DNA of 63,524 nucleotides, filler included, from Nanobdellota archaeon (lineage in GTDB: Archaea > Nanobdellota > Nanobdellia > Woesearchaeales > CAZZGN01), in the NCBI GenBank assembly GCA_051819665.1. It is 7 parts of 5 records of this genome, joined end to end, with 100 filler letters (N's around TTAATTAATTAA, not from the genome) between each part and the next. Parts side by side here need not be neighbours in the genome. Positions count along the whole stretch, not along the records: positions 12,961 to 40,043 come from JBNJDG010000010.1; 6 more parts are not named here. The stretch is one strand, 5' to 3'. This document shows positions 1-63,524 of this stretch, one piece after another. Both the position numbers and the translations under genes were made by a program. Positions within the stretch are counted from its first letter, which is position 1. Every line of letters begins with the position of its first letter. The notes below the pieces were generated by a model, which worked only from the letters and a program-made list of their open reading frames with translations, made no database searches and had not been told where the DNA came from.

Positions 1-136
1 TCTCCCGTCTGTCTGGGATAAGATGGATGATGGGGAGACATTCCTTTCACGTTTATGCACGAAGGGGAACATGGAAGAAGATTGCTGGAAGGATCCTGAA
101 ACTCATATATATCTCTATACAGCAGAGATGGTCTGA
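1..136 (+). CDS. 3' end of AmmeMemoRadiSam B/A fusion protein (partial; copy of 27652-29022)
   Basis: Reads ...LPSVWDKMDDGETFLSRLCTKGNMEEDCWKDPETHIYLYTAEMV*, matching the C-terminus of 27652-29022. Confidence 0.85.
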   Translation, partial: LPSVWDKMDDGETFLSRLCTKGNMEEDCWKDPETHIYLYTAEMV

Positions 137-159
137 GTGGGGTATTAAGAAATTAGAAA

Positions 160-246
160 CGCCGCCGCCCGGATTCCCACATAAGGGCCTTGCCCTATAT
201 CAACCCAGGTACGATAATGCTACACAAGGTAGCATAATGGGACAGA
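160..246 (-). repeat. 87-bp unit downstream of tRNA-Ser(CGA): 71-nt insert (176-246) plus duplicated tRNA 3' end (160-175)
   Basis: CGCCGCCGCCCGGATT occurs at 160-175 and 247-262. The intervening 71 nt are identical to 12973-13043, 13060-13130 and the reverse complement of 27439-27509. Confidence 0.95.
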
Positions 247-330
247 CGCCGCCGCCCGGATTTGAACCGGGATATCCCGAAGGAAACCTGCTCTCGAGGC
301 AGGCGCACTACCAGATTATGCGACGACGGC
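247..330 (-). tRNA. tRNA-Ser(CGA) (copy of 27355-27438)
   Basis: Cloverleaf with acceptor stem GCCGTCG/CGGCGGC, anticodon arm CCTGC-CTCGAGA-GCAGG, long variable arm and GGTTCAAATCC T-arm. Confidence 0.95.
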
Positions 331-363
331 ATAACACTTCCGGAGAAAGAGAGCTTCTATTTA

Positions 364-1197
364 TTATTTTTTACTTACAGAGTATTTTTTCACCATCTTC
401 ACAGGATGATAGCTTTCCTTGGCTTTCCTCATACCTGGAATGCCTATGTCCTGGCCTCTGTTAAGTAATTTAACATCTTCCGGCAGGTGTTTGCAGAATT
501 CCCACAGGACATATTGATAAGCACCTTTATAGTTCCTGTCTGCTTTCTCGTAATGTTCGGCGAAAGTTCCTTCCTTTGTCCTCTCTCCTATCGCAAAGCC
601 TACAAGCTCTTCATTGACTCTTACACATACACCCATAAGTTCGAGTTCTGAGAAATTGTCAAGGGCGATCTTCAGTGATTTGTCCTCATCTTTGATAAGC
701 TGTTCATCAGGCATCATCTTATACCATCTTTCCTGAAGGCTCTTGAAATCCTCTTTCGTGAAATTGTCGAGGAAGCATGTTTGAGGGTTATTCTTCATGA
801 ACTTGTTGATATGCTGTCTCTTCTCCTCGAATTTTGTCCCTTTCAGCTCTTTCATCTCCTCTGCATCATAGACATAATCAAAGAGATCCCTCCTTTCCTC
901 TATTTTAAGGCCTTCAAGTTCATCAGCCACTTCTTCAGAGACCTTCTCAAAATATCCTTCAGGATCATCATCTAATATCTCCTTTATCATCTCAGCCGGC
1001 TTTGGGCCGATGGGCTCATAATATCTGTCTTTATCCTTCACGATAAGATGGCCTTTATGCTCAGCATACACTATTCCTCTCTGTTCCTGCCAGCAGAATA
1101 GGGTGGTGAAATTCAGTTTCGATAATTCCTTTGGGTATTCCTTCAGGTAGCTGTTGAATAATTCCTTGTCTTCCATGCTGATCTCTTTGAATTCCAT
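364..1197 (-). CDS. DUF2156 / phosphatidylglycerol lysyltransferase C-terminal-like GNAT protein (copy)
   Basis: Motifs DYVYD...LKGTKF..KR.HINKF, EHYEKAD..YKGAYQ and LNRGQDIGIPGMRKAKESYHP. Start taken at MEFKEI. Confidence 0.85.
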   Translation of the reverse strand: MEFKEISMEDKELFNSYLKEYPKELSKLNFTTLFCWQEQRGIVYAEHKGHLIVKDKDRYYEPIGPKPAEMIKEILDDDPEGYFEKVSEEVADELEGLKIEERRDLFDYVYDAEEMKELKGTKFEEKRQHINKFMKNNPQTCFLDNFTKEDFKSLQERWYKMMPDEQLIKDEDKSLKIALDNFSELELMGVCVRVNEELVGFAIGERTKEGTFAEHYEKADRNYKGAYQYVLWEFCKHLPEDVKLLNRGQDIGIPGMRKAKESYHPVKMVKKYSVSKK

Positions 1198-1248
1198 CAC
1201 GCTGTAGAACTTGCATTTCATTAAAAAAGTTTGTGGAATCCTTTGCTC

Positions 1249-2067
1249 TCAATTATTCCTGAAGTAGTCTATGAACCTGTCCAGCAAAACTTCCATGCTT
1301 ATATTATTCAGGTAACAGGATTTATCAACTCTCATTGATACGGGCTTTATCTCCGCTTTTGTATTATTTATGAATTCCTCTTTATCCTTTTCTCCTGTCT
1401 CACCATATAGGGGTCTTATCTCATTCATGTTGTACAGCTCTGCAAGACGGTCGGCAGTCTTTATCATATCGGCTGGAACCATGTCATAATCCTTTATATG
1501 GGACACGAGGTCTTTCCCGTTCATATTTTCCTGAGTATGATGCTCGATCTCGTCCATGTGCTTCTCCAGTATATATTCATCAAGTCCAGAAACTATGAGG
1601 GCCATAGCGAGCGGATCCTTCCCGAACTCATTATTGATATTATCTATAAGTGAATAGATCCTCTCTATATCGAATCTCTTAGTGTTCTCTATAGTGTCAT
1701 GAAGGTTAGAAGCGGTTATTAGGTCATCTATATTATATGCCTTCCTGAATTCATCAGAGCTTTCGTTAAGCAGCCTTGCAGTAATGTATCCGACATTCGC
1801 TCCATGGACATACTCTGGAAAGTCATTGTTCCTGTATTGTCCTTTATGATTCTCCTGGGAAAAGATAAGAGATCTCCGGGCTGTACCTATGTCAATCTCA
1901 TGATTGGTCCTGTTGTAGAACCTCGCAATCTCTCTGGCAATTTGCGGCTCATCCTTCTTCTTAGAAGCAATGCGTCTTATGTATTTCATCCCTTTTACTA
2001 TTCTTAAGGTTGTTTTTTCCTCCATACTAAGGCCCGGTTCAGTGTCTTCCATTAACTCCTCTCTCAT
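1249..2067 (-). CDS. HD-domain protein, RelA/SpoT-hydrolase (Mesh1/SAH)-like (copy)
   Basis: Motifs HKGQYR..FPEYVH, LHDTIENT and IKTADRL. Confidence 0.6.
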   Translation of the reverse strand: MREELMEDTEPGLSMEEKTTLRIVKGMKYIRRIASKKKDEPQIAREIARFYNRTNHEIDIGTARRSLIFSQENHKGQYRNNDFPEYVHGANVGYITARLLNESSDEFRKAYNIDDLITASNLHDTIENTKRFDIERIYSLIDNINNEFGKDPLAMALIVSGLDEYILEKHMDEIEHHTQENMNGKDLVSHIKDYDMVPADMIKTADRLAELYNMNEIRPLYGETGEKDKEEFINNTKAEIKPVSMRVDKSCYLNNISMEVLLDRFIDYFRNN

Positions 2068-2098
2068 AGTTATAAATGGGAAGGAGTAATATATAAAA

Positions 2099-2437
2099 TT
2101 ATCTGCTCAATTCGTCAATAGCGTCCTGGACAAGTTTCACATACATCAGGCTTGGTCCTCCTCCCATCAATGCAGCTACCCAACTTGACTCGAGTATCTC
2201 TTCCTTTGTTGCGCCTTTATCCAGACAGTTCTTCACATGGATCGAGATGCACCAGTGGCACTGTGCTTTGACTGATAATGCTACTGCTATGAGCTCTTTA
2301 GTCTTTCCGTCAAGGGCCCCGTCTTTCTCCACTGCTGTCATGAACTCATGGAAACCTTTCATACTCTCTGGTGTAGCTTCCTTGAGCTTTTTCATGTTTT
2401 CTCCCTGATCATTCAGATAATCTTTTATCTCTCCCAT
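2099..2437 (-). CDS. Carboxymuconolactone decarboxylase / AhpD-family protein (copy)
   Basis: LDGKTKELIAVALSV..QCHWCISIH and ALMGGGP. Confidence 0.9.
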   Translation of the reverse strand: MGEIKDYLNDQGENMKKLKEATPESMKGFHEFMTAVEKDGALDGKTKELIAVALSVKAQCHWCISIHVKNCLDKGATKEEILESSWVAALMGGGPSLMYVKLVQDAIDELSR

Positions 2438-2536
2438 TATATCACCTGTGTTTTTCTTCCGCCTGAAGGTTTAAAAAGATTATGAAAGACCCTTCATCAG
2501 AAAGATTATTATATGTGTTTTAGTCTTTGGATTAGG

Positions 2537-3076
2537 ATGATAATCACAATAACCGGCCTTCCGGGCAGCGGGAAATCGACAGTGGCGAAGGAACTTGCCG
2601 ATTCTCTCGGTTTCGGTTATCATTCGGTCGGCGGCCTGATGAGGGAGATCGCAGAAGAGAGAGGACTCACCCTCATGGAACTTGGTAAGCTCGCAGAGAA
2701 TGATAAGTCGATAGATAAGCTTCTTGACCAGAGGCAGATTAACCTCGGGAAGGAGAAGGATGATATCATCATAGATTCAAGGCTCGGATGGTACTTCATA
2801 CCCGGCTCTGTCAAGATCTTCCTTGACGCTGACCTTGAGGTCTCTGCGAGGAGGGTCTTCGATGAAAAGAGAGATGATGAGGGATACAATACCTCTTTTG
2901 AGAAGACGAAGGAGAACATGCTTGCCAGGATGGATTCGGAGAAGAAAAGGTATAAGCATTATTATGGTGTTGATTATTTCGATAAGGGCCATTATGACAA
3001 GGTCATCGACACTTCTGATAAGTCAATAGCAGAGATAGTTGAGAAGATAAAGGATTTTATAGCAAACTTTAAATAA
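2537..3076 (+). CDS. cmk: Cytidylate kinase, archaeal type (copy)
   Basis: P-loop GLPGSGKST, IDSRLG, KIFLDA and RYKHYYGVD. Confidence 0.9.
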   Translation: MIITITGLPGSGKSTVAKELADSLGFGYHSVGGLMREIAEERGLTLMELGKLAENDKSIDKLLDQRQINLGKEKDDIIIDSRLGWYFIPGSVKIFLDADLEVSARRVFDEKRDDEGYNTSFEKTKENMLARMDSEKKRYKHYYGVDYFDKGHYDKVIDTSDKSIAEIVEKIKDFIANFK

Positions 3077-3108
3077 AAGTTTTATAATAGAGATACTGGG
3101 TAATAATT

Positions 3109-3477
3109 ATGTTAGAAACAAGAGGATGGATAAGTCTCATATTGGGTTTCATTACAACAGCATTCGGAGCGATTCCGCTATTGAACAACATTGGCTTGAT
3201 AGGTTTTGATCTCCCTTTCAGCATAGTCGGTATAATTCTGGAGATATTGCTCATCATGGGCGGCCTGTTCCTCCTTTTCGACTCTGCTCACGAGGATAAC
3301 CTGAAATGGGTCAGTGTGATTGTCGGCCTTATAATAATAATCTTGGGCGCTTTCCCCCTGGTTAACAATTTCGTCAACATAGGTTTTAGTCTTGGAGATG
3401 TTCTGGGGATAGCCATAGTAAAGAATATAATACTCATTGTCTCGGGAATACTCCTTATCTTTGGAGCTGGGGATTAG
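3109..3477 (+). CDS. Hypothetical four-TM membrane protein (copy)
   Basis: 122-aa hydrophobic ORF with an internal two-fold repeat (GAIPLLNN / GAFPLVNN). Confidence 0.7.
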   Translation: MLETRGWISLILGFITTAFGAIPLLNNIGLIGFDLPFSIVGIILEILLIMGGLFLLFDSAHEDNLKWVSVIVGLIIIILGAFPLVNNFVNIGFSLGDVLGIAIVKNIILIVSGILLIFGAGD

Positions 3478-4300
3478 TCTTCTCCAGTATCTTCCCTTTA
3501 TTTGTATAAACGCTGGAGAGCCTCTCGAAGAAAGATTTTTCCTTCTCCATCTCTACAATATCCACCCTGTCAAGTTCATTTTCAAGGTAGGACTCTGCAT
3601 CCTCCATGGTTCCCAGTTCGTCAACAAGGCCTTCCTCTTTGGCTTCAGAACCGAGGAACCATTCTCCTGTCGCCAGCTCTTCCACTTCCTCTCTCTTCAT
3701 CTCTCTGTTCTCGGCCACTTCGTCTATGAAGAAACCCTCTATTGTCTCAAGCTTATCCATCATCATGTCTTTCTCTTCTTCCGAGAGTTCCTTGAACGGA
3801 GAGCCCATGTCCTTATATTCTCCTGAAACGAGTCTCCTGTATGTCACATTATGATCCTCGAGAAGTCCTGAGAGCTCGAGATAGGAAGAAGTCACACCTA
3901 TACTTCCTGTTATGGACATCCGGTTGGCTATGATATGGTCTGTGGCCGTAGCTACCCAGTAAGCACCTGAAGCTCCTGCATCCCTTATCGCAGAGACGGT
4001 CGTCATATTCAGGTCCTTAATCTTCTGCCCGATCTCATCGGAAGCTACAGGGGATCCTCCTCCTGAGTTTATCCTGAATATTATGGCTTCCATGCCCCTG
4101 TTCTCCGCCTTCTCTATAAGCTCTATGATCTCTTCTGAGCTTGTGACGGAAGAGAAACTGTCTCCGCCTGTAGTTGCTATCATCCCGTTAATGGATATCT
4201 CTGCCACATTACCCATCTCTTCTGTATTGAAGAAACCGGCGATGAAATTGCTGAGCAGGAAGAGCACGATAAGGAAACCCAGTACATATCCCCATCTCAT
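3455..4300 (-). CDS. sppA: Signal peptide peptidase SppA, S49 family (copy)
   Basis: INSGGGSP, GASGAYWVA, ITGSIGV and SGEYKDMGSP. Confidence 0.92.
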   Translation of the reverse strand: MRWGYVLGFLIVLFLLSNFIAGFFNTEEMGNVAEISINGMIATTGGDSFSSVTSSEEIIELIEKAENRGMEAIIFRINSGGGSPVASDEIGQKIKDLNMTTVSAIRDAGASGAYWVATATDHIIANRMSITGSIGVTSSYLELSGLLEDHNVTYRRLVSGEYKDMGSPFKELSEEEKDMMMDKLETIEGFFIDEVAENREMKREEVEELATGEWFLGSEAKEEGLVDELGTMEDAESYLENELDRVDIVEMEKEKSFFERLSSVYTNKGKILEKTNPQLQR

Positions 4301-4368
4301 ACGACCTGCACCATCCTTAGGCCTGCTATCCTCTCTGAGAGTCTTCTCCCTGTCATTACCATGTATAT

Positions 4369-4468
4369 NNNNNNNNNNNNNNNNNNNNNNNNNNNNNNNN
4401 NNNNNNNNNNNNTTAATTAATTAANNNNNNNNNNNNNNNNNNNNNNNNNNNNNNNNNNNNNNNNNNNN
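4369..4468. other. Artificial contig linker
   Basis: 100 nt of N surrounding TTAATTAATTAA. Confidence 0.98.
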
Positions 4469-4611
4469 TGATAACCGGACCGTATGATGTCTATAAGGTG
4501 ATAATCGCAGTATCTTTCCCTGCAAGCCTTGGAGCAGGTCTCAGTGATCTTTTGAAGAAGTATTAAATATATGCTATTCCTGACAATAAAGATAAGTTTT
4601 GAGGTGAGAAA

Positions 4612-5886
4612 ATGATCAAGGAAATTAAAGCAAGACAGGTTTTTGATTCAAGAGGAAATCCGACAGTGGAATGTGATGTGGTGACAGATAATGGCATGTT
4701 CAGGGCATCAGTTCCGAGCGGTGCATCAACAGGCGTTCATGAGGCTCTGGAGTTGAGGGATAAGTCAGATGATTATCACGGCAAAGGCGTTCTTACAGCA
4801 GTCTCCAATATCAAGGATAAGATAGCTCCCGGGCTTCTGGAGATGGATGAGAAGGATCAGGAAGCTATAGACAATAAGATGCTTGAGCTCGACGGCACGA
4901 AGAACAAATCATCTTTAGGCGCTAATGCTATCCTGGCTGTATCGATGGCTGTCTGCAAGGCAGGAGCCAAGGCGAAGGTTAAGCCTTTATACAAGCATAT
5001 CTCAGAGCTTGCAGGAACAGGGATGAGGATGCCTGTACCGAGTTTCAATGTGATAAACGGAGGAAGCCATGCCGGTAATGCTCTGGCTATGCAGGAGTTC
5101 ATGTTACTTCCTCTGGGAGCAGGGGATTTTACCGAAGCCATGAAGATGGGCTCGGAGACTTATCATCACCTGAAGAATCTTGTGAAGGAGAGATATGGTA
5201 AGGACGCTACCAATGTTGGTGATGAGGGTGGCTTCGCTCCTAATATCCAGGACAACAAGGAAGCTCTTGACCTTCTGAAAGATGCGATAAGCAGGGCAGG
5301 TTATACAGGAAAGATAAAGATCGGCATGGACATCGCTGCCTCTGAGTTCTATAAGGGAGGCAAGTATGACCTGAACTTCAAGGGTAATGAAGAGATGTTA
5401 AAAAGTAACGAAGAGTTATCGGAGATTTTCAGGGGATTCATAGAGGATTATGAGGTTATCTCTATAGAGGATCCTTTCGATCAGGATGATTGGGAAGGAT
5501 ATAAGAGATTCACGGAGAAATATGGAGAGAAAGTTCAGATAGTCGGTGATGATCTTCTTGTGACCAATCCCGAGAGGATAAAGAGAGCTATAGATGAGAA
5601 CACCTGCAACTCCCTGCTTCTCAAAGTGAATCAGATAGGTTCTGTCACAGAGAGCATCAAGGCATGCCAGATGAGCAGGGACGCCGGATGGGGTGTCATG
5701 GTCAGTCACAGGAGCGGCGAGACTGAGGATGCCTTCATAGCTGACTTGGTAGTCGGCCTCGGTACAGGAGAGATAAAGACAGGAGCTCCCTGCAGATCTG
5801 AAAGGCTCGCTAAGTACAATCAGCTTTTAAGGATAGATGAAGAGACAGAGCTTGATTATGCCGGGGAGAACTTCAGGGAGTTTTAG
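4612..5886 (+). CDS. eno: Enolase (eukaryote-like sequence type)
   Basis: [43 protein letters not shown] and [14 protein letters not shown]. Confidence 0.97.
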
Positions 5887-5899
5887 TTAAATTCTTTCT

Positions 5900-6787
5900 T
5901 TATTCTTTTATTACATAGAACATCGGGCTGTTGTACATGAATCCTGCTTCTCTTTTATTCTCGCTTTTCATCACCTGGCCATCAACTTCGGAAGCGAGCT
6001 TTGAAGTGAAATATAGCTGGGAGGCTGTAACCAGTCTTTTCCTTGCATTATCAACTGGTGTCCTTTCTTTATTTTCTTCTCCTTGTCCTTTACATAATTC
6101 CAGATAACTGTCATTTATCTTGTTTATTATTTCATCATCCAGGTAATGGTCTATCTGCTCATTGGGATTTATGAGAGGCATCATAATAAGGCCGGCATTA
6201 TTCTTGTTTGTTGCCTGTGTGAGCATCCTTGTAAGATCATTTATCCTTTCTGCATGATAAACAATATTATTGGAATTTGAATTTAGTGTTTCAGGGGTTG
6301 AATATGCCCTATTGAATCTGGCATTATATAATCCGTTATTTTTGAAGAGCTCGTTGTAAGAGTTTTCTGGATTTTCCTTGCTATAATTGGTGTTCTTCTC
6401 TAGCTTAAAGACCATTTCCCTGTTGATATCATTTGTTAGGGGGGGATGGAAATCATCCGCCGTATCCAAGCTTTTCATTGGGTTTTGTATCTCGACATGA
6501 GAATTCGGATTATTCTTTGCTACATGCAACCCAAACATCGCCCCCATATTCATGTCAGCAACTGAGATGAGATGCAGATCATCAAGTGCAGATAATCTTT
6601 CTATCTGTTCTTCTCTTGAAGTTTTGGGCAGTTTATCATAAAAGGCTCTGAACTTGCCTTTATGAAGGTCAACTACAGGCCCTCCATCATTATAGTCTTT
6701 TATATCATCGGTTTTACCATTAAAATATGCATTCAGATATTTATCCAGATACTCTCCTGTTCTTCTGATTAACTGATCATTATCCAT
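5900..6787 (-). CDS. Hypothetical protein, 295 aa, Asn-rich
   Basis: Long ORF filling the gap between eno and gpmI. AT-richer than its neighbours; no recognisable motif. Confidence 0.7.
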   Translation of the reverse strand: MDNDQLIRRTGEYLDKYLNAYFNGKTDDIKDYNDGGPVVDLHKGKFRAFYDKLPKTSREEQIERLSALDDLHLISVADMNMGAMFGLHVAKNNPNSHVEIQNPMKSLDTADDFHPPLTNDINREMVFKLEKNTNYSKENPENSYNELFKNNGLYNARFNRAYSTPETLNSNSNNIVYHAERINDLTRMLTQATNKNNAGLIMMPLINPNEQIDHYLDDEIINKINDSYLELCKGQGEENKERTPVDNARKRLVTASQLYFTSKLASEVDGQVMKSENKREAGFMYNSPMFYVIKE

Positions 6788-6896
6788 GCTTTCAAGTCAT
6801 CATCTTTCATTTATAAATCTTCTGTTTTTTGTCTCTCTCAAGTAACAATTAAAACAATCACAAGTTTTTAATATAAAGTGCTCCTTCATCTGAGTG

Positions 6897-8387
6897 ATGG
6901 AAAAAGTAATTCTCGTTATAAGGGACGGCTGGGGATACCGGAAAAGTTGCGAAGACAATGCTATCTGCCAGGCAAAGACGCCTGTAGCAGAAAGCCTGAT
7001 GGAGAAATATCCTAATACGCTCATAGAAGCTGCCGGTGAATCAGTCGGTCTTCCGGAAGGTTATCAGGGGAACAGTGAAGTGGGCCATCTTACGATAGGC
7101 TCAGGAAGGACGATCTTCCAGTCTTTAGCGAGGATAAACAAATCCATAGAGGATGGTTCTTTCTTTGATATCGAAGAATTCAATAAGGCCATAGACAATT
7201 GCAGGAAACACGGTACATCTCTGCACCTGATAGGTCTTCTCCAGGATGAAGGGGTACATTCGCATATAGACCATCTCTTTGCTATCCTCGACTTATGTAA
7301 GAAGAAGGATTTCAGTGACATCAGGGTCCATGTGATTACAGATGGGAGGGATGCTCCTGTTACGGCAAGCCTTGATAAGATAAAGAAGCTCAGGGCTAAG
7401 CTTGAAGAGACAGGAGGTGAGATAGCGACCCTTTCAGGAAGATACTATGCAATGGATCGTGACAAGAGATGGGACAGAACTAAGCTCGCTTATGACTGCA
7501 TCGTCAAAGGGGAAGCAGATACTTTCGAAGATATAACAGAGAAGGTTAAGGGATGTCATGGAAATGATGAGACCGATGAGTTCATAAGGCCTAGGAAGCA
7601 TGAATCTTATGAAGGAATAAAAGAGAAGGACAGCATAATATTCTACAATTTCAGGACGGACAGGCCGAGGCAGCTTACGAAAGCTATTGTGGAGAAGGAT
7701 TTTGAAGGCTGGGACAGGAAACCTCTGGATGTTTTCTATCTGGCTATGACTCAATACTACAGGCCTATGGATGCTCACGTTGCATTCAAGGACGTTGACA
7801 TAAAGAATCATATCGGCCAGATAGTCTCTGAGAAGGGACTTTCTCAGCTGAGGATCAGCGAGACCGAGAAATACGCTCATGTGACTTTCTTCTTCAACGG
7901 GCAGAAGGAAGAACCTTACGAGAATGAAGAGAGGATTCTTGTGCACAGCCCGAAGGTTGCAACTTATGATCAGGAACCCGAGATGAAAGCTTCCGAGATA
8001 GCGGATAAGCTTGTACCGGAGATAAAGAAGGACAAGCATGATCTTATAGTCACCAATCTCGTGAATGGCGATATGGTCGGGCATACAGGAGACCCGGAAG
8101 CTATCAGGAAAGGTATTGAGGCAGTAGACTCAGCCTTGGGAAGGATAGTCGAAGCAGGTAAGGAAAAGGGTTATACTATGTTGATCTTCGCTGACCATGG
8201 AAATGCTGAGGATCAGACTCCGGAGTGGCGTACAAGTCATACGAAGAATAAAGTTCCGTTGATAGTAGTATCTGATAAGGATTTTCGATTATCTTCCGGC
8301 GGATTGAGGGACATAGCTCCTTCCGTGCTGAAACTTATGGGTATAGAGAAGCCTGAAGAGATGACAGGGGAGGTTATTTTAGAATGA
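6897..8387 (+). CDS. gpmI: 2,3-bisphosphoglycerate-independent phosphoglycerate mutase (bacterial type)
   Basis: RDGWG, GNSEVGH, DGRD, GRYYAMDRD, NFRTDR, ETEKYAHVTFFFNG, DMVGHTG and ADHGNAE. Confidence 0.96.
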   Translation: MEKVILVIRDGWGYRKSCEDNAICQAKTPVAESLMEKYPNTLIEAAGESVGLPEGYQGNSEVGHLTIGSGRTIFQSLARINKSIEDGSFFDIEEFNKAIDNCRKHGTSLHLIGLLQDEGVHSHIDHLFAILDLCKKKDFSDIRVHVITDGRDAPVTASLDKIKKLRAKLEETGGEIATLSGRYYAMDRDKRWDRTKLAYDCIVKGEADTFEDITEKVKGCHGNDETDEFIRPRKHESYEGIKEKDSIIFYNFRTDRPRQLTKAIVEKDFEGWDRKPLDVFYLAMTQYYRPMDAHVAFKDVDIKNHIGQIVSEKGLSQLRISETEKYAHVTFFFNGQKEEPYENEERILVHSPKVATYDQEPEMKASEIADKLVPEIKKDKHDLIVTNLVNGDMVGHTGDPEAIRKGIEAVDSALGRIVEAGKEKGYTMLIFADHGNAEDQTPEWRTSHTKNKVPLIVVSDKDFRLSSGGLRDIAPSVLKLMGIEKPEEMTGEVILE

Positions 8388-8980
8388 TATCCTCGCTTCT
8401 TTCTCTGGTGGTTATTCTTAACCCGTTTGCAATTTTCCTTTATCTGAATCCTGTAATGGAGGAGCTTGATAAGAAGAGCTTTTCCAGTGTGCTTCTCCGT
8501 GCTACAGGTATATCGTGGGTTATCCTGGTCCTTTTCCTTTTGGTGGGGAACAGCATATTCCAGAAAATCCTGCAGATAGATTTCGAATCCTTCAGGATAT
8601 TCGGAGGGATAGTTATTTTCTCTTTCGCTTATCTCTTCATCGTGAAAGGGAACAAGGCCATGATACAGATGAAAGAGACTCTGAATGATCTCGCTTCCGA
8701 GATAGCTCTGCCTTTTATGGCCGGTATAGGGGCAATTTCCCTCTCTATAGTCTTTAGCGATAAGTTCGGTTTCTGGATAGGTCTCCTGATCATCACTTTC
8801 GCTCTCGCCATAAGCCATCTCATAATAATGATGCTGAGGGTCCTTAAGTACAGTATAAAGAAGAAAAAATTCAAAACAGCTTTCGATAAGAACATGGAGA
8901 TCCTTCTCAGGCTGACCGGTTTCTTTGTCGGAGCTATAGGCGTGGATATGATAATTACAGGTCTGTTCAACCTAATATGA
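8384..8980 (+). CDS. MarC-family membrane protein
   Basis: VILNPFA, FRIFGGIV, ALPFMAGIGAIS and RLTGFFVGAIGVDMI; six TM segments. Confidence 0.88.
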   Translation: MISSLLSLVVILNPFAIFLYLNPVMEELDKKSFSSVLLRATGISWVILVLFLLVGNSIFQKILQIDFESFRIFGGIVIFSFAYLFIVKGNKAMIQMKETLNDLASEIALPFMAGIGAISLSIVFSDKFGFWIGLLIITFALAISHLIIMMLRVLKYSIKKKKFKTAFDKNMEILLRLTGFFVGAIGVDMIITGLFNLI

Positions 8981-9183
8981 GTTCAGTCTCTTTAGCTATC
9001 TGGAACTCCTCATCCGTAGGGATGACATAAACTTTGACCCTTGAGCCGTTGGAAGTGATATCTTCTTTATTGTGCCTGTTCTTCCTTCCATCTATCCCCA
9101 GGCCGAGATACTTGAGGTAAGAACAGACCTCTTCCCTTACATAATGTGCTTTTTCACCTATCCCTCCTGTGAAGACCAATGCG
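8967..9183 (-). CDS. ackA: Acetate kinase, C-terminal part (5' end cut by the contig boundary)
   Basis: VFTGGIGE and VYVIPTDEEFQIA. Confidence 0.9.
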
Positions 9184-9283
9184 NNNNNNNNNNNNNNNNN
9201 NNNNNNNNNNNNNNNNNNNNNNNNNNNTTAATTAATTAANNNNNNNNNNNNNNNNNNNNNNNNNNNNNNNNNNNNNNNNNNNN
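9184..9283. other. Artificial contig linker
   Basis: N-TTAATTAATTAA-N. Confidence 0.98.
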
Positions 9284-9466
9284 GAGAGAAGGTTTCCGGG
9301 TCAGTTAAGGTTGAGGATAAGGTACAGGAAGTTCATAGGCGAGTGGATGGATTTCCTTATGCTTTCGAAGGAAGAGCTGAGGGAGATCGTTGATAAGAGC
9401 AAGTGGAGGATTATTGAATTCTTTGACGATGGGAGCAGGTATGTTGTTGTGTTGGGGAAGGGGTAG
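9284..9466 (+). CDS. 3' end of a probable class I SAM-dependent methyltransferase (partial)
   Basis: Open frame from the contig start: ERRFPGQLRLRIRYRKFIGEWMDFLMLSKEELREIVDKSKWRIIEFFDDGSRYVVVLGKG*. Resembles archaeal methyltransferase C-termini. Confidence 0.55.
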   Translation, partial: ERRFPGQLRLRIRYRKFIGEWMDFLMLSKEELREIVDKSKWRIIEFFDDGSRYVVVLGKG

Positions 9467-9473
9467 AGATGAT

Positions 9474-9772
9474 ATTTCAAAAATACTATATTAGATTTAA
9501 GACGAAACTTTCACGGCTGGTCAGACACAGGATGTCGAGCTATTTCAAAAATACTATATTAGATTTAAGACAGATATAGTGGAGCATTCAAAGAATAATC
9601 CCTATATATTTCAAAAATACTATATTAGATTTAAGACAGGATTGTTGTTATGATGGTATTGTCCTTCAAACACTATTTCAAAAATACTATATTAGATTTA
9701 AGACGAAACTTTCACGGCTGGTCAGACACAGGATGTCGAGCTATTTCAAAAATACTATATTAGATTTAAGAC
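9474..9772 (-). CRISPR. CRISPR mini-array: 5 identical 30-bp repeats and 4 spacers (38, 36, 37, 38 nt)
   Basis: ATTTCAAAAATACTATATTAGATTTAAGAC at 9474, 9542, 9608, 9675 and 9743. The reverse complement GTCTTAAATCTAATATAGTATTTTTGAAAT ends in the typical GAAAT, so transcription is inferred on the minus strand. Spacers 1 and 4 are identical. No cas gene is on the contig. Confidence 0.93.
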
Positions 9773-9794
9773 GAAAGTAACATCATCAAAGCTA

Positions 9795-10184
9795 TCAACC
9801 CTCAGTCACAATTAATCTTTTTATCTTAAACAATGTTTTTTGTTGACTGTTAGCAATTTCTGAAGCAAGAGCAATTACCCAAGGATCTGCATCATATTTT
9901 CTTTCAACATCAATTAATGAGGGAAATTTATCAAGAATATTCTTAACTATCTCTATTTGTTTCGGAGTGGGATCCTTAAACATTTTTCGTTGCTTTTTTG
10001 TCCATTTACTTAATTGGTCATCGTTTTGTGAAATTTCAAGCAAAACTTCTTTAGGTGCAATCAGCCGATTATCCTTGATCAGTTGCTCTAACTTTTTCCA
10101 GATAGTAGGAAATACATCCAAGGGATTATTTCTATTCAACTTCACTAATGAAGATGTATCAATAATGTAACAATTTGAAGTCAT
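9795..10184 (-). CDS. DUF4411-family PIN-domain protein, apparently C-terminally truncated
   Basis: YIIDTSSL, VFPTIWKKL, EVLLEI and ADPWVIALA, then IVTE and a stop. The usual KIPxxC tail is missing. ATGA overlap with the upstream ImmA/IrrE gene. Confidence 0.8.
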   Translation of the reverse strand: MTSNCYIIDTSSLVKLNRNNPLDVFPTIWKKLEQLIKDNRLIAPKEVLLEISQNDDQLSKWTKKQRKMFKDPTPKQIEIVKNILDKFPSLIDVERKYDADPWVIALASEIANSQQKTLFKIKRLIVTEG

Positions 10185-11326
10185 TTTTTAGCCTGTGATA
10201 ATAATTTATTGAACTTCTTTGATTTTATTGATAAATAATTCAGTGCATCTGTATAAGTGATTTTTTCTTTATCAAAGTTATTTGCAACAAGAGAAACAAA
10301 TTTATTTCCCACTTCTGATAACCTTTTTTTATCAGATGGAATACCTCCACCGCTTGCAGTCTTTTTATTTTTCTTTTCCTTTGATTTTATACTTAAAATA
10401 TCTTTTAGGTCTTTATCAGAAATATAATTTGAGTTTCTCATATTGACGAGTAGCATAGCTTTACTCACTTTGTATTTGTTTGAAATTGTTTTTAATGTAG
10501 TTCTGGAAGTAAGCTTTTCTTTATTAGATTCGAATAAAGTTGTTGCTATATCTTTAGGAAGTAAAAATGATGCTGAAAATTCATTGCACCATTTTTCAAT
10601 TCTATCTCTTGATGAGAGGAATGGATCTGGCATATCTATTACAGATTCTCCTAACAAAATATGAGCAAATTCATGCATCAATGAAAATAATCTTGCTTCT
10701 ATTGTATCCTTTGTATTCACCACAATCACATAAGGCTCTTCATCTGCAATTACAAAACCTCTGGCATCTTCAACTGGCATGGAAAACTGAAAGACATATA
10801 TATTCAGTTCTTCTAGTATATCCCTCAAATGATGAAAGAATTTGTAAGCATCACGAAATTTCCTTTGTTTCTCTTCATCTATTCCAAATAAGTTTCTGTA
10901 ATAACTTGCGATTGATTCAGATTTATCAGATAATTTTGCTTTTTTTAATTTTGCTTTTATTTCATGATTTATGTTAAGAGATAATTCTTTAGCTAAACTT
11001 TGCAAATGTCTTACTTTTCTAAGCACAAAAAGTGTTTTTTTATCGAACTGGTCTTTCTTTTCAGGAAGCAATCTATAATCTTTAGGTTTAGGCTTTTCAG
11101 GCTTTGGTTTTGAAAGCATAAAAGAAGCTATAGGTCTCTTGAAAATTGTGGATAATTCTCTTAATTGCCTTAAAGTTGGTTCTTTTTCTCCTATCTCAAA
11201 TTTTTTTATAGTGTTCTCAGTAGTTTTTAATCTTTCAGCTAATTCATCATATTTCCAACCAGAGCTATTCCTAAGCCATTTGAAAACTTCAGGTTCAATT
11301 TTTACAGTTAATGATTTTTTTGGCAT
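10181..11326 (-). CDS. XRE-HTH plus ImmA/IrrE-family metallo-endopeptidase
   Basis: N-terminal HTH (WLRNSSGWKYDELAERL...FEIGEKEPTLRQL), ARGF, RLFSLMHEFAH (HExxH) and EKWCNEFSASFLLP. Confidence 0.92.
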   Translation of the reverse strand: MPKKSLTVKIEPEVFKWLRNSSGWKYDELAERLKTTENTIKKFEIGEKEPTLRQLRELSTIFKRPIASFMLSKPKPEKPKPKDYRLLPEKKDQFDKKTLFVLRKVRHLQSLAKELSLNINHEIKAKLKKAKLSDKSESIASYYRNLFGIDEEKQRKFRDAYKFFHHLRDILEELNIYVFQFSMPVEDARGFVIADEEPYVIVVNTKDTIEARLFSLMHEFAHILLGESVIDMPDPFLSSRDRIEKWCNEFSASFLLPKDIATTLFESNKEKLTSRTTLKTISNKYKVSKAMLLVNMRNSNYISDKDLKDILSIKSKEKKNKKTASGGGIPSDKKRLSEVGNKFVSLVANNFDKEKITYTDALNYLSIKSKKFNKLLSQAKK

Positions 11327-11335
11327 TTTTTCTAA

Positions 11336-11449
11336 CTACTTTAACATGAAATCTTCAAGAGGCAAAATAATATGATTTTTATCACAATACTCTTTGTATT
11401 TCTTATAAATCTCTTCATCAAAACTTAAAGCAAAGGCTCTTCTGGCCAT
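11336..11449 (-). CDS. Small ribbon-helix-helix-like protein (37 aa)
   Basis: MARRAFALSFDEEIYKKYKEYCDKN fits an RHH beta-alpha pattern. A TATA-like TTATAAA lies about 25 nt upstream of this ATG. Confidence 0.55.
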   Translation of the reverse strand: MARRAFALSFDEEIYKKYKEYCDKNHIILPLEDFMLK

Positions 11450-11629
11450 ATGCCAAATCAGAATGTATATGTTTATAAGTTTTACGCCCCATTGTCCAGT
11501 GAACTCATCTCCCCACAATCTCATACCAAAATCCTCAAAGAGAACTTTCATCATCTCATCGAAAAAGACCGGAAAAATAAAAAACCAAATAGCTCCGCGT
11601 AAGCCGAAAGCTCCGAAAGCAGGATGAGC

Positions 11630-11721
11630 TCACTTGAGCTTCTCGATTATGTCAAGCCTTGACTTGATCTCTTCCATCTCTTCCTCTGTAACTATGTATC
11701 TTTCAGTTTTCATATGAAAAG
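11630..11721 (-). CDS. 3' end of an unknown protein (partial)
   Basis: ...FHMKTERYIVTEEEMEEIKSRLDIIEKLK*, open to the contig end. Confidence 0.5.
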
Positions 11722-11821
11722 NNNNNNNNNNNNNNNNNNNNNNNNNNNNNNNNNNNNNNNNNNNNTTAATTAATTAANNNNNNNNNNNNNNNNNNNNNNN
11801 NNNNNNNNNNNNNNNNNNNNN
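11722..11821. other. Artificial contig linker
   Basis: N-TTAATTAATTAA-N. Confidence 0.98.
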
Positions 11822-12026
11822 AGTAGTTGAGAAGGTTTCTGAACGCCTCTCTGAGGATGCAAGGCTCATATGGGGTGCCCAGATCTCAGATGACCTGAAG
11901 GGCACGATAAGGACCATGCTCATCGTCACAGGAGTCCAGTCATCACAGATATTCGGCCCGTCAAGAAAATTGTCCAATAAAAAGAAGGAAGAGATCGAAT
12001 CGGAATTAGGAATAGAGTTTGTCTAA
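11822..12026 (+). CDS. ftsZ: FtsZ, C-terminal part (partial)
   Basis: DARLIWGAQISDDL...MLIVTGVQSSQIFG...ELGIEFV*. Conserved archaeal ftsZ-secE-spt5 order. Confidence 0.9.
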
Positions 12027-12027
12027 A

Positions 12028-12207
12028 ATGAAAGCGTTAAAAAGACTGCAAAGGTTTTACAAAGAATGTGTAAGGGTCCTGAAAGTTACCAAAAAGCCCT
12101 CCGGTGAAGAGTTCAAGACTATCGTGAAAGTGAGCGGTATCGGGATCCTGGCTATAGGAGCAATTGGCTTCATAATCCACATGATATACAATGTACTGAT
12201 AGGATAA
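12028..12207 (+). CDS. secE: Protein translocase subunit SecE / Sec61 gamma
   Basis: RVLKVTKKPSGEEFKTIVKVSGIGILAIGAIGFII. Confidence 0.93.
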   Translation: MKALKRLQRFYKECVRVLKVTKKPSGEEFKTIVKVSGIGILAIGAIGFIIHMIYNVLIG

Positions 12208-12209
12208 AA

Positions 12210-12677
12210 ATGGAAAACAAGATTTTTGCAATAAGGACCACAGCAAACCGTGAAGACCAGGTACTGGATTTTATTTCCAGTAATGCTAAGAAGAAGAAGC
12301 TTGATATCTTTTCAGCTGTAAGGCCTCACGGTATGAGAGGATACATCTTCCTGGAAGCCAGTTCAAGGTCTGATGCTGAACAGGCGGCTTACAACGTCCC
12401 TTACGCCAGGGGTGTACTCCCGAATGAGATCGAATATAAGGAGATCGAGCATATGCTTGAACAGGTCAAGAAAGATGTGAATATCAAGAAGAACGATATC
12501 GCTGAGATCATCTCCGGACCTTTCAAGAGGGAGAAATGCAAGATCACCAGGGTCGACAAGGGCAAGGATGAAGTTGTCGTGGAGCTTCTCGAGGCTGCTG
12601 TACCTATCCCGATAACCGTCAAGATGGATGCGGTGAAGGTCATCAGGAGAGAAGACAACGAAGAAGAGGATCAATGA
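12210..12677 (+). CDS. spt5: Transcription elongation factor Spt5 / NusG
   Basis: RTTANRE, GYIFLEA and KOW motif EIISGPFKREK...VVELLEAAVPIPITV. Confidence 0.95.
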   Translation: MENKIFAIRTTANREDQVLDFISSNAKKKKLDIFSAVRPHGMRGYIFLEASSRSDAEQAAYNVPYARGVLPNEIEYKEIEHMLEQVKKDVNIKKNDIAEIISGPFKREKCKITRVDKGKDEVVVELLEAAVPIPITVKMDAVKVIRREDNEEEDQ

Positions 12678-12860
12678 TCCTCATAATTCTTTATTGTATA
12701 TTTAATTTTGATAACATATCATCTTTTCGCTTATGTTTCACATACCTATAAAGAAAACCGAACGTAAATTTTATAAAGTCCAGCTCAAAAATAAGAAGCA
12801 GGTGATATTGGTATGAAAAGAATCATATTTATTATGGCATTGGCTTTTATATTGTTGGTA

Positions 12861-12960
12861 NNNNNNNNNNNNNNNNNNNNNNNNNNNNNNNNNNNNNNNN
12901 NNNNTTAATTAATTAANNNNNNNNNNNNNNNNNNNNNNNNNNNNNNNNNNNNNNNNNNNN
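12861..12960. other. Artificial contig linker
   Basis: N-TTAATTAATTAA-N. Confidence 0.98.
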
Positions 12961-13130
12961 GTGGCCCGGATTCCCACATAAGGGCCTTGCCCTATATCAA
13001 CCCAGGTACGATAATGCTACACAAGGTAGCATAATGGGACAGACGCCGTGGCCCGGATTCCCACATAAGGGCCTTGCCCTATATCAACCCAGGTACGATA
13101 ATGCTACACAAGGTAGCATAATGGGACAGA
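12961..13130 (-). repeat. Tandem 87-bp repeat (at least 2 units, running off the contig) downstream of tRNA-Ser(GGA)
   Basis: CGCCGTGGCCCGGATT at 13131 (tRNA end), 13044 and partially at 12961, separated by identical 71-nt inserts 13060-13130 and 12973-13043. Confidence 0.95.
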
Positions 13131-13214
13131 CGCCGTGGCCCGGATTTGAACCGGGACATCCCGAAGGAAACGAGATTTCCAGTCTCGCGCAATACCAGAT
13201 TATGCGACCACGGC
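13131..13214 (-). tRNA. tRNA-Ser(GGA)
   Basis: Acceptor stem GCCGTGG/CCACGGC, anticodon arm CGAGA-CTGGAAA-TCTCG, long variable arm and GGTTCAAATCC. Confidence 0.95.
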
Positions 13215-13347
13215 ATGAATGTATGTATTACCTGGTCTGGGCTATAGGAATCCTTTATAAAGTTTTTTCCTCGATGACCGCCAGAAAATAACATATAGGA
13301 TTCAGGATAAAAAGACTTAAATAAATGGATGATTAAGACAATAACCT

Positions 13348-13395
13348 ATACAACATATTGTATTGTTACATGACTATAAACACAACATATTGTGT
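13348..13395. promoter_or_regulatory. Tandem NrdR-box-like operators upstream of nrdJ
   Basis: ATACAACATATTGTAT (13348-13363) and ACACAACATATTGTGT (13380-13395), 32 bp apart. Both match the bacterial NrdR consensus acaCwAtATaTwGtg. Confidence 0.75.
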
Positions 13396-13445
13396 TCTTA
13401 TGGTTTTTTTCGTCTCGAAATGATGACAATAAGGTGGGTGTAGCT

Positions 13446-16019
13446 ATGGACAAGGAGAATAAACTTAAAGAAATGTTTGAATTTAAGACAAAACACCACA
13501 ACAAAGTAAATCAGGAATTCCTGACCTCATATAAGGAATTGTTCTATAAGCTTAAGGAAAAACAGGAGAAAGGAAGTTTGTCCCTTCATGAGGATTATCT
13601 CAACGGTAATGAGCTTGCCCAGAACATCTACCAACAGAAATACTACCTCAAGGATCTCAACGGAGAAGTCATCGAAGACAGGCCGGAGGATGTGTTCACG
13701 AGGATTGCAGCCTCTCTCGCATCGGTAGAGGAGAAGAACAAACAGAGAGAGAACGCAGAGAATTTCTATAATATGCTTTATCAAGGCTATTTCATGCCAG
13801 GCGGCAGGGTCATCGCAGGAGCCGGCGATCTATTCAGATTGAAGACCCTGGCAAACTGTTTCGTCACTGTGATCGGTGATGATAACATAGAATCCATATA
13901 CAATGCCGCCTATGACTGTGCAAGGACATATTCATACGGTGGAGGCATAGGCCTCGATATATCAAAATTAAGGCCGAAAGATTCGGTCGTCCACAATGCT
14001 GCAGATAAATCAACAGGCGCTGTCTCTTTCATGGAACTCTATTCCCTGACTACGGGCCTTATTGGCCAATCAGGCAGAAGAGGAGCCCTCATGATCACCA
14101 TTGATGTTAAACATCCTGATGTGATGGAATTCATCAAAGTGAAACAGAATTCCAACTGGGCGACCAAGCAGGTAGTCCAGCAATGCGAATGGTCAGGAAA
14201 GTTCGATAAGGAAAGCCTTCAGGAGATAGAAAAACAGGTCAGGGAGAACACACAGGTCAGGTTCGCCAACATCAGCCTGAAAGTCAGCGATGAGTTCATG
14301 AAGGCCGTTGAAGAGACCAAAGAGCACGAAGAAGGCTCGATCCTCCTCTATAAGAAACATGACAAGGAAAGGATATACAACAAACCCCAGGACAAGGATA
14401 CTGATTATTCATACAAGCTCCCCTCGAAGGATGTAGAGAATTATGAGATAGTAAAAGAGTTCAGGAATATCGATGAACTCAACGAATATCTGGGCAAGAA
14501 CATAAGTGAAGAGGACCTCAAGGATACAGAGAAGAGGGACATCTACGGAGATTATCTTGTAGAAGGAGGAGAATACGATTATGCGATCCACTACACAGGA
14601 GAGTTCATGACCTATTATGGATCAAAGAACACTCATGATGTAAGGAAGATAATCAACGCGAAAGATATATGGGAAGCTTTTGTCTCAGGGAATTACTCTA
14701 CTGCAGAACCAGGTCTTATATTCTGGGACACGATGAGCAAGTATTCGCCTTCAAACTATATAGGGAAAAGGATCTCTTCCACAAATCCATGCGGAGAAGT
14801 GCCGCTTGAAGACGGAGGCGCATGCAACCTCGGCTCTTTGAACCTCTCGAGGTTTGTGAAGAAAGGCTATAGTGATGAAGCAGAGATCGACTGGGAAAGC
14901 CTGAAAGACACTACGAAGAATGTCGTAAGGATGCTCGATAATGTCATAACATGGAACGTTGCACTGAATCCACTCGAGAAACAGAGGAAGGCTGCGAAAG
15001 AAACAAGGAGGCTGGGAATAGGTGTTATGGGCATAGCAGATATGCTCAATCAGATGGGCATTGGTTATGATGAAGAAGAAGGCCTGAAGATGGTAGAGAA
15101 GGTGACGAACACCATCACGAACACCTGTTATGAAGCTTCCGCAGAGCTTGCAGGTGAAAAGGGTCCCGTCCCCATCTGGGATTTCGATAAATACAGCAGA
15201 GGAAAGTTCTTCAAAGAAGTGCTATCTGAAGAAGTAAAGGAGAAGATAAAGGAGAACGGGCTGAGGAATGTAGCTCTTACATCCATCGCACCGACTGGCT
15301 CGATATCCAATATCGTCCTCGGGTATAAGGGAGAGAAAAAGAATTACATCGGAGTCTCTGGAGGAATAGAACCCATATTCTCCCTTTTCTACGAGAGAAG
15401 ATCAGAAAGCTTCGGCAATAAGAAATTCAAGGTATTCCATTCCACTGTCCAGGCTTATCTGGACGAGAAAGGCCTAAATGAGAAGGCGAAGGATGCCAAG
15501 AACACCGATGATCTGAAAGATATGCTTCCCGAACATTTCTTCAGGACATCCCATTTCATCAAACCCGAGAACAGGGTAAGGATGCAGGGGACCTGCCAGG
15601 GTTACATCGACCACAGCATATCCTCCACCATAAACCTTCCCGAAAGCATAGAACCAGAGACCATATCGGATGTATACCTCAGATCCTGGAAGAACGGCCT
15701 CAAAGGAGTCACCATATACAGGGACGGCAGCAGGTATCCGATCCTGAGCGTCGCAAAAGAGATGTCAGAGTTCCAGGAGAATAAGGACAAATTATTCAGG
15801 GTCAAGGAGGGTGGTGAAGAGAGGATCATGAAAGGAGACGATGTATTCATGGTAGACAATACCCTCACTACGCCTTTCCACGCCATGAAAAAAGGTTATG
15901 ATGTTGAAGAGTCCAGAGATGATAAAGGGGAAGTGGAAAAGGATGATTCAGGCGGCGGAGGAGGCGCCTGTAAAGTGAAGTTCGAGAACGGAAAATTAGT
16001 GAAGGGATGCGGAGACTGA
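13446..16019 (+). CDS. nrdJ: Class II (adenosylcobalamin-dependent) ribonucleotide reductase
   Basis: FMPGGR, ANCFV, GGGIG, GQSGRRGALM, EPGLIF, TNPCGE, CNLGSLNL, IAPTGS, KGVTIYRDGSR and a C-terminal Cys pair. Start taken at MDKENK. Confidence 0.95.
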   Translation: MDKENKLKEMFEFKTKHHNKVNQEFLTSYKELFYKLKEKQEKGSLSLHEDYLNGNELAQNIYQQKYYLKDLNGEVIEDRPEDVFTRIAASLASVEEKNKQRENAENFYNMLYQGYFMPGGRVIAGAGDLFRLKTLANCFVTVIGDDNIESIYNAAYDCARTYSYGGGIGLDISKLRPKDSVVHNAADKSTGAVSFMELYSLTTGLIGQSGRRGALMITIDVKHPDVMEFIKVKQNSNWATKQVVQQCEWSGKFDKESLQEIEKQVRENTQVRFANISLKVSDEFMKAVEETKEHEEGSILLYKKHDKERIYNKPQDKDTDYSYKLPSKDVENYEIVKEFRNIDELNEYLGKNISEEDLKDTEKRDIYGDYLVEGGEYDYAIHYTGEFMTYYGSKNTHDVRKIINAKDIWEAFVSGNYSTAEPGLIFWDTMSKYSPSNYIGKRISSTNPCGEVPLEDGGACNLGSLNLSRFVKKGYSDEAEIDWESLKDTTKNVVRMLDNVITWNVALNPLEKQRKAAKETRRLGIGVMGIADMLNQMGIGYDEEEGLKMVEKVTNTITNTCYEASAELAGEKGPVPIWDFDKYSRGKFFKEVLSEEVKEKIKENGLRNVALTSIAPTGSISNIVLGYKGEKKNYIGVSGGIEPIFSLFYERRSESFGNKKFKVFHSTVQAYLDEKGLNEKAKDAKNTDDLKDMLPEHFFRTSHFIKPENRVRMQGTCQGYIDHSISSTINLPESIEPETISDVYLRSWKNGLKGVTIYRDGSRYPILSVAKEMSEFQENKDKLFRVKEGGEERIMKGDDVFMVDNTLTTPFHAMKKGYDVEESRDDKGEVEKDDSGGGGGACKVKFENGKLVKGCGD

Positions 16020-16108
16020 GCTATCCCTTTCTTTTTCTTAATAAAAGAGTATCTTCTATAAACTTTAAATATCTCCAATACTTCAACCCCCTTGGAGTGA
16101 TTCGTATA

Positions 16109-16678
16109 ATGGCAAAAATATCTATTATCTATGGTTCTGTAAGAGAGGAAAGACAAGGCATAAAGGCCGCAAGGTTCATCAGGAATGAAGTAAAAGAAAG
16201 AGGTCATGAAGCCACTCTGATCGATCCGAAAGAATACGATATACCTTTCCTTGACAGGATGTACAAGGAATTTGAGAAAGCACCAGAGGATATAGAAAAG
16301 ATAGGGAAAATCCTGGATGAGTCTGATGGTTTCATGATAGTGAGCGGAGAATACAACCACAGCATTCCTCCTGCATTAAAGAACCTGCTCGATCATTTCC
16401 AGAAGGAGTATATGTTCAAACCGAGTGCGATAGCCTCTTATTCGGCAGGGTCTTTCGGAGGGGTCAGAGCAGCTGTACATCTGAGAGCCCTCCTGGCGGA
16501 ACTCGGCTGTCCTACTATTTCAAGCATATTCCCCATGTCTGAAGTACAGGACAGTTTTGATGAGAAAGGTAATGCTATAGAAACCGCTTATGAGAAGAGA
16601 ATAGAAAAATTCCTTGATGAATTCGATTGGTATGTAGAAGCGCTTAAAGAACAAAGGAAAAAGGGAACGCCCTTTTAA
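16109..16678 (+). CDS. NADPH-dependent FMN reductase (flavodoxin-like)
   Basis: [26 protein letters not shown] and [12 protein letters not shown]. Confidence 0.92.
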
Positions 16679-16986
16679 GCCTCAACCATCTCGATCTCGA
16701 TGTTAAGGCCTTCAGGTATAGGTACTCTCATTACCAGCCTAAGGGCCCTCTCATCAACACCCAGGTCGATAAGCCTTTTGTGAACCCTCATCTCGTACCT
16801 TTCCCATGAAGCTTTACCCTCCCCGTCAGGGGATTTCCTTGTGGTAATCCTTAACTTCTTTGTGGGCAGAGGAACAGGTCCCCTCATCTCCACTCCTGTC
16901 TTATCAGCTATATCTCTAATCTCCTGAGTGACCTTGTTTACTTTACCAATATCCGTGCTTGCTAGTTTTATTCTTGCTTTCTGCAT
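16675..16986 (-). CDS. rpsJ: Ribosomal protein uS10
   Basis: [17 protein letters not shown] and [14 protein letters not shown]. Confidence 0.97.
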
Positions 16987-17021
16987 TTTCTCTACCCTTA
17001 CAAATTAAAAAAAAGAAGGAA

Positions 17022-18314
17022 TTACTCCTTCTTCTGTAGGTCGATACACATACCTGCACCGACTGTAGCACCTGAGTCCCTTACTGCAAACCTTGACATC
17101 TGCGGGATCTCTTTCTGTGTCTCGATCACCAGTGGAGTCGTCGGCTTAACCTTAACTATAGCTGCATCGCCGTTCTTGACGAAGTCAGGATTCTCTTCGA
17201 GAACCTGGCCGTTAGCCGGGTTAAGCTTCTTCTGGATCTCCGTGATCTGGCATGCCACCTGTGCTGTATGGACATGGAATACAGGTGTATAACCTACAGT
17301 CACAACACTCGGATGGTTGAGTACAACCAGCTGAGCTGTAAACTCTGTAGCCACGGTCGGCACATTGTCTGAATGTCCGAGTACATCTCCTCTGGCAATG
17401 TCCTTCTTACCGATCCCTCTTACGTTGAAACCGATATTGTCTCCAGGACCTGCCTGGTTGTGCTGGGAATGATGCATCTCGATGGTCTTTACCTGACCGG
17501 AAGCGCCTTTTCCGTCCCTGCCCGGAACTACTGTGATCTTATCATTCACCTTGATCACACCTGTCTCAACCTTACCAACAGGTACTACACCGATTCCTGT
17601 GATGTTATAAACATCCTGGATCGGCAGCCTCAGTGGAAGGTCAGTAGGTCTCTGGACAGGCTCGAACTTGTTAAGCTCCTCAAGCAGAGTGCCTCCGCTC
17701 CACCAGGACATGTTGTCTGACTTTTTAACTACATTATCTCCTGTCAGAGCAGCTACAGGCACAAACCTGACCTGCTTCTCAACATTCCATCCTGCAGGCG
17801 CAGCGTGTTTCTTGACATCCTCTACAACTTTGTTGTACCTGTCTTCAGAGAATTCTACCCCTGAGATGTCCATCTTGTTAACCGCGACGATCATCTGATT
17901 CACACCGAAGACCTTGGAAAGTCTCAGGTGCTCCAGAGTCTGTGCGTTAACTCCGTCATTAGCCGCAACAACAAGAACTGCTGCATCAGCCTGGGATGTA
18001 CCTGTGATCATGTTCTTCACGAAATCCTTGTGACCAGGTGCATCGATTATTGTGAAATTGTATTTGTCAGTCTCGAACCTCTTGTGTGCAAGGTCGATCG
18101 TGACTCCTCTTTCTCTCTCTTCCTTAAGGCCGTCCATTGCGAAAGCGAACTCGAATCCGCTCTTGCCAAGTTCTGCTGCCTTATCCTTCAGTCTCCTCAT
18201 TGTCTGTTCGTCTATTGACCCAGTGTCGAACATAATCCTTCCAACTGTTGTGGATTTACCATGATCGACATGTCCAATGAAAACCAAATTCATGTGTTCT
18301 TTTTCCTTAGCCAT
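17022..18314 (-). CDS. tuf: Translation elongation factor aEF-1A
   Basis: [30 protein letters not shown] and RFAVRD. Confidence 0.98.
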
Positions 18315-18412
18315 TATGACCCCTCCTTATATCCCAATAGGTTACCTCTGGGATTTTGTTTTTATATTTAAAGGTTATGATTTGAAATCACAACCGCGGA
18401 ACCCGGAAAGAC

Positions 18413-20590
18413 TCACTCAGATTCCTCATCCTCCTGTTTCATGCCTTTCCTGTTCCTTATCCTGGAAATCACTTTTTCCTGCAGCTCTTCCGGAAGCTTC
18501 TCAAAGATCTGGTCCACCAATGAACTTGAACCTCTTCCGCCGGTGGCTGACCTCAATTCACTTGTAAGGCCGAACATCTCTGCCACAGGGAGTTTTCCTC
18601 TCACTACTGTAAGTTTGCCTTCCTGCTGCATATCAAGGAGCTGTCCTCTCTTGTTGGAGATGAGCTTGGATATCTCACCCATATGCTCTTCAGGCGCCTC
18701 GAATCTCAAGGTCTGCACAGGCTCAAGGAGCTTTGGCTTCGCCTGTTTTATAGCTCCCCTTATACCTTCTCTCACAGCCGGATATAGCTGAGCAGGACCT
18801 CTGTGGATAGCATCCTCGTGAAGCTTCGTGTCGACAAGGCTCACTTTCATGCCAAGTCCCGGTTCACCTGCAAGAGGTGCTGAATTCATGACATCCTCGA
18901 ACATATCGAGGACCATCTCGATGATCTCTCCAATATGGACCTCTCCTCTTGTCTTCTCGACGAAGATGTTACCATTATGAATATCCTTGACCTTGTCTGC
19001 CTCTTTTGTATCCATCCCAAGAGAGACAAGCTTGTCCCTGAGTTCAAGGTCTTTCTTCTTGACCCTTCCCTCATAAAGTTCTCCGGATTTTATAGCATCC
19101 ATTATCTCTTTTGGGAGAGGCTCGACAACGAAATAAAGCTTGTTATGCTTATTCGGCGATTTCCCCTCGAAAGGCGAAGGCGTGCTGGATTCTATGGCCT
19201 CCCTGTAGACCACGATAGGAGGCGAACTCTGTACCTGCACATTCTTCTCCTGGAGGATCCTATTCTCAAGGACTTCCAGATGAAGCTCTCCCATACCGCT
19301 AAGGAGATGCTCGCCCGTCTCTTCATTGATCTCTACCTTTATAGACGGATCTTCCTTGCTTACCTGCTGAAGCACTTCAACGAGCTTCGGGAGATCTGCC
19401 GGATTCTTGGCCTCGATCGCCTTTGTTACGACAGGGTCGAAGATATGGGTTATAGCCTCGAAAGGTTCCTGTTTCTCCTCTGTTATCGTCTCTCCGGGAT
19501 AAGCTTTCGGACCCACAATCCCGATTATGTTCCCGGCAGGTACGTTATCCACTATCTCTCTCTTCTCTCCGTTATATACGAATACCTGCTGGATCCTCGA
19601 ATCCTGTTTACCGACATTCAGATGGACCCTCTGGCCCTTCTTGATGGTTCCGGAGAACAATCTGCCTGCAGCTACTTCACCTGCCTGCGGATCAACGACG
19701 ATCTTGGTCATCACGAAAGCTACAGGCCCGTTAGGATCTGCCTTGGCAAGGGATTTCCCGAATTCACTCTCGGAATCACCGTGCCAGATCTTGGGGATCC
19801 TGTACTGCTGTGCATCCACCGGATTCGGCAGATGAGCGATTACCGCGTTAAGGACGACCTCATGAACAGGCGCTTTCTTAGCGAGCTCATTATAGTCTCC
19901 TCCCGGCTCATAAGCATCGTAGATATCCTTGAAATTCACTTCATTCTCTTTCATATAGGGCATGGACATACCCCAGTTATGGAAAGCAGAACCGAAACAT
20001 ACAGTTCCATCCTCCACCTTCACGTTCCATTTACCTTTCAGCTCCTTAGGCGAAAGGTCATCGATCATCTTGTTCACCTGGTTGATGATCTTCACGAACT
20101 TTGCCTGCATCTGTTCAGGTGAGAGCTGAAGTTCTTTAATGAGCCTGTCAACCTTGTTGATGAAAAGGATGGGTTTTACCCTCTCCCTCAGAGCCTGCTT
20201 GAGAACAGTCTCTGTCTGGGGCATAACACCCTCTACCGCACAGGCAACCACAATGGTTCCGTCAACAGCCCTCATAGCTCTCGTGACGTCACCACCGAAA
20301 TCAACATGCCCCGGTGTATCAATCAGGTTGATCAGATAATCTTCATCCTTGTACTTATGCACCATCGATACAGCTGCTGAATCAATAGTAATCCCTCTCT
20401 CCTGCTCATCATCGTGAAAATCAAGCTGCCTGGCATCCCCTGCAAGGTCTGAAGACATCATGCCGGCGCCTGCAAGCAGATTATCCGAGAAAGTGGTCTT
20501 ACCGTGATCGATATGTGCACAGATAGCTATATTCCTTATGTTCTTAGGGTTCTTCATCGTTGTAGTTACCCTTTCTACCATCTTTGCCAT
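18413..20590 (-). CDS. fusA: Translation elongation factor aEF-2
   Basis: AHIDHGKTT, DTPGHVDF, NKVD and diphthamide loop HEDAIHRGPAQ. Confidence 0.98.
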   Translation of the reverse strand: MAKMVERVTTTMKNPKNIRNIAICAHIDHGKTTFSDNLLAGAGMMSSDLAGDARQLDFHDDEQERGITIDSAAVSMVHKYKDEDYLINLIDTPGHVDFGGDVTRAMRAVDGTIVVACAVEGVMPQTETVLKQALRERVKPILFINKVDRLIKELQLSPEQMQAKFVKIINQVNKMIDDLSPKELKGKWNVKVEDGTVCFGSAFHNWGMSMPYMKENEVNFKDIYDAYEPGGDYNELAKKAPVHEVVLNAVIAHLPNPVDAQQYRIPKIWHGDSESEFGKSLAKADPNGPVAFVMTKIVVDPQAGEVAAGRLFSGTIKKGQRVHLNVGKQDSRIQQVFVYNGEKREIVDNVPAGNIIGIVGPKAYPGETITEEKQEPFEAITHIFDPVVTKAIEAKNPADLPKLVEVLQQVSKEDPSIKVEINEETGEHLLSGMGELHLEVLENRILQEKNVQVQSSPPIVVYREAIESSTPSPFEGKSPNKHNKLYFVVEPLPKEIMDAIKSGELYEGRVKKKDLELRDKLVSLGMDTKEADKVKDIHNGNIFVEKTRGEVHIGEIIEMVLDMFEDVMNSAPLAGEPGLGMKVSLVDTKLHEDAIHRGPAQLYPAVREGIRGAIKQAKPKLLEPVQTLRFEAPEEHMGEISKLISNKRGQLLDMQQEGKLTVVRGKLPVAEMFGLTSELRSATGGRGSSSLVDQIFEKLPEELQEKVISRIRNRKGMKQEDEESE

Positions 20591-20596
20591 TTATAA

Positions 20597-21067
20597 TCAC
20601 CTTCTCTCGTCATCCGCATATAAGAGCTCGAAATCGACCCTCTCATACACAAAAAGTTCATCTTCGTTGAAAAATCTCTTAATCTCATCCTCTGCTACTT
20701 CTTTTGATTCTGATGCATGGATTACATTAGACTGGGTGCTCATAGAAAAGTCCCCTCTTACAGTACCCGGCATAGCCTTGGCACCATGGGTCTCTCCCGC
20801 AAGCTGCCTTACCACTCTTACTGCATCAAGCCCCTCCACTGCTAACAGTATAGAAGGGGAGTGCATCATGAATTCCTTGAGCCTTTTGAAGAAAGGCTTA
20901 TCAGAAAGATGCGAATAGTGCTCATCCAGAGTCTTCTCGTCAAGACGGGCCATCTTAAGCCCCATTATCTTCAGACCTTTCTGTTCGATCCTGCTTATGA
21001 CCTTCCCAACAAGGGATCTGTTAAGAGCATCGGGCTTTATTATTATAAGGGTCCTCTCTATCTTCAT
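20597..21067 (-). CDS. ndk: Nucleoside diphosphate kinase
   Basis: ERTLIIIKPD, PGTVRGDF and NVIHAS. Confidence 0.95.
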   Translation of the reverse strand: MKIERTLIIIKPDALNRSLVGKVISRIEQKGLKIMGLKMARLDEKTLDEHYSHLSDKPFFKRLKEFMMHSPSILLAVEGLDAVRVVRQLAGETHGAKAMPGTVRGDFSMSTQSNVIHASESKEVAEDEIKRFFNEDELFVYERVDFELLYADDERR

Positions 21068-21249
21068 TTTGCCTCCTCCTTTATCCTCTTGTGCTCTTCG
21101 GTCCATTTAGTGGTTCTTGCCTTTCTCTTCAGCTCAAGCATGTTCTTCTCACATTTCCTGCTGTCAAAATAAAGGACCTTACCGTCCTTCTTAACGAACA
21201 TCTTGCCTTTACCCGGTGATATTTCCTTACTACAGAAGCTGCATTTCAT
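21064..21249 (-). CDS. rpl24e: Ribosomal protein eL24
   Basis: KCSFC..ISPGKGKMFVKKDG...KCEKN...KWT. Confidence 0.95.
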   Translation of the reverse strand: MKCSFCSKEISPGKGKMFVKKDGKVLYFDSRKCEKNMLELKRKARTTKWTEEHKRIKEEAK

Positions 21250-21250
21250 T

Positions 21251-21508
21251 TTAAGCCTTACCTCTTCCGCCACGCTTCATCTGCTTGGCTTCGATCTCAG
21301 TCTCTCTGAGCATAAGGGTGTCACCTATCTGGACAGGGCCTCTGACGTTCCTCCTGAGGATCTTATTCTTATCCCTGCCTTCAAGGACCTTGCACCTTAC
21401 AAGGGTCACTGACCCCTGGGTCCCGGCCTTCTCCAATACCTCTTCAACGCTTGCAGGGACTGCATCCGAAAAAGAGACTGATTTTGAATTGTTATTGTCC
21501 TTTGCCAT
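21251..21508 (-). CDS. rps28e: Ribosomal protein eS28
   Basis: VRCKVLEG...RRNVRGPVQIGDTLMLRETEIEA. Confidence 0.95.
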   Translation of the reverse strand: MAKDNNNSKSVSFSDAVPASVEEVLEKAGTQGSVTLVRCKVLEGRDKNKILRRNVRGPVQIGDTLMLRETEIEAKQMKRGGRGKA

Positions 21509-21513
21509 TCTGA

Positions 21514-21855
21514 TCACTTAAGGTTTTCCGCAACCTGTTTAACCTTGTCTTTTGCGTCTCCTTCTTCAACAATCGCTATGCTTCCTGCTCCTACTCCAAG
21601 ACCTGCTGCAACGCCGAGCTCCTCTTTGGATGCTGCTGTTACACAGGGTATACCTTTCTCCTTAGCAAGGAGTGGCAGATGCATTACAACTTCTGGTGGG
21701 TTAACGTCATTAGCCACAAGGACAAGCTTTGCCCTCTGCTTCTCAATCGATTTTGTGACTTCGTTGGTCCCTTTCTTCAGCTTTCCTGATGATTTTGCAA
21801 GTTCTACAGCCTCAAGGGCCGCTTCCATCGTTTCTTTTGATACTTCTTCAGCCAT
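21514..21855 (-). CDS. rpl7ae: Ribosomal protein L7Ae / eL8
   Basis: KKGTNEVTKSIE, DVNPPEVVMHLPLL and SKEELGVAAG. Confidence 0.96.
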   Translation of the reverse strand: MAEEVSKETMEAALEAVELAKSSGKLKKGTNEVTKSIEKQRAKLVLVANDVNPPEVVMHLPLLAKEKGIPCVTAASKEELGVAAGLGVGAGSIAIVEEGDAKDKVKQVAENLK

Positions 21856-21890
21856 TCTAATTACCTCCAATGAGCGTGCAGAAAATTAGC

Positions 21891-21933
21891 ACCTCATTCA
21901 GACACCATTCTGATGTCATCATCAATCATAGGT
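21891..21933 (-). promoter_or_regulatory. Kink-turn (C/D-box) motif in the L7Ae 5' leader
   Basis: Minus strand ATGATGA-CATC-AGAAT-GGTGT-CTGA lies between a TATA-like ATTTATAAA (about 21957-21965) and the GGAGGT RBS of rpl7ae. Confidence 0.7.
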
Positions 21934-22026
21934 CTGGCTTAGGGAAAGGACAGGCATTTATAAATATTTTGGATTATCGCTTTCCCGGACAATAGATTAA
22001 TATTCCTCTGGCTCTCCCCCGTATTC

Positions 22027-22389
22027 ATGGACATACTGGAAAGACTCGGTAAGTCAGGATTCAGGGGCTCATTCCGGCTGGAAGACACCAGCTATATAAA
22101 AAAGAAGGGCCTTGGGATCATAGAGAAGCACGCTTATGAATTCCTTGATAAGAACATAAGAGAAAGACCCGCGAATGACGGGAAGCAAACACCATGGAAA
22201 GGCCATCCTGTCTTCACAGCCCAGCATGCTACCGCTACATGCTGCAGGAAATGCATCGAAAAATGGCATAAGATCCCTAAAGGAAAGAAGCTTGATGAGA
22301 AAGACATGAACTATCTGAAAGACATAATAATGAGATGGATAAAGAGAGAATCCCCTCAGATGAAAGAGAAACAGGAAAGATTATTTTGA
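22027..22389 (+). CDS. DUF4186-family protein
   Basis: PANDGKQTPWKGHPVFTAQHATATCCRKCIEKWH. Confidence 0.92.
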   Translation: MDILERLGKSGFRGSFRLEDTSYIKKKGLGIIEKHAYEFLDKNIRERPANDGKQTPWKGHPVFTAQHATATCCRKCIEKWHKIPKGKKLDEKDMNYLKDIIMRWIKRESPQMKEKQERLF

Positions 22390-22396
22390 GACCAGG

Positions 22397-22576
22397 CTAA
22401 TCACTCTCATCCTCACCATATCCGCATTGGGTGCATACCCTTACCTTGGTAGGTTCTACACCGGCACCGCCGAACTTATGCTGGCTGGCACTGACTACCT
22501 TGAAAGAATGCGAACCGCATCTCTTGCAGGTAAACTCATATTGATAATTATCACCGGTCACTTCCCTGACTGCCAT
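22397..22576 (-). CDS. Small zinc-ribbon protein (59 aa, below the ORF-track cutoff)
   Basis: MAVREVTGDNYQYEFTCKRCG...VRVCTQCGYGEDESD*, with two CxxC motifs. TATA-like TTTATAAA about 25 nt upstream. Confidence 0.75.
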   Translation of the reverse strand: MAVREVTGDNYQYEFTCKRCGSHSFKVVSASQHKFGGAGVEPTKVRVCTQCGYGEDESD

Positions 22577-22670
22577 ATTATAATATAGGAGGTAAAGATT
22601 TTATAAATATTTCCATAATCTGGAGAGCAACAGAAACATTTTTAAATGATATGAGAATCCCAAGCTCTCT

Positions 22671-22928
22671 ATGGAAGGAACAATCACCAATTTCAGGATG
22701 GGAAGACATCATCAGAAGGACAGCCACATGGTAGTTACTGTGAAAGATGTTGACACCAAAGAGAAAGCAGAGAAACTCCTGGGAAAGAAGACAGTCTACA
22801 AGACTGAAGCAGGGAAAGAGCTAAATGGAGAAGTAAGAGCTTCCCACGGCAACAGCGGGGCAGTGAGAGTTGTTTTCGAGAAAGGCATGCCCGGCCAGGC
22901 GGTAGGGAAAAAGGTTGAGATCCAATAA
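22671..22928 (+). CDS. rpl35ae: Ribosomal protein eL33 (L35Ae)
   Basis: ITNFRMGRHHQ and HGNSGAVRVVFEKGMPGQAVG. Confidence 0.93.
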   Translation: MEGTITNFRMGRHHQKDSHMVVTVKDVDTKEKAEKLLGKKTVYKTEAGKELNGEVRASHGNSGAVRVVFEKGMPGQAVGKKVEIQ

Positions 22929-23388
22929 TCCCAACGAAAAGATTCTAGGAGCATTTTTCTTATTGAGGAGAGCCATAGCTTTCATCATAGATTTTATAAT
23001 CGTCGATTTTGTCGTCCTCAGTGCTTTCCAGCCCATAATCAGGAACACAGTAGGTGAAGGCAGCATATCTGAACTGACAGAAACCCTCCGGTCAAGCCCC
23101 GGACTGGTGAATCAGCTCTCTACAATGATGTTTATCGCTTCACTTCTCATCGTACTTTATTTCACGATCCTTGAATGGAAGTTCTCACAGACGCCGGGAC
23201 AGAGACTGATGAGTCTCAGGGTAATGGCTGAAGGGCCCAGATTCTGGCAATATCTGCTCAGTAACGTTTTTATATTTCCTTTCTTCCCCTTCATCCTGTT
23301 ATGGCTAATAGATCCGATATACATGGTAATGACAGGGAGAAGACTCTCAGAGAGGATAGCAGGCCTAAGGATGGTGCAGGTCGTATGA
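22915..23388 (+). CDS. RDD-family membrane protein (start uncertain)
   Basis: RRAIAFIIDF, YFTILE..SQTPGQRLMSLRV and RRLSERIAG. Confidence 0.8.
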   Translation: MRSNNPNEKILGAFFLLRRAIAFIIDFIIVDFVVLSAFQPIIRNTVGEGSISELTETLRSSPGLVNQLSTMMFIASLLIVLYFTILEWKFSQTPGQRLMSLRVMAEGPRFWQYLLSNVFIFPFFPFILLWLIDPIYMVMTGRRLSERIAGLRMVQVV

Positions 23389-24230
23389 GATGGGGATATG
23401 TACTGGGTTTCCTTATCGTGCTCTTCCTGCTCAGCAATTTCATCGCCGGTTTCTTCAATACAGAAGAGATGGGTAATGTGGCAGAGATATCCATTAACGG
23501 GATGATAGCAACTACAGGCGGAGACAGTTTCTCTTCCGTCACAAGCTCAGAAGAGATCATAGAGCTTATAGAGAAGGCGGAGAACAGGGGCATGGAAGCC
23601 ATAATATTCAGGATAAACTCAGGAGGAGGATCCCCTGTAGCTTCCGATGAGATCGGGCAGAAGATTAAGGACCTGAATATGACGACCGTCTCTGCGATAA
23701 GGGATGCAGGAGCTTCAGGTGCTTACTGGGTAGCTACGGCCACAGACCATATCATAGCCAACCGGATGTCCATAACAGGAAGTATAGGTGTGACTTCTTC
23801 CTATCTCGAGCTCTCAGGACTTCTCGAGGATCATAATGTGACATACAGGAGACTCGTTTCAGGAGAATATAAGGACATGGGCTCTCCGTTCAAGGAACTC
23901 TCGGAAGAAGAGAAAGACATGATGATGGATAAGCTTGAGACAATAGAGGGTTTCTTCATAGACGAAGTGGCCGAGAACAGAGAGATGAAGAGAGAGGAAG
24001 TGGAAGAGCTGGCGACAGGAGAATGGTTCCTCGGTTCTGAAGCCAAAGAGGAAGGCCTTGTTGACGAACTGGGAACCATGGAGGATGCAGAGTCCTACCT
24101 TGAAAATGAACTTGACAGGGTGGATATTGTAGAGATGGAGAAGGAAAAATCTTTCTTCGAGAGGCTCTCCAGCGTTTATACAAATAAAGGGAAGATACTG
24201 GAGAAGACTAATCCCCAGCTCCAAAGATAA
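23385..24230 (+). CDS. sppA: Signal peptide peptidase SppA
   Basis: S49 motifs INSGGGSP, GASGAYW and ITGSIGV; ATGA overlap with the RDD gene. Confidence 0.92.
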   Translation: MRWGYVLGFLIVLFLLSNFIAGFFNTEEMGNVAEISINGMIATTGGDSFSSVTSSEEIIELIEKAENRGMEAIIFRINSGGGSPVASDEIGQKIKDLNMTTVSAIRDAGASGAYWVATATDHIIANRMSITGSIGVTSSYLELSGLLEDHNVTYRRLVSGEYKDMGSPFKELSEEEKDMMMDKLETIEGFFIDEVAENREMKREEVEELATGEWFLGSEAKEEGLVDELGTMEDAESYLENELDRVDIVEMEKEKSFFERLSSVYTNKGKILEKTNPQLQR

Positions 24231-24576
24231 GGAGTATTCCCGAGACAATGAGTATTATATTCTTTACTATGGCTATCCCCAGAACATCTCCAAGACTAAA
24301 ACCTATGTTGACGAAATTGTTAACCAGGGGGAAAGCGCCCAAGATTATTATTATAAGGCCGACAATCACACTGACCCATTTCAGGTTATCCTCGTGAGCA
24401 GAGTCGAAAAGGAGGAACAGGCCGCCCATGATGAGCAATATCTCCAGAATTATACCGACTATGCTGAAAGGGAGATCAAAACCTATCAAGCCAATGTTGT
24501 TCAATAGCGGAATCGCTCCGAATGCTGTTGTAATGAAACCCAATATGAGACTTATCCATCCTCTTGTTTCTAACAT
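24208..24576 (-). CDS. Hypothetical four-TM membrane protein
   Basis: Hydrophobic 122-aa ORF. Confidence 0.7.
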   Translation of the reverse strand: MLETRGWISLILGFITTAFGAIPLLNNIGLIGFDLPFSIVGIILEILLIMGGLFLLFDSAHEDNLKWVSVIVGLIIIILGAFPLVNNFVNIGFSLGDVLGIAIVKNIILIVSGILLIFGAGD

Positions 24577-24608
24577 AATTATTACCCAGTATCTCTATTA
24601 TAAAACTT

Positions 24609-25148
24609 TTATTTAAAGTTTGCTATAAAATCCTTTATCTTCTCAACTATCTCTGCTATTGACTTATCAGAAGTGTCGATGACCTTGTCATAATGGCCCT
24701 TATCGAAATAATCAACACCATAATAATGCTTATACCTTTTCTTCTCCGAATCCATCCTGGCAAGCATGTTCTCCTTCGTCTTCTCAAAAGAGGTATTGTA
24801 TCCCTCATCATCTCTCTTTTCATCGAAGACCCTCCTCGCAGAGACCTCAAGGTCAGCGTCAAGGAAGATCTTGACAGAGCCGGGTATGAAGTACCATCCG
24901 AGCCTTGAATCTATGATGATATCATCCTTCTCCTTCCCGAGGTTAATCTGCCTCTGGTCAAGAAGCTTATCTATCGACTTATCATTCTCTGCGAGCTTAC
25001 CAAGTTCCATGAGGGTGAGTCCTCTCTCTTCTGCGATCTCCCTCATCAGGCCGCCGACCGAATGATAACCGAAACCGAGAGAATCGGCAAGTTCCTTCGC
25101 CACTGTCGATTTCCCGCTGCCCGGAAGGCCGGTTATTGTGATTATCAT
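24609..25148 (-). CDS. cmk: Cytidylate kinase, archaeal type
   Basis: GLPGSGKST P-loop and IDSRLG. Confidence 0.9.
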   Translation of the reverse strand: MIITITGLPGSGKSTVAKELADSLGFGYHSVGGLMREIAEERGLTLMELGKLAENDKSIDKLLDQRQINLGKEKDDIIIDSRLGWYFIPGSVKIFLDADLEVSARRVFDEKRDDEGYNTSFEKTKENMLARMDSEKKRYKHYYGVDYFDKGHYDKVIDTSDKSIAEIVEKIKDFIANFK

Positions 25149-25247
25149 CCTAATCCAAAGACTAAAACACATATAATAATCTTTCTGATGAAGGGTCTTT
25201 CATAATCTTTTTAAACCTTCAGGCGGAAGAAAAACACAGGTGATATA

Positions 25248-25586
25248 ATGGGAGAGATAAAAGATTATCTGAATGATCAGGGAGAAAACATGAAAAAGCT
25301 CAAGGAAGCTACACCAGAGAGTATGAAAGGTTTCCATGAGTTCATGACAGCAGTGGAGAAAGACGGGGCCCTTGACGGAAAGACTAAAGAGCTCATAGCA
25401 GTAGCATTATCAGTCAAAGCACAGTGCCACTGGTGCATCTCGATCCATGTGAAGAACTGTCTGGATAAAGGCGCAACAAAGGAAGAGATACTCGAGTCAA
25501 GTTGGGTAGCTGCATTGATGGGAGGAGGACCAAGCCTGATGTATGTGAAACTTGTCCAGGACGCTATTGACGAATTGAGCAGATAA
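25248..25586 (+). CDS. CMD / AhpD-family protein
   Basis: KELIAVALS..CHWCISIH. Confidence 0.9.
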   Translation: MGEIKDYLNDQGENMKKLKEATPESMKGFHEFMTAVEKDGALDGKTKELIAVALSVKAQCHWCISIHVKNCLDKGATKEEILESSWVAALMGGGPSLMYVKLVQDAIDELSR

Positions 25587-25617
25587 TTTTATATATTACT
25601 CCTTCCCATTTATAACT

Positions 25618-26436
25618 ATGAGAGAGGAGTTAATGGAAGACACTGAACCGGGCCTTAGTATGGAGGAAAAAACAACCTTAAGAATAGTAAAAGGGATGAA
25701 ATACATAAGACGCATTGCTTCTAAGAAGAAGGATGAGCCGCAAATTGCCAGAGAGATTGCGAGGTTCTACAACAGGACCAATCATGAGATTGACATAGGT
25801 ACAGCCCGGAGATCTCTTATCTTTTCCCAGGAGAATCATAAAGGACAATACAGGAACAATGACTTTCCAGAGTATGTCCATGGAGCGAATGTCGGATACA
25901 TTACTGCAAGGCTGCTTAACGAAAGCTCTGATGAATTCAGGAAGGCATATAATATAGATGACCTAATAACCGCTTCTAACCTTCATGACACTATAGAGAA
26001 CACTAAGAGATTCGATATAGAGAGGATCTATTCACTTATAGATAATATCAATAATGAGTTCGGGAAGGATCCGCTCGCTATGGCCCTCATAGTTTCTGGA
26101 CTTGATGAATATATACTGGAGAAGCACATGGACGAGATCGAGCATCATACTCAGGAAAATATGAACGGGAAAGACCTCGTGTCCCATATAAAGGATTATG
26201 ACATGGTTCCAGCCGATATGATAAAGACTGCCGACCGTCTTGCAGAGCTGTACAACATGAATGAGATAAGACCCCTATATGGTGAGACAGGAGAAAAGGA
26301 TAAAGAGGAATTCATAAATAATACAAAAGCGGAGATAAAGCCCGTATCAATGAGAGTTGATAAATCCTGTTACCTGAATAATATAAGCATGGAAGTTTTG
26401 CTGGACAGGTTCATAGACTACTTCAGGAATAATTGA
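25618..26436 (+). CDS. HD-domain protein, Mesh1/SAH-like
   Basis: HKGQYR, PEYVH, LHDTIENT and KTADRL. Confidence 0.6.
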   Translation: MREELMEDTEPGLSMEEKTTLRIVKGMKYIRRIASKKKDEPQIAREIARFYNRTNHEIDIGTARRSLIFSQENHKGQYRNNDFPEYVHGANVGYITARLLNESSDEFRKAYNIDDLITASNLHDTIENTKRFDIERIYSLIDNINNEFGKDPLAMALIVSGLDEYILEKHMDEIEHHTQENMNGKDLVSHIKDYDMVPADMIKTADRLAELYNMNEIRPLYGETGEKDKEEFINNTKAEIKPVSMRVDKSCYLNNISMEVLLDRFIDYFRNN

Positions 26437-26487
26437 GAGCAAAGGATTCCACAAACTTTTTTAATGAAATGCAAGTTCTACAGCGTG

Positions 26488-27321
26488 ATGGAATTCAAAG
26501 AGATCAGCATGGAAGACAAGGAATTATTCAACAGCTACCTGAAGGAATACCCAAAGGAATTATCGAAACTGAATTTCACCACCCTATTCTGCTGGCAGGA
26601 ACAGAGAGGAATAGTGTATGCTGAGCATAAAGGCCATCTTATCGTGAAGGATAAAGACAGATATTATGAGCCCATCGGCCCAAAGCCGGCTGAGATGATA
26701 AAGGAGATATTAGATGATGATCCTGAAGGATATTTTGAGAAGGTCTCTGAAGAAGTGGCTGATGAACTTGAAGGCCTTAAAATAGAGGAAAGGAGGGATC
26801 TCTTTGATTATGTCTATGATGCAGAGGAGATGAAAGAGCTGAAAGGGACAAAATTCGAGGAGAAGAGACAGCATATCAACAAGTTCATGAAGAATAACCC
26901 TCAAACATGCTTCCTCGACAATTTCACGAAAGAGGATTTCAAGAGCCTTCAGGAAAGATGGTATAAGATGATGCCTGATGAACAGCTTATCAAAGATGAG
27001 GACAAATCACTGAAGATCGCCCTTGACAATTTCTCAGAACTCGAACTTATGGGTGTATGTGTAAGAGTCAATGAAGAGCTTGTAGGCTTTGCGATAGGAG
27101 AGAGGACAAAGGAAGGAACTTTCGCCGAACATTACGAGAAAGCAGACAGGAACTATAAAGGTGCTTATCAATATGTCCTGTGGGAATTCTGCAAACACCT
27201 GCCGGAAGATGTTAAATTACTTAACAGAGGCCAGGACATAGGCATTCCAGGTATGAGGAAAGCCAAGGAAAGCTATCATCCTGTGAAGATGGTGAAAAAA
27301 TACTCTGTAAGTAAAAAATAA
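26488..27321 (+). CDS. DUF2156-domain protein
   Basis: HYEKAD..YKGAYQ and NRGQDIGIPGMRKAKESYHP. Confidence 0.85.
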   Translation: MEFKEISMEDKELFNSYLKEYPKELSKLNFTTLFCWQEQRGIVYAEHKGHLIVKDKDRYYEPIGPKPAEMIKEILDDDPEGYFEKVSEEVADELEGLKIEERRDLFDYVYDAEEMKELKGTKFEEKRQHINKFMKNNPQTCFLDNFTKEDFKSLQERWYKMMPDEQLIKDEDKSLKIALDNFSELELMGVCVRVNEELVGFAIGERTKEGTFAEHYEKADRNYKGAYQYVLWEFCKHLPEDVKLLNRGQDIGIPGMRKAKESYHPVKMVKKYSVSKK

Positions 27322-27354
27322 TAAATAGAAGCTCTCTTTCTCCGGAAGTGTTAT

Positions 27355-27438
27355 GCCGTCGTCGCATAATCTGGTAGTGCGCCTGCCTCGAGAGCAGGTT
27401 TCCTTCGGGATATCCCGGTTCAAATCCGGGCGGCGGCG
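27355..27438 (+). tRNA. tRNA-Ser(CGA)
   Basis: 84-nt cloverleaf with anticodon CGA, long variable arm and discriminator G; CCA not encoded. Confidence 0.95.
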
Positions 27439-27628
27439 TCTGTCCCATTATGCTACCTTGTGTAGCATTATCGTACCTGGGTTGATATAGGGCAAGGCCC
27501 TTATGTGGGAATCCGGGCGGCGGCGTTTCTAATTCCTTAAATACCGAATTTGAACCTCCGGTTCATGCTCAATAACTCCGTTATTGGTACCAAGGTCGCT
27601 TCGCTCCCCCGGAATCCGGGCGGCGGCG
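27423..27628 (+). repeat. Array of three tRNA 3'-end copies separated by two different structured inserts
   Basis: AATCCGGGCGGCGGCG at 27423 (within the tRNA), 27510 and 27613. Insert A is 27439-27509 (71 nt) and insert B is 27526-27612 (87 nt). Confidence 0.95.
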
Positions 27629-27651
27629 TTTCTAATTTCTTAATACCCCAC

Positions 27652-29022
27652 TCAGACCATCTCTGCTGTATAGAGATATACATCCGTATCAGGATCCTTC
27701 CAGCAATCTTCTTCCATGTTCCCCTTCGTGCATAAACGTGAAAGGAATGTCTCCCCATCATCCATCTTATCCCAGACAGACGGGAGATAAGTGGCGGAAC
27801 TGAAACCTCTCTCAAGAATCACCCCATGGCTCTCATTAAGATGGTCAAGAAGCTCTTCCCCATGCTTATCCACACCCTTAGGTTTGGTAAGGATGCTTAT
27901 CTCGATCTCAATATCATCAAGTTCGGACTCTTCCAGATCATCAAACCTTTTATCATGAAGAGCCGCATTCTTCGCGTTCTCCAAAACACACCTATAAAGT
28001 TCATTCTCAGGATAAAGATCCCCTGTACATCCTCTGAGGCGGCCGTTCTTATACAGAGTAACGAAACAGCCCCTCTCCTCTTTCATCTTCTTAGATATAT
28101 TCTCAGGCTCATAAGAGCTCTCACTGAATAAGGACCTAAGCCTGTCCCGGGCTATCTGCTCAAGTTTCCCGAGATCTTTCTCCTGTTTGTAGGAAAGAGA
28201 AGCATAGCCGACCACACTGGACATCTTGCCGGCCACATCCCCTGAGTTATGGTAATCTATGAGCTCAGGTGACCAGCCTCTCTGTTCAGCTATCCTGTCA
28301 ATGATCTTTATAGCATAGATGCCACAGGCTTCACACTTTATAGGGGTTTCGTTAAGCAGTGTATCTATGCATGTCATATCAAGTTCCCTTGCTTCCGAGT
28401 AAGTGTGATAATGGGAAAGATCAGAGCTTACAACAAGGAGGGTATTCTCATCAAGATGCTCTTCTATTATTTTAGCTGCTTCTTCTATCTCTCCCCTGTC
28501 AAGCCTGCTCGTAATCATAGGGACTATAGAGAAATCATCGAGCTTCCTCTGGAGGAATGGAAGCTCAACCTCTATCACATGAGACCGGTGAGCTCTCTCA
28601 TCATGAGTGAATAGATCATGCTCTCTCAGATTCCGGCTCAGGGATGATAATTTCACATTCCCGAGAGGTGTCTCATAAGCGCTCTTATTGGAGACAGATA
28701 TGCCCCTGAAAGAAGCCTCCGCATTATGATTTGTGGCTATGAGAATGACCCTGTCATAATCCCCGCTGATCCTTGAGAAGCCTTTGCCCGCCACATCACC
28801 AGAATAAGCATAACCTGCATGAGGCACTATCAATGCCCTCACCTCATTGTCCGTTCTCCCTTCAAGGAGAGAGTCAACCTTATCAGCAAGTCCGAGTGAA
28901 GGATAGAACCTGCCGGAGAACCTGTCTTTCCTTACATCCTCTTCATTAGGAAAGAGGAGAGGCAGGGACAAAACCACTGCTACAAGAATAAACGATACAA
29001 TCAACGGTCTTTTCATCATCAA
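27652..29022 (-). CDS. AmmeMemoRadiSam protein B (Memo-like) fused to protein A (AMMECR1), with an N-terminal membrane anchor
   Basis: GRFYP, IVPHAGYAYSG, HVIEVELPFLQ, SSDLSHY and VVGYAS, then RGCFVTL..NGRLRGCTG, IEISILT and ATYLPSVW. Confidence 0.9.
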   Translation of the reverse strand: MMMKRPLIVSFILVAVVLSLPLLFPNEEDVRKDRFSGRFYPSLGLADKVDSLLEGRTDNEVRALIVPHAGYAYSGDVAGKGFSRISGDYDRVILIATNHNAEASFRGISVSNKSAYETPLGNVKLSSLSRNLREHDLFTHDERAHRSHVIEVELPFLQRKLDDFSIVPMITSRLDRGEIEEAAKIIEEHLDENTLLVVSSDLSHYHTYSEARELDMTCIDTLLNETPIKCEACGIYAIKIIDRIAEQRGWSPELIDYHNSGDVAGKMSSVVGYASLSYKQEKDLGKLEQIARDRLRSLFSESSYEPENISKKMKEERGCFVTLYKNGRLRGCTGDLYPENELYRCVLENAKNAALHDKRFDDLEESELDDIEIEISILTKPKGVDKHGEELLDHLNESHGVILERGFSSATYLPSVWDKMDDGETFLSRLCTKGNMEEDCWKDPDTDVYLYTAEMV

Positions 29023-29046
29023 TTCCTCATGTCAACAAACCAAACC

Positions 29047-29835
29047 TTAATCTGCCTTCCTCTTCAAAGAGAAAAGGCTTTTCAGATCATCCCTGTGGTT
29101 CCTGAATATGAAATATAAAGCAACTATCGCAAATACAAGGCTCTGGAGCTGCCCCATGTTAAAACCGAGGAGAATTGAAGGATCATCCCTCCAGATATCT
29201 GTTATCACCCTGCCCAGATTATCAAGGAACAAGAAATTCCAGAATATGAAACCGGCTTTCCACGCATTCCTTCTCAGGAGAATAAGGATACCGAAAACAA
29301 GGAATCTCTTAAATGCCTCATATAACTGTGACGGGTGCCGGCAGCCTTCATGGTAAGGGAACTTCACACACCAGGGAAGATTCTCCGCTATCCTTCCGGG
29401 AAGCTCTCCGTTGACGAAATTCGCCAGCCTCCCAATGCCTAAAAAAAGTACACCCGGTAAAGAGAGCAGGTCAGCTATCCTCAGGAAACTCTTCCCTTTC
29501 TTCCTCGAGAAGATATAAGCACCTATGCCCATGCCTATAAGCCCTCCATGGAAAGCCATTCCGCCTTCCCAGATATAGAATATCCTCAACGGATCAGACA
29601 GGTAATAGGAAGGCTGCCAGAATACTGCTTCGAAAATCCTCGCCCCTGCGAGCATGCCTATCATCAGATAGACGAGCAGAGTATCTATATCCTTCTCCTT
29701 CAAGCCTATATCATCCCTGTACCTCCTTAAGAGCCAATAGGCTATAAGGAAGCCGAGAGCATATACAAGCCCGTAATATCTTACCTCTATTGGACCCAGG
29801 GAAAATATAGTAGGGTCGAGATTGTGGACGAACAT
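29047..29835 (-). CDS. lgt: Prolipoprotein diacylglyceryl transferase
   Basis: VRYYGLVY, GARI, IWEGGMAFHGG, GIGRLANFVNGELPGR and RHPSQLYE. Confidence 0.93.
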   Translation of the reverse strand: MFVHNLDPTIFSLGPIEVRYYGLVYALGFLIAYWLLRRYRDDIGLKEKDIDTLLVYLMIGMLAGARIFEAVFWQPSYYLSDPLRIFYIWEGGMAFHGGLIGMGIGAYIFSRKKGKSFLRIADLLSLPGVLFLGIGRLANFVNGELPGRIAENLPWCVKFPYHEGCRHPSQLYEAFKRFLVFGILILLRRNAWKAGFIFWNFLFLDNLGRVITDIWRDDPSILLGFNMGQLQSLVFAIVALYFIFRNHRDDLKSLFSLKRKAD

Positions 29836-29924
29836 ATACAGGTAAGCAGGAGATGTTCCTTAATAAAATTATTGAAAATCAATCATCCATAAAATTTATA
29901 ATGTATCACTTTATCTTTAGTAAT

Positions 29925-30509
29925 ATGGAGATAATAAGCAGACTTCCGAAGAGGATGAGAAAGGATGCTCTTGAGATATACCATGATGCTTTCTTCAAGA
30001 AGGAAAGGCTGAAGTTCCTACCAAGCTCGAAGAAACAGGCGATGAAGATATATGAGAAGGGGGCGGATTTCAGGTCAGGCCTTTATGCTCTTGAGGACGG
30101 GAAAGTCATCGGCGTTCTCGGCCTTCAGTCAAAGAAAAGGAGACTTATAAATTACCGTCTTAACAGCTTCCTTCAGGAATTCGGTATCTTCGGAGGTTTG
30201 TTCAGGAGATTATGGTCCCTGTTCTCAGACATACTGCCCCTGCATAAAGACGAGCTTAAGATAGACGCTGTTGCTGTGGATGAAGGGCAGAGAGGAAGAG
30301 GTATAGGCACTAAGCTCATAGCGAAAGCGAGAGAGATCGCAAAGAGAAGATCCTATAAGAGGCTCGTCCTGAATGTTGTCAATACCAATCCAAAAGCAGA
30401 GAGATTATACAAACGCCTCGGTTTCAGGACCATCAATAAAAGATATTTCGGTTTCATAACGAAGAAAGCAGGCTATACCTCACTTAAGAAAATGGCTCTG
30501 GATCTCTGA
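29925..30509 (+). CDS. GNAT-family acetyltransferase
   Basis: AVAVDEGQRGRGIGTKL and NPKAERLYKRLGF. Confidence 0.9.
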   Translation: MEIISRLPKRMRKDALEIYHDAFFKKERLKFLPSSKKQAMKIYEKGADFRSGLYALEDGKVIGVLGLQSKKRRLINYRLNSFLQEFGIFGGLFRRLWSLFSDILPLHKDELKIDAVAVDEGQRGRGIGTKLIAKAREIAKRRSYKRLVLNVVNTNPKAERLYKRLGFRTINKRYFGFITKKAGYTSLKKMALDL

Positions 30510-30863
30510 TCACCAGTTATTTATCTCTTTCTCGACCATGCTCTTCCAGTTGTTTATCATGCTGAGCATCTGATCCTTTATATCCTTCTTATCCTTGATC
30601 ATGTAGGAGAAAATATAACCGCCCTTGTCGAGGTTCTGCTGTTTCCTGAGAACAAGATTCTTCTCAGTAAGTCTCTTTATGGACTTCTGCACTGAGCTCC
30701 TGTCAAGACCCATCAGGTCAGCTATCTCTGATGTAGTTAGGTATTGGTCCTTGCCGAGCATGAACATGAAGAGCCTGTAATCTGTCTTGTTAAGCTCGAA
30801 GCTACACATCACAAGATCCTTCAGCTCTATCTGTTTGCATGCAAAACTTATTATTTTAATCAC
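30510..30863 (-). CDS. TrmB-like / MarR-type winged-helix transcriptional regulator
   Basis: TTSEIADLMGLDRSSVQKSIKRL...LDKGGYIFSY. Confidence 0.85.
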   Translation of the reverse strand: MIKIISFACKQIELKDLVMCSFELNKTDYRLFMFMLGKDQYLTTSEIADLMGLDRSSVQKSIKRLTEKNLVLRKQQNLDKGGYIFSYMIKDKKDIKDQMLSMINNWKSMVEKEINNW

Positions 30864-31194
30864 CGAATAAATCCATGAACTTATCGAACAAGCCCTTCTT
30901 CTTCTCTTCCCATCTCTCCCTGCCTAAACTTATATTTATAGCTTTTGAAAGACCGTTCCTCGAAGGAGTGCCTGTCATCCCGATAGGTTCAGGATGTTCA
31001 GGACCATTTATGATCAATGTAGGCGTGGACATTATCCCGTATTTCTGTGCCTTACTTCTTCCCTCATTTGTAGCCACACTCATCTCTTCTGTCTCAGCAT
31101 CCTCCCTCCCGGCAGTGATCTCTTTAGCCACTTTGACTGCCGAAGGACAATGAGGACAGGTGGGAGAGGTGAAGACCTCAACTTTCGCTTTCAT
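30856..31194 (-). CDS. Thioredoxin/glutaredoxin-like protein (CPHC)
   Basis: EVFTSPTCPHCP and YGIMSTPTLIING. Confidence 0.9.
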   Translation of the reverse strand: MKAKVEVFTSPTCPHCPSAVKVAKEITAGREDAETEEMSVATNEGRSKAQKYGIMSTPTLIINGPEHPEPIGMTGTPSRNGLSKAINISLGRERWEEKKKGLFDKFMDLFGD

Positions 31195-31352
31195 CCTATC
31201 ACCTTCTCAAGAGGGCAAAAGCCCGTATATGACGATTGCATCATGTTCAGCCCTATAAATGCTGTGAAGAAGATCCAGTATATGGAATGGAAATAGACCA
31301 GCACAGCAGATATGAGCACCATCAACCCAATTGCAAATCTCAGCCTGTTCAT
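31191..31352 (-). CDS. DUF2892 / YgaP-like small membrane protein (53 aa, not in the ORF track)
   Basis: MNRLRFAIGLMVLISAVLVYFHSIYWIFFTAFIGLNMMQSSYTGFCPLEKVIG*; ATGA overlaps at both ends. Confidence 0.85.
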   Translation of the reverse strand: MNRLRFAIGLMVLISAVLVYFHSIYWIFFTAFIGLNMMQSSYTGFCPLEKVIG

Positions 31353-32596
31353 CTTTTAGCACCCTTCTTCTTTCTCTTGAAGATCTGGTTGCCTATGCCT
31401 GCAACCATGACGAGAGCGAAAGCGCCCAGCCCCATCCTCAGATAAGGATTCGGGGCTTCACCTGTAACATCAAATTCAGCTCTCCTCGCATATGTATAAA
31501 TGTTTTCGTCACCCTCGTCACTATCACCTTTCGATCTTATCAGGACTTTGAAATCATGCTCCCTGATCGTCGCATCTCTCATAACATCTATATCGAACAT
31601 AACTGTACCGTTCTCTCCCGGTTCCAGCTCGCCTAGGTAATTGCTCCTCACATCAAAATCGAATGGCTGGGAGTTCTGTTTCAATAACCTCACATCCACG
31701 GATTCTGCACTTTCAGTACCCGTATTCTTCACAGTAATCCCTAACTCTCCCGAATTCCCTGCAAGAGAGCTGCCATCTGAAGAGGTTACCTCAAGATAAG
31801 GCCTCGGCTTGATCCTGAAAGGGATCTGAGTCATCTTCGAATATTCGTTATTGTCAAGGTCCATGTAGTCAAAATCATACTTAAGTGTGTGCCTGCCGGG
31901 TTCTATCTTATCATCAACATCGACAAAGGAAGTTATCTCTTTCTTCTGGCCGGCCTTGACCATCCCTACCCAGCGCCTGTTATCCCCTGCATATGAGGTT
32001 TCCATGCCTTCCGGGAGATCAAGATCCAGCTCGACCGATTTAGCATCCTTCTCTCCGCTGTTCTCGACGAAAGAGACTATTTTCACGTAATTATCCCCCG
32101 GCCTTACCTCCGCAGGTTGTGTCTCGATCGTGGATAAGTCGAGGATAATGCCCTCTTTTTTCACCGGCATCCTGAACCTTATGAAACTCTCAGAGTCCAG
32201 AGGCTCTCCGTTCTCATACCACTGCCCGACAAGCCTGAATTCATAGTTGCCTGCAGGAGCATCATTATTCACCTTGACCCTGAACTTCTTGTTATAATGA
32301 CCACCTGCATAAATAGCCCCTCCAAGCTGGTTACCTTCCGTGTCCTGGAGAGTAACAAACTTCTCAGTAAGTTCATCATCAGATTCAAGGGTCACCCTGA
32401 ACTCGTAATCGGGATTGTTTATCCTGTCATCACTGAACGAATTCGCCTCATGATGATACCTCACCACTATGTCAACCTCGTCACCGCTGGCAATCACAGC
32501 AGGGTCATAATGCACATTGTCCATTACAAGCCTCGCATCAACACCCGTAGCCATGATTGCAAAAACCAAAACCATCATTAAAATCATCTTTCTCAT
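31349..32596 (-). CDS. COG1361-type S-layer / Ig-like surface protein
   Basis: Signal peptide, repeated VENSGEKDAKSV / VKNTGTESAESV Ig-like domains, LGELEPGE, and a C-terminal TM with basic tail. Confidence 0.85.
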   Translation of the reverse strand: MRKMILMMVLVFAIMATGVDARLVMDNVHYDPAVIASGDEVDIVVRYHHEANSFSDDRINNPDYEFRVTLESDDELTEKFVTLQDTEGNQLGGAIYAGGHYNKKFRVKVNNDAPAGNYEFRLVGQWYENGEPLDSESFIRFRMPVKKEGIILDLSTIETQPAEVRPGDNYVKIVSFVENSGEKDAKSVELDLDLPEGMETSYAGDNRRWVGMVKAGQKKEITSFVDVDDKIEPGRHTLKYDFDYMDLDNNEYSKMTQIPFRIKPRPYLEVTSSDGSSLAGNSGELGITVKNTGTESAESVDVRLLKQNSQPFDFDVRSNYLGELEPGENGTVMFDIDVMRDATIREHDFKVLIRSKGDSDEGDENIYTYARRAEFDVTGEAPNPYLRMGLGAFALVMVAGIGNQIFKRKKKGAKR

Positions 32597-33675
32597 CTTC
32601 TCACCTCGTAAGTGTAAATAAGTACCGGCAGCAGGAATACTGCACCGGTCAGAGTGAACAGGATCCCTATAGCCAGCATCACTCCCAGGACTTTCATCGC
32701 CGGAAGCACACCGAACAATAGTGCGAGGAAACCCGCACTCGTAGTAAGAGATGCACCGAGCATCGCCCTGAGAAGCTCCTTCACTGTCTCTATAAGTGAT
32801 CTTTTCTTGTCCATCTTTTTTCTCTTCTCAAAATAGCTATGGACCTGATGGATACCGAAATCTATTCCAAGGCCCATTATCATCGCCGCTGCTACCATGG
32901 AGACGACTGTTATCGTAAGGCCGAGATAGCCTACGAGACCCATTGTCCATAGAAGGGCAACAATAAGGACTGACAGGGGAAGCATTGTCTTCCCAAGCCT
33001 CCTGAAAGTAAGGAAGACCACAATCCCCACGAACAACATACTGAAAAGGGTTATCTTCGCAAAGTCAGACATTATGACCTCGAAAGTGGCCTTGTCAATA
33101 GCATTAAATCCGGTGATCTCTGTCCTCGCTCCCGGGTTCTGTGATTCCAGGTCAGCTATGTCCTTCTCAAGGCTCTCTACTACCTGATTGATAAGTTCCG
33201 CAGAAGCCCCTGTATCGGATTTTATATGTATCACAGACATCGAATAAGCAGAATTCACGTACCTCGATGCCATATCATTCTCCCTTAAGTTATACTTGAC
33301 TTCACTCAATGAATTACCTTCAGTGATATCGGCAAGGGTCTCAACATTCATTATATACTCATTCTCTGACACTTTCTGCTTTATCAGGTCAAGATATTCC
33401 AGGAAATCAGGATTCCTCACATCATGGACCGGAGATTCGGGATAGACGAGGACATACATCATATCCGCACCGAAATCCTCCCTCATCTGATTCATGGTCT
33501 CTACTTCCTCTATATCATCGGGAAGTACCTTCTCGAGGGAAGGCTCTATATTACCTACCAGATTGAATATACCTGGTATCATGACAAGGGTTATGAGTAT
33601 GAAGATGCCTATGAACAGATGCGGCCTCTTTATCTGCTGTTTCGCCAACCTCTCTGCAATATCCTCTAACATCAT
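32593..33675 (-). CDS. RND/MMPL-family transporter, half-size subunit
   Basis: IMGLGIDFGIHQV and ASLTTSAGFLAL. Confidence 0.88.
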   Translation of the reverse strand: MMLEDIAERLAKQQIKRPHLFIGIFILITLVMIPGIFNLVGNIEPSLEKVLPDDIEEVETMNQMREDFGADMMYVLVYPESPVHDVRNPDFLEYLDLIKQKVSENEYIMNVETLADITEGNSLSEVKYNLRENDMASRYVNSAYSMSVIHIKSDTGASAELINQVVESLEKDIADLESQNPGARTEITGFNAIDKATFEVIMSDFAKITLFSMLFVGIVVFLTFRRLGKTMLPLSVLIVALLWTMGLVGYLGLTITVVSMVAAAMIMGLGIDFGIHQVHSYFEKRKKMDKKRSLIETVKELLRAMLGASLTTSAGFLALLFGVLPAMKVLGVMLAIGILFTLTGAVFLLPVLIYTYEVRR

Positions 33676-33677
33676 AA

Positions 33678-34829
33678 TCACTTCTCACATTTCTCCTTAT
33701 CTGTCGCAAGACGTAATTCTCCTTCCACTCCGAACTTAAGCCTCTTCTTCAGCCAATATATCAATCTCTCTTCCACCACCAATAACGCAGGCAGGCCGAA
33801 CAATGAGAAGACCAGGGAATACCCTATACCTATGGCCATCAGTACACCGAACCTTCCCATCTCAGGCATAACACCAATGAGAAAAGCAAGGAATGCGGAT
33901 ATGGTGGTTATCGATGTAGCTGTCAATGCAGTACCTGTGTCAACAACAGCCATCTCGGCAGCATGCCTTACAGTATAACCTTTCTTCCTCTCATACCTGA
34001 ACTTGTTCATGATATGGATGGCAAAATCTATACCTATACCGATGACCATCGCAGCTACCCCTCCCGCCAGTGTTGATATTGGAAGATTGGTATAACCCAT
34101 CGTGCCGTAAAGCCAGTTGACGCTTACTGTTACAACAAGTATTGGCACGATGGCACTGGTTATAGTACCGAAGATCAGCATAGTTATTATGAAGACCATC
34201 AGGGTGGATATCCACTGAGTATTCGAACGATCCTGAGCGATAAGCTCACCGAGTCTCTGCTGGATTATAGGTGTCCCTGTGAACTTCACCTTAACTCCAG
34301 GGGGAGTCCCTGCACTCTCAACATCCTTCTTGATCTTCCTTGAGAGGAGGTTCATCCTCGGGTCGTCAGCACTCACATCAGTTGTCGCCAGGAGAATAGT
34401 CTTCGATCTGTCATGGCTAAGATACCTGGAGAGTTGCTCTTCGTTCCTTGCATCGAGCATCGAGTGTGTCCCTATCACGTCAGGCTCGGATGAGATGAGC
34501 TCATCGATATGAGAGACATAGTCCTTTACACGCTCGTCAGTCATATCGAAGACACCACCAGGGTCAGAACTCTGCCTGTCGACCTCAAGGACAACGGCGA
34601 TCATGTCCTGACCCATATGGTTATCCCTCAGAGTGTTGAAGGCCTTTATCTCTTCTACCTCAGGAGGCATCATCTGTTCTAATGATGCGACTGTCCTCAC
34701 CTGGGATACCCCTCCTACTATCGCAATAGTCAAAGTCAGGATAATAAGAAGGCTCAGGTAGGGCCTCTCAACCTGGAAATGAGAGAGTTTCTTCAGTATA
34801 TGATGATAAAGTCCTTTCACTCTGATCAC
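33678..34829 (-). CDS. RND/MMPL-family transporter, half-size subunit
   Basis: FTGTPII, VIGIGIDFAIHIM and TSITTISAFLA. Confidence 0.88.
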   Translation of the reverse strand: MIRVKGLYHHILKKLSHFQVERPYLSLLIILTLTIAIVGGVSQVRTVASLEQMMPPEVEEIKAFNTLRDNHMGQDMIAVVLEVDRQSSDPGGVFDMTDERVKDYVSHIDELISSEPDVIGTHSMLDARNEEQLSRYLSHDRSKTILLATTDVSADDPRMNLLSRKIKKDVESAGTPPGVKVKFTGTPIIQQRLGELIAQDRSNTQWISTLMVFIITMLIFGTITSAIVPILVVTVSVNWLYGTMGYTNLPISTLAGGVAAMVIGIGIDFAIHIMNKFRYERKKGYTVRHAAEMAVVDTGTALTATSITTISAFLAFLIGVMPEMGRFGVLMAIGIGYSLVFSLFGLPALLVVEERLIYWLKKRLKFGVEGELRLATDKEKCEK

Positions 34830-34833
34830 TCAT

Positions 34834-35157
34834 CTATTCAAGTCTCTTGTCTATCTCTTTCTTGAAGTCGTCCTTGGACATGGCTCCGACTATCCTGTCA
34901 GCTTCCTCACCTTTCTTGTAGATGACCATCGTGGGGATGCTCATCACACCATTGTCAGCAGCAAGCTGCTGGTTCTCTTCAGTATTCACCTTAGCGAACT
35001 TGAGCTTTCCCTCGTAATCTTTCGATGCCTCCTCAAAGACAGGACCCATTATCTTGCACGGTCCGCACCAGTCTGCCCAGAAATCAACTATCACTGGCAG
35101 ATCACTCTGTTTTACTTCCTTGTCGAAGTTTTCTTTGTTCAAATGTACTACTGTCAT
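34834..35157 (-). CDS. trxA: Thioredoxin
   Basis: VDFWADWCGPC and GVMSIPT. Confidence 0.95.
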   Translation of the reverse strand: MTVVHLNKENFDKEVKQSDLPVIVDFWADWCGPCKIMGPVFEEASKDYEGKLKFAKVNTEENQQLAADNGVMSIPTMVIYKKGEEADRIVGAMSKDDFKKEIDKRLE

Positions 35158-35333
35158 AAATCATCACCTCGTGTGTAGTATTCGGTTGTGTAAGAGTTAG
35201 TCACAACTCATTTAAAAAGGTGCTGGAGTTGTGAGAAAAAGGGATAATGAAAATCACAATCAGTCAGAGAGGGAGAAGATTTCTATGTTCACAAACGAAA
35301 AGGAAGTCATACTCACTTAGTCAGGAAAATAAG

Positions 35334-36230
35334 TCACCTTTTTGCATTCACCAAGGCCTCTACTGAAAAGGCAGTCGTGATTACCCTGCTTCCAAAATAC
35401 ACATCCTTGCTGCCATACTTGTATATTGAGTCTGCAGGGAAGCTCCCGTCAGGATTCTGTAAATCACTGAGCCTCTTAGAATCAACCTTATCTTTCAAGC
35501 CGAGCCTGTATGCGGAAGTTATCCTCATAGCCATATCAAGAGGATGATCTGTTCTACCCAATCTTCTTCCATTAATCCCCCTGAGCAGTCGATTGAACTC
35601 GCTTTCGGAAGAGAAAAAAGACGTAAGATTGCTTGCAAAATATACTGCTGCATCGGGGGAAAAATAATACCTAGAGCCCTTTGAAAACCTTCCCTCTTTG
35701 AAAAACCTGGTTATTTCCTTCAATTGTTCATCCGCTTCATTCTCAAAACCATTCATATAAAGAAAATGACATATATTAGATAAAGCCACTTCATCAAATC
35801 TGTTCTTTCTGGAATATTGTTCAGGATGGAAATAGACATTGATCCTGCCGTTATCTTTATTATCAGCAATCTTCCAAGCAATATCGGATAAATCTTCCTT
35901 ATCCAGATCACCCGATTCAATCAATGTAGAGAGGGTAAAAGATGTAGTATCCGCATCTGGAGGTAAGAGGCTCTTATCCTCAAAAAAATGCACCGAAAAA
36001 TCATCATTCATATTACTCCTTATATGATCGACAACCCTCTTCCTAGTTGAAGAATGACCATCCCTCGCCAAAGCTGTCCGGAGAACTAAAACTGAAGAAC
36101 CTATCTCTTTAGGAGCAGGCTCAGGAGAGTTTATCCTCCTATCATGTGAAAGGCTGCAAAAGTAAGACCCTCCTGCATCCTTATTCTTAAGATAAGCTAA
36201 AGCCCCTTGAACCTGTCCATCAAGCCCCAT
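35334..36230 (-). CDS. Class II terpene cyclase beta-domain-like protein (DxDTT type)
   Basis: LPPDADTTS, SRYYFSPD and QNPDGSFP..IYKYGS..YFGSRVITTAFSVEAL resemble the terpene-cyclase domain of drimenol-synthase / AstC-type enzymes. Confidence 0.6.
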   Translation of the reverse strand: MGLDGQVQGALAYLKNKDAGGSYFCSLSHDRRINSPEPAPKEIGSSVLVLRTALARDGHSSTRKRVVDHIRSNMNDDFSVHFFEDKSLLPPDADTTSFTLSTLIESGDLDKEDLSDIAWKIADNKDNGRINVYFHPEQYSRKNRFDEVALSNICHFLYMNGFENEADEQLKEITRFFKEGRFSKGSRYYFSPDAAVYFASNLTSFFSSESEFNRLLRGINGRRLGRTDHPLDMAMRITSAYRLGLKDKVDSKRLSDLQNPDGSFPADSIYKYGSKDVYFGSRVITTAFSVEALVNAKR

Positions 36231-36270
36231 AAGTTAATAAGGAATAAAATGATATAAATAATTACCGGGC

Positions 36271-37506
36271 TCAGATATTTCCCCTCTTCTTCTCGGCTTC
36301 TATGATCCTCTTCGAAGCCAGGATGTATGCAGCATTCCTCAAAGAACACTTGTTATCGAAGGAAGTTTTCTTCATATCATCATAAGCCCTGAGCATAACA
36401 TCTTCAAGCTCCTTCACTTCCTTGTCCTCATTCTCCCCGAGGCCCTGCTTGTTGTTCCTCCATTCGAAATAGCTCCCTACAACGCCGCCAGCATTGGCAA
36501 GCACGTCCGGTATAACCATCACGTCATTATCATAAAGCATATCATCAGCTTCGTTAGTAGTGGGGCCGTTAGCGAGCTCGATGACATAATCCGCCTTTAC
36601 ATTGGAAGCGTTATCAGTTGTTATTACACCTCCCAGAGCAGAGGGCACAAGCACATCCACATCCATCTCGAGGAGAGCTTCATTCGTAATCCCTTCAGTA
36701 TTCTCAAGGCCCTTGACTGTCCTGTTCTCTTTCTTGTGCTTTATAGCTTTCTCTACATCAATACCTTCCTTATTGTAAACGGCGCCTTTCGAATCACTCA
36801 GAGCGACTATCCTGTAACCCCAGTCAGAGAGGAGCTTCGCCATGTTGGAGCCTGCATTGCCCATACCCTGGATAGCAACACTTACATCTCCGGGATCTTT
36901 ACCTTCATCCTTCATTATCTTCCTGAGTATGAAAGCTCCCCCCATGGATGTGGAGTAACCCCTCATCGTAAGGCCTCCGTCTTTCTGATCCTTGCCCGTG
37001 AAAGCAGCAGGATCATTCTTACCAGTCACCTTATTATACTCATCGAGCATTATGCCCATTATCTTCGGGTTCGTATATACATCGGGAGCAGGGATGTCCT
37101 TATCCGAGCCAATAAGATCAGCTATGTGCCTCACGAAAGCCCTGGATATCTTCTCTATATCCTCCTCTGAATAATCTTTCGGGTTGAATTTTATGCCTCC
37201 TTTCCCGCCGCCCATAGGGATATCTACAGCTGCGGTCTTGATGGACATCCAGAATGAGAGTGATTTCACTTCATCCATATCCACCTCAGGATGGAATCTT
37301 ATACCTCCCTTATAAGGACCTCTCGCATTGTTGTGCTGGATCCTGTAGCCTTCGAAGATCTTTATGCTCCCGTCTGATAACCTGACCGGGAAGAAGACGT
37401 TTATTATACGATTGTGATTGAGCAGAAGCTCTACCTCTCCATCACTTATATCAACATCCTTTACAGCCTCTTTGAACAGCCTTGCGGCATTATTAAAATT
37501 CGACAT
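36271..37506 (-). CDS. gdhA: Glutamate dehydrogenase (Glu/Leu/Phe/Val family)
   Basis: RGPYKGGIRF, GGGKGG, DIPAPDV, QGMGNAG, ELANGPT and PDVLANAGGV. Confidence 0.93.
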   Translation of the reverse strand: MSNFNNAARLFKEAVKDVDISDGEVELLLNHNRIINVFFPVRLSDGSIKIFEGYRIQHNNARGPYKGGIRFHPEVDMDEVKSLSFWMSIKTAAVDIPMGGGKGGIKFNPKDYSEEDIEKISRAFVRHIADLIGSDKDIPAPDVYTNPKIMGIMLDEYNKVTGKNDPAAFTGKDQKDGGLTMRGYSTSMGGAFILRKIMKDEGKDPGDVSVAIQGMGNAGSNMAKLLSDWGYRIVALSDSKGAVYNKEGIDVEKAIKHKKENRTVKGLENTEGITNEALLEMDVDVLVPSALGGVITTDNASNVKADYVIELANGPTTNEADDMLYDNDVMVIPDVLANAGGVVGSYFEWRNNKQGLGENEDKEVKELEDVMLRAYDDMKKTSFDNKCSLRNAAYILASKRIIEAEKKRGNI

Positions 37507-37594
37507 TCTTATCCCTCCTGAGACAATCTGCATTCTTGTATGTTAACCTATTATTAAATACTTTCTGAAATGTGAAAAAAGAAATAGAAAAAAT

Positions 37595-37924
37595 TCATAT
37601 CTTATTCAGGATCTCATCGATCTTCTTCTTCAGAACATCCTTCGGAGAGAAACCTGTGATCCTGTCCACCTCTTCACCCTCATTGAAGATTATAAGACAG
37701 GGAATCCCCATTATCCCTACATCAGAAGCGATCTGCTGGTTCTCCTCGACATTCACCTTGGCGAACTTGAGTTTCCCCTCATAATCTGATGAGATCTCCT
37801 CGAAAACAGGTCCCATCTCCTTACAGGGGCCACACCATTCCGCCCAGAAATCAACTACCACGGGCAGATCACTCTGTTTGACCTCTTTATCGAAATTATC
37901 CTTACCTACTTTCACGACTGCCAT
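37595..37924 (-). CDS. trxA: Thioredoxin
   Basis: VDFWAEWCGPC; close paralog of 34834-35157. Confidence 0.95.
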   Translation of the reverse strand: MAVVKVGKDNFDKEVKQSDLPVVVDFWAEWCGPCKEMGPVFEEISSDYEGKLKFAKVNVEENQQIASDVGIMGIPCLIIFNEGEEVDRITGFSPKDVLKKKIDEILNKI

Positions 37925-37936
37925 ATTATTACCTCC

Positions 37937-38329
37937 TTAAAGCTCGCAACCAGTCTTCGAAGCTAGTCTCTCGAGCGGCTGGACGCCCCTCCTGCTTGTG
38001 CCATCAGAAAATTTCCAAGTCGGGTAAGCTTCTATGCCTTCTCTCAGACATTCCTGCCTGTTCTCATTACAGTTGATGAAATCGACATTCTCCATAGAAG
38101 ACCCGAACATCTCCTTCTGTGTCTGGCAGTGAGAACAAGTATTAGTGCCGTAAAAGGTCGCTCCGTTCTCAGTCAGGCATGCTGCAAATTCTCCCTTATC
38201 TCCGGATACTTCTCCTGAAGATGTCGGGCTTGTCCCTGTTGGTGCCTGATTACCGCTGAACAGGAACTGCGATGCAAACACTACTATTATTGCTCCGATT
38301 ACTATCCAAAATATTGTGTTTTTCTTGAT
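37937..38329 (-). CDS. Membrane-anchored thioredoxin-like protein (CSHC), probable ATC start
   Basis: FAACL...ATFYGTNTCSHCQTQKEMFG and IEAYPTW. The frame extends upstream through a TM helix to ATC-AAG-AAA behind a GGAGGGGGTG RBS. Confidence 0.75.
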   Translation of the reverse strand: MKKNTIFWIVIGAIIVVFASQFLFSGNQAPTGTSPTSSGEVSGDKGEFAACLTENGATFYGTNTCSHCQTQKEMFGSSMENVDFINCNENRQECLREGIEAYPTWKFSDGTSRRGVQPLERLASKTGCEL

Positions 38330-38438
38330 TTTAACACCCCCTCCAGGCGTATAACCATAAGTTCCTTTATATATTTTTTGAAAGATTACTCGGGGGATAA
38401 CACAAAATATAAATACCTGGCCGGCCTGACTTTAGGCT

Positions 38439-38624
38439 ATGGCACAGAAAAAATGCGATAATTGCGGCAATAAGGTTCCTGAAGGCGGACAGTGCAACAA
38501 ATGCGGATTCGTTGACGGTCTTAACAGGCAGCCTTCCGACGAAGAGTTCAGGGAAGCGAGAAAGATCAACGAGAAAGAAGGATATAAACAGTTCAGGAAC
38601 ATAGACATGCTTCTACTTGAATAA
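38439..38624 (+). CDS. Small zinc-ribbon protein
   Basis: CDNCG...CNKCG in 61 aa, with a TATA-like element upstream. Confidence 0.75.
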   Translation: MAQKKCDNCGNKVPEGGQCNKCGFVDGLNRQPSDEEFREARKINEKEGYKQFRNIDMLLLE

Positions 38625-40043
38625 TCTCTTATCCTCTTCCTCCTCCTTTTCCATATCCTTTATGAACTCCTTATCTGACTCTTTGCTGACCTTCTCCTCA
38701 TAACGCTTCTCATCGGATGTCTCTTTCTTGCCGGACATAACCATCCACCTGACAAGGAAGAATACAATAGAAGCAATGATGAGTGTGCTCAATATTATAT
38801 ACCGGTCTATGAAATGGAGGATGTCATTGAAGGTTATCAATAATTTTTCCTTCAGATCAGGATCATCCATCTTTATGACGAATTCCCTGCCAACTTCGTA
38901 TCTCCTTCCATTAAGGTCCTCATAGAGAACTTTCACCACGAACTCGTTCTTCCTCCCGAAATCGGAGTTATCAAGGAATACCTTATAGTTGTGCCTCGTT
39001 ATATTGTCCTCTTTCCAGACCTTATCCACATTGTTTGTAGAGACGATGACCTTGACATCCTTCACCGGAGAGAGGGAGTTCTTCTCAACCATGAAGCTTA
39101 TAGTCGAATTCCCCGAATAATCTATCTTCTCATCATAACTTAGGTCCTCTATAGTTATATTGGGCTTATCATAGACACTGACAGGCAGTTTCTCGAATAT
39201 CCTGACATTATCGTTCTCGAGAAGGAAAGACTTCTCATAATTACCCTCCTTATCGAAGGAAAGATTCACCGTGAGATTCTTCTGCTCAGATATACCAAGA
39301 TCGAAAACGGTACAGTCATCAACACAAAGCTCAAGGTCTTCCTGAAGAACATTACCTTTATTCTTCACCTTACAGTCTACAGTAACATCATCATAGAAAT
39401 AATAAAACTCTCTGGAATTACAGTCCATGGTCACATTGTGTGTGTATTCTGTCTTCTCCTCGCCTTCCATGAGACTGCTGAATTCATCTTCACCATAGAC
39501 AGGATAATCCTGCCTCGCCTCAAAGGTCAGTTTCTCCGACTGGTTCCTCAGAGAGTATACTTCTACCGAGAACTGGTAAGAATAACCTTCCTTAAGATCC
39601 TCATCCAATTCCAGGAGCCAGAACAATTCTGCTTCAGAATCAGGAGGGAGAAGCACTTCTCTCGAATTCCCGTCGGTCTCGAACTCCTCCGTCCTTGATA
39701 TAAGAAGATGGGCAGGCACATAATAATCATTGGGATTGCTTACCCTCGCATAGACAAGGTTATGGGAACCGAAGCCCACTTTCTCCTTGGCTATCCCCGC
39801 CTTGAACTCGAACTGATCCTCCACCTTACCCTCAGATTCAAGTACCTCAACATTAAAATCGATAGGTTCAGGATTGATATCCACGCCACGGGATTTCCAT
39901 TCATAATCCACAGATGACTCATCTGAATCAAGGGAGGTCTTTAGCTTTATATGAGACGCATCGGCATAACCGAATTCACCGAAGGTCACATCGAAGGGGA
40001 TCCAGCCTCTCCCGGGAAAGTAGACTTCCGCCCACCCATGAGG
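38613..40043 (-). CDS. Transglutaminase-like-domain surface protein (5' partial)
   Basis: Frame open to the contig end: PHGWAEVYFPGRGWIPFDVT (TGase His/Asp motif), followed by acidic Ig-like domains and a C-terminal TM. Confidence 0.8.
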   Translation of the reverse strand, partial: PHGWAEVYFPGRGWIPFDVTFGEFGYADASHIKLKTSLDSDESSVDYEWKSRGVDINPEPIDFNVEVLESEGKVEDQFEFKAGIAKEKVGFGSHNLVYARVSNPNDYYVPAHLLISRTEEFETDGNSREVLLPPDSEAELFWLLELDEDLKEGYSYQFSVEVYSLRNQSEKLTFEARQDYPVYGEDEFSSLMEGEEKTEYTHNVTMDCNSREFYYFYDDVTVDCKVKNKGNVLQEDLELCVDDCTVFDLGISEQKNLTVNLSFDKEGNYEKSFLLENDNVRIFEKLPVSVYDKPNITIEDLSYDEKIDYSGNSTISFMVEKNSLSPVKDVKVIVSTNNVDKVWKEDNITRHNYKVFLDNSDFGRKNEFVVKVLYEDLNGRRYEVGREFVIKMDDPDLKEKLLITFNDILHFIDRYIILSTLIIASIVFFLVRWMVMSGKKETSDEKRYEEKVSKESDKEFIKDMEKEEEEDKRLFK

Positions 40044-40143
40044 NNNNNNNNNNNNNNNNNNNNNNNNNNNNNNNNNNNNNNNNNNNNTTAATTAATTAAN
40101 NNNNNNNNNNNNNNNNNNNNNNNNNNNNNNNNNNNNNNNNNNN
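40044..40143. other. Artificial contig linker
   Basis: N-TTAATTAATTAA-N. Confidence 0.98.
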
Positions 40144-40227
40144 TGCGGGGAGTAGGATTTGAACCCACGTAGGCACTAAGCCAACGGGTCCTAAGCCCGT
40201 CCCGTTTGACCGCTCCGGCATCCCCGC
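40144..40227 (-). tRNA. tRNA-Leu(TAG)
   Basis: GCGGGGA/TCCCCGC-A acceptor stem, ACGGG-CTTAGGA-CCCGT anticodon arm, variable arm and GGTTCAAATCC. Confidence 0.95.
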
Positions 40228-40277
40228 AAAGCTGACTTGCAGAAAAAGCAAGTCATTTAAAAATTTAACTAAAAAGA

Positions 40278-40442
40278 TTATTTCTTCTGCCAGCTGAAGG
40301 ATCTCTTCTTCGCTGACTTGCCGAAACCGCAGCTGCTGCAGAAACCTTTCCTAATGTGGAAAGTGTGCTGACCGCACCTCCTGCAGTAGATATGCGTCTT
40401 CTTTCCGGAATGTCTTCCAAATGCTGCTGTTCCTTTACCCAT
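40278..40442 (-). CDS. rpl37e: Ribosomal protein eL37 (54 aa, not in the ORF track)
   Basis: MGKGTAAFGRHSGKKTHIYCRRCGQHTFHIRKGFCSSCGFGKS...WQKK*; follows the Sm gene as in other archaea. Confidence 0.95.
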   Translation of the reverse strand: MGKGTAAFGRHSGKKTHIYCRRCGQHTFHIRKGFCSSCGFGKSAKKRSFSWQKK

Positions 40443-40447
40443 TCAAA

Positions 40448-40675
40448 TCACTCCGGCGAGATTATAGTAATCGTATCTCCTCTTATGAAGATAGTGTTCA
40501 GCTTTCTCTTGATCTCACCTTCCAATCTCTCTTCCACTTCTTCAAGCACAAGATTGATGTGGGTATCAAAAGCCTTAAGCTTACCTATATACTGTTTTCC
40601 ACTTTTTGATTCGACTATGACTCTCTTATCCTTTGCCTTGTTCAAAGCATCAAAAGGTCGCGACATATTTTCCAT
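40448..40675 (-). CDS. Sm/Lsm-like protein (SmAP)
   Basis: RPFDAL, GKLKAFDTHINLVL and IFIRGDTITIISP. Confidence 0.95.
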   Translation of the reverse strand: MENMSRPFDALNKAKDKRVIVESKSGKQYIGKLKAFDTHINLVLEEVEERLEGEIKRKLNTIFIRGDTITIISPE

Positions 40676-40785
40676 TATAAGCACCCCATTAATATTTGAT
40701 AGGAGTGGAAGTTAAATTCCATTTATAAAGTTTTCTTAAGAAGAAACAGAAAACTATTTAAAAGAGCCAGAAATCCTAGAGCGGG

Positions 40786-41163
40786 ATGGCAATATCACAA
40801 CAAAGATCAAAAAGAAAACCTACTAGTGGAAGGTATAACAGCGGTTGCAAGAAGAAGCTCCACGAACTAGGCGGTATCCCTACACTCACCAAGCTCGGAG
40901 AGAGCAGAGGCAAGAACGTCAAGGGAAGAGGCAGCACACATAAGGGTAAGCTCCTCACAGCGGATACTGCTAATGTTCTTGACCCTAAAAGCAAGAAATA
41001 CTCCAAGGTAAAGATCACCTCCATAGAAGAGACACCTGCCAACAGGAACTATGCGAGGAGGAACCTAATGCCGAAAGGGACTGTCGTGGAGACAGAAAAA
41101 GGGAAAGCCAAGATAACTTCCAGACCAGGACAGGACGGACAGATAAACGCTGTCCTCATTTAA
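40786..41163 (+). CDS. rps8e: Ribosomal protein eS8
   Basis: RSKRKPTSGR, NRNYARRN..KG and AKITSRPGQDGQINAVL. Confidence 0.96.
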   Translation: MAISQQRSKRKPTSGRYNSGCKKKLHELGGIPTLTKLGESRGKNVKGRGSTHKGKLLTADTANVLDPKSKKYSKVKITSIEETPANRNYARRNLMPKGTVVETEKGKAKITSRPGQDGQINAVLI

Positions 41164-41224
41164 TTTCTTATTCTTATACCACTTTTGAGTAAATTTAAAT
41201 AGTTTTTATTCTTACCATCTGATT

Positions 41225-42325
41225 ATGTCAGAGGAAGCCCTTAGATTAATGAAGGAGAAGATTTCCGAACAGCTCAGCAGCAGCGGCCTTTTCGAATACA
41301 TTGAGCCAGGCCATGAGTTCAGGACAGAGAGAGCAGGCTCCCCTTTAAGACAGGACACAAAAAGGCACATTCTTGCCAGAGGGAAAGACGGAAAAGACTA
41401 CCTCATCCTCACACATCACGATGTCATGCCAGGAAAGCTTCTGGCTGCCAAGCTCGAGGAAGCATCATCAAAGAACATCTTTCTCAGTAATGTAATGTTC
41501 AGGTATGCAAATTCCCGCGAAAAAGATAAGGGCCCTTTATTCAAAAGGTTCTACCTCGAACATAAGAAGGACGGGAAATACAGGAAGATCCAGCCGGCAC
41601 TGAAAAGGTCTTTGAAAAATTACAGTTTCGAGGACAAGAACAACCTGAGGATCCTAACCGATCTTGAGAGGGACTGGGTGAATGCGATGTCAAAAGGCTT
41701 CCCCGCCTATTTCCAGCCCGAATCAGCAAGACTTCCCGAAGAGCTTAAGATCTATAGGTTCAGTGATGTAAAAGACATACACGGCACAACTAAAGAATCC
41801 ATAAAGTATCCGACAGAGATGGACTCACTTGATAACTATATTATCCATCCTATGAACCAGAACCATAATAAAGGAGTTATAAAATGGAACCTTTCTTCTA
41901 CCACCGGTTATAAGTTCCGGAAAGGCCTTGACATAAAACTTGCCGATTTCATGCAGATACCCGGAGACAGCACGTATTCGAGAGAACTCGGGGAGATCTA
42001 TTACGGATTGAAACACGGAGCAGACAGGAAGACATTAAACTCAATGGCCAAAAAGATAGGAAGAGGGAACGAATATCTTGAAAGGATCATAAGATGGCAT
42101 GATCCGAAGACCGTAACGGAACAACAGAAGCAGGGAATGAAAGACTTCCATGAGATAAGACTGAAATCCAAAAACTCTGAGGAAGCCTTCCATAAGTTGA
42201 AGGAACTCCACAATCCATACGGCGATGATAAGATCACCTGCACATGCGAATCATACAAATACGGTAAGGATACATGCAAACATACCATAATCGCCAATGA
42301 GATGGTCAGGAGAGAGAACTCATGA
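41225..42325 (+). CDS. Hypothetical protein with a C-terminal SWIM-type zinc finger
   Basis: ITCTCESYKYGKDTCKH (CxC...CxH). Confidence 0.65.
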   Translation: MSEEALRLMKEKISEQLSSSGLFEYIEPGHEFRTERAGSPLRQDTKRHILARGKDGKDYLILTHHDVMPGKLLAAKLEEASSKNIFLSNVMFRYANSREKDKGPLFKRFYLEHKKDGKYRKIQPALKRSLKNYSFEDKNNLRILTDLERDWVNAMSKGFPAYFQPESARLPEELKIYRFSDVKDIHGTTKESIKYPTEMDSLDNYIIHPMNQNHNKGVIKWNLSSTTGYKFRKGLDIKLADFMQIPGDSTYSRELGEIYYGLKHGADRKTLNSMAKKIGRGNEYLERIIRWHDPKTVTEQQKQGMKDFHEIRLKSKNSEEAFHKLKELHNPYGDDKITCTCESYKYGKDTCKHTIIANEMVRRENS

Positions 42326-42406
42326 AGGCTCCTGTAAACTCTTTCTCCGATATTATCCAAATGAGGAAAATTTTATAATATAGAATTGTAAATTAACATA
42401 TCCCCG

Positions 42407-42994
42407 ATGATAGACCTCTACAATGAACTGATGGAAAAGCACGGACCGCAGGGATGGTGGCCTCTGAAAGGCATAGGCTACCACAAGGAGGACTATTCTT
42501 ATCCGAAGGACAAGCAACAGAGATTCGAGATCATATGCGGAGCTATATTAACGCAGAACACCAGCTGGCGACAAGTAGAGAAAGCACTCGATAACCTTTC
42601 CTCGAAAGGAAGGATAACTCCAGACCTTATTAAGGAAAACAAGATTGAAGAACTGATCAGGCCTGCAGGCTACTACAACCAGAAAGCGGACAGGCTGAGA
42701 AGAATGGCTGACTATTTTCTGGAACAGAAGCACAAACCTACAAGACAAGAACTTCTTAAGATAAAGGGCATAGGCCCCGAGACAGCAGACTCTATACTCC
42801 TCTATGCCTATAAGGTGCCAAGCTTCGTGATAGACAAGTATACAGAGAGAGTACTGTTGAAGAGAGGGATAATAAAAGAGAAGAAAAGCTATAACGAGCT
42901 CAAGGAGCTCTTCGAGAAGAACCTGCCGAAAGATTTTAAGATTTATCAGGATTTTCACGCCCTTCTCGTTGAAGAAGCTAAGAACCTGAAATGA
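42407..42994 (+). CDS. HhH-GPD endonuclease III-related protein
   Basis: GPQGWWP, GAILTQNTSW, IKGIGPETADSILLYA, VIDKYT and FHALLV. Confidence 0.92.
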   Translation: MIDLYNELMEKHGPQGWWPLKGIGYHKEDYSYPKDKQQRFEIICGAILTQNTSWRQVEKALDNLSSKGRITPDLIKENKIEELIRPAGYYNQKADRLRRMADYFLEQKHKPTRQELLKIKGIGPETADSILLYAYKVPSFVIDKYTERVLLKRGIIKEKKSYNELKELFEKNLPKDFKIYQDFHALLVEEAKNLK

Positions 42995-43097
42995 TTCACC
43001 ACTTTAAAATAACCCTAAAGAAGTGTTAACAACAGCCACAAGAGAAAAAAAGGCAAATACAATAAATTTTATAAATATAAACGAAACTTTAATCCTT

Positions 43098-43541
43098 ATG
43101 GGAATAATGGATAAACTTGCATTCTGGAAAAAAGGGGAAGAGGGATCAGGACCCCAGGAAAAGCCCAATTTCGATATCTCCAAGGAGATGCCCGGTTCTG
43201 ACCCTTTGAGTGAGAATGACCCTCTCCAGGGCACACCACAAGATCTTACAGGTTCGGACGGGACAAGGAGCAGACCAGGACAGCAGGGACAGGAAGAGCA
43301 ACAGGATGAACAAAGACCTAACTTCAACCCGAATAAACCCTTTAATGTCGAGTCGGTGAAGAACCCGTCACAACCCGTCCAGAACACCCAGAATATGGAG
43401 ATGCTGAGCAAGAATGTTGAAGTGATATCAAGCAAGATAGACACGATAAAATCTCAGCTCGAGAACATGAACCAGCGTCTCAACAACATCGAGAACAATG
43501 AGAAAGAGGACAAGAAGAACAGGAGATACCCCATATGGTAA
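43098..43541 (+). CDS. Hypothetical protein (disordered N-terminus, C-terminal coiled coil)
   Basis: MGIMDKLAFWKK...NVEVISSKIDTIKSQLENMNQRLNNIE. Confidence 0.7.
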   Translation: MGIMDKLAFWKKGEEGSGPQEKPNFDISKEMPGSDPLSENDPLQGTPQDLTGSDGTRSRPGQQGQEEQQDEQRPNFNPNKPFNVESVKNPSQPVQNTQNMEMLSKNVEVISSKIDTIKSQLENMNQRLNNIENNEKEDKKNRRYPIW

Positions 43542-43963
43542 ACAGAAGGCTGCTGTTCATCAGCCTGATAACAACCGCGATAATCATCATCGATCAGGTA
43601 GCGAAATTCTTCCTTTTCGGGAAAGAGCTTAAGATATTGCCCTTCCTGAGGATTTTCCCGGTGGAGAATACAGGCACAGCTTTCGGGCTTTTCCCGGGAA
43701 GCAGTCTCCTCCTAGGCATCATAGCCCTGATCTTCGTCACCCTAATTTTTATCTACATAAAGAGGTTCCCGGACAACAGGATAACCAATATCTCCCTCGG
43801 CCTTATAGCTGGAGGAGCATTAGGGAACATGCTTGACAGGCTCCTCATGGGATTTGTAAGGGACTTCATCTCCCTCGGCTTCATCCCCAGCTTCAATGTT
43901 GCTGATACCGCTATCACAATCGGAGCTGTTCTTCTTATCTTTTCTTCGATGAAGACTTCTTAG
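43535..43963 (+). CDS. lspA: Lipoprotein signal peptidase II
   Basis: IDQVAK, NTGTAFGL, GGALGNMLDR, VRDFI and FNVAD; both catalytic Asp motifs are present. Confidence 0.93.
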   Translation: MVNRRLLFISLITTAIIIIDQVAKFFLFGKELKILPFLRIFPVENTGTAFGLFPGSSLLLGIIALIFVTLIFIYIKRFPDNRITNISLGLIAGGALGNMLDRLLMGFVRDFISLGFIPSFNVADTAITIGAVLLIFSSMKTS

Positions 43964-44504
43964 ATGTCTTCCTCTTAGCCGAAGACTTAGCTCTCTTCTT
44001 TGAGCTTTTTCTGGGCCTGCCGGCAGATTTACTTTTAGAAGTTTTCTTCTTCGGAGCCTTCTTTCTGGAAGCCTTCTTAGCAGAAGTGCTCTTCTTAGCC
44101 TTCCCGGAAGAAGATGTCTTTCCTTCCTCAGCCCTTGCCTTTCTTACTTTGAACTTCTTTCCTGATTTTTTCGCAGAAGCAAGCCTGTTCACGGATATCA
44201 CCAGACCAACCGCCACTGCAAGAGTATAAAGCACCAACAGGATCGAGTTACTGAAAAGATATATATACACTGCATTGATCAGGTTCAAAGTGAAGAAGAA
44301 CAGAGTGAACGACCACGCCAGCTTCATCCCCATAGTTATAAGATACAAGGAGATCACTGCCATAATGATGAAAGCAAGCGTTATCAAGACTTCCCTCAGG
44401 AAAGCCACCTCTGAAAAACCCGACAGCATCCCCATCAAAGACAGGAACGCGATTATCATAACGAATAGGACTGAAAAATAGCTTTTTTGGTTCATATATC
44501 CCAC
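43935..44504 (-). CDS. Four-TM membrane protein with a Lys/Ser/Ala-rich (histone-H1-like) tail
   Basis: Hydrophobic N-terminal half followed by a KKSTSAKKASRKKAPKKK-type tail. Confidence 0.7.
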   Translation of the reverse strand: MGYMNQKSYFSVLFVMIIAFLSLMGMLSGFSEVAFLREVLITLAFIIMAVISLYLITMGMKLAWSFTLFFFTLNLINAVYIYLFSNSILLVLYTLAVAVGLVISVNRLASAKKSGKKFKVRKARAEEGKTSSSGKAKKSTSAKKASRKKAPKKKTSKSKSAGRPRKSSKKRAKSSAKRKTSKKSSSKKR

Positions 44505-44560
44505 CTCAATATAATTTATACATCAAGAGATATTTAAGGATTTCTATTTCAAAGTGGTAA

Positions 44561-44902
44561 TCAGAACTCGTCCTTGTCCTCAAGATCCTTAAGGTAACCT
44601 TTATTCCGGAGCATCTTCACCTGGTTCTTCCTATACTTATACAGGATATCCCCTTTCTCATCTCCGTTGAGCTCCCAAGGTTCAACAAGGACTATATCTC
44701 CTTCCCTTACCCAAAGATATCTCTTAAGCCTGCCGGGTATCCTACATATCCTTGTATTACCATCGATACACTTGATCCTTGTACGACTGGCACCTAACCT
44801 CTGTTCCAGAAGACCAAGAGTCTGACCCCCTCTCGGAAGCTTTACCCTGACAGTAGGTTCTTCAGAATTCCCTTTCTTATTCTTTCCCTTTTTATTAACC
44901 AT
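44561..44902 (-). CDS. eif1a: Translation initiation factor aIF-1A
   Basis: RLGASR..CIDG..RICRIPGRLKR.LWVREGDIVLVEPW. Confidence 0.95.
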   Translation of the reverse strand: MVNKKGKNKKGNSEEPTVRVKLPRGGQTLGLLEQRLGASRTRIKCIDGNTRICRIPGRLKRYLWVREGDIVLVEPWELNGDEKGDILYKYRKNQVKMLRNKGYLKDLEDKDEF

Positions 44903-44989
44903 CAACAGGAGCGGGAATATGTCACTCTTATAAAACTTTCGTTTAGAAGGTCAAAGGGACCTGACCATGATCCTCTCCAATCGATAAGA

Positions 44990-45062
44990 TGGGCCCACCC
45001 GGACTCGAACCGGGGACCGATGCCATGTGAGGGCATCGTCATAGCCTCTAGACCATGGGCCC
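44990..45062 (-). tRNA. tRNA-Val(CAC)
   Basis: GGGCCCA/TGGGCCC-A acceptor stem, ATGCC-CTCACAT-GGCAT anticodon arm and GGTTCGAGTCC. Confidence 0.93.
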
Positions 45063-45155
45063 TTAGCGGCTGAGAGAACAAAGGGATTAAATAATTTTGC
45101 GGAAAGCAAGATATATAAAAAACAGAATCCTACCATATGAAGGAGGTGGTTGGAG

Positions 45156-45938
45156 ATGGAAATCCCAAGAATAGGTTTTGGCACATGGCAACTCGAACAG
45201 CCGGAGAGGTCAATTAAAGAGGGCCTTGATATAGGCTATAAACATATAGATACTGCAGAGATGTACGGTAATGAAGAGAGAGTTGGCAAAGCTATAAAAG
45301 AAAAGGTGAAGAGAGAAGAGATATTTCTTACATCAAAGCTATGGTTCGAGAATTTCCAGAGACCTAAAGAAGCGCTTGAAGGAACGCTTGAAAGGCTCAA
45401 TACCGATTATCTTGACTTATACCTCCTTCATTGGCCGAAGGAAGGGACAGATCTAAAGAGCCTATTGAAATCTCTGAAAGAAGCTTATGATGAAGGGAAG
45501 ATAAAGAATTTCGGTGTCAGCAATTTCACCATAGGACATCTCAAAGAGATAATACCAATTGCCGAGATGGTCGGACTGCCAATCTATATTAACCAGGTCG
45601 AGTTCCACCCTTTCCTAAATCAGAAGAAACTCCACGAGTTCTGCACCGAACAGGACATAAAGATTACAGCTTATTCTCCTTTGGCCAGAGGAAAAGTGCC
45701 GGAAAGCGAAGCCCTCGCAGAGATAGGCAGGAACTACAATAAGACCGGCTCTCAGGTAGCTTTAAGATGGCTCATACAGAAAGGCATAATAGCCATCCCG
45801 AAAGCTGACAAGAGAGAGCATGCGGAAAAGAATTTCAATATTTTCGATTTCGAGCTGAGCGAAGAAGATATGAGACTCATAGACGATATGGACCTCCAGA
45901 AAAGGCTCATTAACCCGCCTTTCGCAGAATTCGAGTGA
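45156..45938 (+). CDS. Aldo/keto reductase
   Basis: GFGTW, HIDTAEMYGNE, YLDLYLLHWP, GVSNF, NQVEFHP and AYSPLARG. Confidence 0.95.
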   Translation: MEIPRIGFGTWQLEQPERSIKEGLDIGYKHIDTAEMYGNEERVGKAIKEKVKREEIFLTSKLWFENFQRPKEALEGTLERLNTDYLDLYLLHWPKEGTDLKSLLKSLKEAYDEGKIKNFGVSNFTIGHLKEIIPIAEMVGLPIYINQVEFHPFLNQKKLHEFCTEQDIKITAYSPLARGKVPESEALAEIGRNYNKTGSQVALRWLIQKGIIAIPKADKREHAEKNFNIFDFELSEEDMRLIDDMDLQKRLINPPFAEFE

Positions 45939-46002
45939 GCATTTATCATTGTACAAAGAAAAAGAAAATAATTAAATGACTAATATAAGAAAAGACAATA
46001 CA

Positions 46003-46704
46003 ATGGAACTATATGAAAAGCCACAAAAACCAAGAGTCATCATAGGGTTTCCCGGATTCGGGCTGATAGGCACTATAACTACAGAGTTTCTGAGAGATCA
46101 TCTGGAGACAAAGAAGATCGGCAGTATCTTTTTTGATGGGCTTCCTGCCAATCTGGCAGTCCATAACGGAGAGATGCTTGACCCGATCGGAATCTATCAT
46201 AATGAAAAATACAACATCGTGCTCATCAATGGACTGGTTTCCTCTTCAGGCCTGGAGTGGAAGATCTCCGAAGAGATCAACAAGGTCCTCGAAGAGCTTG
46301 ACCCCTACGAGATAATCGATGTAGAGGGGATTGCCTCCCAGAAAAAGGATGAGGAATCCAAGGTATACTTCTTCACCAAGGATGAGGAGAAAGCGAAAAG
46401 GTTCTCTGATATTGGCCTCGAACAGATGAAAGAAGGCATAATCATCGGCATTACATCCTCACTTTTACTTAAGGTAAAGAGAGATGTATCCTGCTTCTTT
46501 GCCGAAACTCACAGCGAGCTTCCTGACAGCAAAGGGGCTGCGAAGATAATCCAGGCCATAGACAAGCATATGGAGCTTGAGGTCGACTATAAGCCCCTGC
46601 TGGAACAGGCAAAGATATTCGAGCAGAAACTTAAAGGCATCATGCAGAAAGGCTCCCAGGCAAAGAAAGAGGCCGACAAGAAAGCAATGAATTACGTGGG
46701 TTAA
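46003..46704 (+). CDS. PAC2-family proteasome assembly chaperone
   Basis: IIGFPGFGLIGTI and AETHSELPDSKGAA. Confidence 0.9.
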   Translation: MELYEKPQKPRVIIGFPGFGLIGTITTEFLRDHLETKKIGSIFFDGLPANLAVHNGEMLDPIGIYHNEKYNIVLINGLVSSSGLEWKISEEINKVLEELDPYEIIDVEGIASQKKDEESKVYFFTKDEEKAKRFSDIGLEQMKEGIIIGITSSLLLKVKRDVSCFFAETHSELPDSKGAAKIIQAIDKHMELEVDYKPLLEQAKIFEQKLKGIMQKGSQAKKEADKKAMNYVG

Positions 46705-46733
46705 CTCTCACTTTTTCTTATTCTATATATCCC

Positions 46734-47075
46734 TTATCCCTGCAGAATAAAGAATACCAGAGTGAGCAGGAACATCGCCGTCACTGAACCCAATTTAAGG
46801 AGAATTCTCGCATCATCCACAGAAGCGACCCAGAGCATAAGCACTCCTGAAACAATATAAGCCATATAATGGTATGCAGTGAGGCTATTGAAGATCAGAA
46901 GACCGTACAAAAATATCAGGAAAAGATAAGCCAGGACGAAGGACAAGGTAGGATTCCCCTTCACAAAATCAGTCAATTTCTCTTTTGCTGATTTATTGGC
47001 CTTGAATGTATAGTCATTCTTGGAAACGTCCATTCCAAGGGAATCGGTCTCACTTTCTTCCTCTTTTTTCGCCAA
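46734..47075 (-). CDS. Hypothetical membrane protein
   Basis: TTG start behind GAGGT; three TM segments. Confidence 0.65.
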   Translation of the reverse strand: MAKKEEESETDSLGMDVSKNDYTFKANKSAKEKLTDFVKGNPTLSFVLAYLFLIFLYGLLIFNSLTAYHYMAYIVSGVLMLWVASVDDARILLKLGSVTAMFLLTLVFFILQG

Positions 47076-47359
47076 GATACCTCACAAAGAACCCTTAGGT
47101 CCGGCTTTTTTTAAATATTTCTATAATCTGGCTTAATATTATCATTATCACAGAATAAACTCTCACTTTTGCTTAAAAATAAGAAGGCAGAACAATTATT
47201 TTCCATATTGTAAATAATTAAACAACAAATATTATTGTTTAACAGATATATCATCATATATCTTATATGGACAAATATTGTGAAACTAAATAACTAATAA
47301 AAAATAATCTTTATTATACATAAATATATAAATAGTAGATACCACTATTTAGTTACAAA

Positions 47360-47596
47360 ATGAGCTTCAAAAACAACGTGATGGAGAGCTTCTCCCGCAT
47401 CAGAAGGGACATGCAGGCTGTCAGGGAATCCTTCGGAAGGGTCAAAGAAGATATCCTCTCACTAAGAGAAAGAGTCGCTGAAATGGAAGAGAAACAAGAG
47501 CTAAAGAACAGAGAGATGGCTCTTGAGATAAGAGAACTCAAGCAAAAAGTGAGAGAATTGGAGCATGAGAAGCCCCAACAAGAGCAGATGATCTGA
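47360..47596 (+). CDS. Small coiled-coil protein
   Basis: 78-aa heptad-rich ORF inside an AT-rich non-coding region, with TATA-like elements upstream. Confidence 0.65.
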   Translation: MSFKNNVMESFSRIRRDMQAVRESFGRVKEDILSLRERVAEMEEKQELKNREMALEIRELKQKVRELEHEKPQQEQMI

Positions 47597-47644
47597 GACC
47601 CTGAAAAGGGCCTTTATAGCCTTATTTTCTTCTGAGAGAGATTT

Positions 47645-48912
47645 TGTCGGGATCTTATCTTAATGAACATGAGAACCCCCTGAAAAGCCCTACTTTGGCC
47701 TTCTTCTTACTCATCAACCCCCATTCCTGAGATAAGCTTTCTAAACCTTTTTTGTCGGGATTTTACATTAATTTTGGGGGTCTGTCGGCATTATTTCGTA
47801 TAGTCGGTATCTTATCATAATTTGGAGTTTCAGTCATAACACCCTTATTCGGAATGATTCCGAAAATAATGTCATCTATACAACTATTCCTTTATATTCC
47901 GCTTCAGATCTGCTTCTCAGAGGGATAAAGGGCCGCTGAATGAGGAAAATAACATACAAAGGCAAAAGATTAAATTTAGCTAAAAATTTATTAGCAGAAA
48001 AACGAATTTTTCAGCATAAGGGGATGAAGAACGGCCCTTTAGATGCACAGAGACATTAAAAGAGCAAAATTCTGTCGGGATTATCACTGGACACTGGACA
48101 ACATCACGCAGAATATTTAAAGGAAAAATCCCTAAAGGCTTATAGGTGATCAGAATGGAAAAGATAATCCTCACGAATGAAGAACCCGATATAAACGCAG
48201 ATTCCCTTGAACTCGCTTCTGTTATAGTGAACAGGCTAGGCCTCATGCCCAGGAAGAAGGGATCTACAGAAGACATGAACAAGGTCCTGATAGAGCTTTA
48301 TGAAAGATCCAAGCTTGCGGGAAAGAACAAGTCACCTACCGCATCAATAATGACAGTTGAAGAGATGGCCACATTTGCAGGTATTACCAGGCAGACGATG
48401 TATGACTATCTGAAAAGGTGGCTTCAGCTTGATCTTATCGTGAAAACTAGCTACATTGATAAGAGTGACAAGGTGGTTATAGGTTATAAGCTTAACGGAC
48501 CGACTCTTGAGAGTGCTTTCGAGAAAGCTAAAGCGAGGATCGAGAACAATCTTGAGATTACGAAAAAGTACATACTTGAGCTTCAGAAAGCTACAAAGAA
48601 CGAGAAATTGAGCAAAAAACAGAGATAAAAATTTTTATTATTGCTTAATTCTTTTTGGCGTATATGTTCCATGATGCCCTTCAGCAGGGCTTTTTAGGTT
48701 TTCTTAATGGTTTTAATGATTCCGATAAGATTCGATTATTTTATTTACAGATAAAAAGTTAAAATGATTCGACATAATCACTAACAGGCAAAATAGAAAA
48801 ATATAATAAATAATTATGAAATAATAGATTCGTTATTATCTCTACCAAAATTACTCCAAAAGTGAGAGGATAACCAGCATATTTCCACTAAAAAGACGAC
48901 ATTTGTCGGGAT
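47645..48912. repeat. Clustered TGTCGGGAT motif in long intergenic DNA
   Basis: Exact copies at 47645, 47753, 48073 and 48904. Variants at 47783, 47802, 47847/47857 (inverted pair), 48719 and 49309 (reverse). Confidence 0.7.
48155..48628 (+). CDS. HTH DNA-binding protein with a C-terminal coiled coil
   Basis: MTVEEMATFAGITRQTMYDYLKRWLQLDLIVK winged-helix pattern; RBS AGGTGA. Confidence 0.8.
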   Translation: MEKIILTNEEPDINADSLELASVIVNRLGLMPRKKGSTEDMNKVLIELYERSKLAGKNKSPTASIMTVEEMATFAGITRQTMYDYLKRWLQLDLIVKTSYIDKSDKVVIGYKLNGPTLESAFEKAKARIENNLEITKKYILELQKATKNEKLSKKQR

Positions 48913-49323
48913 TTAGAGTTAATAAGGAACAGCATTGGTTTTCTTTAAAAATAAAAGTGAGAGTTTTGACGGAAATCCAGCTGAAGAATGAAAAAAATTC
49001 AGAAAAAGCCAGGGTTTGGAAAAAAATGAGACCTTCATCAAAAATCGGCTTTTCGATAAAAAATCCGGCTTTAAAGATTGAAAAAATAAGAAAGCTCACA
49101 AAAACCCGGATTTCTAAACCAGAACAAGGGCTTAAGAGACATAAAATCAGGGAGATAAAGGAGAATGAACTTTAATTTTTAATAACCTCCCACCAAAAGT
49201 GAGACTTCAGAGCAAAGAAGACAATATTGGATGAATAGGCACTATAGAAACAAACCTCCGCAAAAGACCAAAAAACCCATACACAGGAATTTAAGAGTTA
49301 ATCAACCAAGCCCGACATACTCA

Positions 49324-49554
49324 TCAATACTTGAATCTCTTCTCATAATCTTTATGAGGCAACCATTCAAGTATAACTGCAACCACCAATACATCATCCT
49401 TCTCTAAGGTAAATATCAATCTCAATACCCCGGGAAGATCATAATTCCAGAGATTGTTTATACCATATTTTTTGTAATGTTTTGGCCACAATCTCTTTGG
49501 TATCTTTATTGAACAGGATATATCACCTGTATTTATTGGAAACTGTTTTCTCAT
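49324..49554 (-). pseudogene. 5'-degraded RelE-like toxin remnant
   Basis: IPKRLWPKHY.KYGINNLWNYDLPG.LRLIFTL...ILEWLPHKDYEKRFKY resembles archaeal RelE-like proteins but lacks a normal N-terminus. Confidence 0.5.
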
Positions 49555-49714
49555 TTGATTATTATTCCTTAAGTATCACATTAGTTCATTAGATAGAATG
49601 CCCTTCAGATTACTTCTCTAACTAATTTTTGCTGCAAAAGCCCGATATTATACGCAATAATTCCTGAGCCCTTAAAGAAAGATTTATTAATTGATAATTT
49701 ACAAACTACTTAAC

Positions 49715-50473
49715 ATGGTTGATTTAAAAGATAAAAGAAGAAATCATTATGATCGTTTAGTTGGCGCTTCAAGGGATTTTAATAAACAAATTGAATGGTT
49801 TGATGGTTTATTTAAGAGATATAATGTGAAATCTGTTCTTGATTGTGGTTGTGGCACTGGAACTCACGCAGTCTTATTGGCTAAAAAGGGCTATAATGTT
49901 ACTGCTTTTGATTCTAGTGAAGAACAAATAAAACTTGCAAGAAAAAAAGCAAAAGAAAATAATGTAAGAATCAGATTTTATGTTGGAGATATCCGGAATT
50001 TTAATTTTGGAAAATTTGATGCATCGATAAGTTTATATGCCCCTATAATGTTTGGTTGTAAAAATATAAAAGATTTAACAAAATCAATAAAAGCAATCAA
50101 GAACTCCTTGAATCCAAAAGGAATCGCATTTATTGAAACACTTACTTCTAAAATGTTAGAGTCATCAGGTCTTGAAATTAATGAGTATGCTGAGGATAAA
50201 TTTAAGATAGCAAGATTGACATTTTATAATTTTAATAAACCAAAAAAATCTGCCAGAGTTAAATATGTCTATGTTTCTCATAAGAATAATAAAACCTCTT
50301 ATGAGGAAGCAGAAGCAAATCATTATTACTACGATAAAAAGGATTTTGAAGCCGCTTTCCAAAAAACCGGAGCTAAACCAATAAGATGGTATTCTGGATT
50401 TAATAATAAAAAAGGAGGGTATGAATTATTTAAAGAAGATAGTTCAGGAATGATTTCTCCTTTATTCAGATAA
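49715..50473 (+). CDS. Class I SAM-dependent methyltransferase
   Basis: VLDCGCGTG, AFDSSEEQI and GDIR; AT-rich. Confidence 0.9.
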   Translation: MVDLKDKRRNHYDRLVGASRDFNKQIEWFDGLFKRYNVKSVLDCGCGTGTHAVLLAKKGYNVTAFDSSEEQIKLARKKAKENNVRIRFYVGDIRNFNFGKFDASISLYAPIMFGCKNIKDLTKSIKAIKNSLNPKGIAFIETLTSKMLESSGLEINEYAEDKFKIARLTFYNFNKPKKSARVKYVYVSHKNNKTSYEEAEANHYYYDKKDFEAAFQKTGAKPIRWYSGFNNKKGGYELFKEDSSGMISPLFR

Positions 50474-50572
50474 ACTGGTTAAGGATTTACTGTCACCCAA
50501 GTGATTTTTTCTTACACAAAGGACACATAACCACAATCATGCCCAATACCATATGGAATGATAACAAGACAA

Positions 50573-50992
50573 CTAACCCTCTATAGTCCCGCCCCATGGA
50601 TATGGAAGCAATTCTTCCAATCTTACTTTCTTTGTTCCTGAAAGAATCACTTCTGTATCAAGACTCTTCTTCGAAGTCTGCTTAATCATCTCCCTGCATT
50701 TTCCACACGGCGGAATCACTTCATATTTCTTTGTTTTCTCATCATACCAAACCGCAACTATTGCCTTTATCTCTTTTTCACCATTAGAAATCATCGAGCC
50801 AATCGCTTGATATTCTCCACATGAACCTATGCCAGAGTAAAATCCCAGGCTAACACCCGTAAAAATATTGCCTTTAGAAGTCACCAACGCAGAGCCGACA
50901 TCGCTGGTATCGATCAGATTTACAGGCCTTGATTTAATAATTGTTTTTTTAGCCTCTTCAATCAAACCCATATCATCTTTTGACAATTTCAT
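50573..50992 (-). CDS. Cytidine-deaminase-family protein (blasticidin-S deaminase-like)
   Basis: VGSAL, CGEYQAIG and PPCGKCRE. Confidence 0.88.
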   Translation of the reverse strand: MKLSKDDMGLIEEAKKTIIKSRPVNLIDTSDVGSALVTSKGNIFTGVSLGFYSGIGSCGEYQAIGSMISNGEKEIKAIVAVWYDEKTKKYEVIPPCGKCREMIKQTSKKSLDTEVILSGTKKVRLEELLPYPWGGTIEG

Positions 50993-51145
50993 CCTATCTC
51001 TAAATAATCAAACAGATTTATATAAATATAACGAAAAGTCAAACCTTGCCAGGAAAATAAAACATCGATTAAAGGATTGTAATTATGATTCATTCTGCAT
51101 AAAATTTATAAACCTTTTTTTTGGTGTTCAGAGGAGGTGATACAA

Positions 51146-51355
51146 ATGCGGAATATAAATAAATTAGGCATTTTGGGTTCACTGTTGGTTTTGGTTTTAC
51201 TAATGGGTTGTCAGGGAGATACTGATGGTGTTCAGACTGCTCCGGTTGACCAACAGCAAGACGAGCCTGTACAAGATGAACCGATGGATGAACAGACAGG
51301 ACCTCAACAACAGGAACCGACAGACGAGCCTGTACAAGATGAACCGATGGGATGA
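51146..51355 (+). CDS. Small acidic lipoprotein with an internal repeat
   Basis: Signal peptide ending LLMG-C. A 29-bp direct repeat at 51259-51287 and 51322-51350 encodes DEPVQDEPM. Confidence 0.7.
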   Translation: MRNINKLGILGSLLVLVLLMGCQGDTDGVQTAPVDQQQDEPVQDEPMDEQTGPQQQEPTDEPVQDEPMG

Positions 51356-51483
51356 TCTCAGGTTCTGATTAATGAAAATACCCTAAGCAGGATTTTCTTT
51401 AATTTTTTTATAATTTCGAGAGTTATCATATGAGTTATTATAGAACAAAAAGATTTTAAAAGCAGAGGTAAATCATAACAATC

Positions 51484-52140
51484 ATGCTATTCCCTTCACC
51501 ACAATGGTTTTATACATACGATGTTGTATTGGAAATATTATTTGCAGTTATAACTGCAATGGTATCAATTTTTGCAATCAAGATATATAGAAAATACTCT
51601 CAAAAGTATATCCTGTATTTTAGCATGGGTTTTGCCTTTATCTCATTCTCTTATATACTCCAGTCAATAATTAATTTCTTAATTATCTCACGGCTTGGCG
51701 AAAGAGAAAATCTGATCTCAAAGATAATAGCTGTCCAGAGTCTTAATGATTATTGCCTATTAGCACATATCTTATTTTTTACCCTCGGACTGATTTTCTT
51801 ATTGTTCATAACATTTAAGGAAAGTAGTAACAGGCTTCTCTGGCTTTTGGTTCTAAGTTCTCTGCCGATTATTTTCTTGAGCACCAATACCTTATATATG
51901 TTTTATCTGCTTGCAAGCATCTACTTGTTTTTTACAGCCTGGCATCATCTCCGGTATTACATACGACATAGAAAAACCAAACAACTTTTAGTGGCGCTGG
52001 CTTTTATTTTCCTCTTTTTTGGACAGTTTCATTTCCTCATATCTGTAAACCACGAACCATTCTATATCATAGGTCATGTCCTTGAATTGATTGCATACAT
52101 ATTTGTTATGTGGAACTTTATCCTGGTGCAGAAAAAATGA
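51484..52140 (+). CDS. Seven-TM membrane protein (putative sensor)
   Basis: Seven hydrophobic segments; translationally coupled to the downstream wHTH gene. Confidence 0.7.
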   Translation: MLFPSPQWFYTYDVVLEILFAVITAMVSIFAIKIYRKYSQKYILYFSMGFAFISFSYILQSIINFLIISRLGERENLISKIIAVQSLNDYCLLAHILFFTLGLIFLLFITFKESSNRLLWLLVLSSLPIIFLSTNTLYMFYLLASIYLFFTAWHHLRYYIRHRKTKQLLVALAFIFLFFGQFHFLISVNHEPFYIIGHVLELIAYIFVMWNFILVQKK

Positions 52141-52409
52141 AGAAAAGAGAAAAGATTGAAATAATATATGATATCCTGAAAGTCATACAGGATAAAGGAG
52201 GCAAAGCAATGCCCACCCATATATTATATAAATCCAACCTTTCCTCACAGATGTTAAAACACTATCTCTCAGAATTGATTGATAAAAAATTTATCGAAGA
52301 GATTAAAGATAAGAAGAAATACTATTCACTAAAAGAAAAAGGACATAATTACATCAAAGATTATGATTTAATAAAAGAATTCATGGATTCATATGACCTT
52401 AACGAATGA
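52137..52409 (+). CDS. Winged-helix transcriptional regulator (ArnR1 / HTH_45-like)
   Basis: KREKIEIIYDILK...PTHILYKSNLS...YLSEL...YSLKEKG. Confidence 0.88.
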   Translation: MKKREKIEIIYDILKVIQDKGGKAMPTHILYKSNLSSQMLKHYLSELIDKKFIEEIKDKKKYYSLKEKGHNYIKDYDLIKEFMDSYDLNE

Positions 52410-52524
52410 AAACCCATCTGATAAACAATCTTACATATATCATCTATCTTTCCCACCTTTAAAAATCACAAATTAACTGGGCCTTCCAGAAGAACCTTTA
52501 TATTGCCATTATCTACTTCATACC

Positions 52525-52746
52525 ATGCACGCAGTACTAGCTTTTGGAGACAGCATCACCTTCGGCAGAGGAGTAGTCCCAAGCAGAGGCTGGACCAATA
52601 GTTTGAAAGAATATTTTGAGTCTAAAGATTTCTACAATGTCCTCTATAATTTAGGAATACCAGGCGATTCATCAACAGACCTTCTGAAAAGATTTGAGAC
52701 TGAAGCGAAAGCAAGGATACAGTATTATTTTCCTGATAAAAAATAA
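52525..52746 (+). pseudogene. Truncated SGNH/GDSL hydrolase
   Basis: FGDSITFG and YNLGIPGDSS are present; the ORF stops after 73 aa, before the GxND and DxxH blocks. Confidence 0.75.
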
Positions 52747-52838
52747 GATAATCGAATAAAAACTCATTCTCTTCCCAAACCCATCGGAAAAAACCAAAAG
52801 ATTAATAAATACTAAAAAATATGTATCTTAGGATATAT

Positions 52839-53411
52839 ATGGAAAAAAGGAACCCTGATGCTCCCCGGCTTACGGAAAACGACAGAACCGTTCTCAAGAA
52901 GATACTGAGTGTTAAGAAGATTCCGGATAGTGACATCGCTAAGAGCATGAACCTTTCTCCGCAGGCAGTATTCAAGATAAGGGAGAAGTTAGAGAACAGC
53001 GGCATAGTCAAAGGCTACATGCCCATTATAGATTTCAAGAAGATAGGCATAAATATAATGGTGCTCCTTATTGTCCGGCTTTCTTCCAAGATGTGGCAAT
53101 CTTTCTCTGACGAACAGATCTCGGAGAGGATATCCAAGGCACCTTATGTGATCGATGCTTACAGAGTCACTGATGAGAGTGCTTCACATATACTTCTGCT
53201 GGCATTCAGAGACACCGCTCAGAAGGAAAATTATCTCTCAGATATCCAGACCAGATATGCGGAAGAAGTCAAGATCAGAGGCGTATACACCTTTTCCGTT
53301 GACAAGATAATCTCACACAGCCCTCTCGGACTCCTGCATGAGATGATCGACAAGAAAGAGTTTTCACCGAAAGACCTGTTCCTGAATAATTCTGAGAAGA
53401 AGACCGATTAA
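52839..53411 (+). CDS. Lrp/AsnC-family transcriptional regulator
   Basis: SDIAKSMNLSPQAVFKIREKLENSGIVKGYMPIIDFKKIG. Confidence 0.9.
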   Translation: MEKRNPDAPRLTENDRTVLKKILSVKKIPDSDIAKSMNLSPQAVFKIREKLENSGIVKGYMPIIDFKKIGINIMVLLIVRLSSKMWQSFSDEQISERISKAPYVIDAYRVTDESASHILLLAFRDTAQKENYLSDIQTRYAEEVKIRGVYTFSVDKIISHSPLGLLHEMIDKKEFSPKDLFLNNSEKKTD

Positions 53412-53496
53412 AATTTTAACCATATTCCGTAAGATCCTTTAATATCTCTACCAAATATATTAGAACTTCTATTGCTTCATCTATTATCTGGTAAAA

Positions 53497-53676
53497 ATGG
53501 TAATAACCGATGATATACTGGAGAACAAGATGGACCCTATTATATGCAGGCATTGCCATAAAAGAATAACACAACCTGCGATAAGGGGCCTTACACTCAT
53601 ATGTCCTCACTGTAAGAAATCAGTGAACGGCCAATATTATCACAAGTTCAAAAAAAATAACCATGGAGGTGGTTAA
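53497..53676 (+). CDS. Small zinc-ribbon protein (59 aa, not in the ORF track)
   Basis: MVITDDILENKMDPIICRHCHKRI...LICPHCKKSV...GGG*; ends 1 nt before the next ATG. Confidence 0.6.
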   Translation: MVITDDILENKMDPIICRHCHKRITQPAIRGLTLICPHCKKSVNGQYYHKFKKNNHGGG

Positions 53677-53677
53677 G

Positions 53678-54538
53678 ATGGCAAAAGGATATGAATACCA
53701 TAAGAGAAACGACTACCCCGGAGAGAGGGTAGATGAGAAGAAAAGAGTGGCTAAAAGAGAGGAAAAGGCAGAAAATAAAGCCGATGAAAGGGTTGCAGAA
53801 AAAGGCAAAGCTGACCAAATGAATGCAAATGCCCGTGTTGCCAGAAAGGGAAGGAGAGACCAGAAACTGATGGATTCTGAAAAAAAGAGTAACGCTGCTG
53901 AAGCAGCCAGGGTCAGAAAGAAGAGAGACTCCGGAGATATGATTGCAATGGCAGTGATAGCCGGATTAGCTGTGATACTGGTGATTGGAGCAATCTGGGG
54001 TATCACGGCCATGCAGAGACAGTCTAATGAAATAGATTATCTGAATTCAGCACTGTCTGAATCCGGCAACAGCCCTGATAGCAACCAGTTGAGCCCGAGG
54101 GAGGTCTGCGAAAATACAAACACTGAAAAAATACTCTATATGTCGCCAATGACTTCAGTATCCCCGGCGAATAATAAAGAGAATGTTTCTGTAGACACAA
54201 GCATTACAGCGACTTTCAGTCAGGACATGGATCCTTCTACAATAAATGAGGATACATTCATTGTAGAGCAGAGGACTACGCCAAATCAGGGATCTGATGC
54301 TGATCAGTACAGGTCAACGCAGATCGAAGGTACAGTAACCTACAACGACCGCAAAGCGATATTTACGCCAGAAGAAAGTCTTTATCCGAACCACAAATAC
54401 GGCAATGTATTCACTGCAACCATAACAGACGAGGTTGAGGATACTAAAGGTAATTCACTGCAGAAGGATTATATCTGGAGCTTTACCACAGGCCACAATG
54501 TATTTGTGACAGGAAACACGACTTCACACACTGGTTAA
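53678..54538 (+). CDS. Membrane protein: charged N-terminus, TM helix and Big_5-like Ig domain
   Basis: SVSPANNKENVSVDTSITATFSQDMDPSTIN...YIWSFTTG. Confidence 0.8.
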   Translation: MAKGYEYHKRNDYPGERVDEKKRVAKREEKAENKADERVAEKGKADQMNANARVARKGRRDQKLMDSEKKSNAAEAARVRKKRDSGDMIAMAVIAGLAVILVIGAIWGITAMQRQSNEIDYLNSALSESGNSPDSNQLSPREVCENTNTEKILYMSPMTSVSPANNKENVSVDTSITATFSQDMDPSTINEDTFIVEQRTTPNQGSDADQYRSTQIEGTVTYNDRKAIFTPEESLYPNHKYGNVFTATITDEVEDTKGNSLQKDYIWSFTTGHNVFVTGNTTSHTG

Positions 54539-54590
54539 ATTTTTTTTATTTTTTTGATAAATAAAAACACGTAAAGAGGGGGTGTAATAA

Positions 54591-54914
54591 ATGTTCGAAG
54601 CAATAATTGTTTTTTTGATTAGTCTGATAATCTCAGCAATAATCATACACTTGTCAGCAAGAGTACTAGGAGAGGAAGAAGGATTCACTACAGCAATATC
54701 AGCAGCCCTTGTAGGTGCAGCAATATTCGGCCTTACATCATTTTTCATAGGTGCAGGCTGGGTCGCCTCGTTGATTGGAGGAATTGCCTGGCTCATAGCT
54801 CTTGGTAGCTTATACAACATAGGCTGGTTGAAATCTTTAGGTATTGCAGTAGTGATATGGATTTTTTCAGCCCTTGTAAGTCAGGTTCTGCCTACAATAA
54901 GAGGACCGTTCTAA
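54591..54914 (+). CDS. Hypothetical four-TM membrane protein
   Basis: Hydrophobic 107-aa ORF with an RBS; YNIGWLKS motif. Confidence 0.75.
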   Translation: MFEAIIVFLISLIISAIIIHLSARVLGEEEGFTTAISAALVGAAIFGLTSFFIGAGWVASLIGGIAWLIALGSLYNIGWLKSLGIAVVIWIFSALVSQVLPTIRGPF

Positions 54915-54929
54915 GAGGGAGGTGCAATT

Positions 54930-55031
54930 ATGAAAAATAAGAAAGAAAAACCGGATTTATTGGATAATGTGACAAAGGATGAGGAGATAAAGAAGAATGA
55001 AGAGTTCTTGAAAGACTCACTCATCGAATAA
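54930..55031 (+). CDS. Putative 33-aa small protein
   Basis: Strong RBS GGAGGTG, then MKNKKEKPDLLDNVTKDEEIKKNEEFLKDSLIE*. Confidence 0.45.
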   Translation: MKNKKEKPDLLDNVTKDEEIKKNEEFLKDSLIE

Positions 55032-55070
55032 ATCCTTTTTTTACAAACAAAAAACTGAGCAGGTGGTATT

Positions 55071-55391
55071 ATGAAAATAGGGATCATCATCAGTCAATCT
55101 GATCCGGAAACAGTGTGGTATGCTTTTCGCTTCGGGAATTATTCGCTGGATAGGGGACACGGTGTTAAAGTGTTCCTGATAGGGAAAGGTGTTGGATATG
55201 AAGACATAAATGACAAAGGGTTTAATGTTAAAGAACAAGTCGAGAAATTCCTTGATAAAAACGGAGAAAATTTTGCTTGTGAAACCAGTCTTGAATCAAG
55301 CAAGAAAGAAAGTTCTCCGGAACATCCTTTATCCACAATGAAGGACCTGATGAACATCGTTGAAGAATCAGACAGGGTATTATCTTTTTGA
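55071..55391 (+). CDS. DsrE-family protein
   Basis: MKIGIIISQSDPETVWYAFRFG, VKVFLIGKGV, FAC and IVEESDRVLSF. Confidence 0.88.
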   Translation: MKIGIIISQSDPETVWYAFRFGNYSLDRGHGVKVFLIGKGVGYEDINDKGFNVKEQVEKFLDKNGENFACETSLESSKKESSPEHPLSTMKDLMNIVEESDRVLSF

Positions 55392-55436
55392 TCCATGAAG
55401 GACTATCAGCACTCATTAAACTAAGACCCGACACAT

Positions 55437-56807
55437 TCACATAAGTCTCATCAATCTCTTCATCCTGGAGATTGAGATATTATAAGGCGGATACCTGAAA
55501 CCCGGGTCAAGCCAGGTCTTTCTCTTTAGAACACTCCTTTTATGCGAGAATGTATCGAACGAATACTTACCATGATATGCACCCATACCTGATTTACCAA
55601 CACCCCTGAACGGCAGGTTATCTCCAAGTATGTGAGAGATAGTATCATTGATACACACTCCTCCGGACGAGGTATTACTGATAATCCTCTCCTGAAATCC
55701 CTCATCATTCGAGAACACATAAAGCGCCAAAGGTTTTGAGAAAGAATTCACCGCTTCAATGACCTCAGACTCATCCGAATAAGTAAGAATCGGCAGTATA
55801 GGACCGAAGATCTCCTCCTTCATCACCCTATCATCCCAACCTGCATCTACAAGGGTAGGTTCGAAGAAAAGCCCTTCCCTGTCCTTCTTCCCGCCATGGA
55901 TGATCCTCACGCCATCAAGATAAGACGCAAGCCTGTCAAAATGTTTCTTGTTGATGATCCTTGCATAATCTCTGCTCAAAGACACATCTTCCCCGTAGAA
56001 TTGTTTTATCTGTGCCTTTATCTTTTCAATCAGCTTCCCCTTCATCGATTCATGGACATAAACGTAATCCGGAGCAATGCAGGTCTGGCCCGCATTTATG
56101 CACTTACCCCAAACCAGTCTTCTTACAGCCACATCAAGGGAAACATTATCATCTATAATAGCAGGACTCTTACCCCCTAGCTCAAGTGTTACAGGCGTCA
56201 GGTTTTTTGCTGCTGCTTCCATGACTATCCTTCCGACATATGTAGAGCCCGTATAGAATATATAGTCAAAATCCTTCTTAAGAAGTTCAGTAGTTTCCTT
56301 CACAGCCCCCTCACACACAGCTATATATTCTTCCGGAAAGGTCTCCGAGATCATCCCGGCAATAACTTTCGAAGTATTAGGAGAGACCTCCGAAGGTTTG
56401 AGGACAGCACAATTCCCGGCAGACATAGCTCCGATCAAGGGAGAGAGCAACAACTGGACAGGATAATTCCACGGAGCTATTATCAGGGAAACACCATAAG
56501 GTTCGGGCTTAATATATCCCTTTGAAGGAAAATTGATCAATGAACTCTTCACCCTCTCAGGCTTCATCCATCTGCCAAGATTCCTGACCTGATTATCTAT
56601 ATCATGAAGCACGTAGCCTAGCTCAGCTGAATAAGCTTCAAACTCAGGCTTGGAAAGGTCTTTCTGCAAAGCCCCGATTATCCTCCCCTGGTATTTTTCT
56701 AACGCCGATCTGAGCTTCAGCAAAGAATCCTTCCTGAAATCTTTGGATCTTGTAGCACCGGACATGAAAAAACCCTTCTGTTTCTTCATCAATTTTGAGT
56801 AATCCAT
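55437..56807 (-). CDS. Aldehyde dehydrogenase (ALDH3-like)
   Basis: APWNYP, KPSE, YTGS, LELGGKSP, NAGQTCIAPD and EEIFGP. The conserved PFGG motif reads PFRG here. Confidence 0.95.
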   Translation of the reverse strand: MDYSKLMKKQKGFFMSGATRSKDFRKDSLLKLRSALEKYQGRIIGALQKDLSKPEFEAYSAELGYVLHDIDNQVRNLGRWMKPERVKSSLINFPSKGYIKPEPYGVSLIIAPWNYPVQLLLSPLIGAMSAGNCAVLKPSEVSPNTSKVIAGMISETFPEEYIAVCEGAVKETTELLKKDFDYIFYTGSTYVGRIVMEAAAKNLTPVTLELGGKSPAIIDDNVSLDVAVRRLVWGKCINAGQTCIAPDYVYVHESMKGKLIEKIKAQIKQFYGEDVSLSRDYARIINKKHFDRLASYLDGVRIIHGGKKDREGLFFEPTLVDAGWDDRVMKEEIFGPILPILTYSDESEVIEAVNSFSKPLALYVFSNDEGFQERIISNTSSGGVCINDTISHILGDNLPFRGVGKSGMGAYHGKYSFDTFSHKRSVLKRKTWLDPGFRYPPYNISISRMKRLMRLM

Positions 56808-57020
56808 CAACACACCTCACAATAGGAATAACCACCAATTATTTATATTAATTATGGAACTTAAATAGTACAACATTTCCCTCTTATTAAAGGGAAGCGG
56901 TCATACTGGCACTCATACCTTTCAGGAATGAAGTTTTATACTGATACTTTAACGGACATGAAAGAGAATACACGATCACAGAGGGATGGTTTAAATAAGA
57001 CCGGTGAAAGGAGATAAAAC

Positions 57021-57440
57021 ATGAAAAGACGGCTAAGGACAGCAGGCATGCTTATCGAATGTAAAGAGGAAATTCTCATACTTAAGAGAAATCCGGATAA
57101 GAAACAAGGCAGCAAGTGGGGCCTGCCTGCAGGCAAAGTGGGAGAAGGAGAAAGTGATAAGGAAGCCGTCATAAGAGAAGTGAAGGAAGAGACAGGCTTT
57201 GATGTAGACCCAAAAGACGTATCCCCAGTAAATGACCTGACATGGCACTTTCCGGAAATAATAGTGGAATTCCCCACCTTCAGGATAAGTTTAGAGCAGA
57301 AGTTTGAAGTTAAGCTTAATCCGGACGAGCACGAGGATTATGAATGGATTACTCCGGAAGAATGTTACAAGAGAGATGATCTTATACACGGATTCCATGA
57401 TCTGTTAGAGAAAGTTTATGATATCAATCATCAAAGATAA
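57021..57440 (+). CDS. NUDIX hydrolase
   Basis: Nudix box [22 protein letters not shown]. Confidence 0.93.
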
Positions 57441-57618
57441 AAACATCATCTATCCTCTCACCAAAGGCCTCAGACAAATCATGGGCAAGCTTAAGAGAAG
57501 GATTATACTTACCCTTCTCAAGAAAAACTATAGTCTCCCTCCTGACACCGACCTTTTCTGCCAAGCCTTCCTGGGTAAGATCATACTTTGCCCTGAGTTC
57601 CTTAATCCTCGTCCTCAT
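57424..57618 (-). CDS. XRE-family HTH regulator
   Basis: [32 protein letters not shown]. Confidence 0.93.
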
Positions 57619-57947
57619 ATATTTTCTCCTTTCCTTTCATAGATATTCATCGACAAGACAAAAGCAATGATCATCGCTACAAACACTGAAGCTGTGATTA
57701 TCGCAAGCACCTCCATGCTCTGTCTCATTGAGTGTGCTGTTATAAGCAAAGATAAGCCAATAAGCGAGACTACAAAGCTGTTAAATCCAGACCTATAAAC
57801 ATTATGAGTCAGCCTCTCATCAGATACCTTGGCTGCTGCAAAAAAAGAGAAAAATCCGAAGAAACCAAAGAAGCCATAATTTCCTGTAAAAAGTCCTAAA
57901 AACCCAAGCAAACCGAGCAATCCTAAAACCCTAATCTTTTTCATCAT
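57615..57947 (-). CDS. DUF3796-like membrane protein
   Basis: [20 protein letters not shown]; paired with an XRE gene as is typical. Confidence 0.75.
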
Positions 57948-58065
57948 TATCACCTGTTATATCTCATTAACATAATGTTAGAAATGTATAACATACAGAT
58001 ATTTAAACCTTTCTAAAATTTTTAGCAAATGTTTAATAATGATTAACACAACAAAGGGTGTCAAA

Positions 58066-58428
58066 ATGGAAAACAAGAACAAAGGTGCAATGATAATAAT
58101 CCTTGCAGCAATCATTACTACGATGTTTATAATACTGCCAGGAAATCAGCATGAAGAGAAAGAATTCACACTAAACCAGTCAAAGGAACTGGCACTTGAG
58201 ATGGTAAAAGACTCTTTCCAATTCAAAGAATACGACGGAAGTAACTTAAGACTCATCAGGGCAGAAAAACTAGAAGAATGTGAAAACTGCTTTAAATTTG
58301 ATTACAGGTTCAATGTAAACCCGGAAAAAGCTCCAACAAACATTAGAGCAATAGATCTCTCAACATATATAATAGACGGAGATATAAGAAACACATCAAT
58401 GACAGAAATACCAGCAGAACTTACCTGA
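58066..58428 (+). CDS. Hypothetical membrane-anchored protein
   Basis: N-terminal TM, then FQFKEYDG..L...CENCFKFDYRF. Confidence 0.65.
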   Translation: MENKNKGAMIIILAAIITTMFIILPGNQHEEKEFTLNQSKELALEMVKDSFQFKEYDGSNLRLIRAEKLEECENCFKFDYRFNVNPEKAPTNIRAIDLSTYIIDGDIRNTSMTEIPAELT

Positions 58429-59505
58429 TCATTTCTTCTTTATTCCACAACCATCAAGCTCAAAGTAACTGTCCTTACAATTAAGGCAGATTCCTTCTTC
58501 TACCCTTGAAGCCATTGTTTTTTCTCCGCATCTCCTACACTTTAAACTTTCATGTATCGGTGCAAATTCAGGCACTTCAACAGAAACTGCCTCTATATCA
58601 AAAATTTCTTCTGCAGATTTTTTTATCATTTCAAAAGACAATCTCTTTGAGGCTCTTTTAAATCTCAAAATATCCTCTTCGCTTCCTTCTCTTCTCTTAA
58701 CTACCTTATCAAAAAGCTCAGAAAATTCATCTGAACCCCCCATCTCAGACATAAAATCATCCTTTGCAACCAATCTTATACCTTTACCATCTCTCTTTAC
58801 AAGTGTAAAAGCATTCTTACCAATATCTTTAAACACCAAAGAATTATTACCGAAGGTACAACCTGTAACTATCTGTATCCCATCACCCATACAGTTATTT
58901 GTCTCAGTTATCCCAATCAGATTTTCCATGCCATCATTTGAAAAAGACATTTTCTGCATAGTATAAACCCCAGCTATTACACCCATAGATAAACCAGGAC
59001 AGAAATGACCATGAAGTTTGCCCGAAAGCTTAAGCAAAGATTCAGAATCATTTTTCCGTATCAAGCCGACAATATCCGAACGAGGAGAATTCTTCTCCTT
59101 TTCTTCCCTAATATGCCCTATTTCAGATGTGTCAAAATCAGGAACAAATGGTTTAATATCAACCACAGGAGTCCCGTTTAAAGCATCCAGACCAAGGACA
59201 GTTAGCTCATTATTCTTTCTTGATAAGAGCCTTACAACAGTCATACCTAAAAGATTAGGTCTATTAGGACTTCTTGAAGAAAAAACGCCTCTTACCTCAC
59301 CATCATAAGTCTTCGATTTAAGCTTATGGCCAAGAGACCTATCAAACAGGAAGAAAACATTAATATGATCATTCTCTTCTATCCTGTAAAGACCATCAGA
59401 AAATTTCTCATCAATCACTATCTTGCTCTCATTCTTTTTCATCTCAAAAGGATCCATCTTTTTGTCCATCTCATTTCTGACCACACCTATCTTTTCAAAT
59501 TGCAT
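58429..59505 (-). CDS. TrmO/TsaA-like domain fused to an FmdE-family domain
   Basis: GVFSSRSPNRPNLLG and GLDALNGTPVVDIKPF, then HGHFCPGLSMG, ETNNCMGDGIQIVTGCTFG and C-terminal CRRCGE...CLNC. Confidence 0.88.
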   Translation of the reverse strand: MQFEKIGVVRNEMDKKMDPFEMKKNESKIVIDEKFSDGLYRIEENDHINVFFLFDRSLGHKLKSKTYDGEVRGVFSSRSPNRPNLLGMTVVRLLSRKNNELTVLGLDALNGTPVVDIKPFVPDFDTSEIGHIREEKEKNSPRSDIVGLIRKNDSESLLKLSGKLHGHFCPGLSMGVIAGVYTMQKMSFSNDGMENLIGITETNNCMGDGIQIVTGCTFGNNSLVFKDIGKNAFTLVKRDGKGIRLVAKDDFMSEMGGSDEFSELFDKVVKRREGSEEDILRFKRASKRLSFEMIKKSAEEIFDIEAVSVEVPEFAPIHESLKCRRCGEKTMASRVEEGICLNCKDSYFELDGCGIKKK

Positions 59506-60272
59506 TCTTTCCCCCCCACTAACTTAGGTATTATAACTGGATGATCTCCTGAGAATAAAATATCAGCATCAACACCATAAACCTCCTTGATATTCTCACT
59601 ATGAAGTATATCCTTACTGCCCGCATCAAAAACCTTACCTTTCTTAAGCATTATAACCTTATCACAAAACCTTGCAGCAAGATTAAGGTCATGCATCGCA
59701 ACAACTACAGACATACCTTTAAAAGAAAGATTTTTTATTATATCCATCGACTCAATCTGATGCCTCATATCAAGGTTAGCAGTTGGTTCATCAAGAAGAA
59801 CAACATTAGGGTCCTGTGCTAAAGATCTTGCTATGAAAACCTTCTGCCTTTGTCCGCCTGAAAGTTCATCAATATTCTTCATGGAAATATCATCGAGATC
59901 AAAAAGCGATAAGACTTCTGATGTTTTCTTTATGTCCTCTTCCCCAGGCCTATAAGAGACATGAGGTCTTCTCCCCATTAGCACAGTATCAAATACAGTC
60001 ATGGAAAAATCTGAAGGTATGACCTGAGGCACATAACCAAACAATCTTGATACCTCCTTACATGACAATTTAGAGCTCTCCTTACCATCAACCATGATAG
60101 TGCCGGTTTTCGGAGAAAGAATCTTATTCATACATCTAAGAAGTGTGCTCTTACCCGAACCATTAGATCCAATTATGCCCACAAGTTCACCCTTACCTAT
60201 ACTAAAATCAATATCTTCCAACACATTATTTGCACCATAACTAAAAGAAAGTCCGTTGACAGATATCTTCAC
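59487..60272 (-). CDS. Iron-chelate / cobalamin ABC transporter ATPase
   Basis: GSNGSGKST, LSGGQRQK, LLDEPT and MHDLNLAARFCD. Confidence 0.93.
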   Translation of the reverse strand: MKISVNGLSFSYGANNVLEDIDFSIGKGELVGIIGSNGSGKSTLLRCMNKILSPKTGTIMVDGKESSKLSCKEVSRLFGYVPQVIPSDFSMTVFDTVLMGRRPHVSYRPGEEDIKKTSEVLSLFDLDDISMKNIDELSGGQRQKVFIARSLAQDPNVVLLDEPTANLDMRHQIESMDIIKNLSFKGMSVVVAMHDLNLAARFCDKVIMLKKGKVFDAGSKDILHSENIKEVYGVDADILFSGDHPVIIPKLVGGKECNLKR

Positions 60273-60562
60273 ATATATCCCCTCTTACTTTTCCTGAGCA
60301 ATAGATAAAGAAAAAGCGGAGCACCAACAAAAGACGTAACAATGCCCACTGGAAGTATCACTGGCGATATTATCGTCCTTGCCAGCGTGTCTGTAAAAAG
60401 CATGAACAAAGCACCGAAAAGTGCTGTTATAGGAACCATGAAAAAATCATTCCCTTTTATGACAAACCTGACCATATGTGGAACTACAAGCCCGACAAAA
60501 GCAATTATACCAAAAAAGCTAACAACAACAGAAGTTGCAAGCGAAGCGACAACCATGCTTAT
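60269..60562 (-). CDS. FecCD/BtuC-family permease (5' partial)
   Basis: GIIAFVGLVVPHMVR, DTLAR and LPVGIVTSFVGAPLFLYLL. Confidence 0.92.
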   Translation of the reverse strand: MSMVVASLATSVVVSFFGIIAFVGLVVPHMVRFVIKGNDFFMVPITALFGALFMLFTDTLARTIISPVILPVGIVTSFVGAPLFLYLLLRKSKRGYM

Positions 60563-60662
60563 NNNNNNNNNNNNNNNNNNNNNNNNNNNNNNNNNNNNNN
60601 NNNNNNTTAATTAATTAANNNNNNNNNNNNNNNNNNNNNNNNNNNNNNNNNNNNNNNNNNNN
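60563..60662. other. Artificial contig linker
   Basis: N-TTAATTAATTAA-N. Confidence 0.98.
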
Positions 60663-62335
60663 GGATTCTCAGACATCACACCATACACAGGGATCTCTTT
60701 AGAGACAGTATCATTATTTCCAGCAACATCATAGACAGAGAGGTCTATCTGGGCCGTATAGAAACCGTCCTTTATCGAGCGGCTCTCCCAGGTACAAATA
60801 CCTTCCTCACAATTGCCTTCTACAGATTCCCCCTCTTCAGTATACACTTCCGAAAGGTCAGCCGTGGCAGAAGTAATGGCGTTCTCATCCTCTACCTCAA
60901 GCCTTATCTTCAAAACATCACCTGACTGGAAATATTTCCTGTCACCCAGTTCACCGGGAGCGGTAATTGAAGCATTGACTATCTCAGGAGGATCACTATC
61001 CATCTTAACAATCTCGCCGTCCTTTCCGGCAAAATGATTCCCCGCATCATCATGGGAAGCAGCATTCCTGTAAAGCCAATAATCATTACCATCAACACCT
61101 TCAGCAGAGACATCATCCCAATAGCATGTCCATCCTTCTTCACATCGATCAGCTTCCACCTTCTCACTATGGCCTATGCTTTCCATGTCAAGATAGACAT
61201 TCTCAGGAGAGAGACCGGAGCCGGACTCATCAATCTCCATCTTTATAGTATTGCCTTCCGGTTTGATATAAGAAGTCCCTTCATAGATCCTGTCTGAGCC
61301 TATAAAACTCGGCTCAGGACTGGATTTATCAAGACTGAAAGTTATCGTGAAATCCTTCACTTCCGAATTACCTTTTGTATCGACAGCTTTCGCAGTGAAG
61401 CTGTATTCTTCTCTGCCACCCTCAAATTCAACATCAAAGGAACATTCATGTTCATCACCCTCACTACTGCAATATCCTGCATCCTTGGTGAGGTCGTTAT
61501 TATAACCCAGAGAGCTGAGATTAGCCACAAGATAATCCAGGTTCTTCTCTGTTATATTGAATTGAAGGGTCTCCTCAAAAGAGCTGTTGGTTACATAATC
61601 CCTCCCCTCAATCTTCGGGCTATGCAAGGAAGGTGAAGTGAAATCCGTCTCCAGAGAGACTGTATCAGAAGAGCTGTGCATGAATTCGTCATAAACTTCT
61701 ACAGTGAATTCATTCATATCCTCGGCATCATAATCAAAGCTCACCGTTCCTGTATCAGAACATCCGCTAAGATTTCCATCAGTAATTATACCCTCATCAT
61801 CAGAAACAACCAGTTTATTAAGACCAACACATCCATCAGTTGAAGAAGCAGTATCCTCAACCTCATATTCTATCTTTACCTCATCACCCTCCTGGCTCGC
61901 TCCAAGGGAGAGAATATCCGGAGAGGAGTCATCAACAACCACCTCTGAAAGATGAGACGCTTCAACGCTCCCATCCGCTTCATCATCATACCTGGCTACG
62001 AACTCAAAAGTGTCTTTCGGAACCCATGAAACATCACATTCACAGTCTGAGACAGAATCAGGGCCGCTACCAGAGGAACATGAAGAGCTGGTGCAGAAAT
62101 TATCATTAAGGGAGAAAGTAGAGCCAAAACCAGGAAAATGAAGGAATACCTCTCCCTTCTTTACATCCTCACCTTCTATCTCTGTATGGAAAGTGACAGA
62201 CTCATCACCTTTAAGGTAGCCCTTCTTCCCGTCTTCGCCTTCACCATAGGCCTCATTTATAGTATAGGCCGAAGAAACAGGAAGGAATAGCATCAAGAAT
62301 ACTGTAAATACCGCGAAAAACTGCCATAGCTTCAA
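60663..62335 (-). CDS. Large acidic, Cys-containing Ig-like surface protein (3' partial)
   Basis: Signal peptide followed by repeated DxxGN / DxxxP beta-sandwich motifs. Confidence 0.75.
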
Positions 62336-62391
62336 TATAATCCCTCTTTTAAGAAAATTCTCCCTTTTCTTGTATTTAAAGGTTTTGGTGG

Positions 62392-63357
62392 CTATGCCTT
62401 AGCCACCTTAACCATGAAAAACCTTAGCCAGGAGAACCCGACTAGATAGAAAAGGAATATCAATATAGAGATTATCATGCCCGTCACTGGGTTATTGGTG
62501 AAATTCAACAGCCTCAAAACAAGGGTAAGGATGCCTCCTGCTATGGACACTGTGAAGAACGCGAGCATGACGTTCAGGAAATCCCTTATGTAATGGTCAC
62601 TGTGTTTCATTACCTTCTTCCAGTGTTTCTTATGGTTCTTACCGAAGTAGATGCATCCTGCTATGAAAAGAACGAGAGCTATGCCGAAACCGAGAAAGCC
62701 CCCGCCGAATATTATGCCTATAACCGCCAATAAAGTGATCAGGATAGCAAGGGCACCCAATCCCACCAAGGTCTTACCAACGATCCTCAATGCTTTATTG
62801 ACCGACTTCACGAATTCCTCTTTCTTGAAATAGTATATATTGAAGAAAGTATAGAAATACGCGAATATCATCAATAATCCGAGAGAGAAGAAACCCAGAT
62901 ATTCTTTGATCACTATCTTGGAGGAACCGACCGTAAGCACACTGAAGATAAAGATGAAGAGCAATGATATCAGTACATACCTACCTAAACCTTTCCACGA
63001 GAACTTCTTCTTATAGATCTGTTTATACATCAGGTAACGGGTGAAGGCCCACACAGCACATGTGAGTATTATGAAAGTCAAAGCTATTGCGGTCAGCTTG
63101 GAAAGCACAGGCATAGCCTCCTTGAGAGCAGAGACACTCTCTAAAGAACCGGCAACTCCCTGCTGTAAAGCTCCTCCAGACACGCCCTGAAGCTCCTCCC
63201 CCATCTTCTTCAGAGGAGAGAAATCTATCGTCCTCATCAATGCAGACATCAGAGAGCCGATCAAAGCCACGATTATATAAAATGAGACTGCAAAGCCCGC
63301 CACGTAAAAGACTCTCTTGTCGATTTCCTTTAATGATCTCAAGTATTTTTTCATCAT
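62392..63357 (-). CDS. Hypothetical multi-pass membrane protein
   Basis: About eight TM segments. Confidence 0.75.
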   Translation of the reverse strand: MMKKYLRSLKEIDKRVFYVAGFAVSFYIIVALIGSLMSALMRTIDFSPLKKMGEELQGVSGGALQQGVAGSLESVSALKEAMPVLSKLTAIALTFIILTCAVWAFTRYLMYKQIYKKKFSWKGLGRYVLISLLFIFIFSVLTVGSSKIVIKEYLGFFSLGLLMIFAYFYTFFNIYYFKKEEFVKSVNKALRIVGKTLVGLGALAILITLLAVIGIIFGGGFLGFGIALVLFIAGCIYFGKNHKKHWKKVMKHSDHYIRDFLNVMLAFFTVSIAGGILTLVLRLLNFTNNPVTGMIISILIFLFYLVGFSWLRFFMVKVAKA

Positions 63358-63524
63358 ATCACCTTATAACTCATATTAAAACCCATATTGTAGTCCGAGT
63401 ATTTATCCCTTATATCCACCTTGACTGTGTATTTACCCTTCATCGTGCTATTATCCGTCTGTATCGTGTTATAAACAGGAAGAGAGAACTTCCCTGGTTC
63501 CTTGACCTCCCTTGTCACATCCAT
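63354..63524 (-). CDS. 3' end of an unknown protein (partial)
   Basis: Open frame to the window end, ...GKYTVKVDIRDKYSDYNMGFNMSYKVI*; ATGA overlap with the next gene. Confidence 0.55.
   Translation of the reverse strand: MDVTREVKEPGKFSLPVYNTIQTDNSTMKGKYTVKVDIRDKYSDYNMGFNMSYKVI

What the first reader, a model, noticed from the sequence alone, without database searches (positions are those of the whole stretch)
12961..13146. The same 71-nt insert sits behind a different tRNA, Ser(GGA), in tandem, and the flanking repeat follows the local tRNA
Seen: the 71-nt insert is identical at both tRNA-Ser loci, but the duplicated 16-mer is AATCCGGGCCACGGCG here and AATCCGGGCGGCGGCG at Ser(CGA). At least two tandem 87-bp units are present and the contig ends inside the array. 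Inference: the repeat is copied from the target (target-site duplication) and is not carried on the element, which argues against classical attP x attB integration. Identity between loci implies recent spread. Both targets share the T-arm context CCCGGTTCAAATCCGGGC, which may be the recognition sequence; tRNA-Val at 44990 lacks both this context and an insert.
Basis: partly seen in the sequence, partly recalled or inferred. Interest (0 to 1): 0.8.

Follow-up and report, generated by a model that had tools for sequence, protein, structure and literature searches.

The report
Tiny folded insert copying tRNA tails
Behind this serine tRNA gene of a tiny salt-lake archaeon sits a tandemly repeated 71-base, gene-less, hairpin-forming insert, each copy followed by a duplicate of the tRNA's own last 16 bases; it belongs to a widespread and apparently undescribed family of small elements that enter tRNA genes of this archaeal group without breaking them.

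Summary
Window 12961-13146 carries two full 87-nt units (71-nt insert plus 16-nt copy of tRNA-Ser(GGA) positions 58-73) and a cut third tail at a contig start. The identical 71-mer follows tRNA-Ser(CGA) with that tRNA's own tail.

Two corrections. The two Ser(CGA) copies in the window are one locus assembled twice. That second assembly shows only one unit at Ser(GGA).

The insert belongs to a family restricted to Woesearchaeota-type archaea:
- A covariance model hits 31 of 150 related genomes.
- An exact 21-base motif hits 65 loci in species genomes and 0 in viral contigs.

It sits behind nearly any tRNA, once behind 16S rRNA. The tail copy always follows the local gene, starts at T-loop nt 57/58 and ends a few bases past the discriminator. 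Two hairpins covary, and the G.U over A.C excess points to the tRNA-sense single strand.

No reverse transcriptase, Cas1, TnpA or TnpB was found in the genome, only one Xer-like recombinase. Inserts are absent at orthologous tRNAs of the sister genus.

Best reading: a non-autonomous mobile mini-element with target-derived duplication; its mechanism is unknown. Classical att integration is rejected. The scan noted this pattern before on other DPANN DNA.

The parts
13131..13214 (-). tRNA-Ser(GGA), intact
   Evidence: Rfam tRNA 55.9 bits, full model; ARAGORN
13131..13146 (-). tail copy 1: tRNA positions 58-73 (AATCCGGGCCACGGCG), the working 3' end of the tRNA
   Evidence: sequence
13060..13130 (-). 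71-nt insert, unit 1 (two hairpins; type A)
13044..13059 (-). tail copy 2, 16 of 16 identical to copy 1
12973..13043 (-). 71-nt insert, unit 2, identical to unit 1
12961..12972 (-). first 12 nt of tail copy 3, cut by the start of contig C10
27355..27438 (+). tRNA-Ser(CGA); tail copy 1 = 27423-27438 (AATCCGGGCGGCGGCG)
   Evidence: ARAGORN 27354-27440; sequence
27439..27509 (+). the same 71-nt insert, 71 of 71 identical
27510..27525 (+). tail copy 2 of Ser(CGA), local sequence
27526..27611 (+). second, unrelated insert (type B). It is absent from the C1 version of the locus and from one contig of run X3, and also forms a tandem array behind tRNA-Ser(TGA) on contig C49.
27612..27627 (+). tail copy 3 of Ser(CGA)
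160..330 (-). second assembly (contig C1) of the Ser(CGA) locus: tail copy 160-175, insert 176-246, tRNA 247-330; no type B insert

Best explanation
The 71-mer is one member of a lineage-wide family of 65-110-nt, non-coding, two-hairpin mini-elements of Woesearchaeota-type (DPANN) archaea. They insert at the T-loop of tRNA genes, and rarely at T-loop look-alikes such as the 16S 3' end.

Insertion duplicates the target from nt 57/58 through the discriminator and a few trailer bases. The tRNA keeps an intact 3' end, and the element ends up in the 3' trailer, followed by a spare copy of the local tail.

Repeated insertion into the regenerated site, or unequal recombination between tails, gives stacks and tandem arrays.

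The element is non-autonomous. Its conserved 3' module is a lower stem YAC/GUG, a bulge AGGUUG and an upper stem AUAAGG/CCUUAU. This module is what the unknown machinery recognises, in single-stranded form of the tRNA-sense strand.

Shown: anatomy, local tails, family distribution, structural covariation, strand bias, turnover.
Inferred: mobility as such, and the single-stranded (RNA or ssDNA) intermediate.
The enzyme is not identified.
For: (1) Local tails.
- In the own genome the same or related cores carry Ser(CGA), Ser(GGA), Glu, Lys and Arg tails.
- In the 56 non-redundant pairs, tail 2 matches the local tRNA with 0-1 mismatch in 42.

(2) One precise junction.
- The element ends in GTGG plus 1 nt, and the copy starts at A58.
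- Position 57 is G in 30 of 31 G57 tRNAs. In A57 tRNAs it is A 5, G 11, T 8, C 1.
- The far end of the repeat lies 0-15 nt past N73, with a mode of 2-3. Two longer repeats (37 and 59 nt) belong to arrays.

(3) Family distribution.
- The covariance model hits 31 of 150 relatives at E<=0.01.
- Of the 27 best loci read, 23 lie behind a tRNA, 1 lies behind 16S rRNA, 2 are false hits in coding sequence and 1 is at a contig end.
- An exact 21-base motif gives 65 loci in species genomes. 63 have archaeal titles, mostly Woesearchaeota or Nanoarchaeota.

(4) Structure.
- Over 81 distinct copies, 93.2% of cells are paired, against 74.1% when shuffled.
- 13 of 14 pairs show compensatory changes.
- The covariation score is 0.437, against 0.145 shuffled (0 of 500 shuffles reach it) and at most 0.061 in the slid controls.
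- G.U against A.C counts are 43:11 and 16:1 in the two helices.

(5) Turnover.
- The two assemblies differ in unit number and in the type B insert.
- A contig of run X3 lacks type B.
- In the sister genus, Ser(CGA), Ser(TGA), Glu and one further tRNA have no insert, and Ser(GGA) has a different one.

(6) Arrays occur in a single-contig chromosome.

(7) Copies occur at a non-tRNA site with an 11-nt repeat.
Against: - No candidate enzyme. The own genome (96% complete) has no RT, Cas1, Y1 transposase or TnpB, and only one clear tyrosine recombinase of Xer size.
- Across relatives, RT (32 of 150) and Cas1 (8 of 150) do not track the element: 9 and 1 of the 31 carriers.
- No larger parent element was seen, and no copy in 2.9 million viral contigs.
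- No empty/filled pair with an unambiguous direction was found. The type B polymorphism could equally be a deletion between repeats.
- The repeat length is not fixed, unlike most transposases.
- The 71/71 identity of the two Ser copies could be gene conversion between inverted repeats.
- The covariation was counted on a model-fitted alignment.
Confidence: 0.5

Rival explanations
1. Passive product of replication or repair. Template switching or unequal recombination between tRNA loci, using the universal T-loop (AATC) and the T-rich trailer as microhomologies, copies a trailer segment from one tRNA locus into another and duplicates the local tail. No dedicated machinery exists. The identity of the two Ser copies is gene conversion between inverted repeats.
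For: - No mobility enzyme was found.
- The junctions coincide with the ends of homology between donor and recipient: A58, and the T-run.
- The left part of inserts looks like tRNA 3' flank.
- The Ser loci are 188-nt inverted repeats at 90% identity.
- Several unrelated insert types (A, B, C, D) share the same layout.
Against: - It does not explain why one 3' module is conserved to the base in 65 loci of some 45 species.
- It does not explain why both hairpins covary with a strand bias.
- Events with two microhomology switches should be rare, yet 7 of 29 distinct tRNA loci in this genome carry tail repeats.
Confidence: 0.2
2. Functional RNA module or facultative T-loop intron. The element is transcribed in the pre-tRNA trailer. 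With tail copy 2 as an alternative 3' exon, the stretch from tail 1 through the element can be removed by the splicing endonuclease at position 59/60. Alternatively, the trailer RNA has a role of its own.
For: - Strand-biased covariation fits an RNA on the tRNA strand.
- Own-genome inserts have no T-run before tail 2, so read-through is expected.
- The element ends UGGN-AA|U60. This is the layout of true T-loop introns in relatives' tRNA-Leu (UGAA-AG|U60), whose four bases pair with U54-U55-C56-A57.
- In minimum-energy folds of 3 of 4 precursors the acceptor 5' strand pairs with tail 2.
Against: - Tail 2 decays in many copies, with mismatches enriched at 62-63 that break the T-stem. It is therefore not needed as an exon.
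- The inner helix of a bulge-helix-bulge motif is not formed, and the register fails in copies ending GTGGGG.
- Only some tRNAs carry the element, and orthologues in the sister genus lack it.
- An earlier scan note (e1-1105827, untested here) reports a similar layout in Patescibacteria, which have no such splicing.
- There is no Rfam family.
Confidence: 0.15
3. Scars of classical tyrosine-integrase elements (attL/attR) whose interior was deleted. This was the reading of the earlier scan note on this genome.
For: - Duplication of the tRNA 3' part from the T-loop is the textbook footprint of tRNA-integrating elements (PMC9897764, passages; PMC3293823, abstract).
- One end is precise and the other variable.
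Against: - The same core carries different local tails, and tail 1 is always the tRNA's own.
- All inserts are 65-190 nt, and no long one appears among about 90 loci.
- There is no integrase beyond one Xer-like gene.
- The motif is absent from viral contigs.
- One copy lies behind 16S and others at a non-tRNA site.
Confidence: 0.1
4. Assembly artefact: a mis-join through the shared T-arm, or a false cycle in the assembly graph.
For: - The array lies at a contig end.
- The bin holds strain variants: 4.45% contamination, and C1/C10 are redundant.
Against: - The junction from element end through the 16-nt tail to the element start needs reads that span it.
- The same layout is assembled inside contigs (C1, C2, C3, C5) and in a single-contig chromosome.
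- It is also found in more than 40 independent assemblies.
Confidence: 0.03

Closest known systems
tRNA-integrating elements of tyrosine integrases (T-loop sublocation; SSV-, pNOB8- and pTN3-type in archaea)
   Same: A partial copy of the tRNA 3' part starting in the T-loop, an intact tRNA, and tandem stacking.
   Different: - The repeat is not carried by the element.
- No integrase is present.
- The inserts are 65-110 nt.
- The repeat is only 16-20 nt.
- The hairpins are selected on one strand.

The integrase sublocation classes are recalled. PMC9897764 was seen as passages and PMC3293823 as an abstract.
Casposons (Cas1 transposons) at tRNA 3' ends
   Same: A target-site duplication of about 14-16 bp that includes the tRNA 3' end, and tandem copies sharing duplications (recalled, from no call).
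   Different: - There is no Cas1 in the genome or in the carriers.
- There are no terminal inverted repeats.
- The repeat length is variable.
SINE/LINE-type target-primed retroposition, and the retroviral tRNA-primer copy that stops at the modified T-loop
   Same: A conserved 3' end, a variable 5' end, a variable target duplication, and non-autonomy. The copy of the tRNA 3' end stops at the modified T-loop. Cm56 and m1I57 are archaeal hallmarks (PMC7912444, passages).
   Different: - There is no RT in the genome, and no link between RT and carriers.
- No CCA is present in the copy.
- The A57 to G/T pattern is confounded by lineage.
- Nothing of this kind is known in prokaryotes (recalled).
Archaeal bulge-helix-bulge introns at T-loop position 59/60 and 'intron transposition'
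   Same: The same site. The 3' end layout [U-G-R-R][A-R]|U60 resembles real T-loop introns in relatives. Related sequences occur in different tRNAs.
   Different: - The tRNA is intact without splicing.
- The exon copy decays.
- The motif is incomplete.

The intron transposition papers appeared only in a search listing or are recalled.
MITEs / IS200-IS605 palindrome-associated elements and their guide RNAs
   Same: Small, hairpin-bearing, non-autonomous. A conserved scaffold is followed by about 16 nt of flank, as in TnpB guide RNAs (recalled).
   Different: - No TnpA or TnpB is present.
- A long target duplication is present.
- There are no inverted termini.

Membership tests
Tyrosine-integrase att scar at a tRNA gene | The repeated tRNA segment is carried by the element, so the tRNA-proximal copy is element-derived | tested here: not met
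   The same 71-mer carries two different local tails. Tail 1 always pairs with its own acceptor strand.
Tyrosine-integrase att scar at a tRNA gene | An integrase gene in the element or the genome | tested here: not met
   One Xer-sized recombinase (132 bits) and one sub-threshold hit (19.6 bits) in a 96% complete genome. None lies next to any copy.
Casposon / Cas1-type integration | Cas1-family integrase | tested here: not met
   PF01867 gives 0 hits in the own genome. It hits 8 of 150 relatives, only 1 of which is a nominal carrier, and that carrier's hit is false.
Casposon / Cas1-type integration | Fixed 14-16 bp target duplication and terminal inverted repeats | tested here: not met
   The repeat ends 0-15 nt past N73. 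The termini show no consistent inverted repeat.
Retroposon (target-primed reverse transcription) | A reverse transcriptase is available | tested here: not met
   PF00078 gives 0 candidates in the own genome. RT occurs in 9 of 31 carriers against 23 of 119 non-carriers.
Retroposon (target-primed reverse transcription) | Conserved 3' end, variable 5' end, variable target duplication | tested here: met
Archaeal BHB tRNA intron | Bulge-helix-bulge with both flanking helices at the exon-intron borders | tested here: inconclusive
   The 3' half (T-stem, AA|U bulge, 4-bp helix with 2-3 wobbles) can form. The inner helix does not (by inspection).
Archaeal BHB tRNA intron | The tRNA is non-functional unless spliced | tested here: not met
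   The tRNA is complete with tail 1.
IS200/IS605-derived mini-element | Y1 transposase or TnpB in the genome, and no target duplication | tested here: not met
   a duplication is present.
Known RNA family (Rfam 15) | A match to a curated covariance model | tested here: not met
   Apart from the tRNA, only an nrdJ RNA match at 15.2 bits, E 3.4.

The most novel reading that the evidence does not exclude
The moving unit is the processed pre-tRNA trailer RNA itself. Its 5' end would be made by the 3'-processing cut after N73, and its 3' end protected by the conserved hairpin ending GUGG. This RNA would be copied back into DNA at a T-loop, together with the target gene's own transcript tail up to the modified bases Cm56/m1I57. 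That would be a SINE-like retroposon of archaea working without a recognisable reverse transcriptase. The same process could seed new T-loop introns once tail 1 decays.
Probability: 0.15. Interest if true: 0.9.

Novelty: new variant of a known kind. Interest (0 to 1): 0.7.

Why it matters
tRNA genes are the classic landing pads of mobile DNA, and the accepted reason is an integrase crossing over in a copy of the tRNA carried by the element.

Here a whole order of ultra-small archaea carries tiny, structured, gene-less inserts at the same spot. Their flanking repeat is made from the target, and no known integrase, transposase, Cas1 or reverse transcriptase is at hand.

That points to one of two things. 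It is either an unrecognised insertion mechanism, possibly using housekeeping enzymes or an RNA intermediate, or a new class of tRNA-linked RNA.

It also offers a concrete, testable route for the origin of T-loop tRNA introns and of orphan tRNA fragments. Practically, these arrays break assemblies at tRNA genes and create false tRNA-fragment calls.

Tried and rejected
- **Rfam.** Scan of the array region at E<=10: only the tRNA, plus a chance nrdJ match.
- **Viral contigs.** 0 matches to the 21-base motif.
- **Reads.** Four runs on record as metatranscriptomic were laid as contigs. No listed piece covers 12961-13146, so neither copy number, nor transcription, nor circular junctions could be assessed. 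Only the allele without type B was seen as a joint (X3, depth 3.8).
- **Casposase, RT, TnpA/TnpB.** Not present or not associated.
- **Other exact GGTTGATAAGG sites in the genome.** All lie in coding sequence without the hairpin.
- **A57 to G/T as a signature of copying a modified base.** The T cases sit in genomes where all carrier tRNAs have A57, so lineage confounds it. It is kept only as a lead.
- **Intron-less tail copies as proof of a spliced-RNA template.** L023 turned out to have an intact tRNA upstream. In L034 and L038 the bases before T60 can be element-borne. Not conclusive.
- **K-turn, C/D box, hammerhead and promoter readings of the conserved module.** Checked by eye against recalled consensus motifs and dropped.
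- **Pairing of the core with the local T-stem.** Seen in the Ser copies only, not in Glu, Lys or Arg.
- **Literature.** Four full-text searches found no paper describing such elements. Two further searches failed on a term format and were not repeated in that form.

Full report
**What the window is.** The window is not one piece of DNA. It concatenates ends of contigs C1 and C2 and the whole contigs C10, C14 and C64 of a 1.12-Mb, 64-contig genome bin, joined by N runs around a TTAATTAATTAA linker. The finding lies at the very start of C10 (window 12961 = C10:1). Earlier scan notes call the organism a salt-lake DPANN / Woesearchaeota archaeon. The run records say salt lake, and the relatives found later carry Woesearchaeota titles.

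**The observation.** Read on the minus strand, the locus runs as follows:
- tRNA-Ser(GGA) at 13131-13214 (Rfam 55.9 bits).
- Its last 16 nt, AATCCGGGCCACGGCG (T-loop A58 to discriminator G73), at 13131-13146.
- A 71-nt insert at 13060-13130.
- The same 16-mer at 13044-13059.
- The same 71-mer at 12973-13043.
- 12 nt of a third 16-mer, up to the contig end.

The identical 71-mer follows tRNA-Ser(CGA) at 27439-27509, with AATCCGGGCGGCGGCG on both sides.

Two corrections are needed.
- C1:141-6000 is the reverse complement of C10:14585-8725 at 99.97%. The two tRNA-Ser genes occupy mirrored positions in both contigs. The Ser(CGA) copy at window 160-330 is therefore the same locus assembled a second time from a strain variant.
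- In that second assembly, Ser(GGA) is followed by one unit and then by a different insert with its own repeat. Unit number is either polymorphic or collapsed.

The runs that hold this DNA are kept only as contigs, and no listed piece covers the array. Depth and long-read tests could not be done.

**A family, not a single insert.** In the own genome, 9 of 31 tRNA rows scanned (7 of 29 distinct loci) have a copy of their own tail within 500 nt downstream: Ser(CGA), Ser(GGA), Ser(TGA), Glu(TTC), Lys(CTT), Arg(TCT) and Thr(TGT). Two intron-bearing tRNAs on C3 and C16 that ARAGORN missed show it too.

The inserts fall into several types.
- Type A (the 71-mer) has relatives of about 80% identity behind Glu (C2, and a tandem pair at the start of C41). 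More distant relatives lie on C3 (two 116-nt tandem units inside the contig), C11, C16 and C5.
- Types B, C and D are unrelated in sequence but have the same layout.
- Six contig ends fall inside such arrays (C10, C41, C49, C51, C11, C47). This shows that the arrays break the assembly.

**Structure.** Eight distinct own-genome copies already give two hairpins, with compensatory changes in 10 of 14 pairs. A covariance model built from them was used to align 84 copies (81 distinct) from this genome and from relatives.
- On that alignment 93.2% of cells pair, against 74.1% after shuffling.
- 13 of 14 pairs show double changes.
- The covariation score is 0.437, against 0.145 shuffled (0 of 500 shuffles reach it) and at most 0.061 when partners are slid.
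- The alignment is fitted to the model, which favours the structure. The margin is nevertheless large.
- Stem mismatches are G.U rather than A.C: 43:11 in helix 1 and 16:1 in helix 2. The structure is therefore selected in a single strand of tRNA sense: the pre-tRNA trailer RNA, or top-strand single-stranded DNA. It is not selected as a double-stranded palindrome.

The most conserved part is the 3' module: a short lower stem (YAC/GUG), a bulge AGGUUG, an upper stem AUAAGG/CCUUAU with a variable loop, and then GUGG plus one base.

**Distribution.**
- The model hits 31 of 150 relatives of the same order at E<=0.01. Nearly all of these belong to different families.
- Of the 27 best loci read, 23 lie directly behind a tRNA or a tRNA tail copy. 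One lies between 16S rRNA and tRNA-Ala. Two are chance hits in coding sequence, and one is at a contig start.
- The exact motif GGTTGATAAGG-N3-11-CCTTATGTGG occurs at 65 loci in one-genome-per-species contigs. The titles are 38 Woesearchaeota, 7 Nanoarchaeota/Nanoarchaeia, 16 'uncultured Methanosarcinales' third-party bins, 2 plain 'archaeon' and 2 'bacterium'. One of the two 'bacterium' loci (L101) is a chance match in a coding region.
- The motif does not occur in the viral contig collection.
- A single-contig chromosome carries three perfect 98-nt units behind tRNA-Pro(CGG). The complete AR15 chromosome has copies behind two tRNA-Pro genes and a third behind tRNA-Thr(GGT).

**The repeat is made from the target.** Tail 2 follows the local tRNA in the 56 non-redundant pairs, and 42 of them have at most one mismatch. 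Bases 58-60 are copied even where the T-loop is unusual: ATT, ACT, AAC, AGT.

The junction is precise. The element ends GTGG plus one base, and the copy starts at A58.
- The base at '57' is G in 30 of 31 tRNAs with G57.
- In tRNAs with A57 it is A 5, G 11, T 8, C 1.

The far end is not fixed. Exact identity runs 0-15 nt past N73 in 40 of the 42 pairs, with a mode of 2-3 and usually inside the T-rich trailer. In two array cases it runs 37 and 59 nt. Simple composition predicts a mode of 0.

Mismatches in older copies pile up at 62-63, mostly changes to A. This would stop tail 2 from forming a T-stem. In minimum-energy folds of 3 of 4 precursors (both Ser precursors and Lys, not Glu), tail 2 competes with tail 1 for the acceptor strand.

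The 16S case duplicates GGATCACCTCCTTT. The 16S sequence GGCTGGATCAC resembles a T-loop, GGTTCGAATCC. Two groundwater genomes have arrays at a non-tRNA site with an 11-nt repeat.

**Turnover.** In the only same-family genome held, Ser(CGA), Ser(TGA), Glu and the C3-type tRNA have no insert. Ser(GGA) there has a different 49-nt insert followed by a tail copy from T60. Within the population, type B (27526-27611) is present in C10, absent in C1 and absent in one contig of run X3.

**Machinery.**
- The genome is 96% complete with 4.45% contamination. It has one tyrosine recombinase of Xer size and one sub-threshold hit.
- It has no Cas1, no RT, no TnpB and no Y1 transposase.
- Among the 150 relatives, RT is in 32 (9 of the 31 carriers). 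Cas1 is in 8 (1 nominal carrier, whose hit is false).
- No insert longer than about 190 nt, and hence no parent element, was seen at any locus.

**Interpretation.** A classical attP x attB crossover in the T-loop would leave the donor's tail on the tRNA. That never happens here, so the integrase-scar reading fails on its defining feature. That was the reading of the earlier scan note on this genome.

The simplest account of all the facts is a non-autonomous mobile mini-element. Its insertion at T-loop position 57/58 duplicates the target up to just past the tRNA end. I put this at about 0.5. The facts it accounts for are:
- a precise element 3' end and a variable 5' part;
- a target-derived repeat;
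- stacking and arrays;
- fast turnover;
- a sequence-conserved, strand-specific folded module.

How the insertion is made is open. Three lines remain.
- **(a) RNA-templated copying.** This fits several features: the strand bias; the boundary next to the archaeal Cm56/m1I57 (PMC7912444, passages); the trailer-like left part; and the variable repeat end in the T-run. It lacks any reverse transcriptase, and the A57 to G/T pattern is confounded by lineage.
- **(b) Enzyme-free template switching through T-loop and T-run microhomology.** This needs no gene, but it does not explain the conserved module.
- **(c) A functional trailer RNA or facultative T-loop intron.** The element's end UGGN-AA|U60 copies the layout of real T-loop introns in relatives' tRNA-Leu, UGAA-AG|U60. 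Against it, tail 2 decays, the motif is incomplete and orthologues lack the element.

**Novelty.** Four full-text searches found no description of such elements. The nearest papers treat tRNA fragments left by integrated elements (PMC9897764, passages; PMC3293823, abstract and outline).

The scan itself has noted the same pattern several times on other DPANN genomes, and once in Patescibacteria (not tested here). This window adds:
- the case of one identical core with two different local tails;
- the family-wide counts;
- the strand-specific covariation;
- the mapping of both repeat boundaries;
- the negative enzyme census.

Noticed in passing
window 1-4368 versus 22000-27830 (C1 versus C10): About 14.6 kb of contig C1 and contig C10 are the same locus assembled twice at 99.97% identity. 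The differences are confined to the inserts behind the two tRNA-Ser genes and a 177-nt flank at 97.7%. The bin therefore holds at least two strain variants.
   Followed up: partly
window 13131-27438: The two tRNA-Ser genes face outward, and with their inserts they form 188-nt inverted repeats (90% identity) around a 14.3-kb segment. This is a possible substrate for inversion or gene conversion. Both assemblies show the same orientation.
   Followed up: partly
window 40143-40228 (start of contig C14): tRNA-Leu(TAG) lies exactly at a contig start with its 3' end facing the break, as at the other array-bearing contig ends. An unassembled insert array may follow.
   Followed up: no
L032:1443-1653 (genome G148): A copy of the element sits between the 16S rRNA 3' end and tRNA-Ala. 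It is followed by a near copy of the last 14 nt of 16S, including the anti-Shine-Dalgarno end.
   Followed up: partly
L038 and L034 (genomes G062, G095): tRNA-Leu genes are interrupted in the T-loop by introns of 37 and 78 nt. The intron 3' ends pair with U54-A57 (UGAA, then AG|U60). The L034 intron contains a second GGTTCAAA, as if it were nested.
   Followed up: partly
L048 and L062 (two groundwater Woesearchaeota records): Tandem copies of the element lie at a site with no tRNA call, separated by an 11-nt repeat CGAGYGTCGTG. The target was not identified.
   Followed up: no
G000:C1:14644-14740 and G000:C5:53873-54277: A second insert family (type C) has a hairpin with the apical motif GAGC-N3-GCGA followed by a CAAATT...AATTTG hairpin. 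It has repeats of 30 nt that include the tRNA flank. The same apical motif is the usual hairpin 1 of type A copies in relatives.
   Followed up: partly
G001:C47:6431-6700 (L111): In the sister genus, tRNA-Ser(GGA) is followed by an unrelated 49-nt insert and a tail copy that starts at T60 rather than A58. An N-gap with a duplicated tRNA 5' half lies just upstream.
   Followed up: no

What the first reader, a model, noticed from the sequence alone, without database searches (positions are those of the whole stretch)
27423..27628. Array built from tRNA 3' ends: tiny structured inserts accumulate behind tRNA-Ser(CGA), each regenerating the tRNA end
Seen: the last 16 nt of the tRNA (AATCCGGGCGGCGGCG, T-loop to discriminator) occur three times, separated by two unrelated hairpin-rich inserts of 71 and 87 nt. 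The layout is repeat-spacer-repeat, with the tRNA end as the repeat. No integrase or transposase lies nearby. Established: tyrosine-integrase elements and casposons target tRNA 3' ends, and casposases create roughly 14-15-bp target duplications and can integrate in tandem. Inference: this is a family of non-autonomous, tRNA-targeted mini-elements (MITE-like or RNA-derived), mobilised in trans by an unidentified enzyme.
Basis: partly seen in the sequence, partly recalled or inferred. Interest (0 to 1): 0.85.

Follow-up and report, generated by a model that had tools for sequence, protein, structure and literature searches.

The report
Tiny mobile inserts behind archaeal tRNAs
Behind this serine tRNA gene sit two miniature hairpin-bearing DNA inserts, each followed by a fresh copy of the tRNA's tail; they belong to families that recur behind many tRNA genes across Woesearchaeota and look like very small mobile elements whose mobilising enzyme is unknown.

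Summary
The 16-nt tail of tRNA-Ser(CGA) occurs three times (27423, 27510, 27613), separated by 71- and 87-nt inserts; about 0.01 such matches are expected by chance.

The scan noted the same phenomenon before on another piece of this genome (e1-953348).

New here:
- Insert 1 is 100% identical at five places in the genome. These include sites behind tRNA-Ser(GGA), where the repeat is that tRNA's own tail, so the duplication comes from the target.
- 11 of 40 tRNA calls in this genome carry such inserts.
- Insert 1 ends in a hairpin module, GGTTGATAAGGG-loop-CCCTTATGTGG. A model of it hits 18 of 100 other genomes of the same order. The exact module gave 100 distinct copies in public contigs, behind about 16 tRNA types.
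- The duplication starts in the T-loop (position 57/58) and has a median length of 20 nt.
- No module copy is the end of a kb-scale element.
- The genome has no Cas1, reverse transcriptase, Y1 HUH transposase, serine recombinase or TnpB gene. It has only XerA.

Best reading: non-autonomous, T-loop-targeting mini-transposons defined by one end, moved by an unidentified enzyme. The casposase lead is not supported.

The parts
27355..27438 (+). tRNA-Ser(CGA), intact. Its last 16 nt (27423-27438, T-loop A58 to discriminator) are repeat copy 1.
   Evidence: Rfam RF00005 53.5 bits; ARAGORN.
27439..27509 (+). Insert 1, a family A mini-element of 71 nt.
   Evidence: 100% identical over 71/71 at 5 places in the genome. 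Covariance model R1 scores it 83.7 bits.
27450..27468 (+). Left hairpin of insert 1 (ATGCTAC-cttgt-GTAGCAT).
   Evidence: Minimum-free-energy fold. Kept through an A-T to G-C change in the Glu copy.
27479..27509 (+). Conserved 3' module of family A (GGGTTGATATAGGGCAAGGCCCTTATGTGGG): a hairpin plus invariant flanks. It ends exactly at the junction with the duplicated T-loop.
   Evidence: Alignments A1 and A2. Pair counts: 97% of cells paired, distal pair CG15/UA12/AU3/UG3/GC1. Exact consensus module found in 54 + 60 public loci.
27510..27525 (+). Repeat copy 2 of the tRNA tail. It is the right-hand target duplication of insert 1 and the left-hand one of insert 2.
27526..27545 (+). Trailer-like head (TTTCTAATTCCTTAAATACC). 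It is a slightly diverged copy of the native tRNA trailer at 27629-27647.
   Evidence: Read and compared with C1 and C49.
27546..27612 (+). Core of insert 2 (family B), about 67 nt. Its first hairpin carries the reverse complement of the tRNA T-arm (12 of 13 nt).
   Evidence: Two copies at 96-97% identity behind tRNA-Ser(TGA) on C49. A related core in tandem behind a tRNA-Ser of G083. Antisense match.
27613..27628 (+). Repeat copy 3, followed by the native trailer.
   Evidence: It matches the flank of the form without insert 2.
160..331 (-). Second assembled version (contig C1) of the same locus: tRNA-Ser(CGA), insert 1, tail copy, without insert 2.
12961..13214 (-). tRNA-Ser(GGA) followed by at least 2 tandem copies of insert 1, each followed by the GGA-specific tail AATCCGGGCCACGGCG. 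The contig breaks inside the array.
   Evidence: C10:1-99 equals C10:88-186.

Best explanation
The two inserts are members of two families of very small (about 30-130 nt), non-coding, hairpin-bearing mobile elements. They insert in one orientation just behind tRNA genes.

Insertion duplicates a stretch of the target. For family A the duplication begins in the T-loop (tRNA position 57/58) and ends a few nucleotides past the tRNA end, with a median of 20 nt. The tRNA therefore stays intact, and a displaced copy of its tail lies behind each element. Repeated hits give arrays of the form tail-insert-tail.

For family A (insert 1), the only part conserved across the order is a 3' module of about 30 nt: a hairpin with invariant flanks that abuts the duplicated T-loop. 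I take this module to be the cis site recognised by the mobilising machinery.

Shown:
- the family relationships and copy numbers;
- that the duplication comes from the target;
- the fixed right junction and the looser left junction;
- differences in content between strains;
- conservation across the order.

Inferred:
- that insertion works by two staggered strand attacks about 20 bp apart, as in a transposase or a Cas1-type integrase;
- that the enzyme is supplied in trans. Its identity is unknown.
For: 1. The duplication is derived from the target.
- Insert 1 is 71/71 identical behind tRNA-Ser(CGA) and tRNA-Ser(GGA), yet both flanking tail copies carry the locus-specific bases, GG versus CA.
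- One subfamily of about 59 nt lies behind at least 8 different tRNA tails, each with its own duplicate.
- Two orthologous non-tRNA loci carry 1 and 2 units flanked by an 11-nt repeat.

2. It occurs across this genome.
- 9 of 32 tRNA genes called by ARAGORN have the pattern; with introns allowed, 11 of 40 calls do.
- Model R1 gives 16 full hits in G000.

3. It occurs across the order.
- R1 hits 18 of 100 other genomes of the same order.
- The exact module is in 54 genome loci and 60 metagenome loci.
- 33 of 55 module copies lie next to a tRNA called by ARAGORN.
- 66 of 100 distinct copies align, anchored at the T-loop, to a copy upstream.

4. The geometry is regular.
- Identity between the two copies is 0.9-0.98 over positions 58-73 and then decays.
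- Duplication length has a median of 20 nt; 33 of 66 are 18-20 nt.
- Inserts have a median of 68.5 nt.

5. The module is constrained in both sequence and structure.

6. Content differs between strains.
- C1 and C10 are 99.99% identical over 14.5 kb but differ in the presence of insert 2 and in array content.
- A contig from a separate run joins 27507 to 27611.
Against: - No candidate enzyme was found. G000 has only XerA. It has no Cas1, Y1 transposase, reverse transcriptase, resolvase or TnpB.
- No module copy is the end of a kb-scale element. All 40 anchored copies in metagenome contigs lie 33-150 nt from the tRNA copy. Viral contigs give 0 exact hits.
- There are no inverted termini.
- The duplication length is not strictly fixed: it ranges from 15 to 40 nt, and is 35 nt for insert 2.
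- The left copy around insert 2 differs from the right copy at 2 positions. This fits import from another strain as well as it fits a fresh duplication.
- C1 and C10 differ by 2.3% in the flank, so the presence or absence of insert 2 need not be recent.
- Families A, B and C have different ends. That would need either several enzymes or one enzyme that cares little about sequence.
Confidence: 0.58

Rival explanations
1. The inserts are miniature integrative elements (CIME-like 'attP-only' units), or scars of larger elements. They would be integrated by a tyrosine recombinase that crosses over in the T-loop. That recombinase could be the host XerA, in the manner of IMEX elements, or a foreign integrase. 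The repeats would then be att cores.
For: - An identity block running from the T-loop to the tRNA end is the classic signature of a tDNA att site (established knowledge; also the reading of e1-953348).
- XerA is the only recombinase found in G000.
- 5 of the 18 element-bearing relatives likewise show a single tyrosine recombinase.
- The T-arm and the module are both inverted repeats.
Against: - A fixed attP core cannot give target-specific repeats at about 16 tRNA types for near-identical elements. It also cannot give identical GG or CA bases in both copies at the two Ser loci.
- The module's spacer varies from 3 to 8 nt with compensating stem changes. This argues for a folded hairpin rather than a double-stranded core site with a fixed spacer.
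- No integrase lies next to any copy.
- Identical 71-nt units at several loci exclude independent erosion scars.
Confidence: 0.12
2. The inserts are SINE-like retroposons. An RNA ending in the conserved 3' hairpin would be reverse-transcribed from a nick in the T-loop, and the second junction would fall near the end of the tRNA transcript.
For: - The 3' end is conserved while the 5' part is variable or missing, down to inserts that are the module alone (33-44 nt).
- The 3' junction is precise and the 5' junction looser.
- The distal edge of the duplication usually lies in the T-rich trailer.
- The 87-nt unit appears as closed contigs in metatranscriptome libraries, at depth 22 and 18.
Against: - RVT_1 gives no match in G000.
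- Only 3 of the 18 element-bearing relatives have a reverse transcriptase above the cut-off, with 1 more below it. Among all 100 relatives, 20 have one above the cut-off.
- Within subfamilies the left termini are consistent.
- The contigs from RNA libraries cannot prove transcription.
Confidence: 0.08
3. There is no dedicated enzyme. Hairpin-rich units would be copied between tRNA loci by host break repair with template switching, using the universal T-loop sequence GAATCC as microhomology.
For: - The right junction lies in the only sequence that all tRNA genes share.
- Several unrelated families (A, B, C and the Thr insert) show the same layout.
- Arrays contain truncated units and foreign or decayed tails.
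- No transposase was found.
Against: - It does not explain why about 21 module positions are invariant across different families of the order, while the neighbouring displaced tails decay.
- The duplication length clusters at 18-20 nt.
Confidence: 0.1
4. The units are functional parts of the tRNA transcription unit: a processing, termination or insulating RNA, or an intron-like piece excised as a circle. In this reading they are not selfish DNA.
For: - The module is strongly conserved, with stem covariation.
- It can pair with the duplicated T-loop (GGGTT with AATCC).
- Contigs of the unit are present in RNA libraries.
- Two loci have the module directly upstream of a small RNA that looks like a C/D-box sRNA (the motif is recalled).
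Against: - The distribution is patchy: 18 of 100 genomes, at different tRNAs in different genomes, and it varies between strains.
- Fold energies are no better than shuffled sequence (z = -0.69 and -1.51).
- Rfam gives no match.
- No tRNA interrupted by a unit was found.
Confidence: 0.07
5. The array is an assembly artefact.
For: - Contigs break inside the arrays.
- The tandem copy number is unresolved: there is a k = 99 loop at the start of C10.
Against: - Insert 2 differs at 2-3 of 67 positions from its only relatives in the assembly, and its trailer-like head differs from the other tRNA-Ser trailers read.
- The same architecture is found in more than 100 independent public contigs, including finished chromosomes.
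- Independent run contigs reproduce the insert 1-to-tail junctions and the form without insert 2.
Confidence: 0.02

Closest known systems
Casposons and CRISPR Cas1-Cas2 integration
   Same: - The target is the 3' end of a tRNA gene.
- Insertion is directional.
- A target segment is duplicated, and tandem arrays of repeat-insert-repeat can build up.
   Different: - No Cas1 in this genome or in any of the 18 element-bearing relatives.
- No terminal inverted repeats.
- Elements are 30-130 nt long, with only one conserved end.
tDNA-integrating elements of tyrosine integrases and their non-autonomous derivatives (CIMEs; tycheposon satellites). Recalled; the tycheposon preprint was seen only as a search listing.
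   Same: - A partial duplicate of the tRNA 3' end starts in the T-loop.
- The tRNA is restored.
- Arrays form at tRNA genes.
- Mobilisation is in trans.
   Different: - Near-identical elements here sit at many different tRNAs with target-specific repeats, which a fixed attP does not allow.
- No integrase gene was found apart from XerA.
- Size is about 70 nt.
IS200/IS605-derived PATEs (mobilised by a single-strand-specific HUH Y1 transposase)
   Same: - Subterminal hairpins lie on one strand.
- There are no inverted termini.
- The elements are small and non-coding.
- The cleavage point lies a few nucleotides 3' of a hairpin foot.
   Different: - IS200/IS605 elements make no target duplication (recalled).
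- No Y1_Tnp or TnpB in this genome.
Eukaryotic SINEs with a LINE-matched 3' stem-loop
   Same: - The 3' module is conserved and the 5' part varies.
- The target duplication is fairly long and somewhat variable in length.
- The elements are non-autonomous.
   Different: - This is a prokaryote.
- There is no resident reverse transcriptase.
- The elements are far shorter.
- Insertion is site-specific, at the T-loop.

Membership tests
Casposon-derived mini-element | A Cas1-family casposase is available in the genome | tested here: not met
   PF01867 gives 0 matches in G000. Among 100 relatives, 5 have Cas1, and none of these is one of the 18 genomes positive for model R1.
Casposon-derived mini-element | Terminal inverted repeats | tested here: not met
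   By eye, the left end of insert 1 and the reverse complement of its right end share only CCCA. The left ends of family A vary freely. No formal inverted-repeat scan was run.
Casposon-derived mini-element | Target duplication of 14-15 bp (recalled figure) | tested here: not met
   Median 20 nt, range 15-40 nt; 33 of 66 are 18-20 nt.
Tyrosine-integrase integrative element / CIME | Flanking direct repeats that form an identity block from the T-loop to the tRNA 3' end | tested here: met
Tyrosine-integrase integrative element / CIME | The element carries a fixed attP core, so one element type goes with one tRNA target | tested here: not met
   Identical insert 1 sits at Ser(CGA) and Ser(GGA) with locus-specific repeats. 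One subfamily sits at 8 or more different tRNA tails.
Tyrosine-integrase integrative element / CIME | A cognate integrase in the element or elsewhere in the genome | tested here: inconclusive
   Only XerA (NF040815, 219.2 bits against a cut-off of 220, next to the ribosomal protein L3 gene) and a degenerate lysine-rich ORF. Whether XerA could act here was not testable.
IS200/IS605 PATE | A Y1 HUH transposase (TnpA) is available | tested here: not met
   PF01797 gives 0 matches in G000. PF07282 gives only a match below the cut-off.
IS200/IS605 PATE | Insertion without target duplication | tested here: not met
   A duplication is present at nearly all copies.
SINE-like retroposon | A partner reverse transcriptase | tested here: not met
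   PF00078 gives 0 matches in G000. It is above the cut-off in 3 of the 18 element-bearing relatives, against 20 of all 100.
SINE-like retroposon | Conserved 3' end with a variable or truncated 5' part | tested here: met
Classical MITE (DDE transposase) | Inverted termini and a short duplication of fixed length | tested here: not met
CRISPR array | Unique spacers between identical repeats, with cas genes | tested here: not met
   The 'spacers' are multi-copy elements. The repeat is the tRNA's own tail and differs between loci. A true CRISPR array elsewhere in the window has an unrelated repeat.
Archaeal tRNA intron | It interrupts the tRNA, which is complete only after removal at a bulge-helix-bulge motif | tested here: inconclusive
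   The tRNA is complete without any removal. No interrupted tRNA was found when inserts were removed in silico at 5 loci. The bulge-helix-bulge motif itself was not modelled.

The most novel reading that the evidence does not exclude
These are a previously unrecognised class of prokaryotic mobile element. They are units of about 30-130 nt defined by a single 3' hairpin module. They home to the T-loop of any tRNA gene and duplicate about 20 bp of it. They would be moved either by a core host enzyme, such as XerA or a tRNA- or DNA-processing enzyme acting on folded single strands, or by an RNA-mediated, SINE-like route without a canonical reverse transcriptase. This would be a natural, Cas1-independent counterpart of repeat-spacer array growth.
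Probability: 0.2. Interest if true: 0.9.

Novelty: new variant of a known kind. Interest (0 to 1): 0.66.

Why it matters
Small streamlined DPANN genomes are thought to carry few transposons, yet about a quarter of the tRNA genes in this genome carry these units.

A conserved 30-nt module that homes to the tRNA T-loop, generates a duplication of about 20 bp, and has no recognisable transposase points to an unknown integration activity. That activity could be of interest as a site-specific insertion tool.

It also bears on practical and evolutionary questions:
- how tRNA-gene fragments arise and mislead annotation;
- why MAG assemblies break at tRNA genes;
- how repeat-insert arrays can grow without Cas1.

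Tried and rejected
- **Casposase / Cas1.** Absent in G000 and in all 18 element-bearing relatives.
- **Resident reverse transcriptase.** Absent in G000 and not enriched among element-bearing relatives.
- **Y1 HUH transposase, TnpB, resolvase.** No matches.
- **Y2_Tnp.** No match, but the control genomes were silent too, so this says nothing.
- **Second 'integrase' on C8.** It is a lysine-rich ORF that matches only the first part of the domain.
- **Autonomous partner.**
  - The exact module gave 0 hits in viral contigs.
  - A looser pattern gave 28 viral hits, none with the GGTT...GAATC context. My rough estimate is that about 60 are expected by chance.
  - Among the 40 module copies in metagenome contigs that could be anchored to a tRNA copy, none is more than 150 nt from it.
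- **Known RNA family.** Rfam finds only the tRNA, at the gathering threshold and at E <= 1.
- **Fold energy.** Not better than shuffled sequence on the + strand.
- **Intron reading.** In-silico removal of the insert at 5 loci revealed no interrupted tRNA.
- **XerA/dif resemblance.** The text of the dif paper gives no sequence, so this could not be tested.
- **Expression.** The three runs are metatranscriptome libraries held only as contigs. The parts of the stretch without cover, and the depth figures, prove nothing about transcription.
- **Antisense matches between inserts and their own tRNA.** Only family B has a notable one; the other matches of 8-10 nt were not followed up and could be chance.
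- **Literature.** Seven searches gave no description of these units in the held library. Subscription journals and supplements were not seen.

Full report
**1.

The window is a composite of contigs joined by N44-TTAATTAATTAA-N44 linkers. The finding lies in contig C10, which spans window 12961-40043.

tRNA-Ser(CGA) occupies 27355-27438 (Rfam 53.5 bits; ARAGORN). Its last 16 nt, AATCCGGGCGGCGGCG, recur exactly at 27510 and 27613. With up to 2 mismatches the window holds 7 matches against 0.01 expected, and 0 of 100 shuffles reach 7. The spacers are 71 nt (insert 1, 27439-27509) and 87 nt (insert 2, 27526-27612).

The repeat around insert 2 is in fact 27 nt exact (27508-27534 = 27611-27637), and about 35 nt with two differences. 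The first 20 nt of 'insert 2' are therefore a slightly diverged copy of the native trailer.

**2. The duplication comes from the target, not from the element**

Insert 1 is 71/71 identical at five places in the genome. These are:
- behind tRNA-Ser(CGA) in contigs C10 and C1;
- behind tRNA-Ser(GGA), once in C1 and at least twice in tandem in C10.

Behind Ser(GGA) every copy is followed by that tRNA's own tail, AATCCGGGCCACGGCG. An element carrying a fixed attachment core would leave its own two bases in one of the two copies. Here both copies match the locus at both loci.

**3. The genome carries several such families**

- ARAGORN finds 32 tRNA genes, of which 9 are followed 66-85 nt downstream by at least 13 nt of their own tail.
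- With introns allowed, 11 of 40 calls have the pattern. That is nine distinct genes: Ser-cga, Ser-gga, Ser-tga, Glu, Met, Thr, Arg, Pro and Lys.
- Reading these loci shows:
  - family A (insert 1 and its relatives);
  - family B (insert 2; two more copies at 96-97% identity behind Ser-tga on C49);
  - family C (behind Arg, Ser-gga and Pro);
  - a separate insert behind Thr.
- Seven tRNA genes have their 3' side within 200 nt of a contig end. These repeats therefore break the assembly.

**4. Two assembled versions of the locus differ in content**

C1:141-14644 is the reverse complement of C10:81-14585 at 99.986% identity. The 177 nt beyond the Ser(CGA) array are only 97.7% identical.
- C1 has insert 1 alone behind Ser(CGA). 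Behind Ser(GGA) it has insert 1 plus a family C unit.
- C10 has insert 1 plus insert 2 behind Ser(CGA), and at least 2 copies of insert 1 behind Ser(GGA).

These are two strains, so the difference need not be very recent.

A contig from a separate public run (an RNA library, salt lake) joins 27507 to 27611. This is the form without insert 2. In two runs the 87-nt unit (insert 1 plus tail) appears as a 117-nt closed contig, preceded by CCTTATGTGGG, at depth 22 and 18. That fits a tandem array or a circle, and it does not prove transcription.

**5. Family A is spread across the order and is defined by its 3' module**

- A covariance model built from six G000 copies gives 16 full hits in G000. 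It hits 18 of 100 other genomes of the same order, each from a different family.
- In context, nearly all of these hits lie just 3' of a tRNA and are followed by a copy of that tRNA from the T-loop to the 3' end.
- The consensus module TTGATAAGGG-N3-8-CCCTTATGTGG occurs exactly in 54 loci of species-representative genomes. Most are labelled Woesearchaeota or Nanoarchaeota (some bins carry other labels), and two are finished chromosomes. It also occurs in 60 metagenome loci.
- It gives 0 hits in viral contigs.
- Of 55 genome copies, 41 have an exact upstream copy of at least 9 nt of their right flank. 33 lie next to a tRNA called by ARAGORN, covering about 16 amino-acid types.
- In an alignment of 38 sequences, the six proximal stem pairs and the flanks are invariant. 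The distal pair covaries (CG 15, UA 12, AU 3, UG 3, GC 1), and 97% of cells are paired.
- The left part of the element is free to vary. It often holds a hairpin with a GAGCGAAGCGAA-like loop, and it can be almost absent, giving inserts of 33-44 nt.
- One subfamily of about 59 nt sits behind at least 8 different tRNA tails.

**6. Geometry of the insertion**

- When the right flank is anchored at the T-loop, identity to the tRNA is 0.70 at position 57 and 0.9-0.98 for most of positions 58-73 (lower at 62-64 and 67). It then decays gradually.
- Pooling 100 distinct copies, 66 can be anchored. The duplication length from position 57 has a median of 20 nt. 33 of 66 are 18-20 nt, 44 of 66 are 17-23 nt, the tail reaches 40 nt, and values of 60 reflect tandem units.
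- Inserts have a median of 68.5 nt and range from 28 to 302 nt.
- Older copies show decay of the displaced right-hand tail, as expected for a non-functional copy.
- Two orthologous non-tRNA loci carry one and two units flanked by an 11-nt repeat.
- All 40 anchorable metagenome copies lie 33-150 nt from the tRNA copy. None is the end of a kb-scale element.

**7. The enzyme is unknown**

G000 is 96% complete. It has:
- one tyrosine recombinase, XerA (219.2 bits against a cut-off of 220, next to the gene for ribosomal protein L3);
- one degenerate lysine-rich ORF;
- no Cas1, Y1 transposase, RVT_1, resolvase or TnpB.

Among the 100 relatives:
- Cas1 is in 5 genomes, none of them among the 18 that bear elements.
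- Reverse transcriptase is above the cut-off in 20 genomes, of which 3 are among the 18.
- Five of the 18 have a single tyrosine recombinase.

The casposase and retroposon readings therefore lack their enzyme. A fixed-core integrase reading conflicts with points 2 and 5.

**8. Family B (insert 2)**

Its conserved part is its 5' core, GAATTTGAACCTCCGGTTCA. This contains the reverse complement of the tRNA T-arm, matching 12 of 13 nt of its own tRNA. A related core lies in two 114-nt tandem units behind a tRNA-Ser of G083.

Families A and B both contain T-arm-like sequence. This suggests that the same machinery recognises the T-arm in both the target and the element. That is inference.

**9. Verdict**

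The structure is real. It belongs to an order-wide set of miniature elements that target the tRNA T-loop and duplicate part of their target. I found no description of them in seven literature searches.

The scan noted the same pattern earlier on another piece of this genome (e1-953348) and read it as ordinary integration scars. The target-specific repeats, the conserved module and the lack of any coding partner argue for something less ordinary. The mechanism remains open.

Noticed in passing
window 9470-9800 (start of contig C2): A CRISPR array with the 30-nt repeat ATTTCAAAAATACTATATTAGATTTAAGAC, at least 5 repeats. The first and fourth spacers are identical. No Cas1 was found anywhere in this genome.
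   Followed up: partly
window 40144-40227 (-): Contig C14 starts exactly at the 3' end of tRNA-Leu(TAG). On C40, tRNA-Arg(GCG) ends 28 nt before the contig end. In all, 7 tRNA genes have their 3' side within 200 nt of a contig end, which suggests more unassembled arrays.
   Followed up: partly
window 1-4368 and 12961-27600: A 14.5-kb segment bounded by the inverted tRNA-Ser(CGA) and tRNA-Ser(GGA) genes is assembled twice, in C1 and C10, at 99.99% identity. The sequence just outside it is 2.3% diverged. The tRNA arrays therefore mark a recombination boundary between strains.
   Followed up: partly
L144 and L148 (metagenome contigs): The family A module lies directly upstream of what looks like a C/D-box small RNA (a GTGATGA...CTGA pattern; the motif is recalled, not tested). 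There is no tRNA and no flank duplication, and L148 has truncated modules upstream.
   Followed up: no
L063 (-) around 1400-1560: A module copy followed by a tRNA-tail-like sequence (…AATCCCACCCCCGGCGA) and preceded by a short sequence resembling a tRNA 5' end. ARAGORN finds no tRNA with or without the insert.
   Followed up: partly
L022 / L040 (G093) and L072: tRNA-Leu genes or fragments appear to carry insertions inside the T-loop itself. Partial tail copies in arrays are themselves hit by further units.
   Followed up: no
G000 contig C5:53873-54277 (L004): A complex array lies behind tRNA-Arg(TCT). In order it holds a family C unit, a family A unit, a further unit (family E) also seen inverted at the start of C47, and a second family C unit. 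It ends with a tail that differs at 2 positions and a 12-nt stub of another C unit.
   Followed up: partly
many family A copies in L045-L159: The left hairpins share a loop motif, GAGCGAAGCGAA or variants of it (it contains GCGAAGC, which I recall as a very stable DNA mini-hairpin). Its role is unknown.
   Followed up: no
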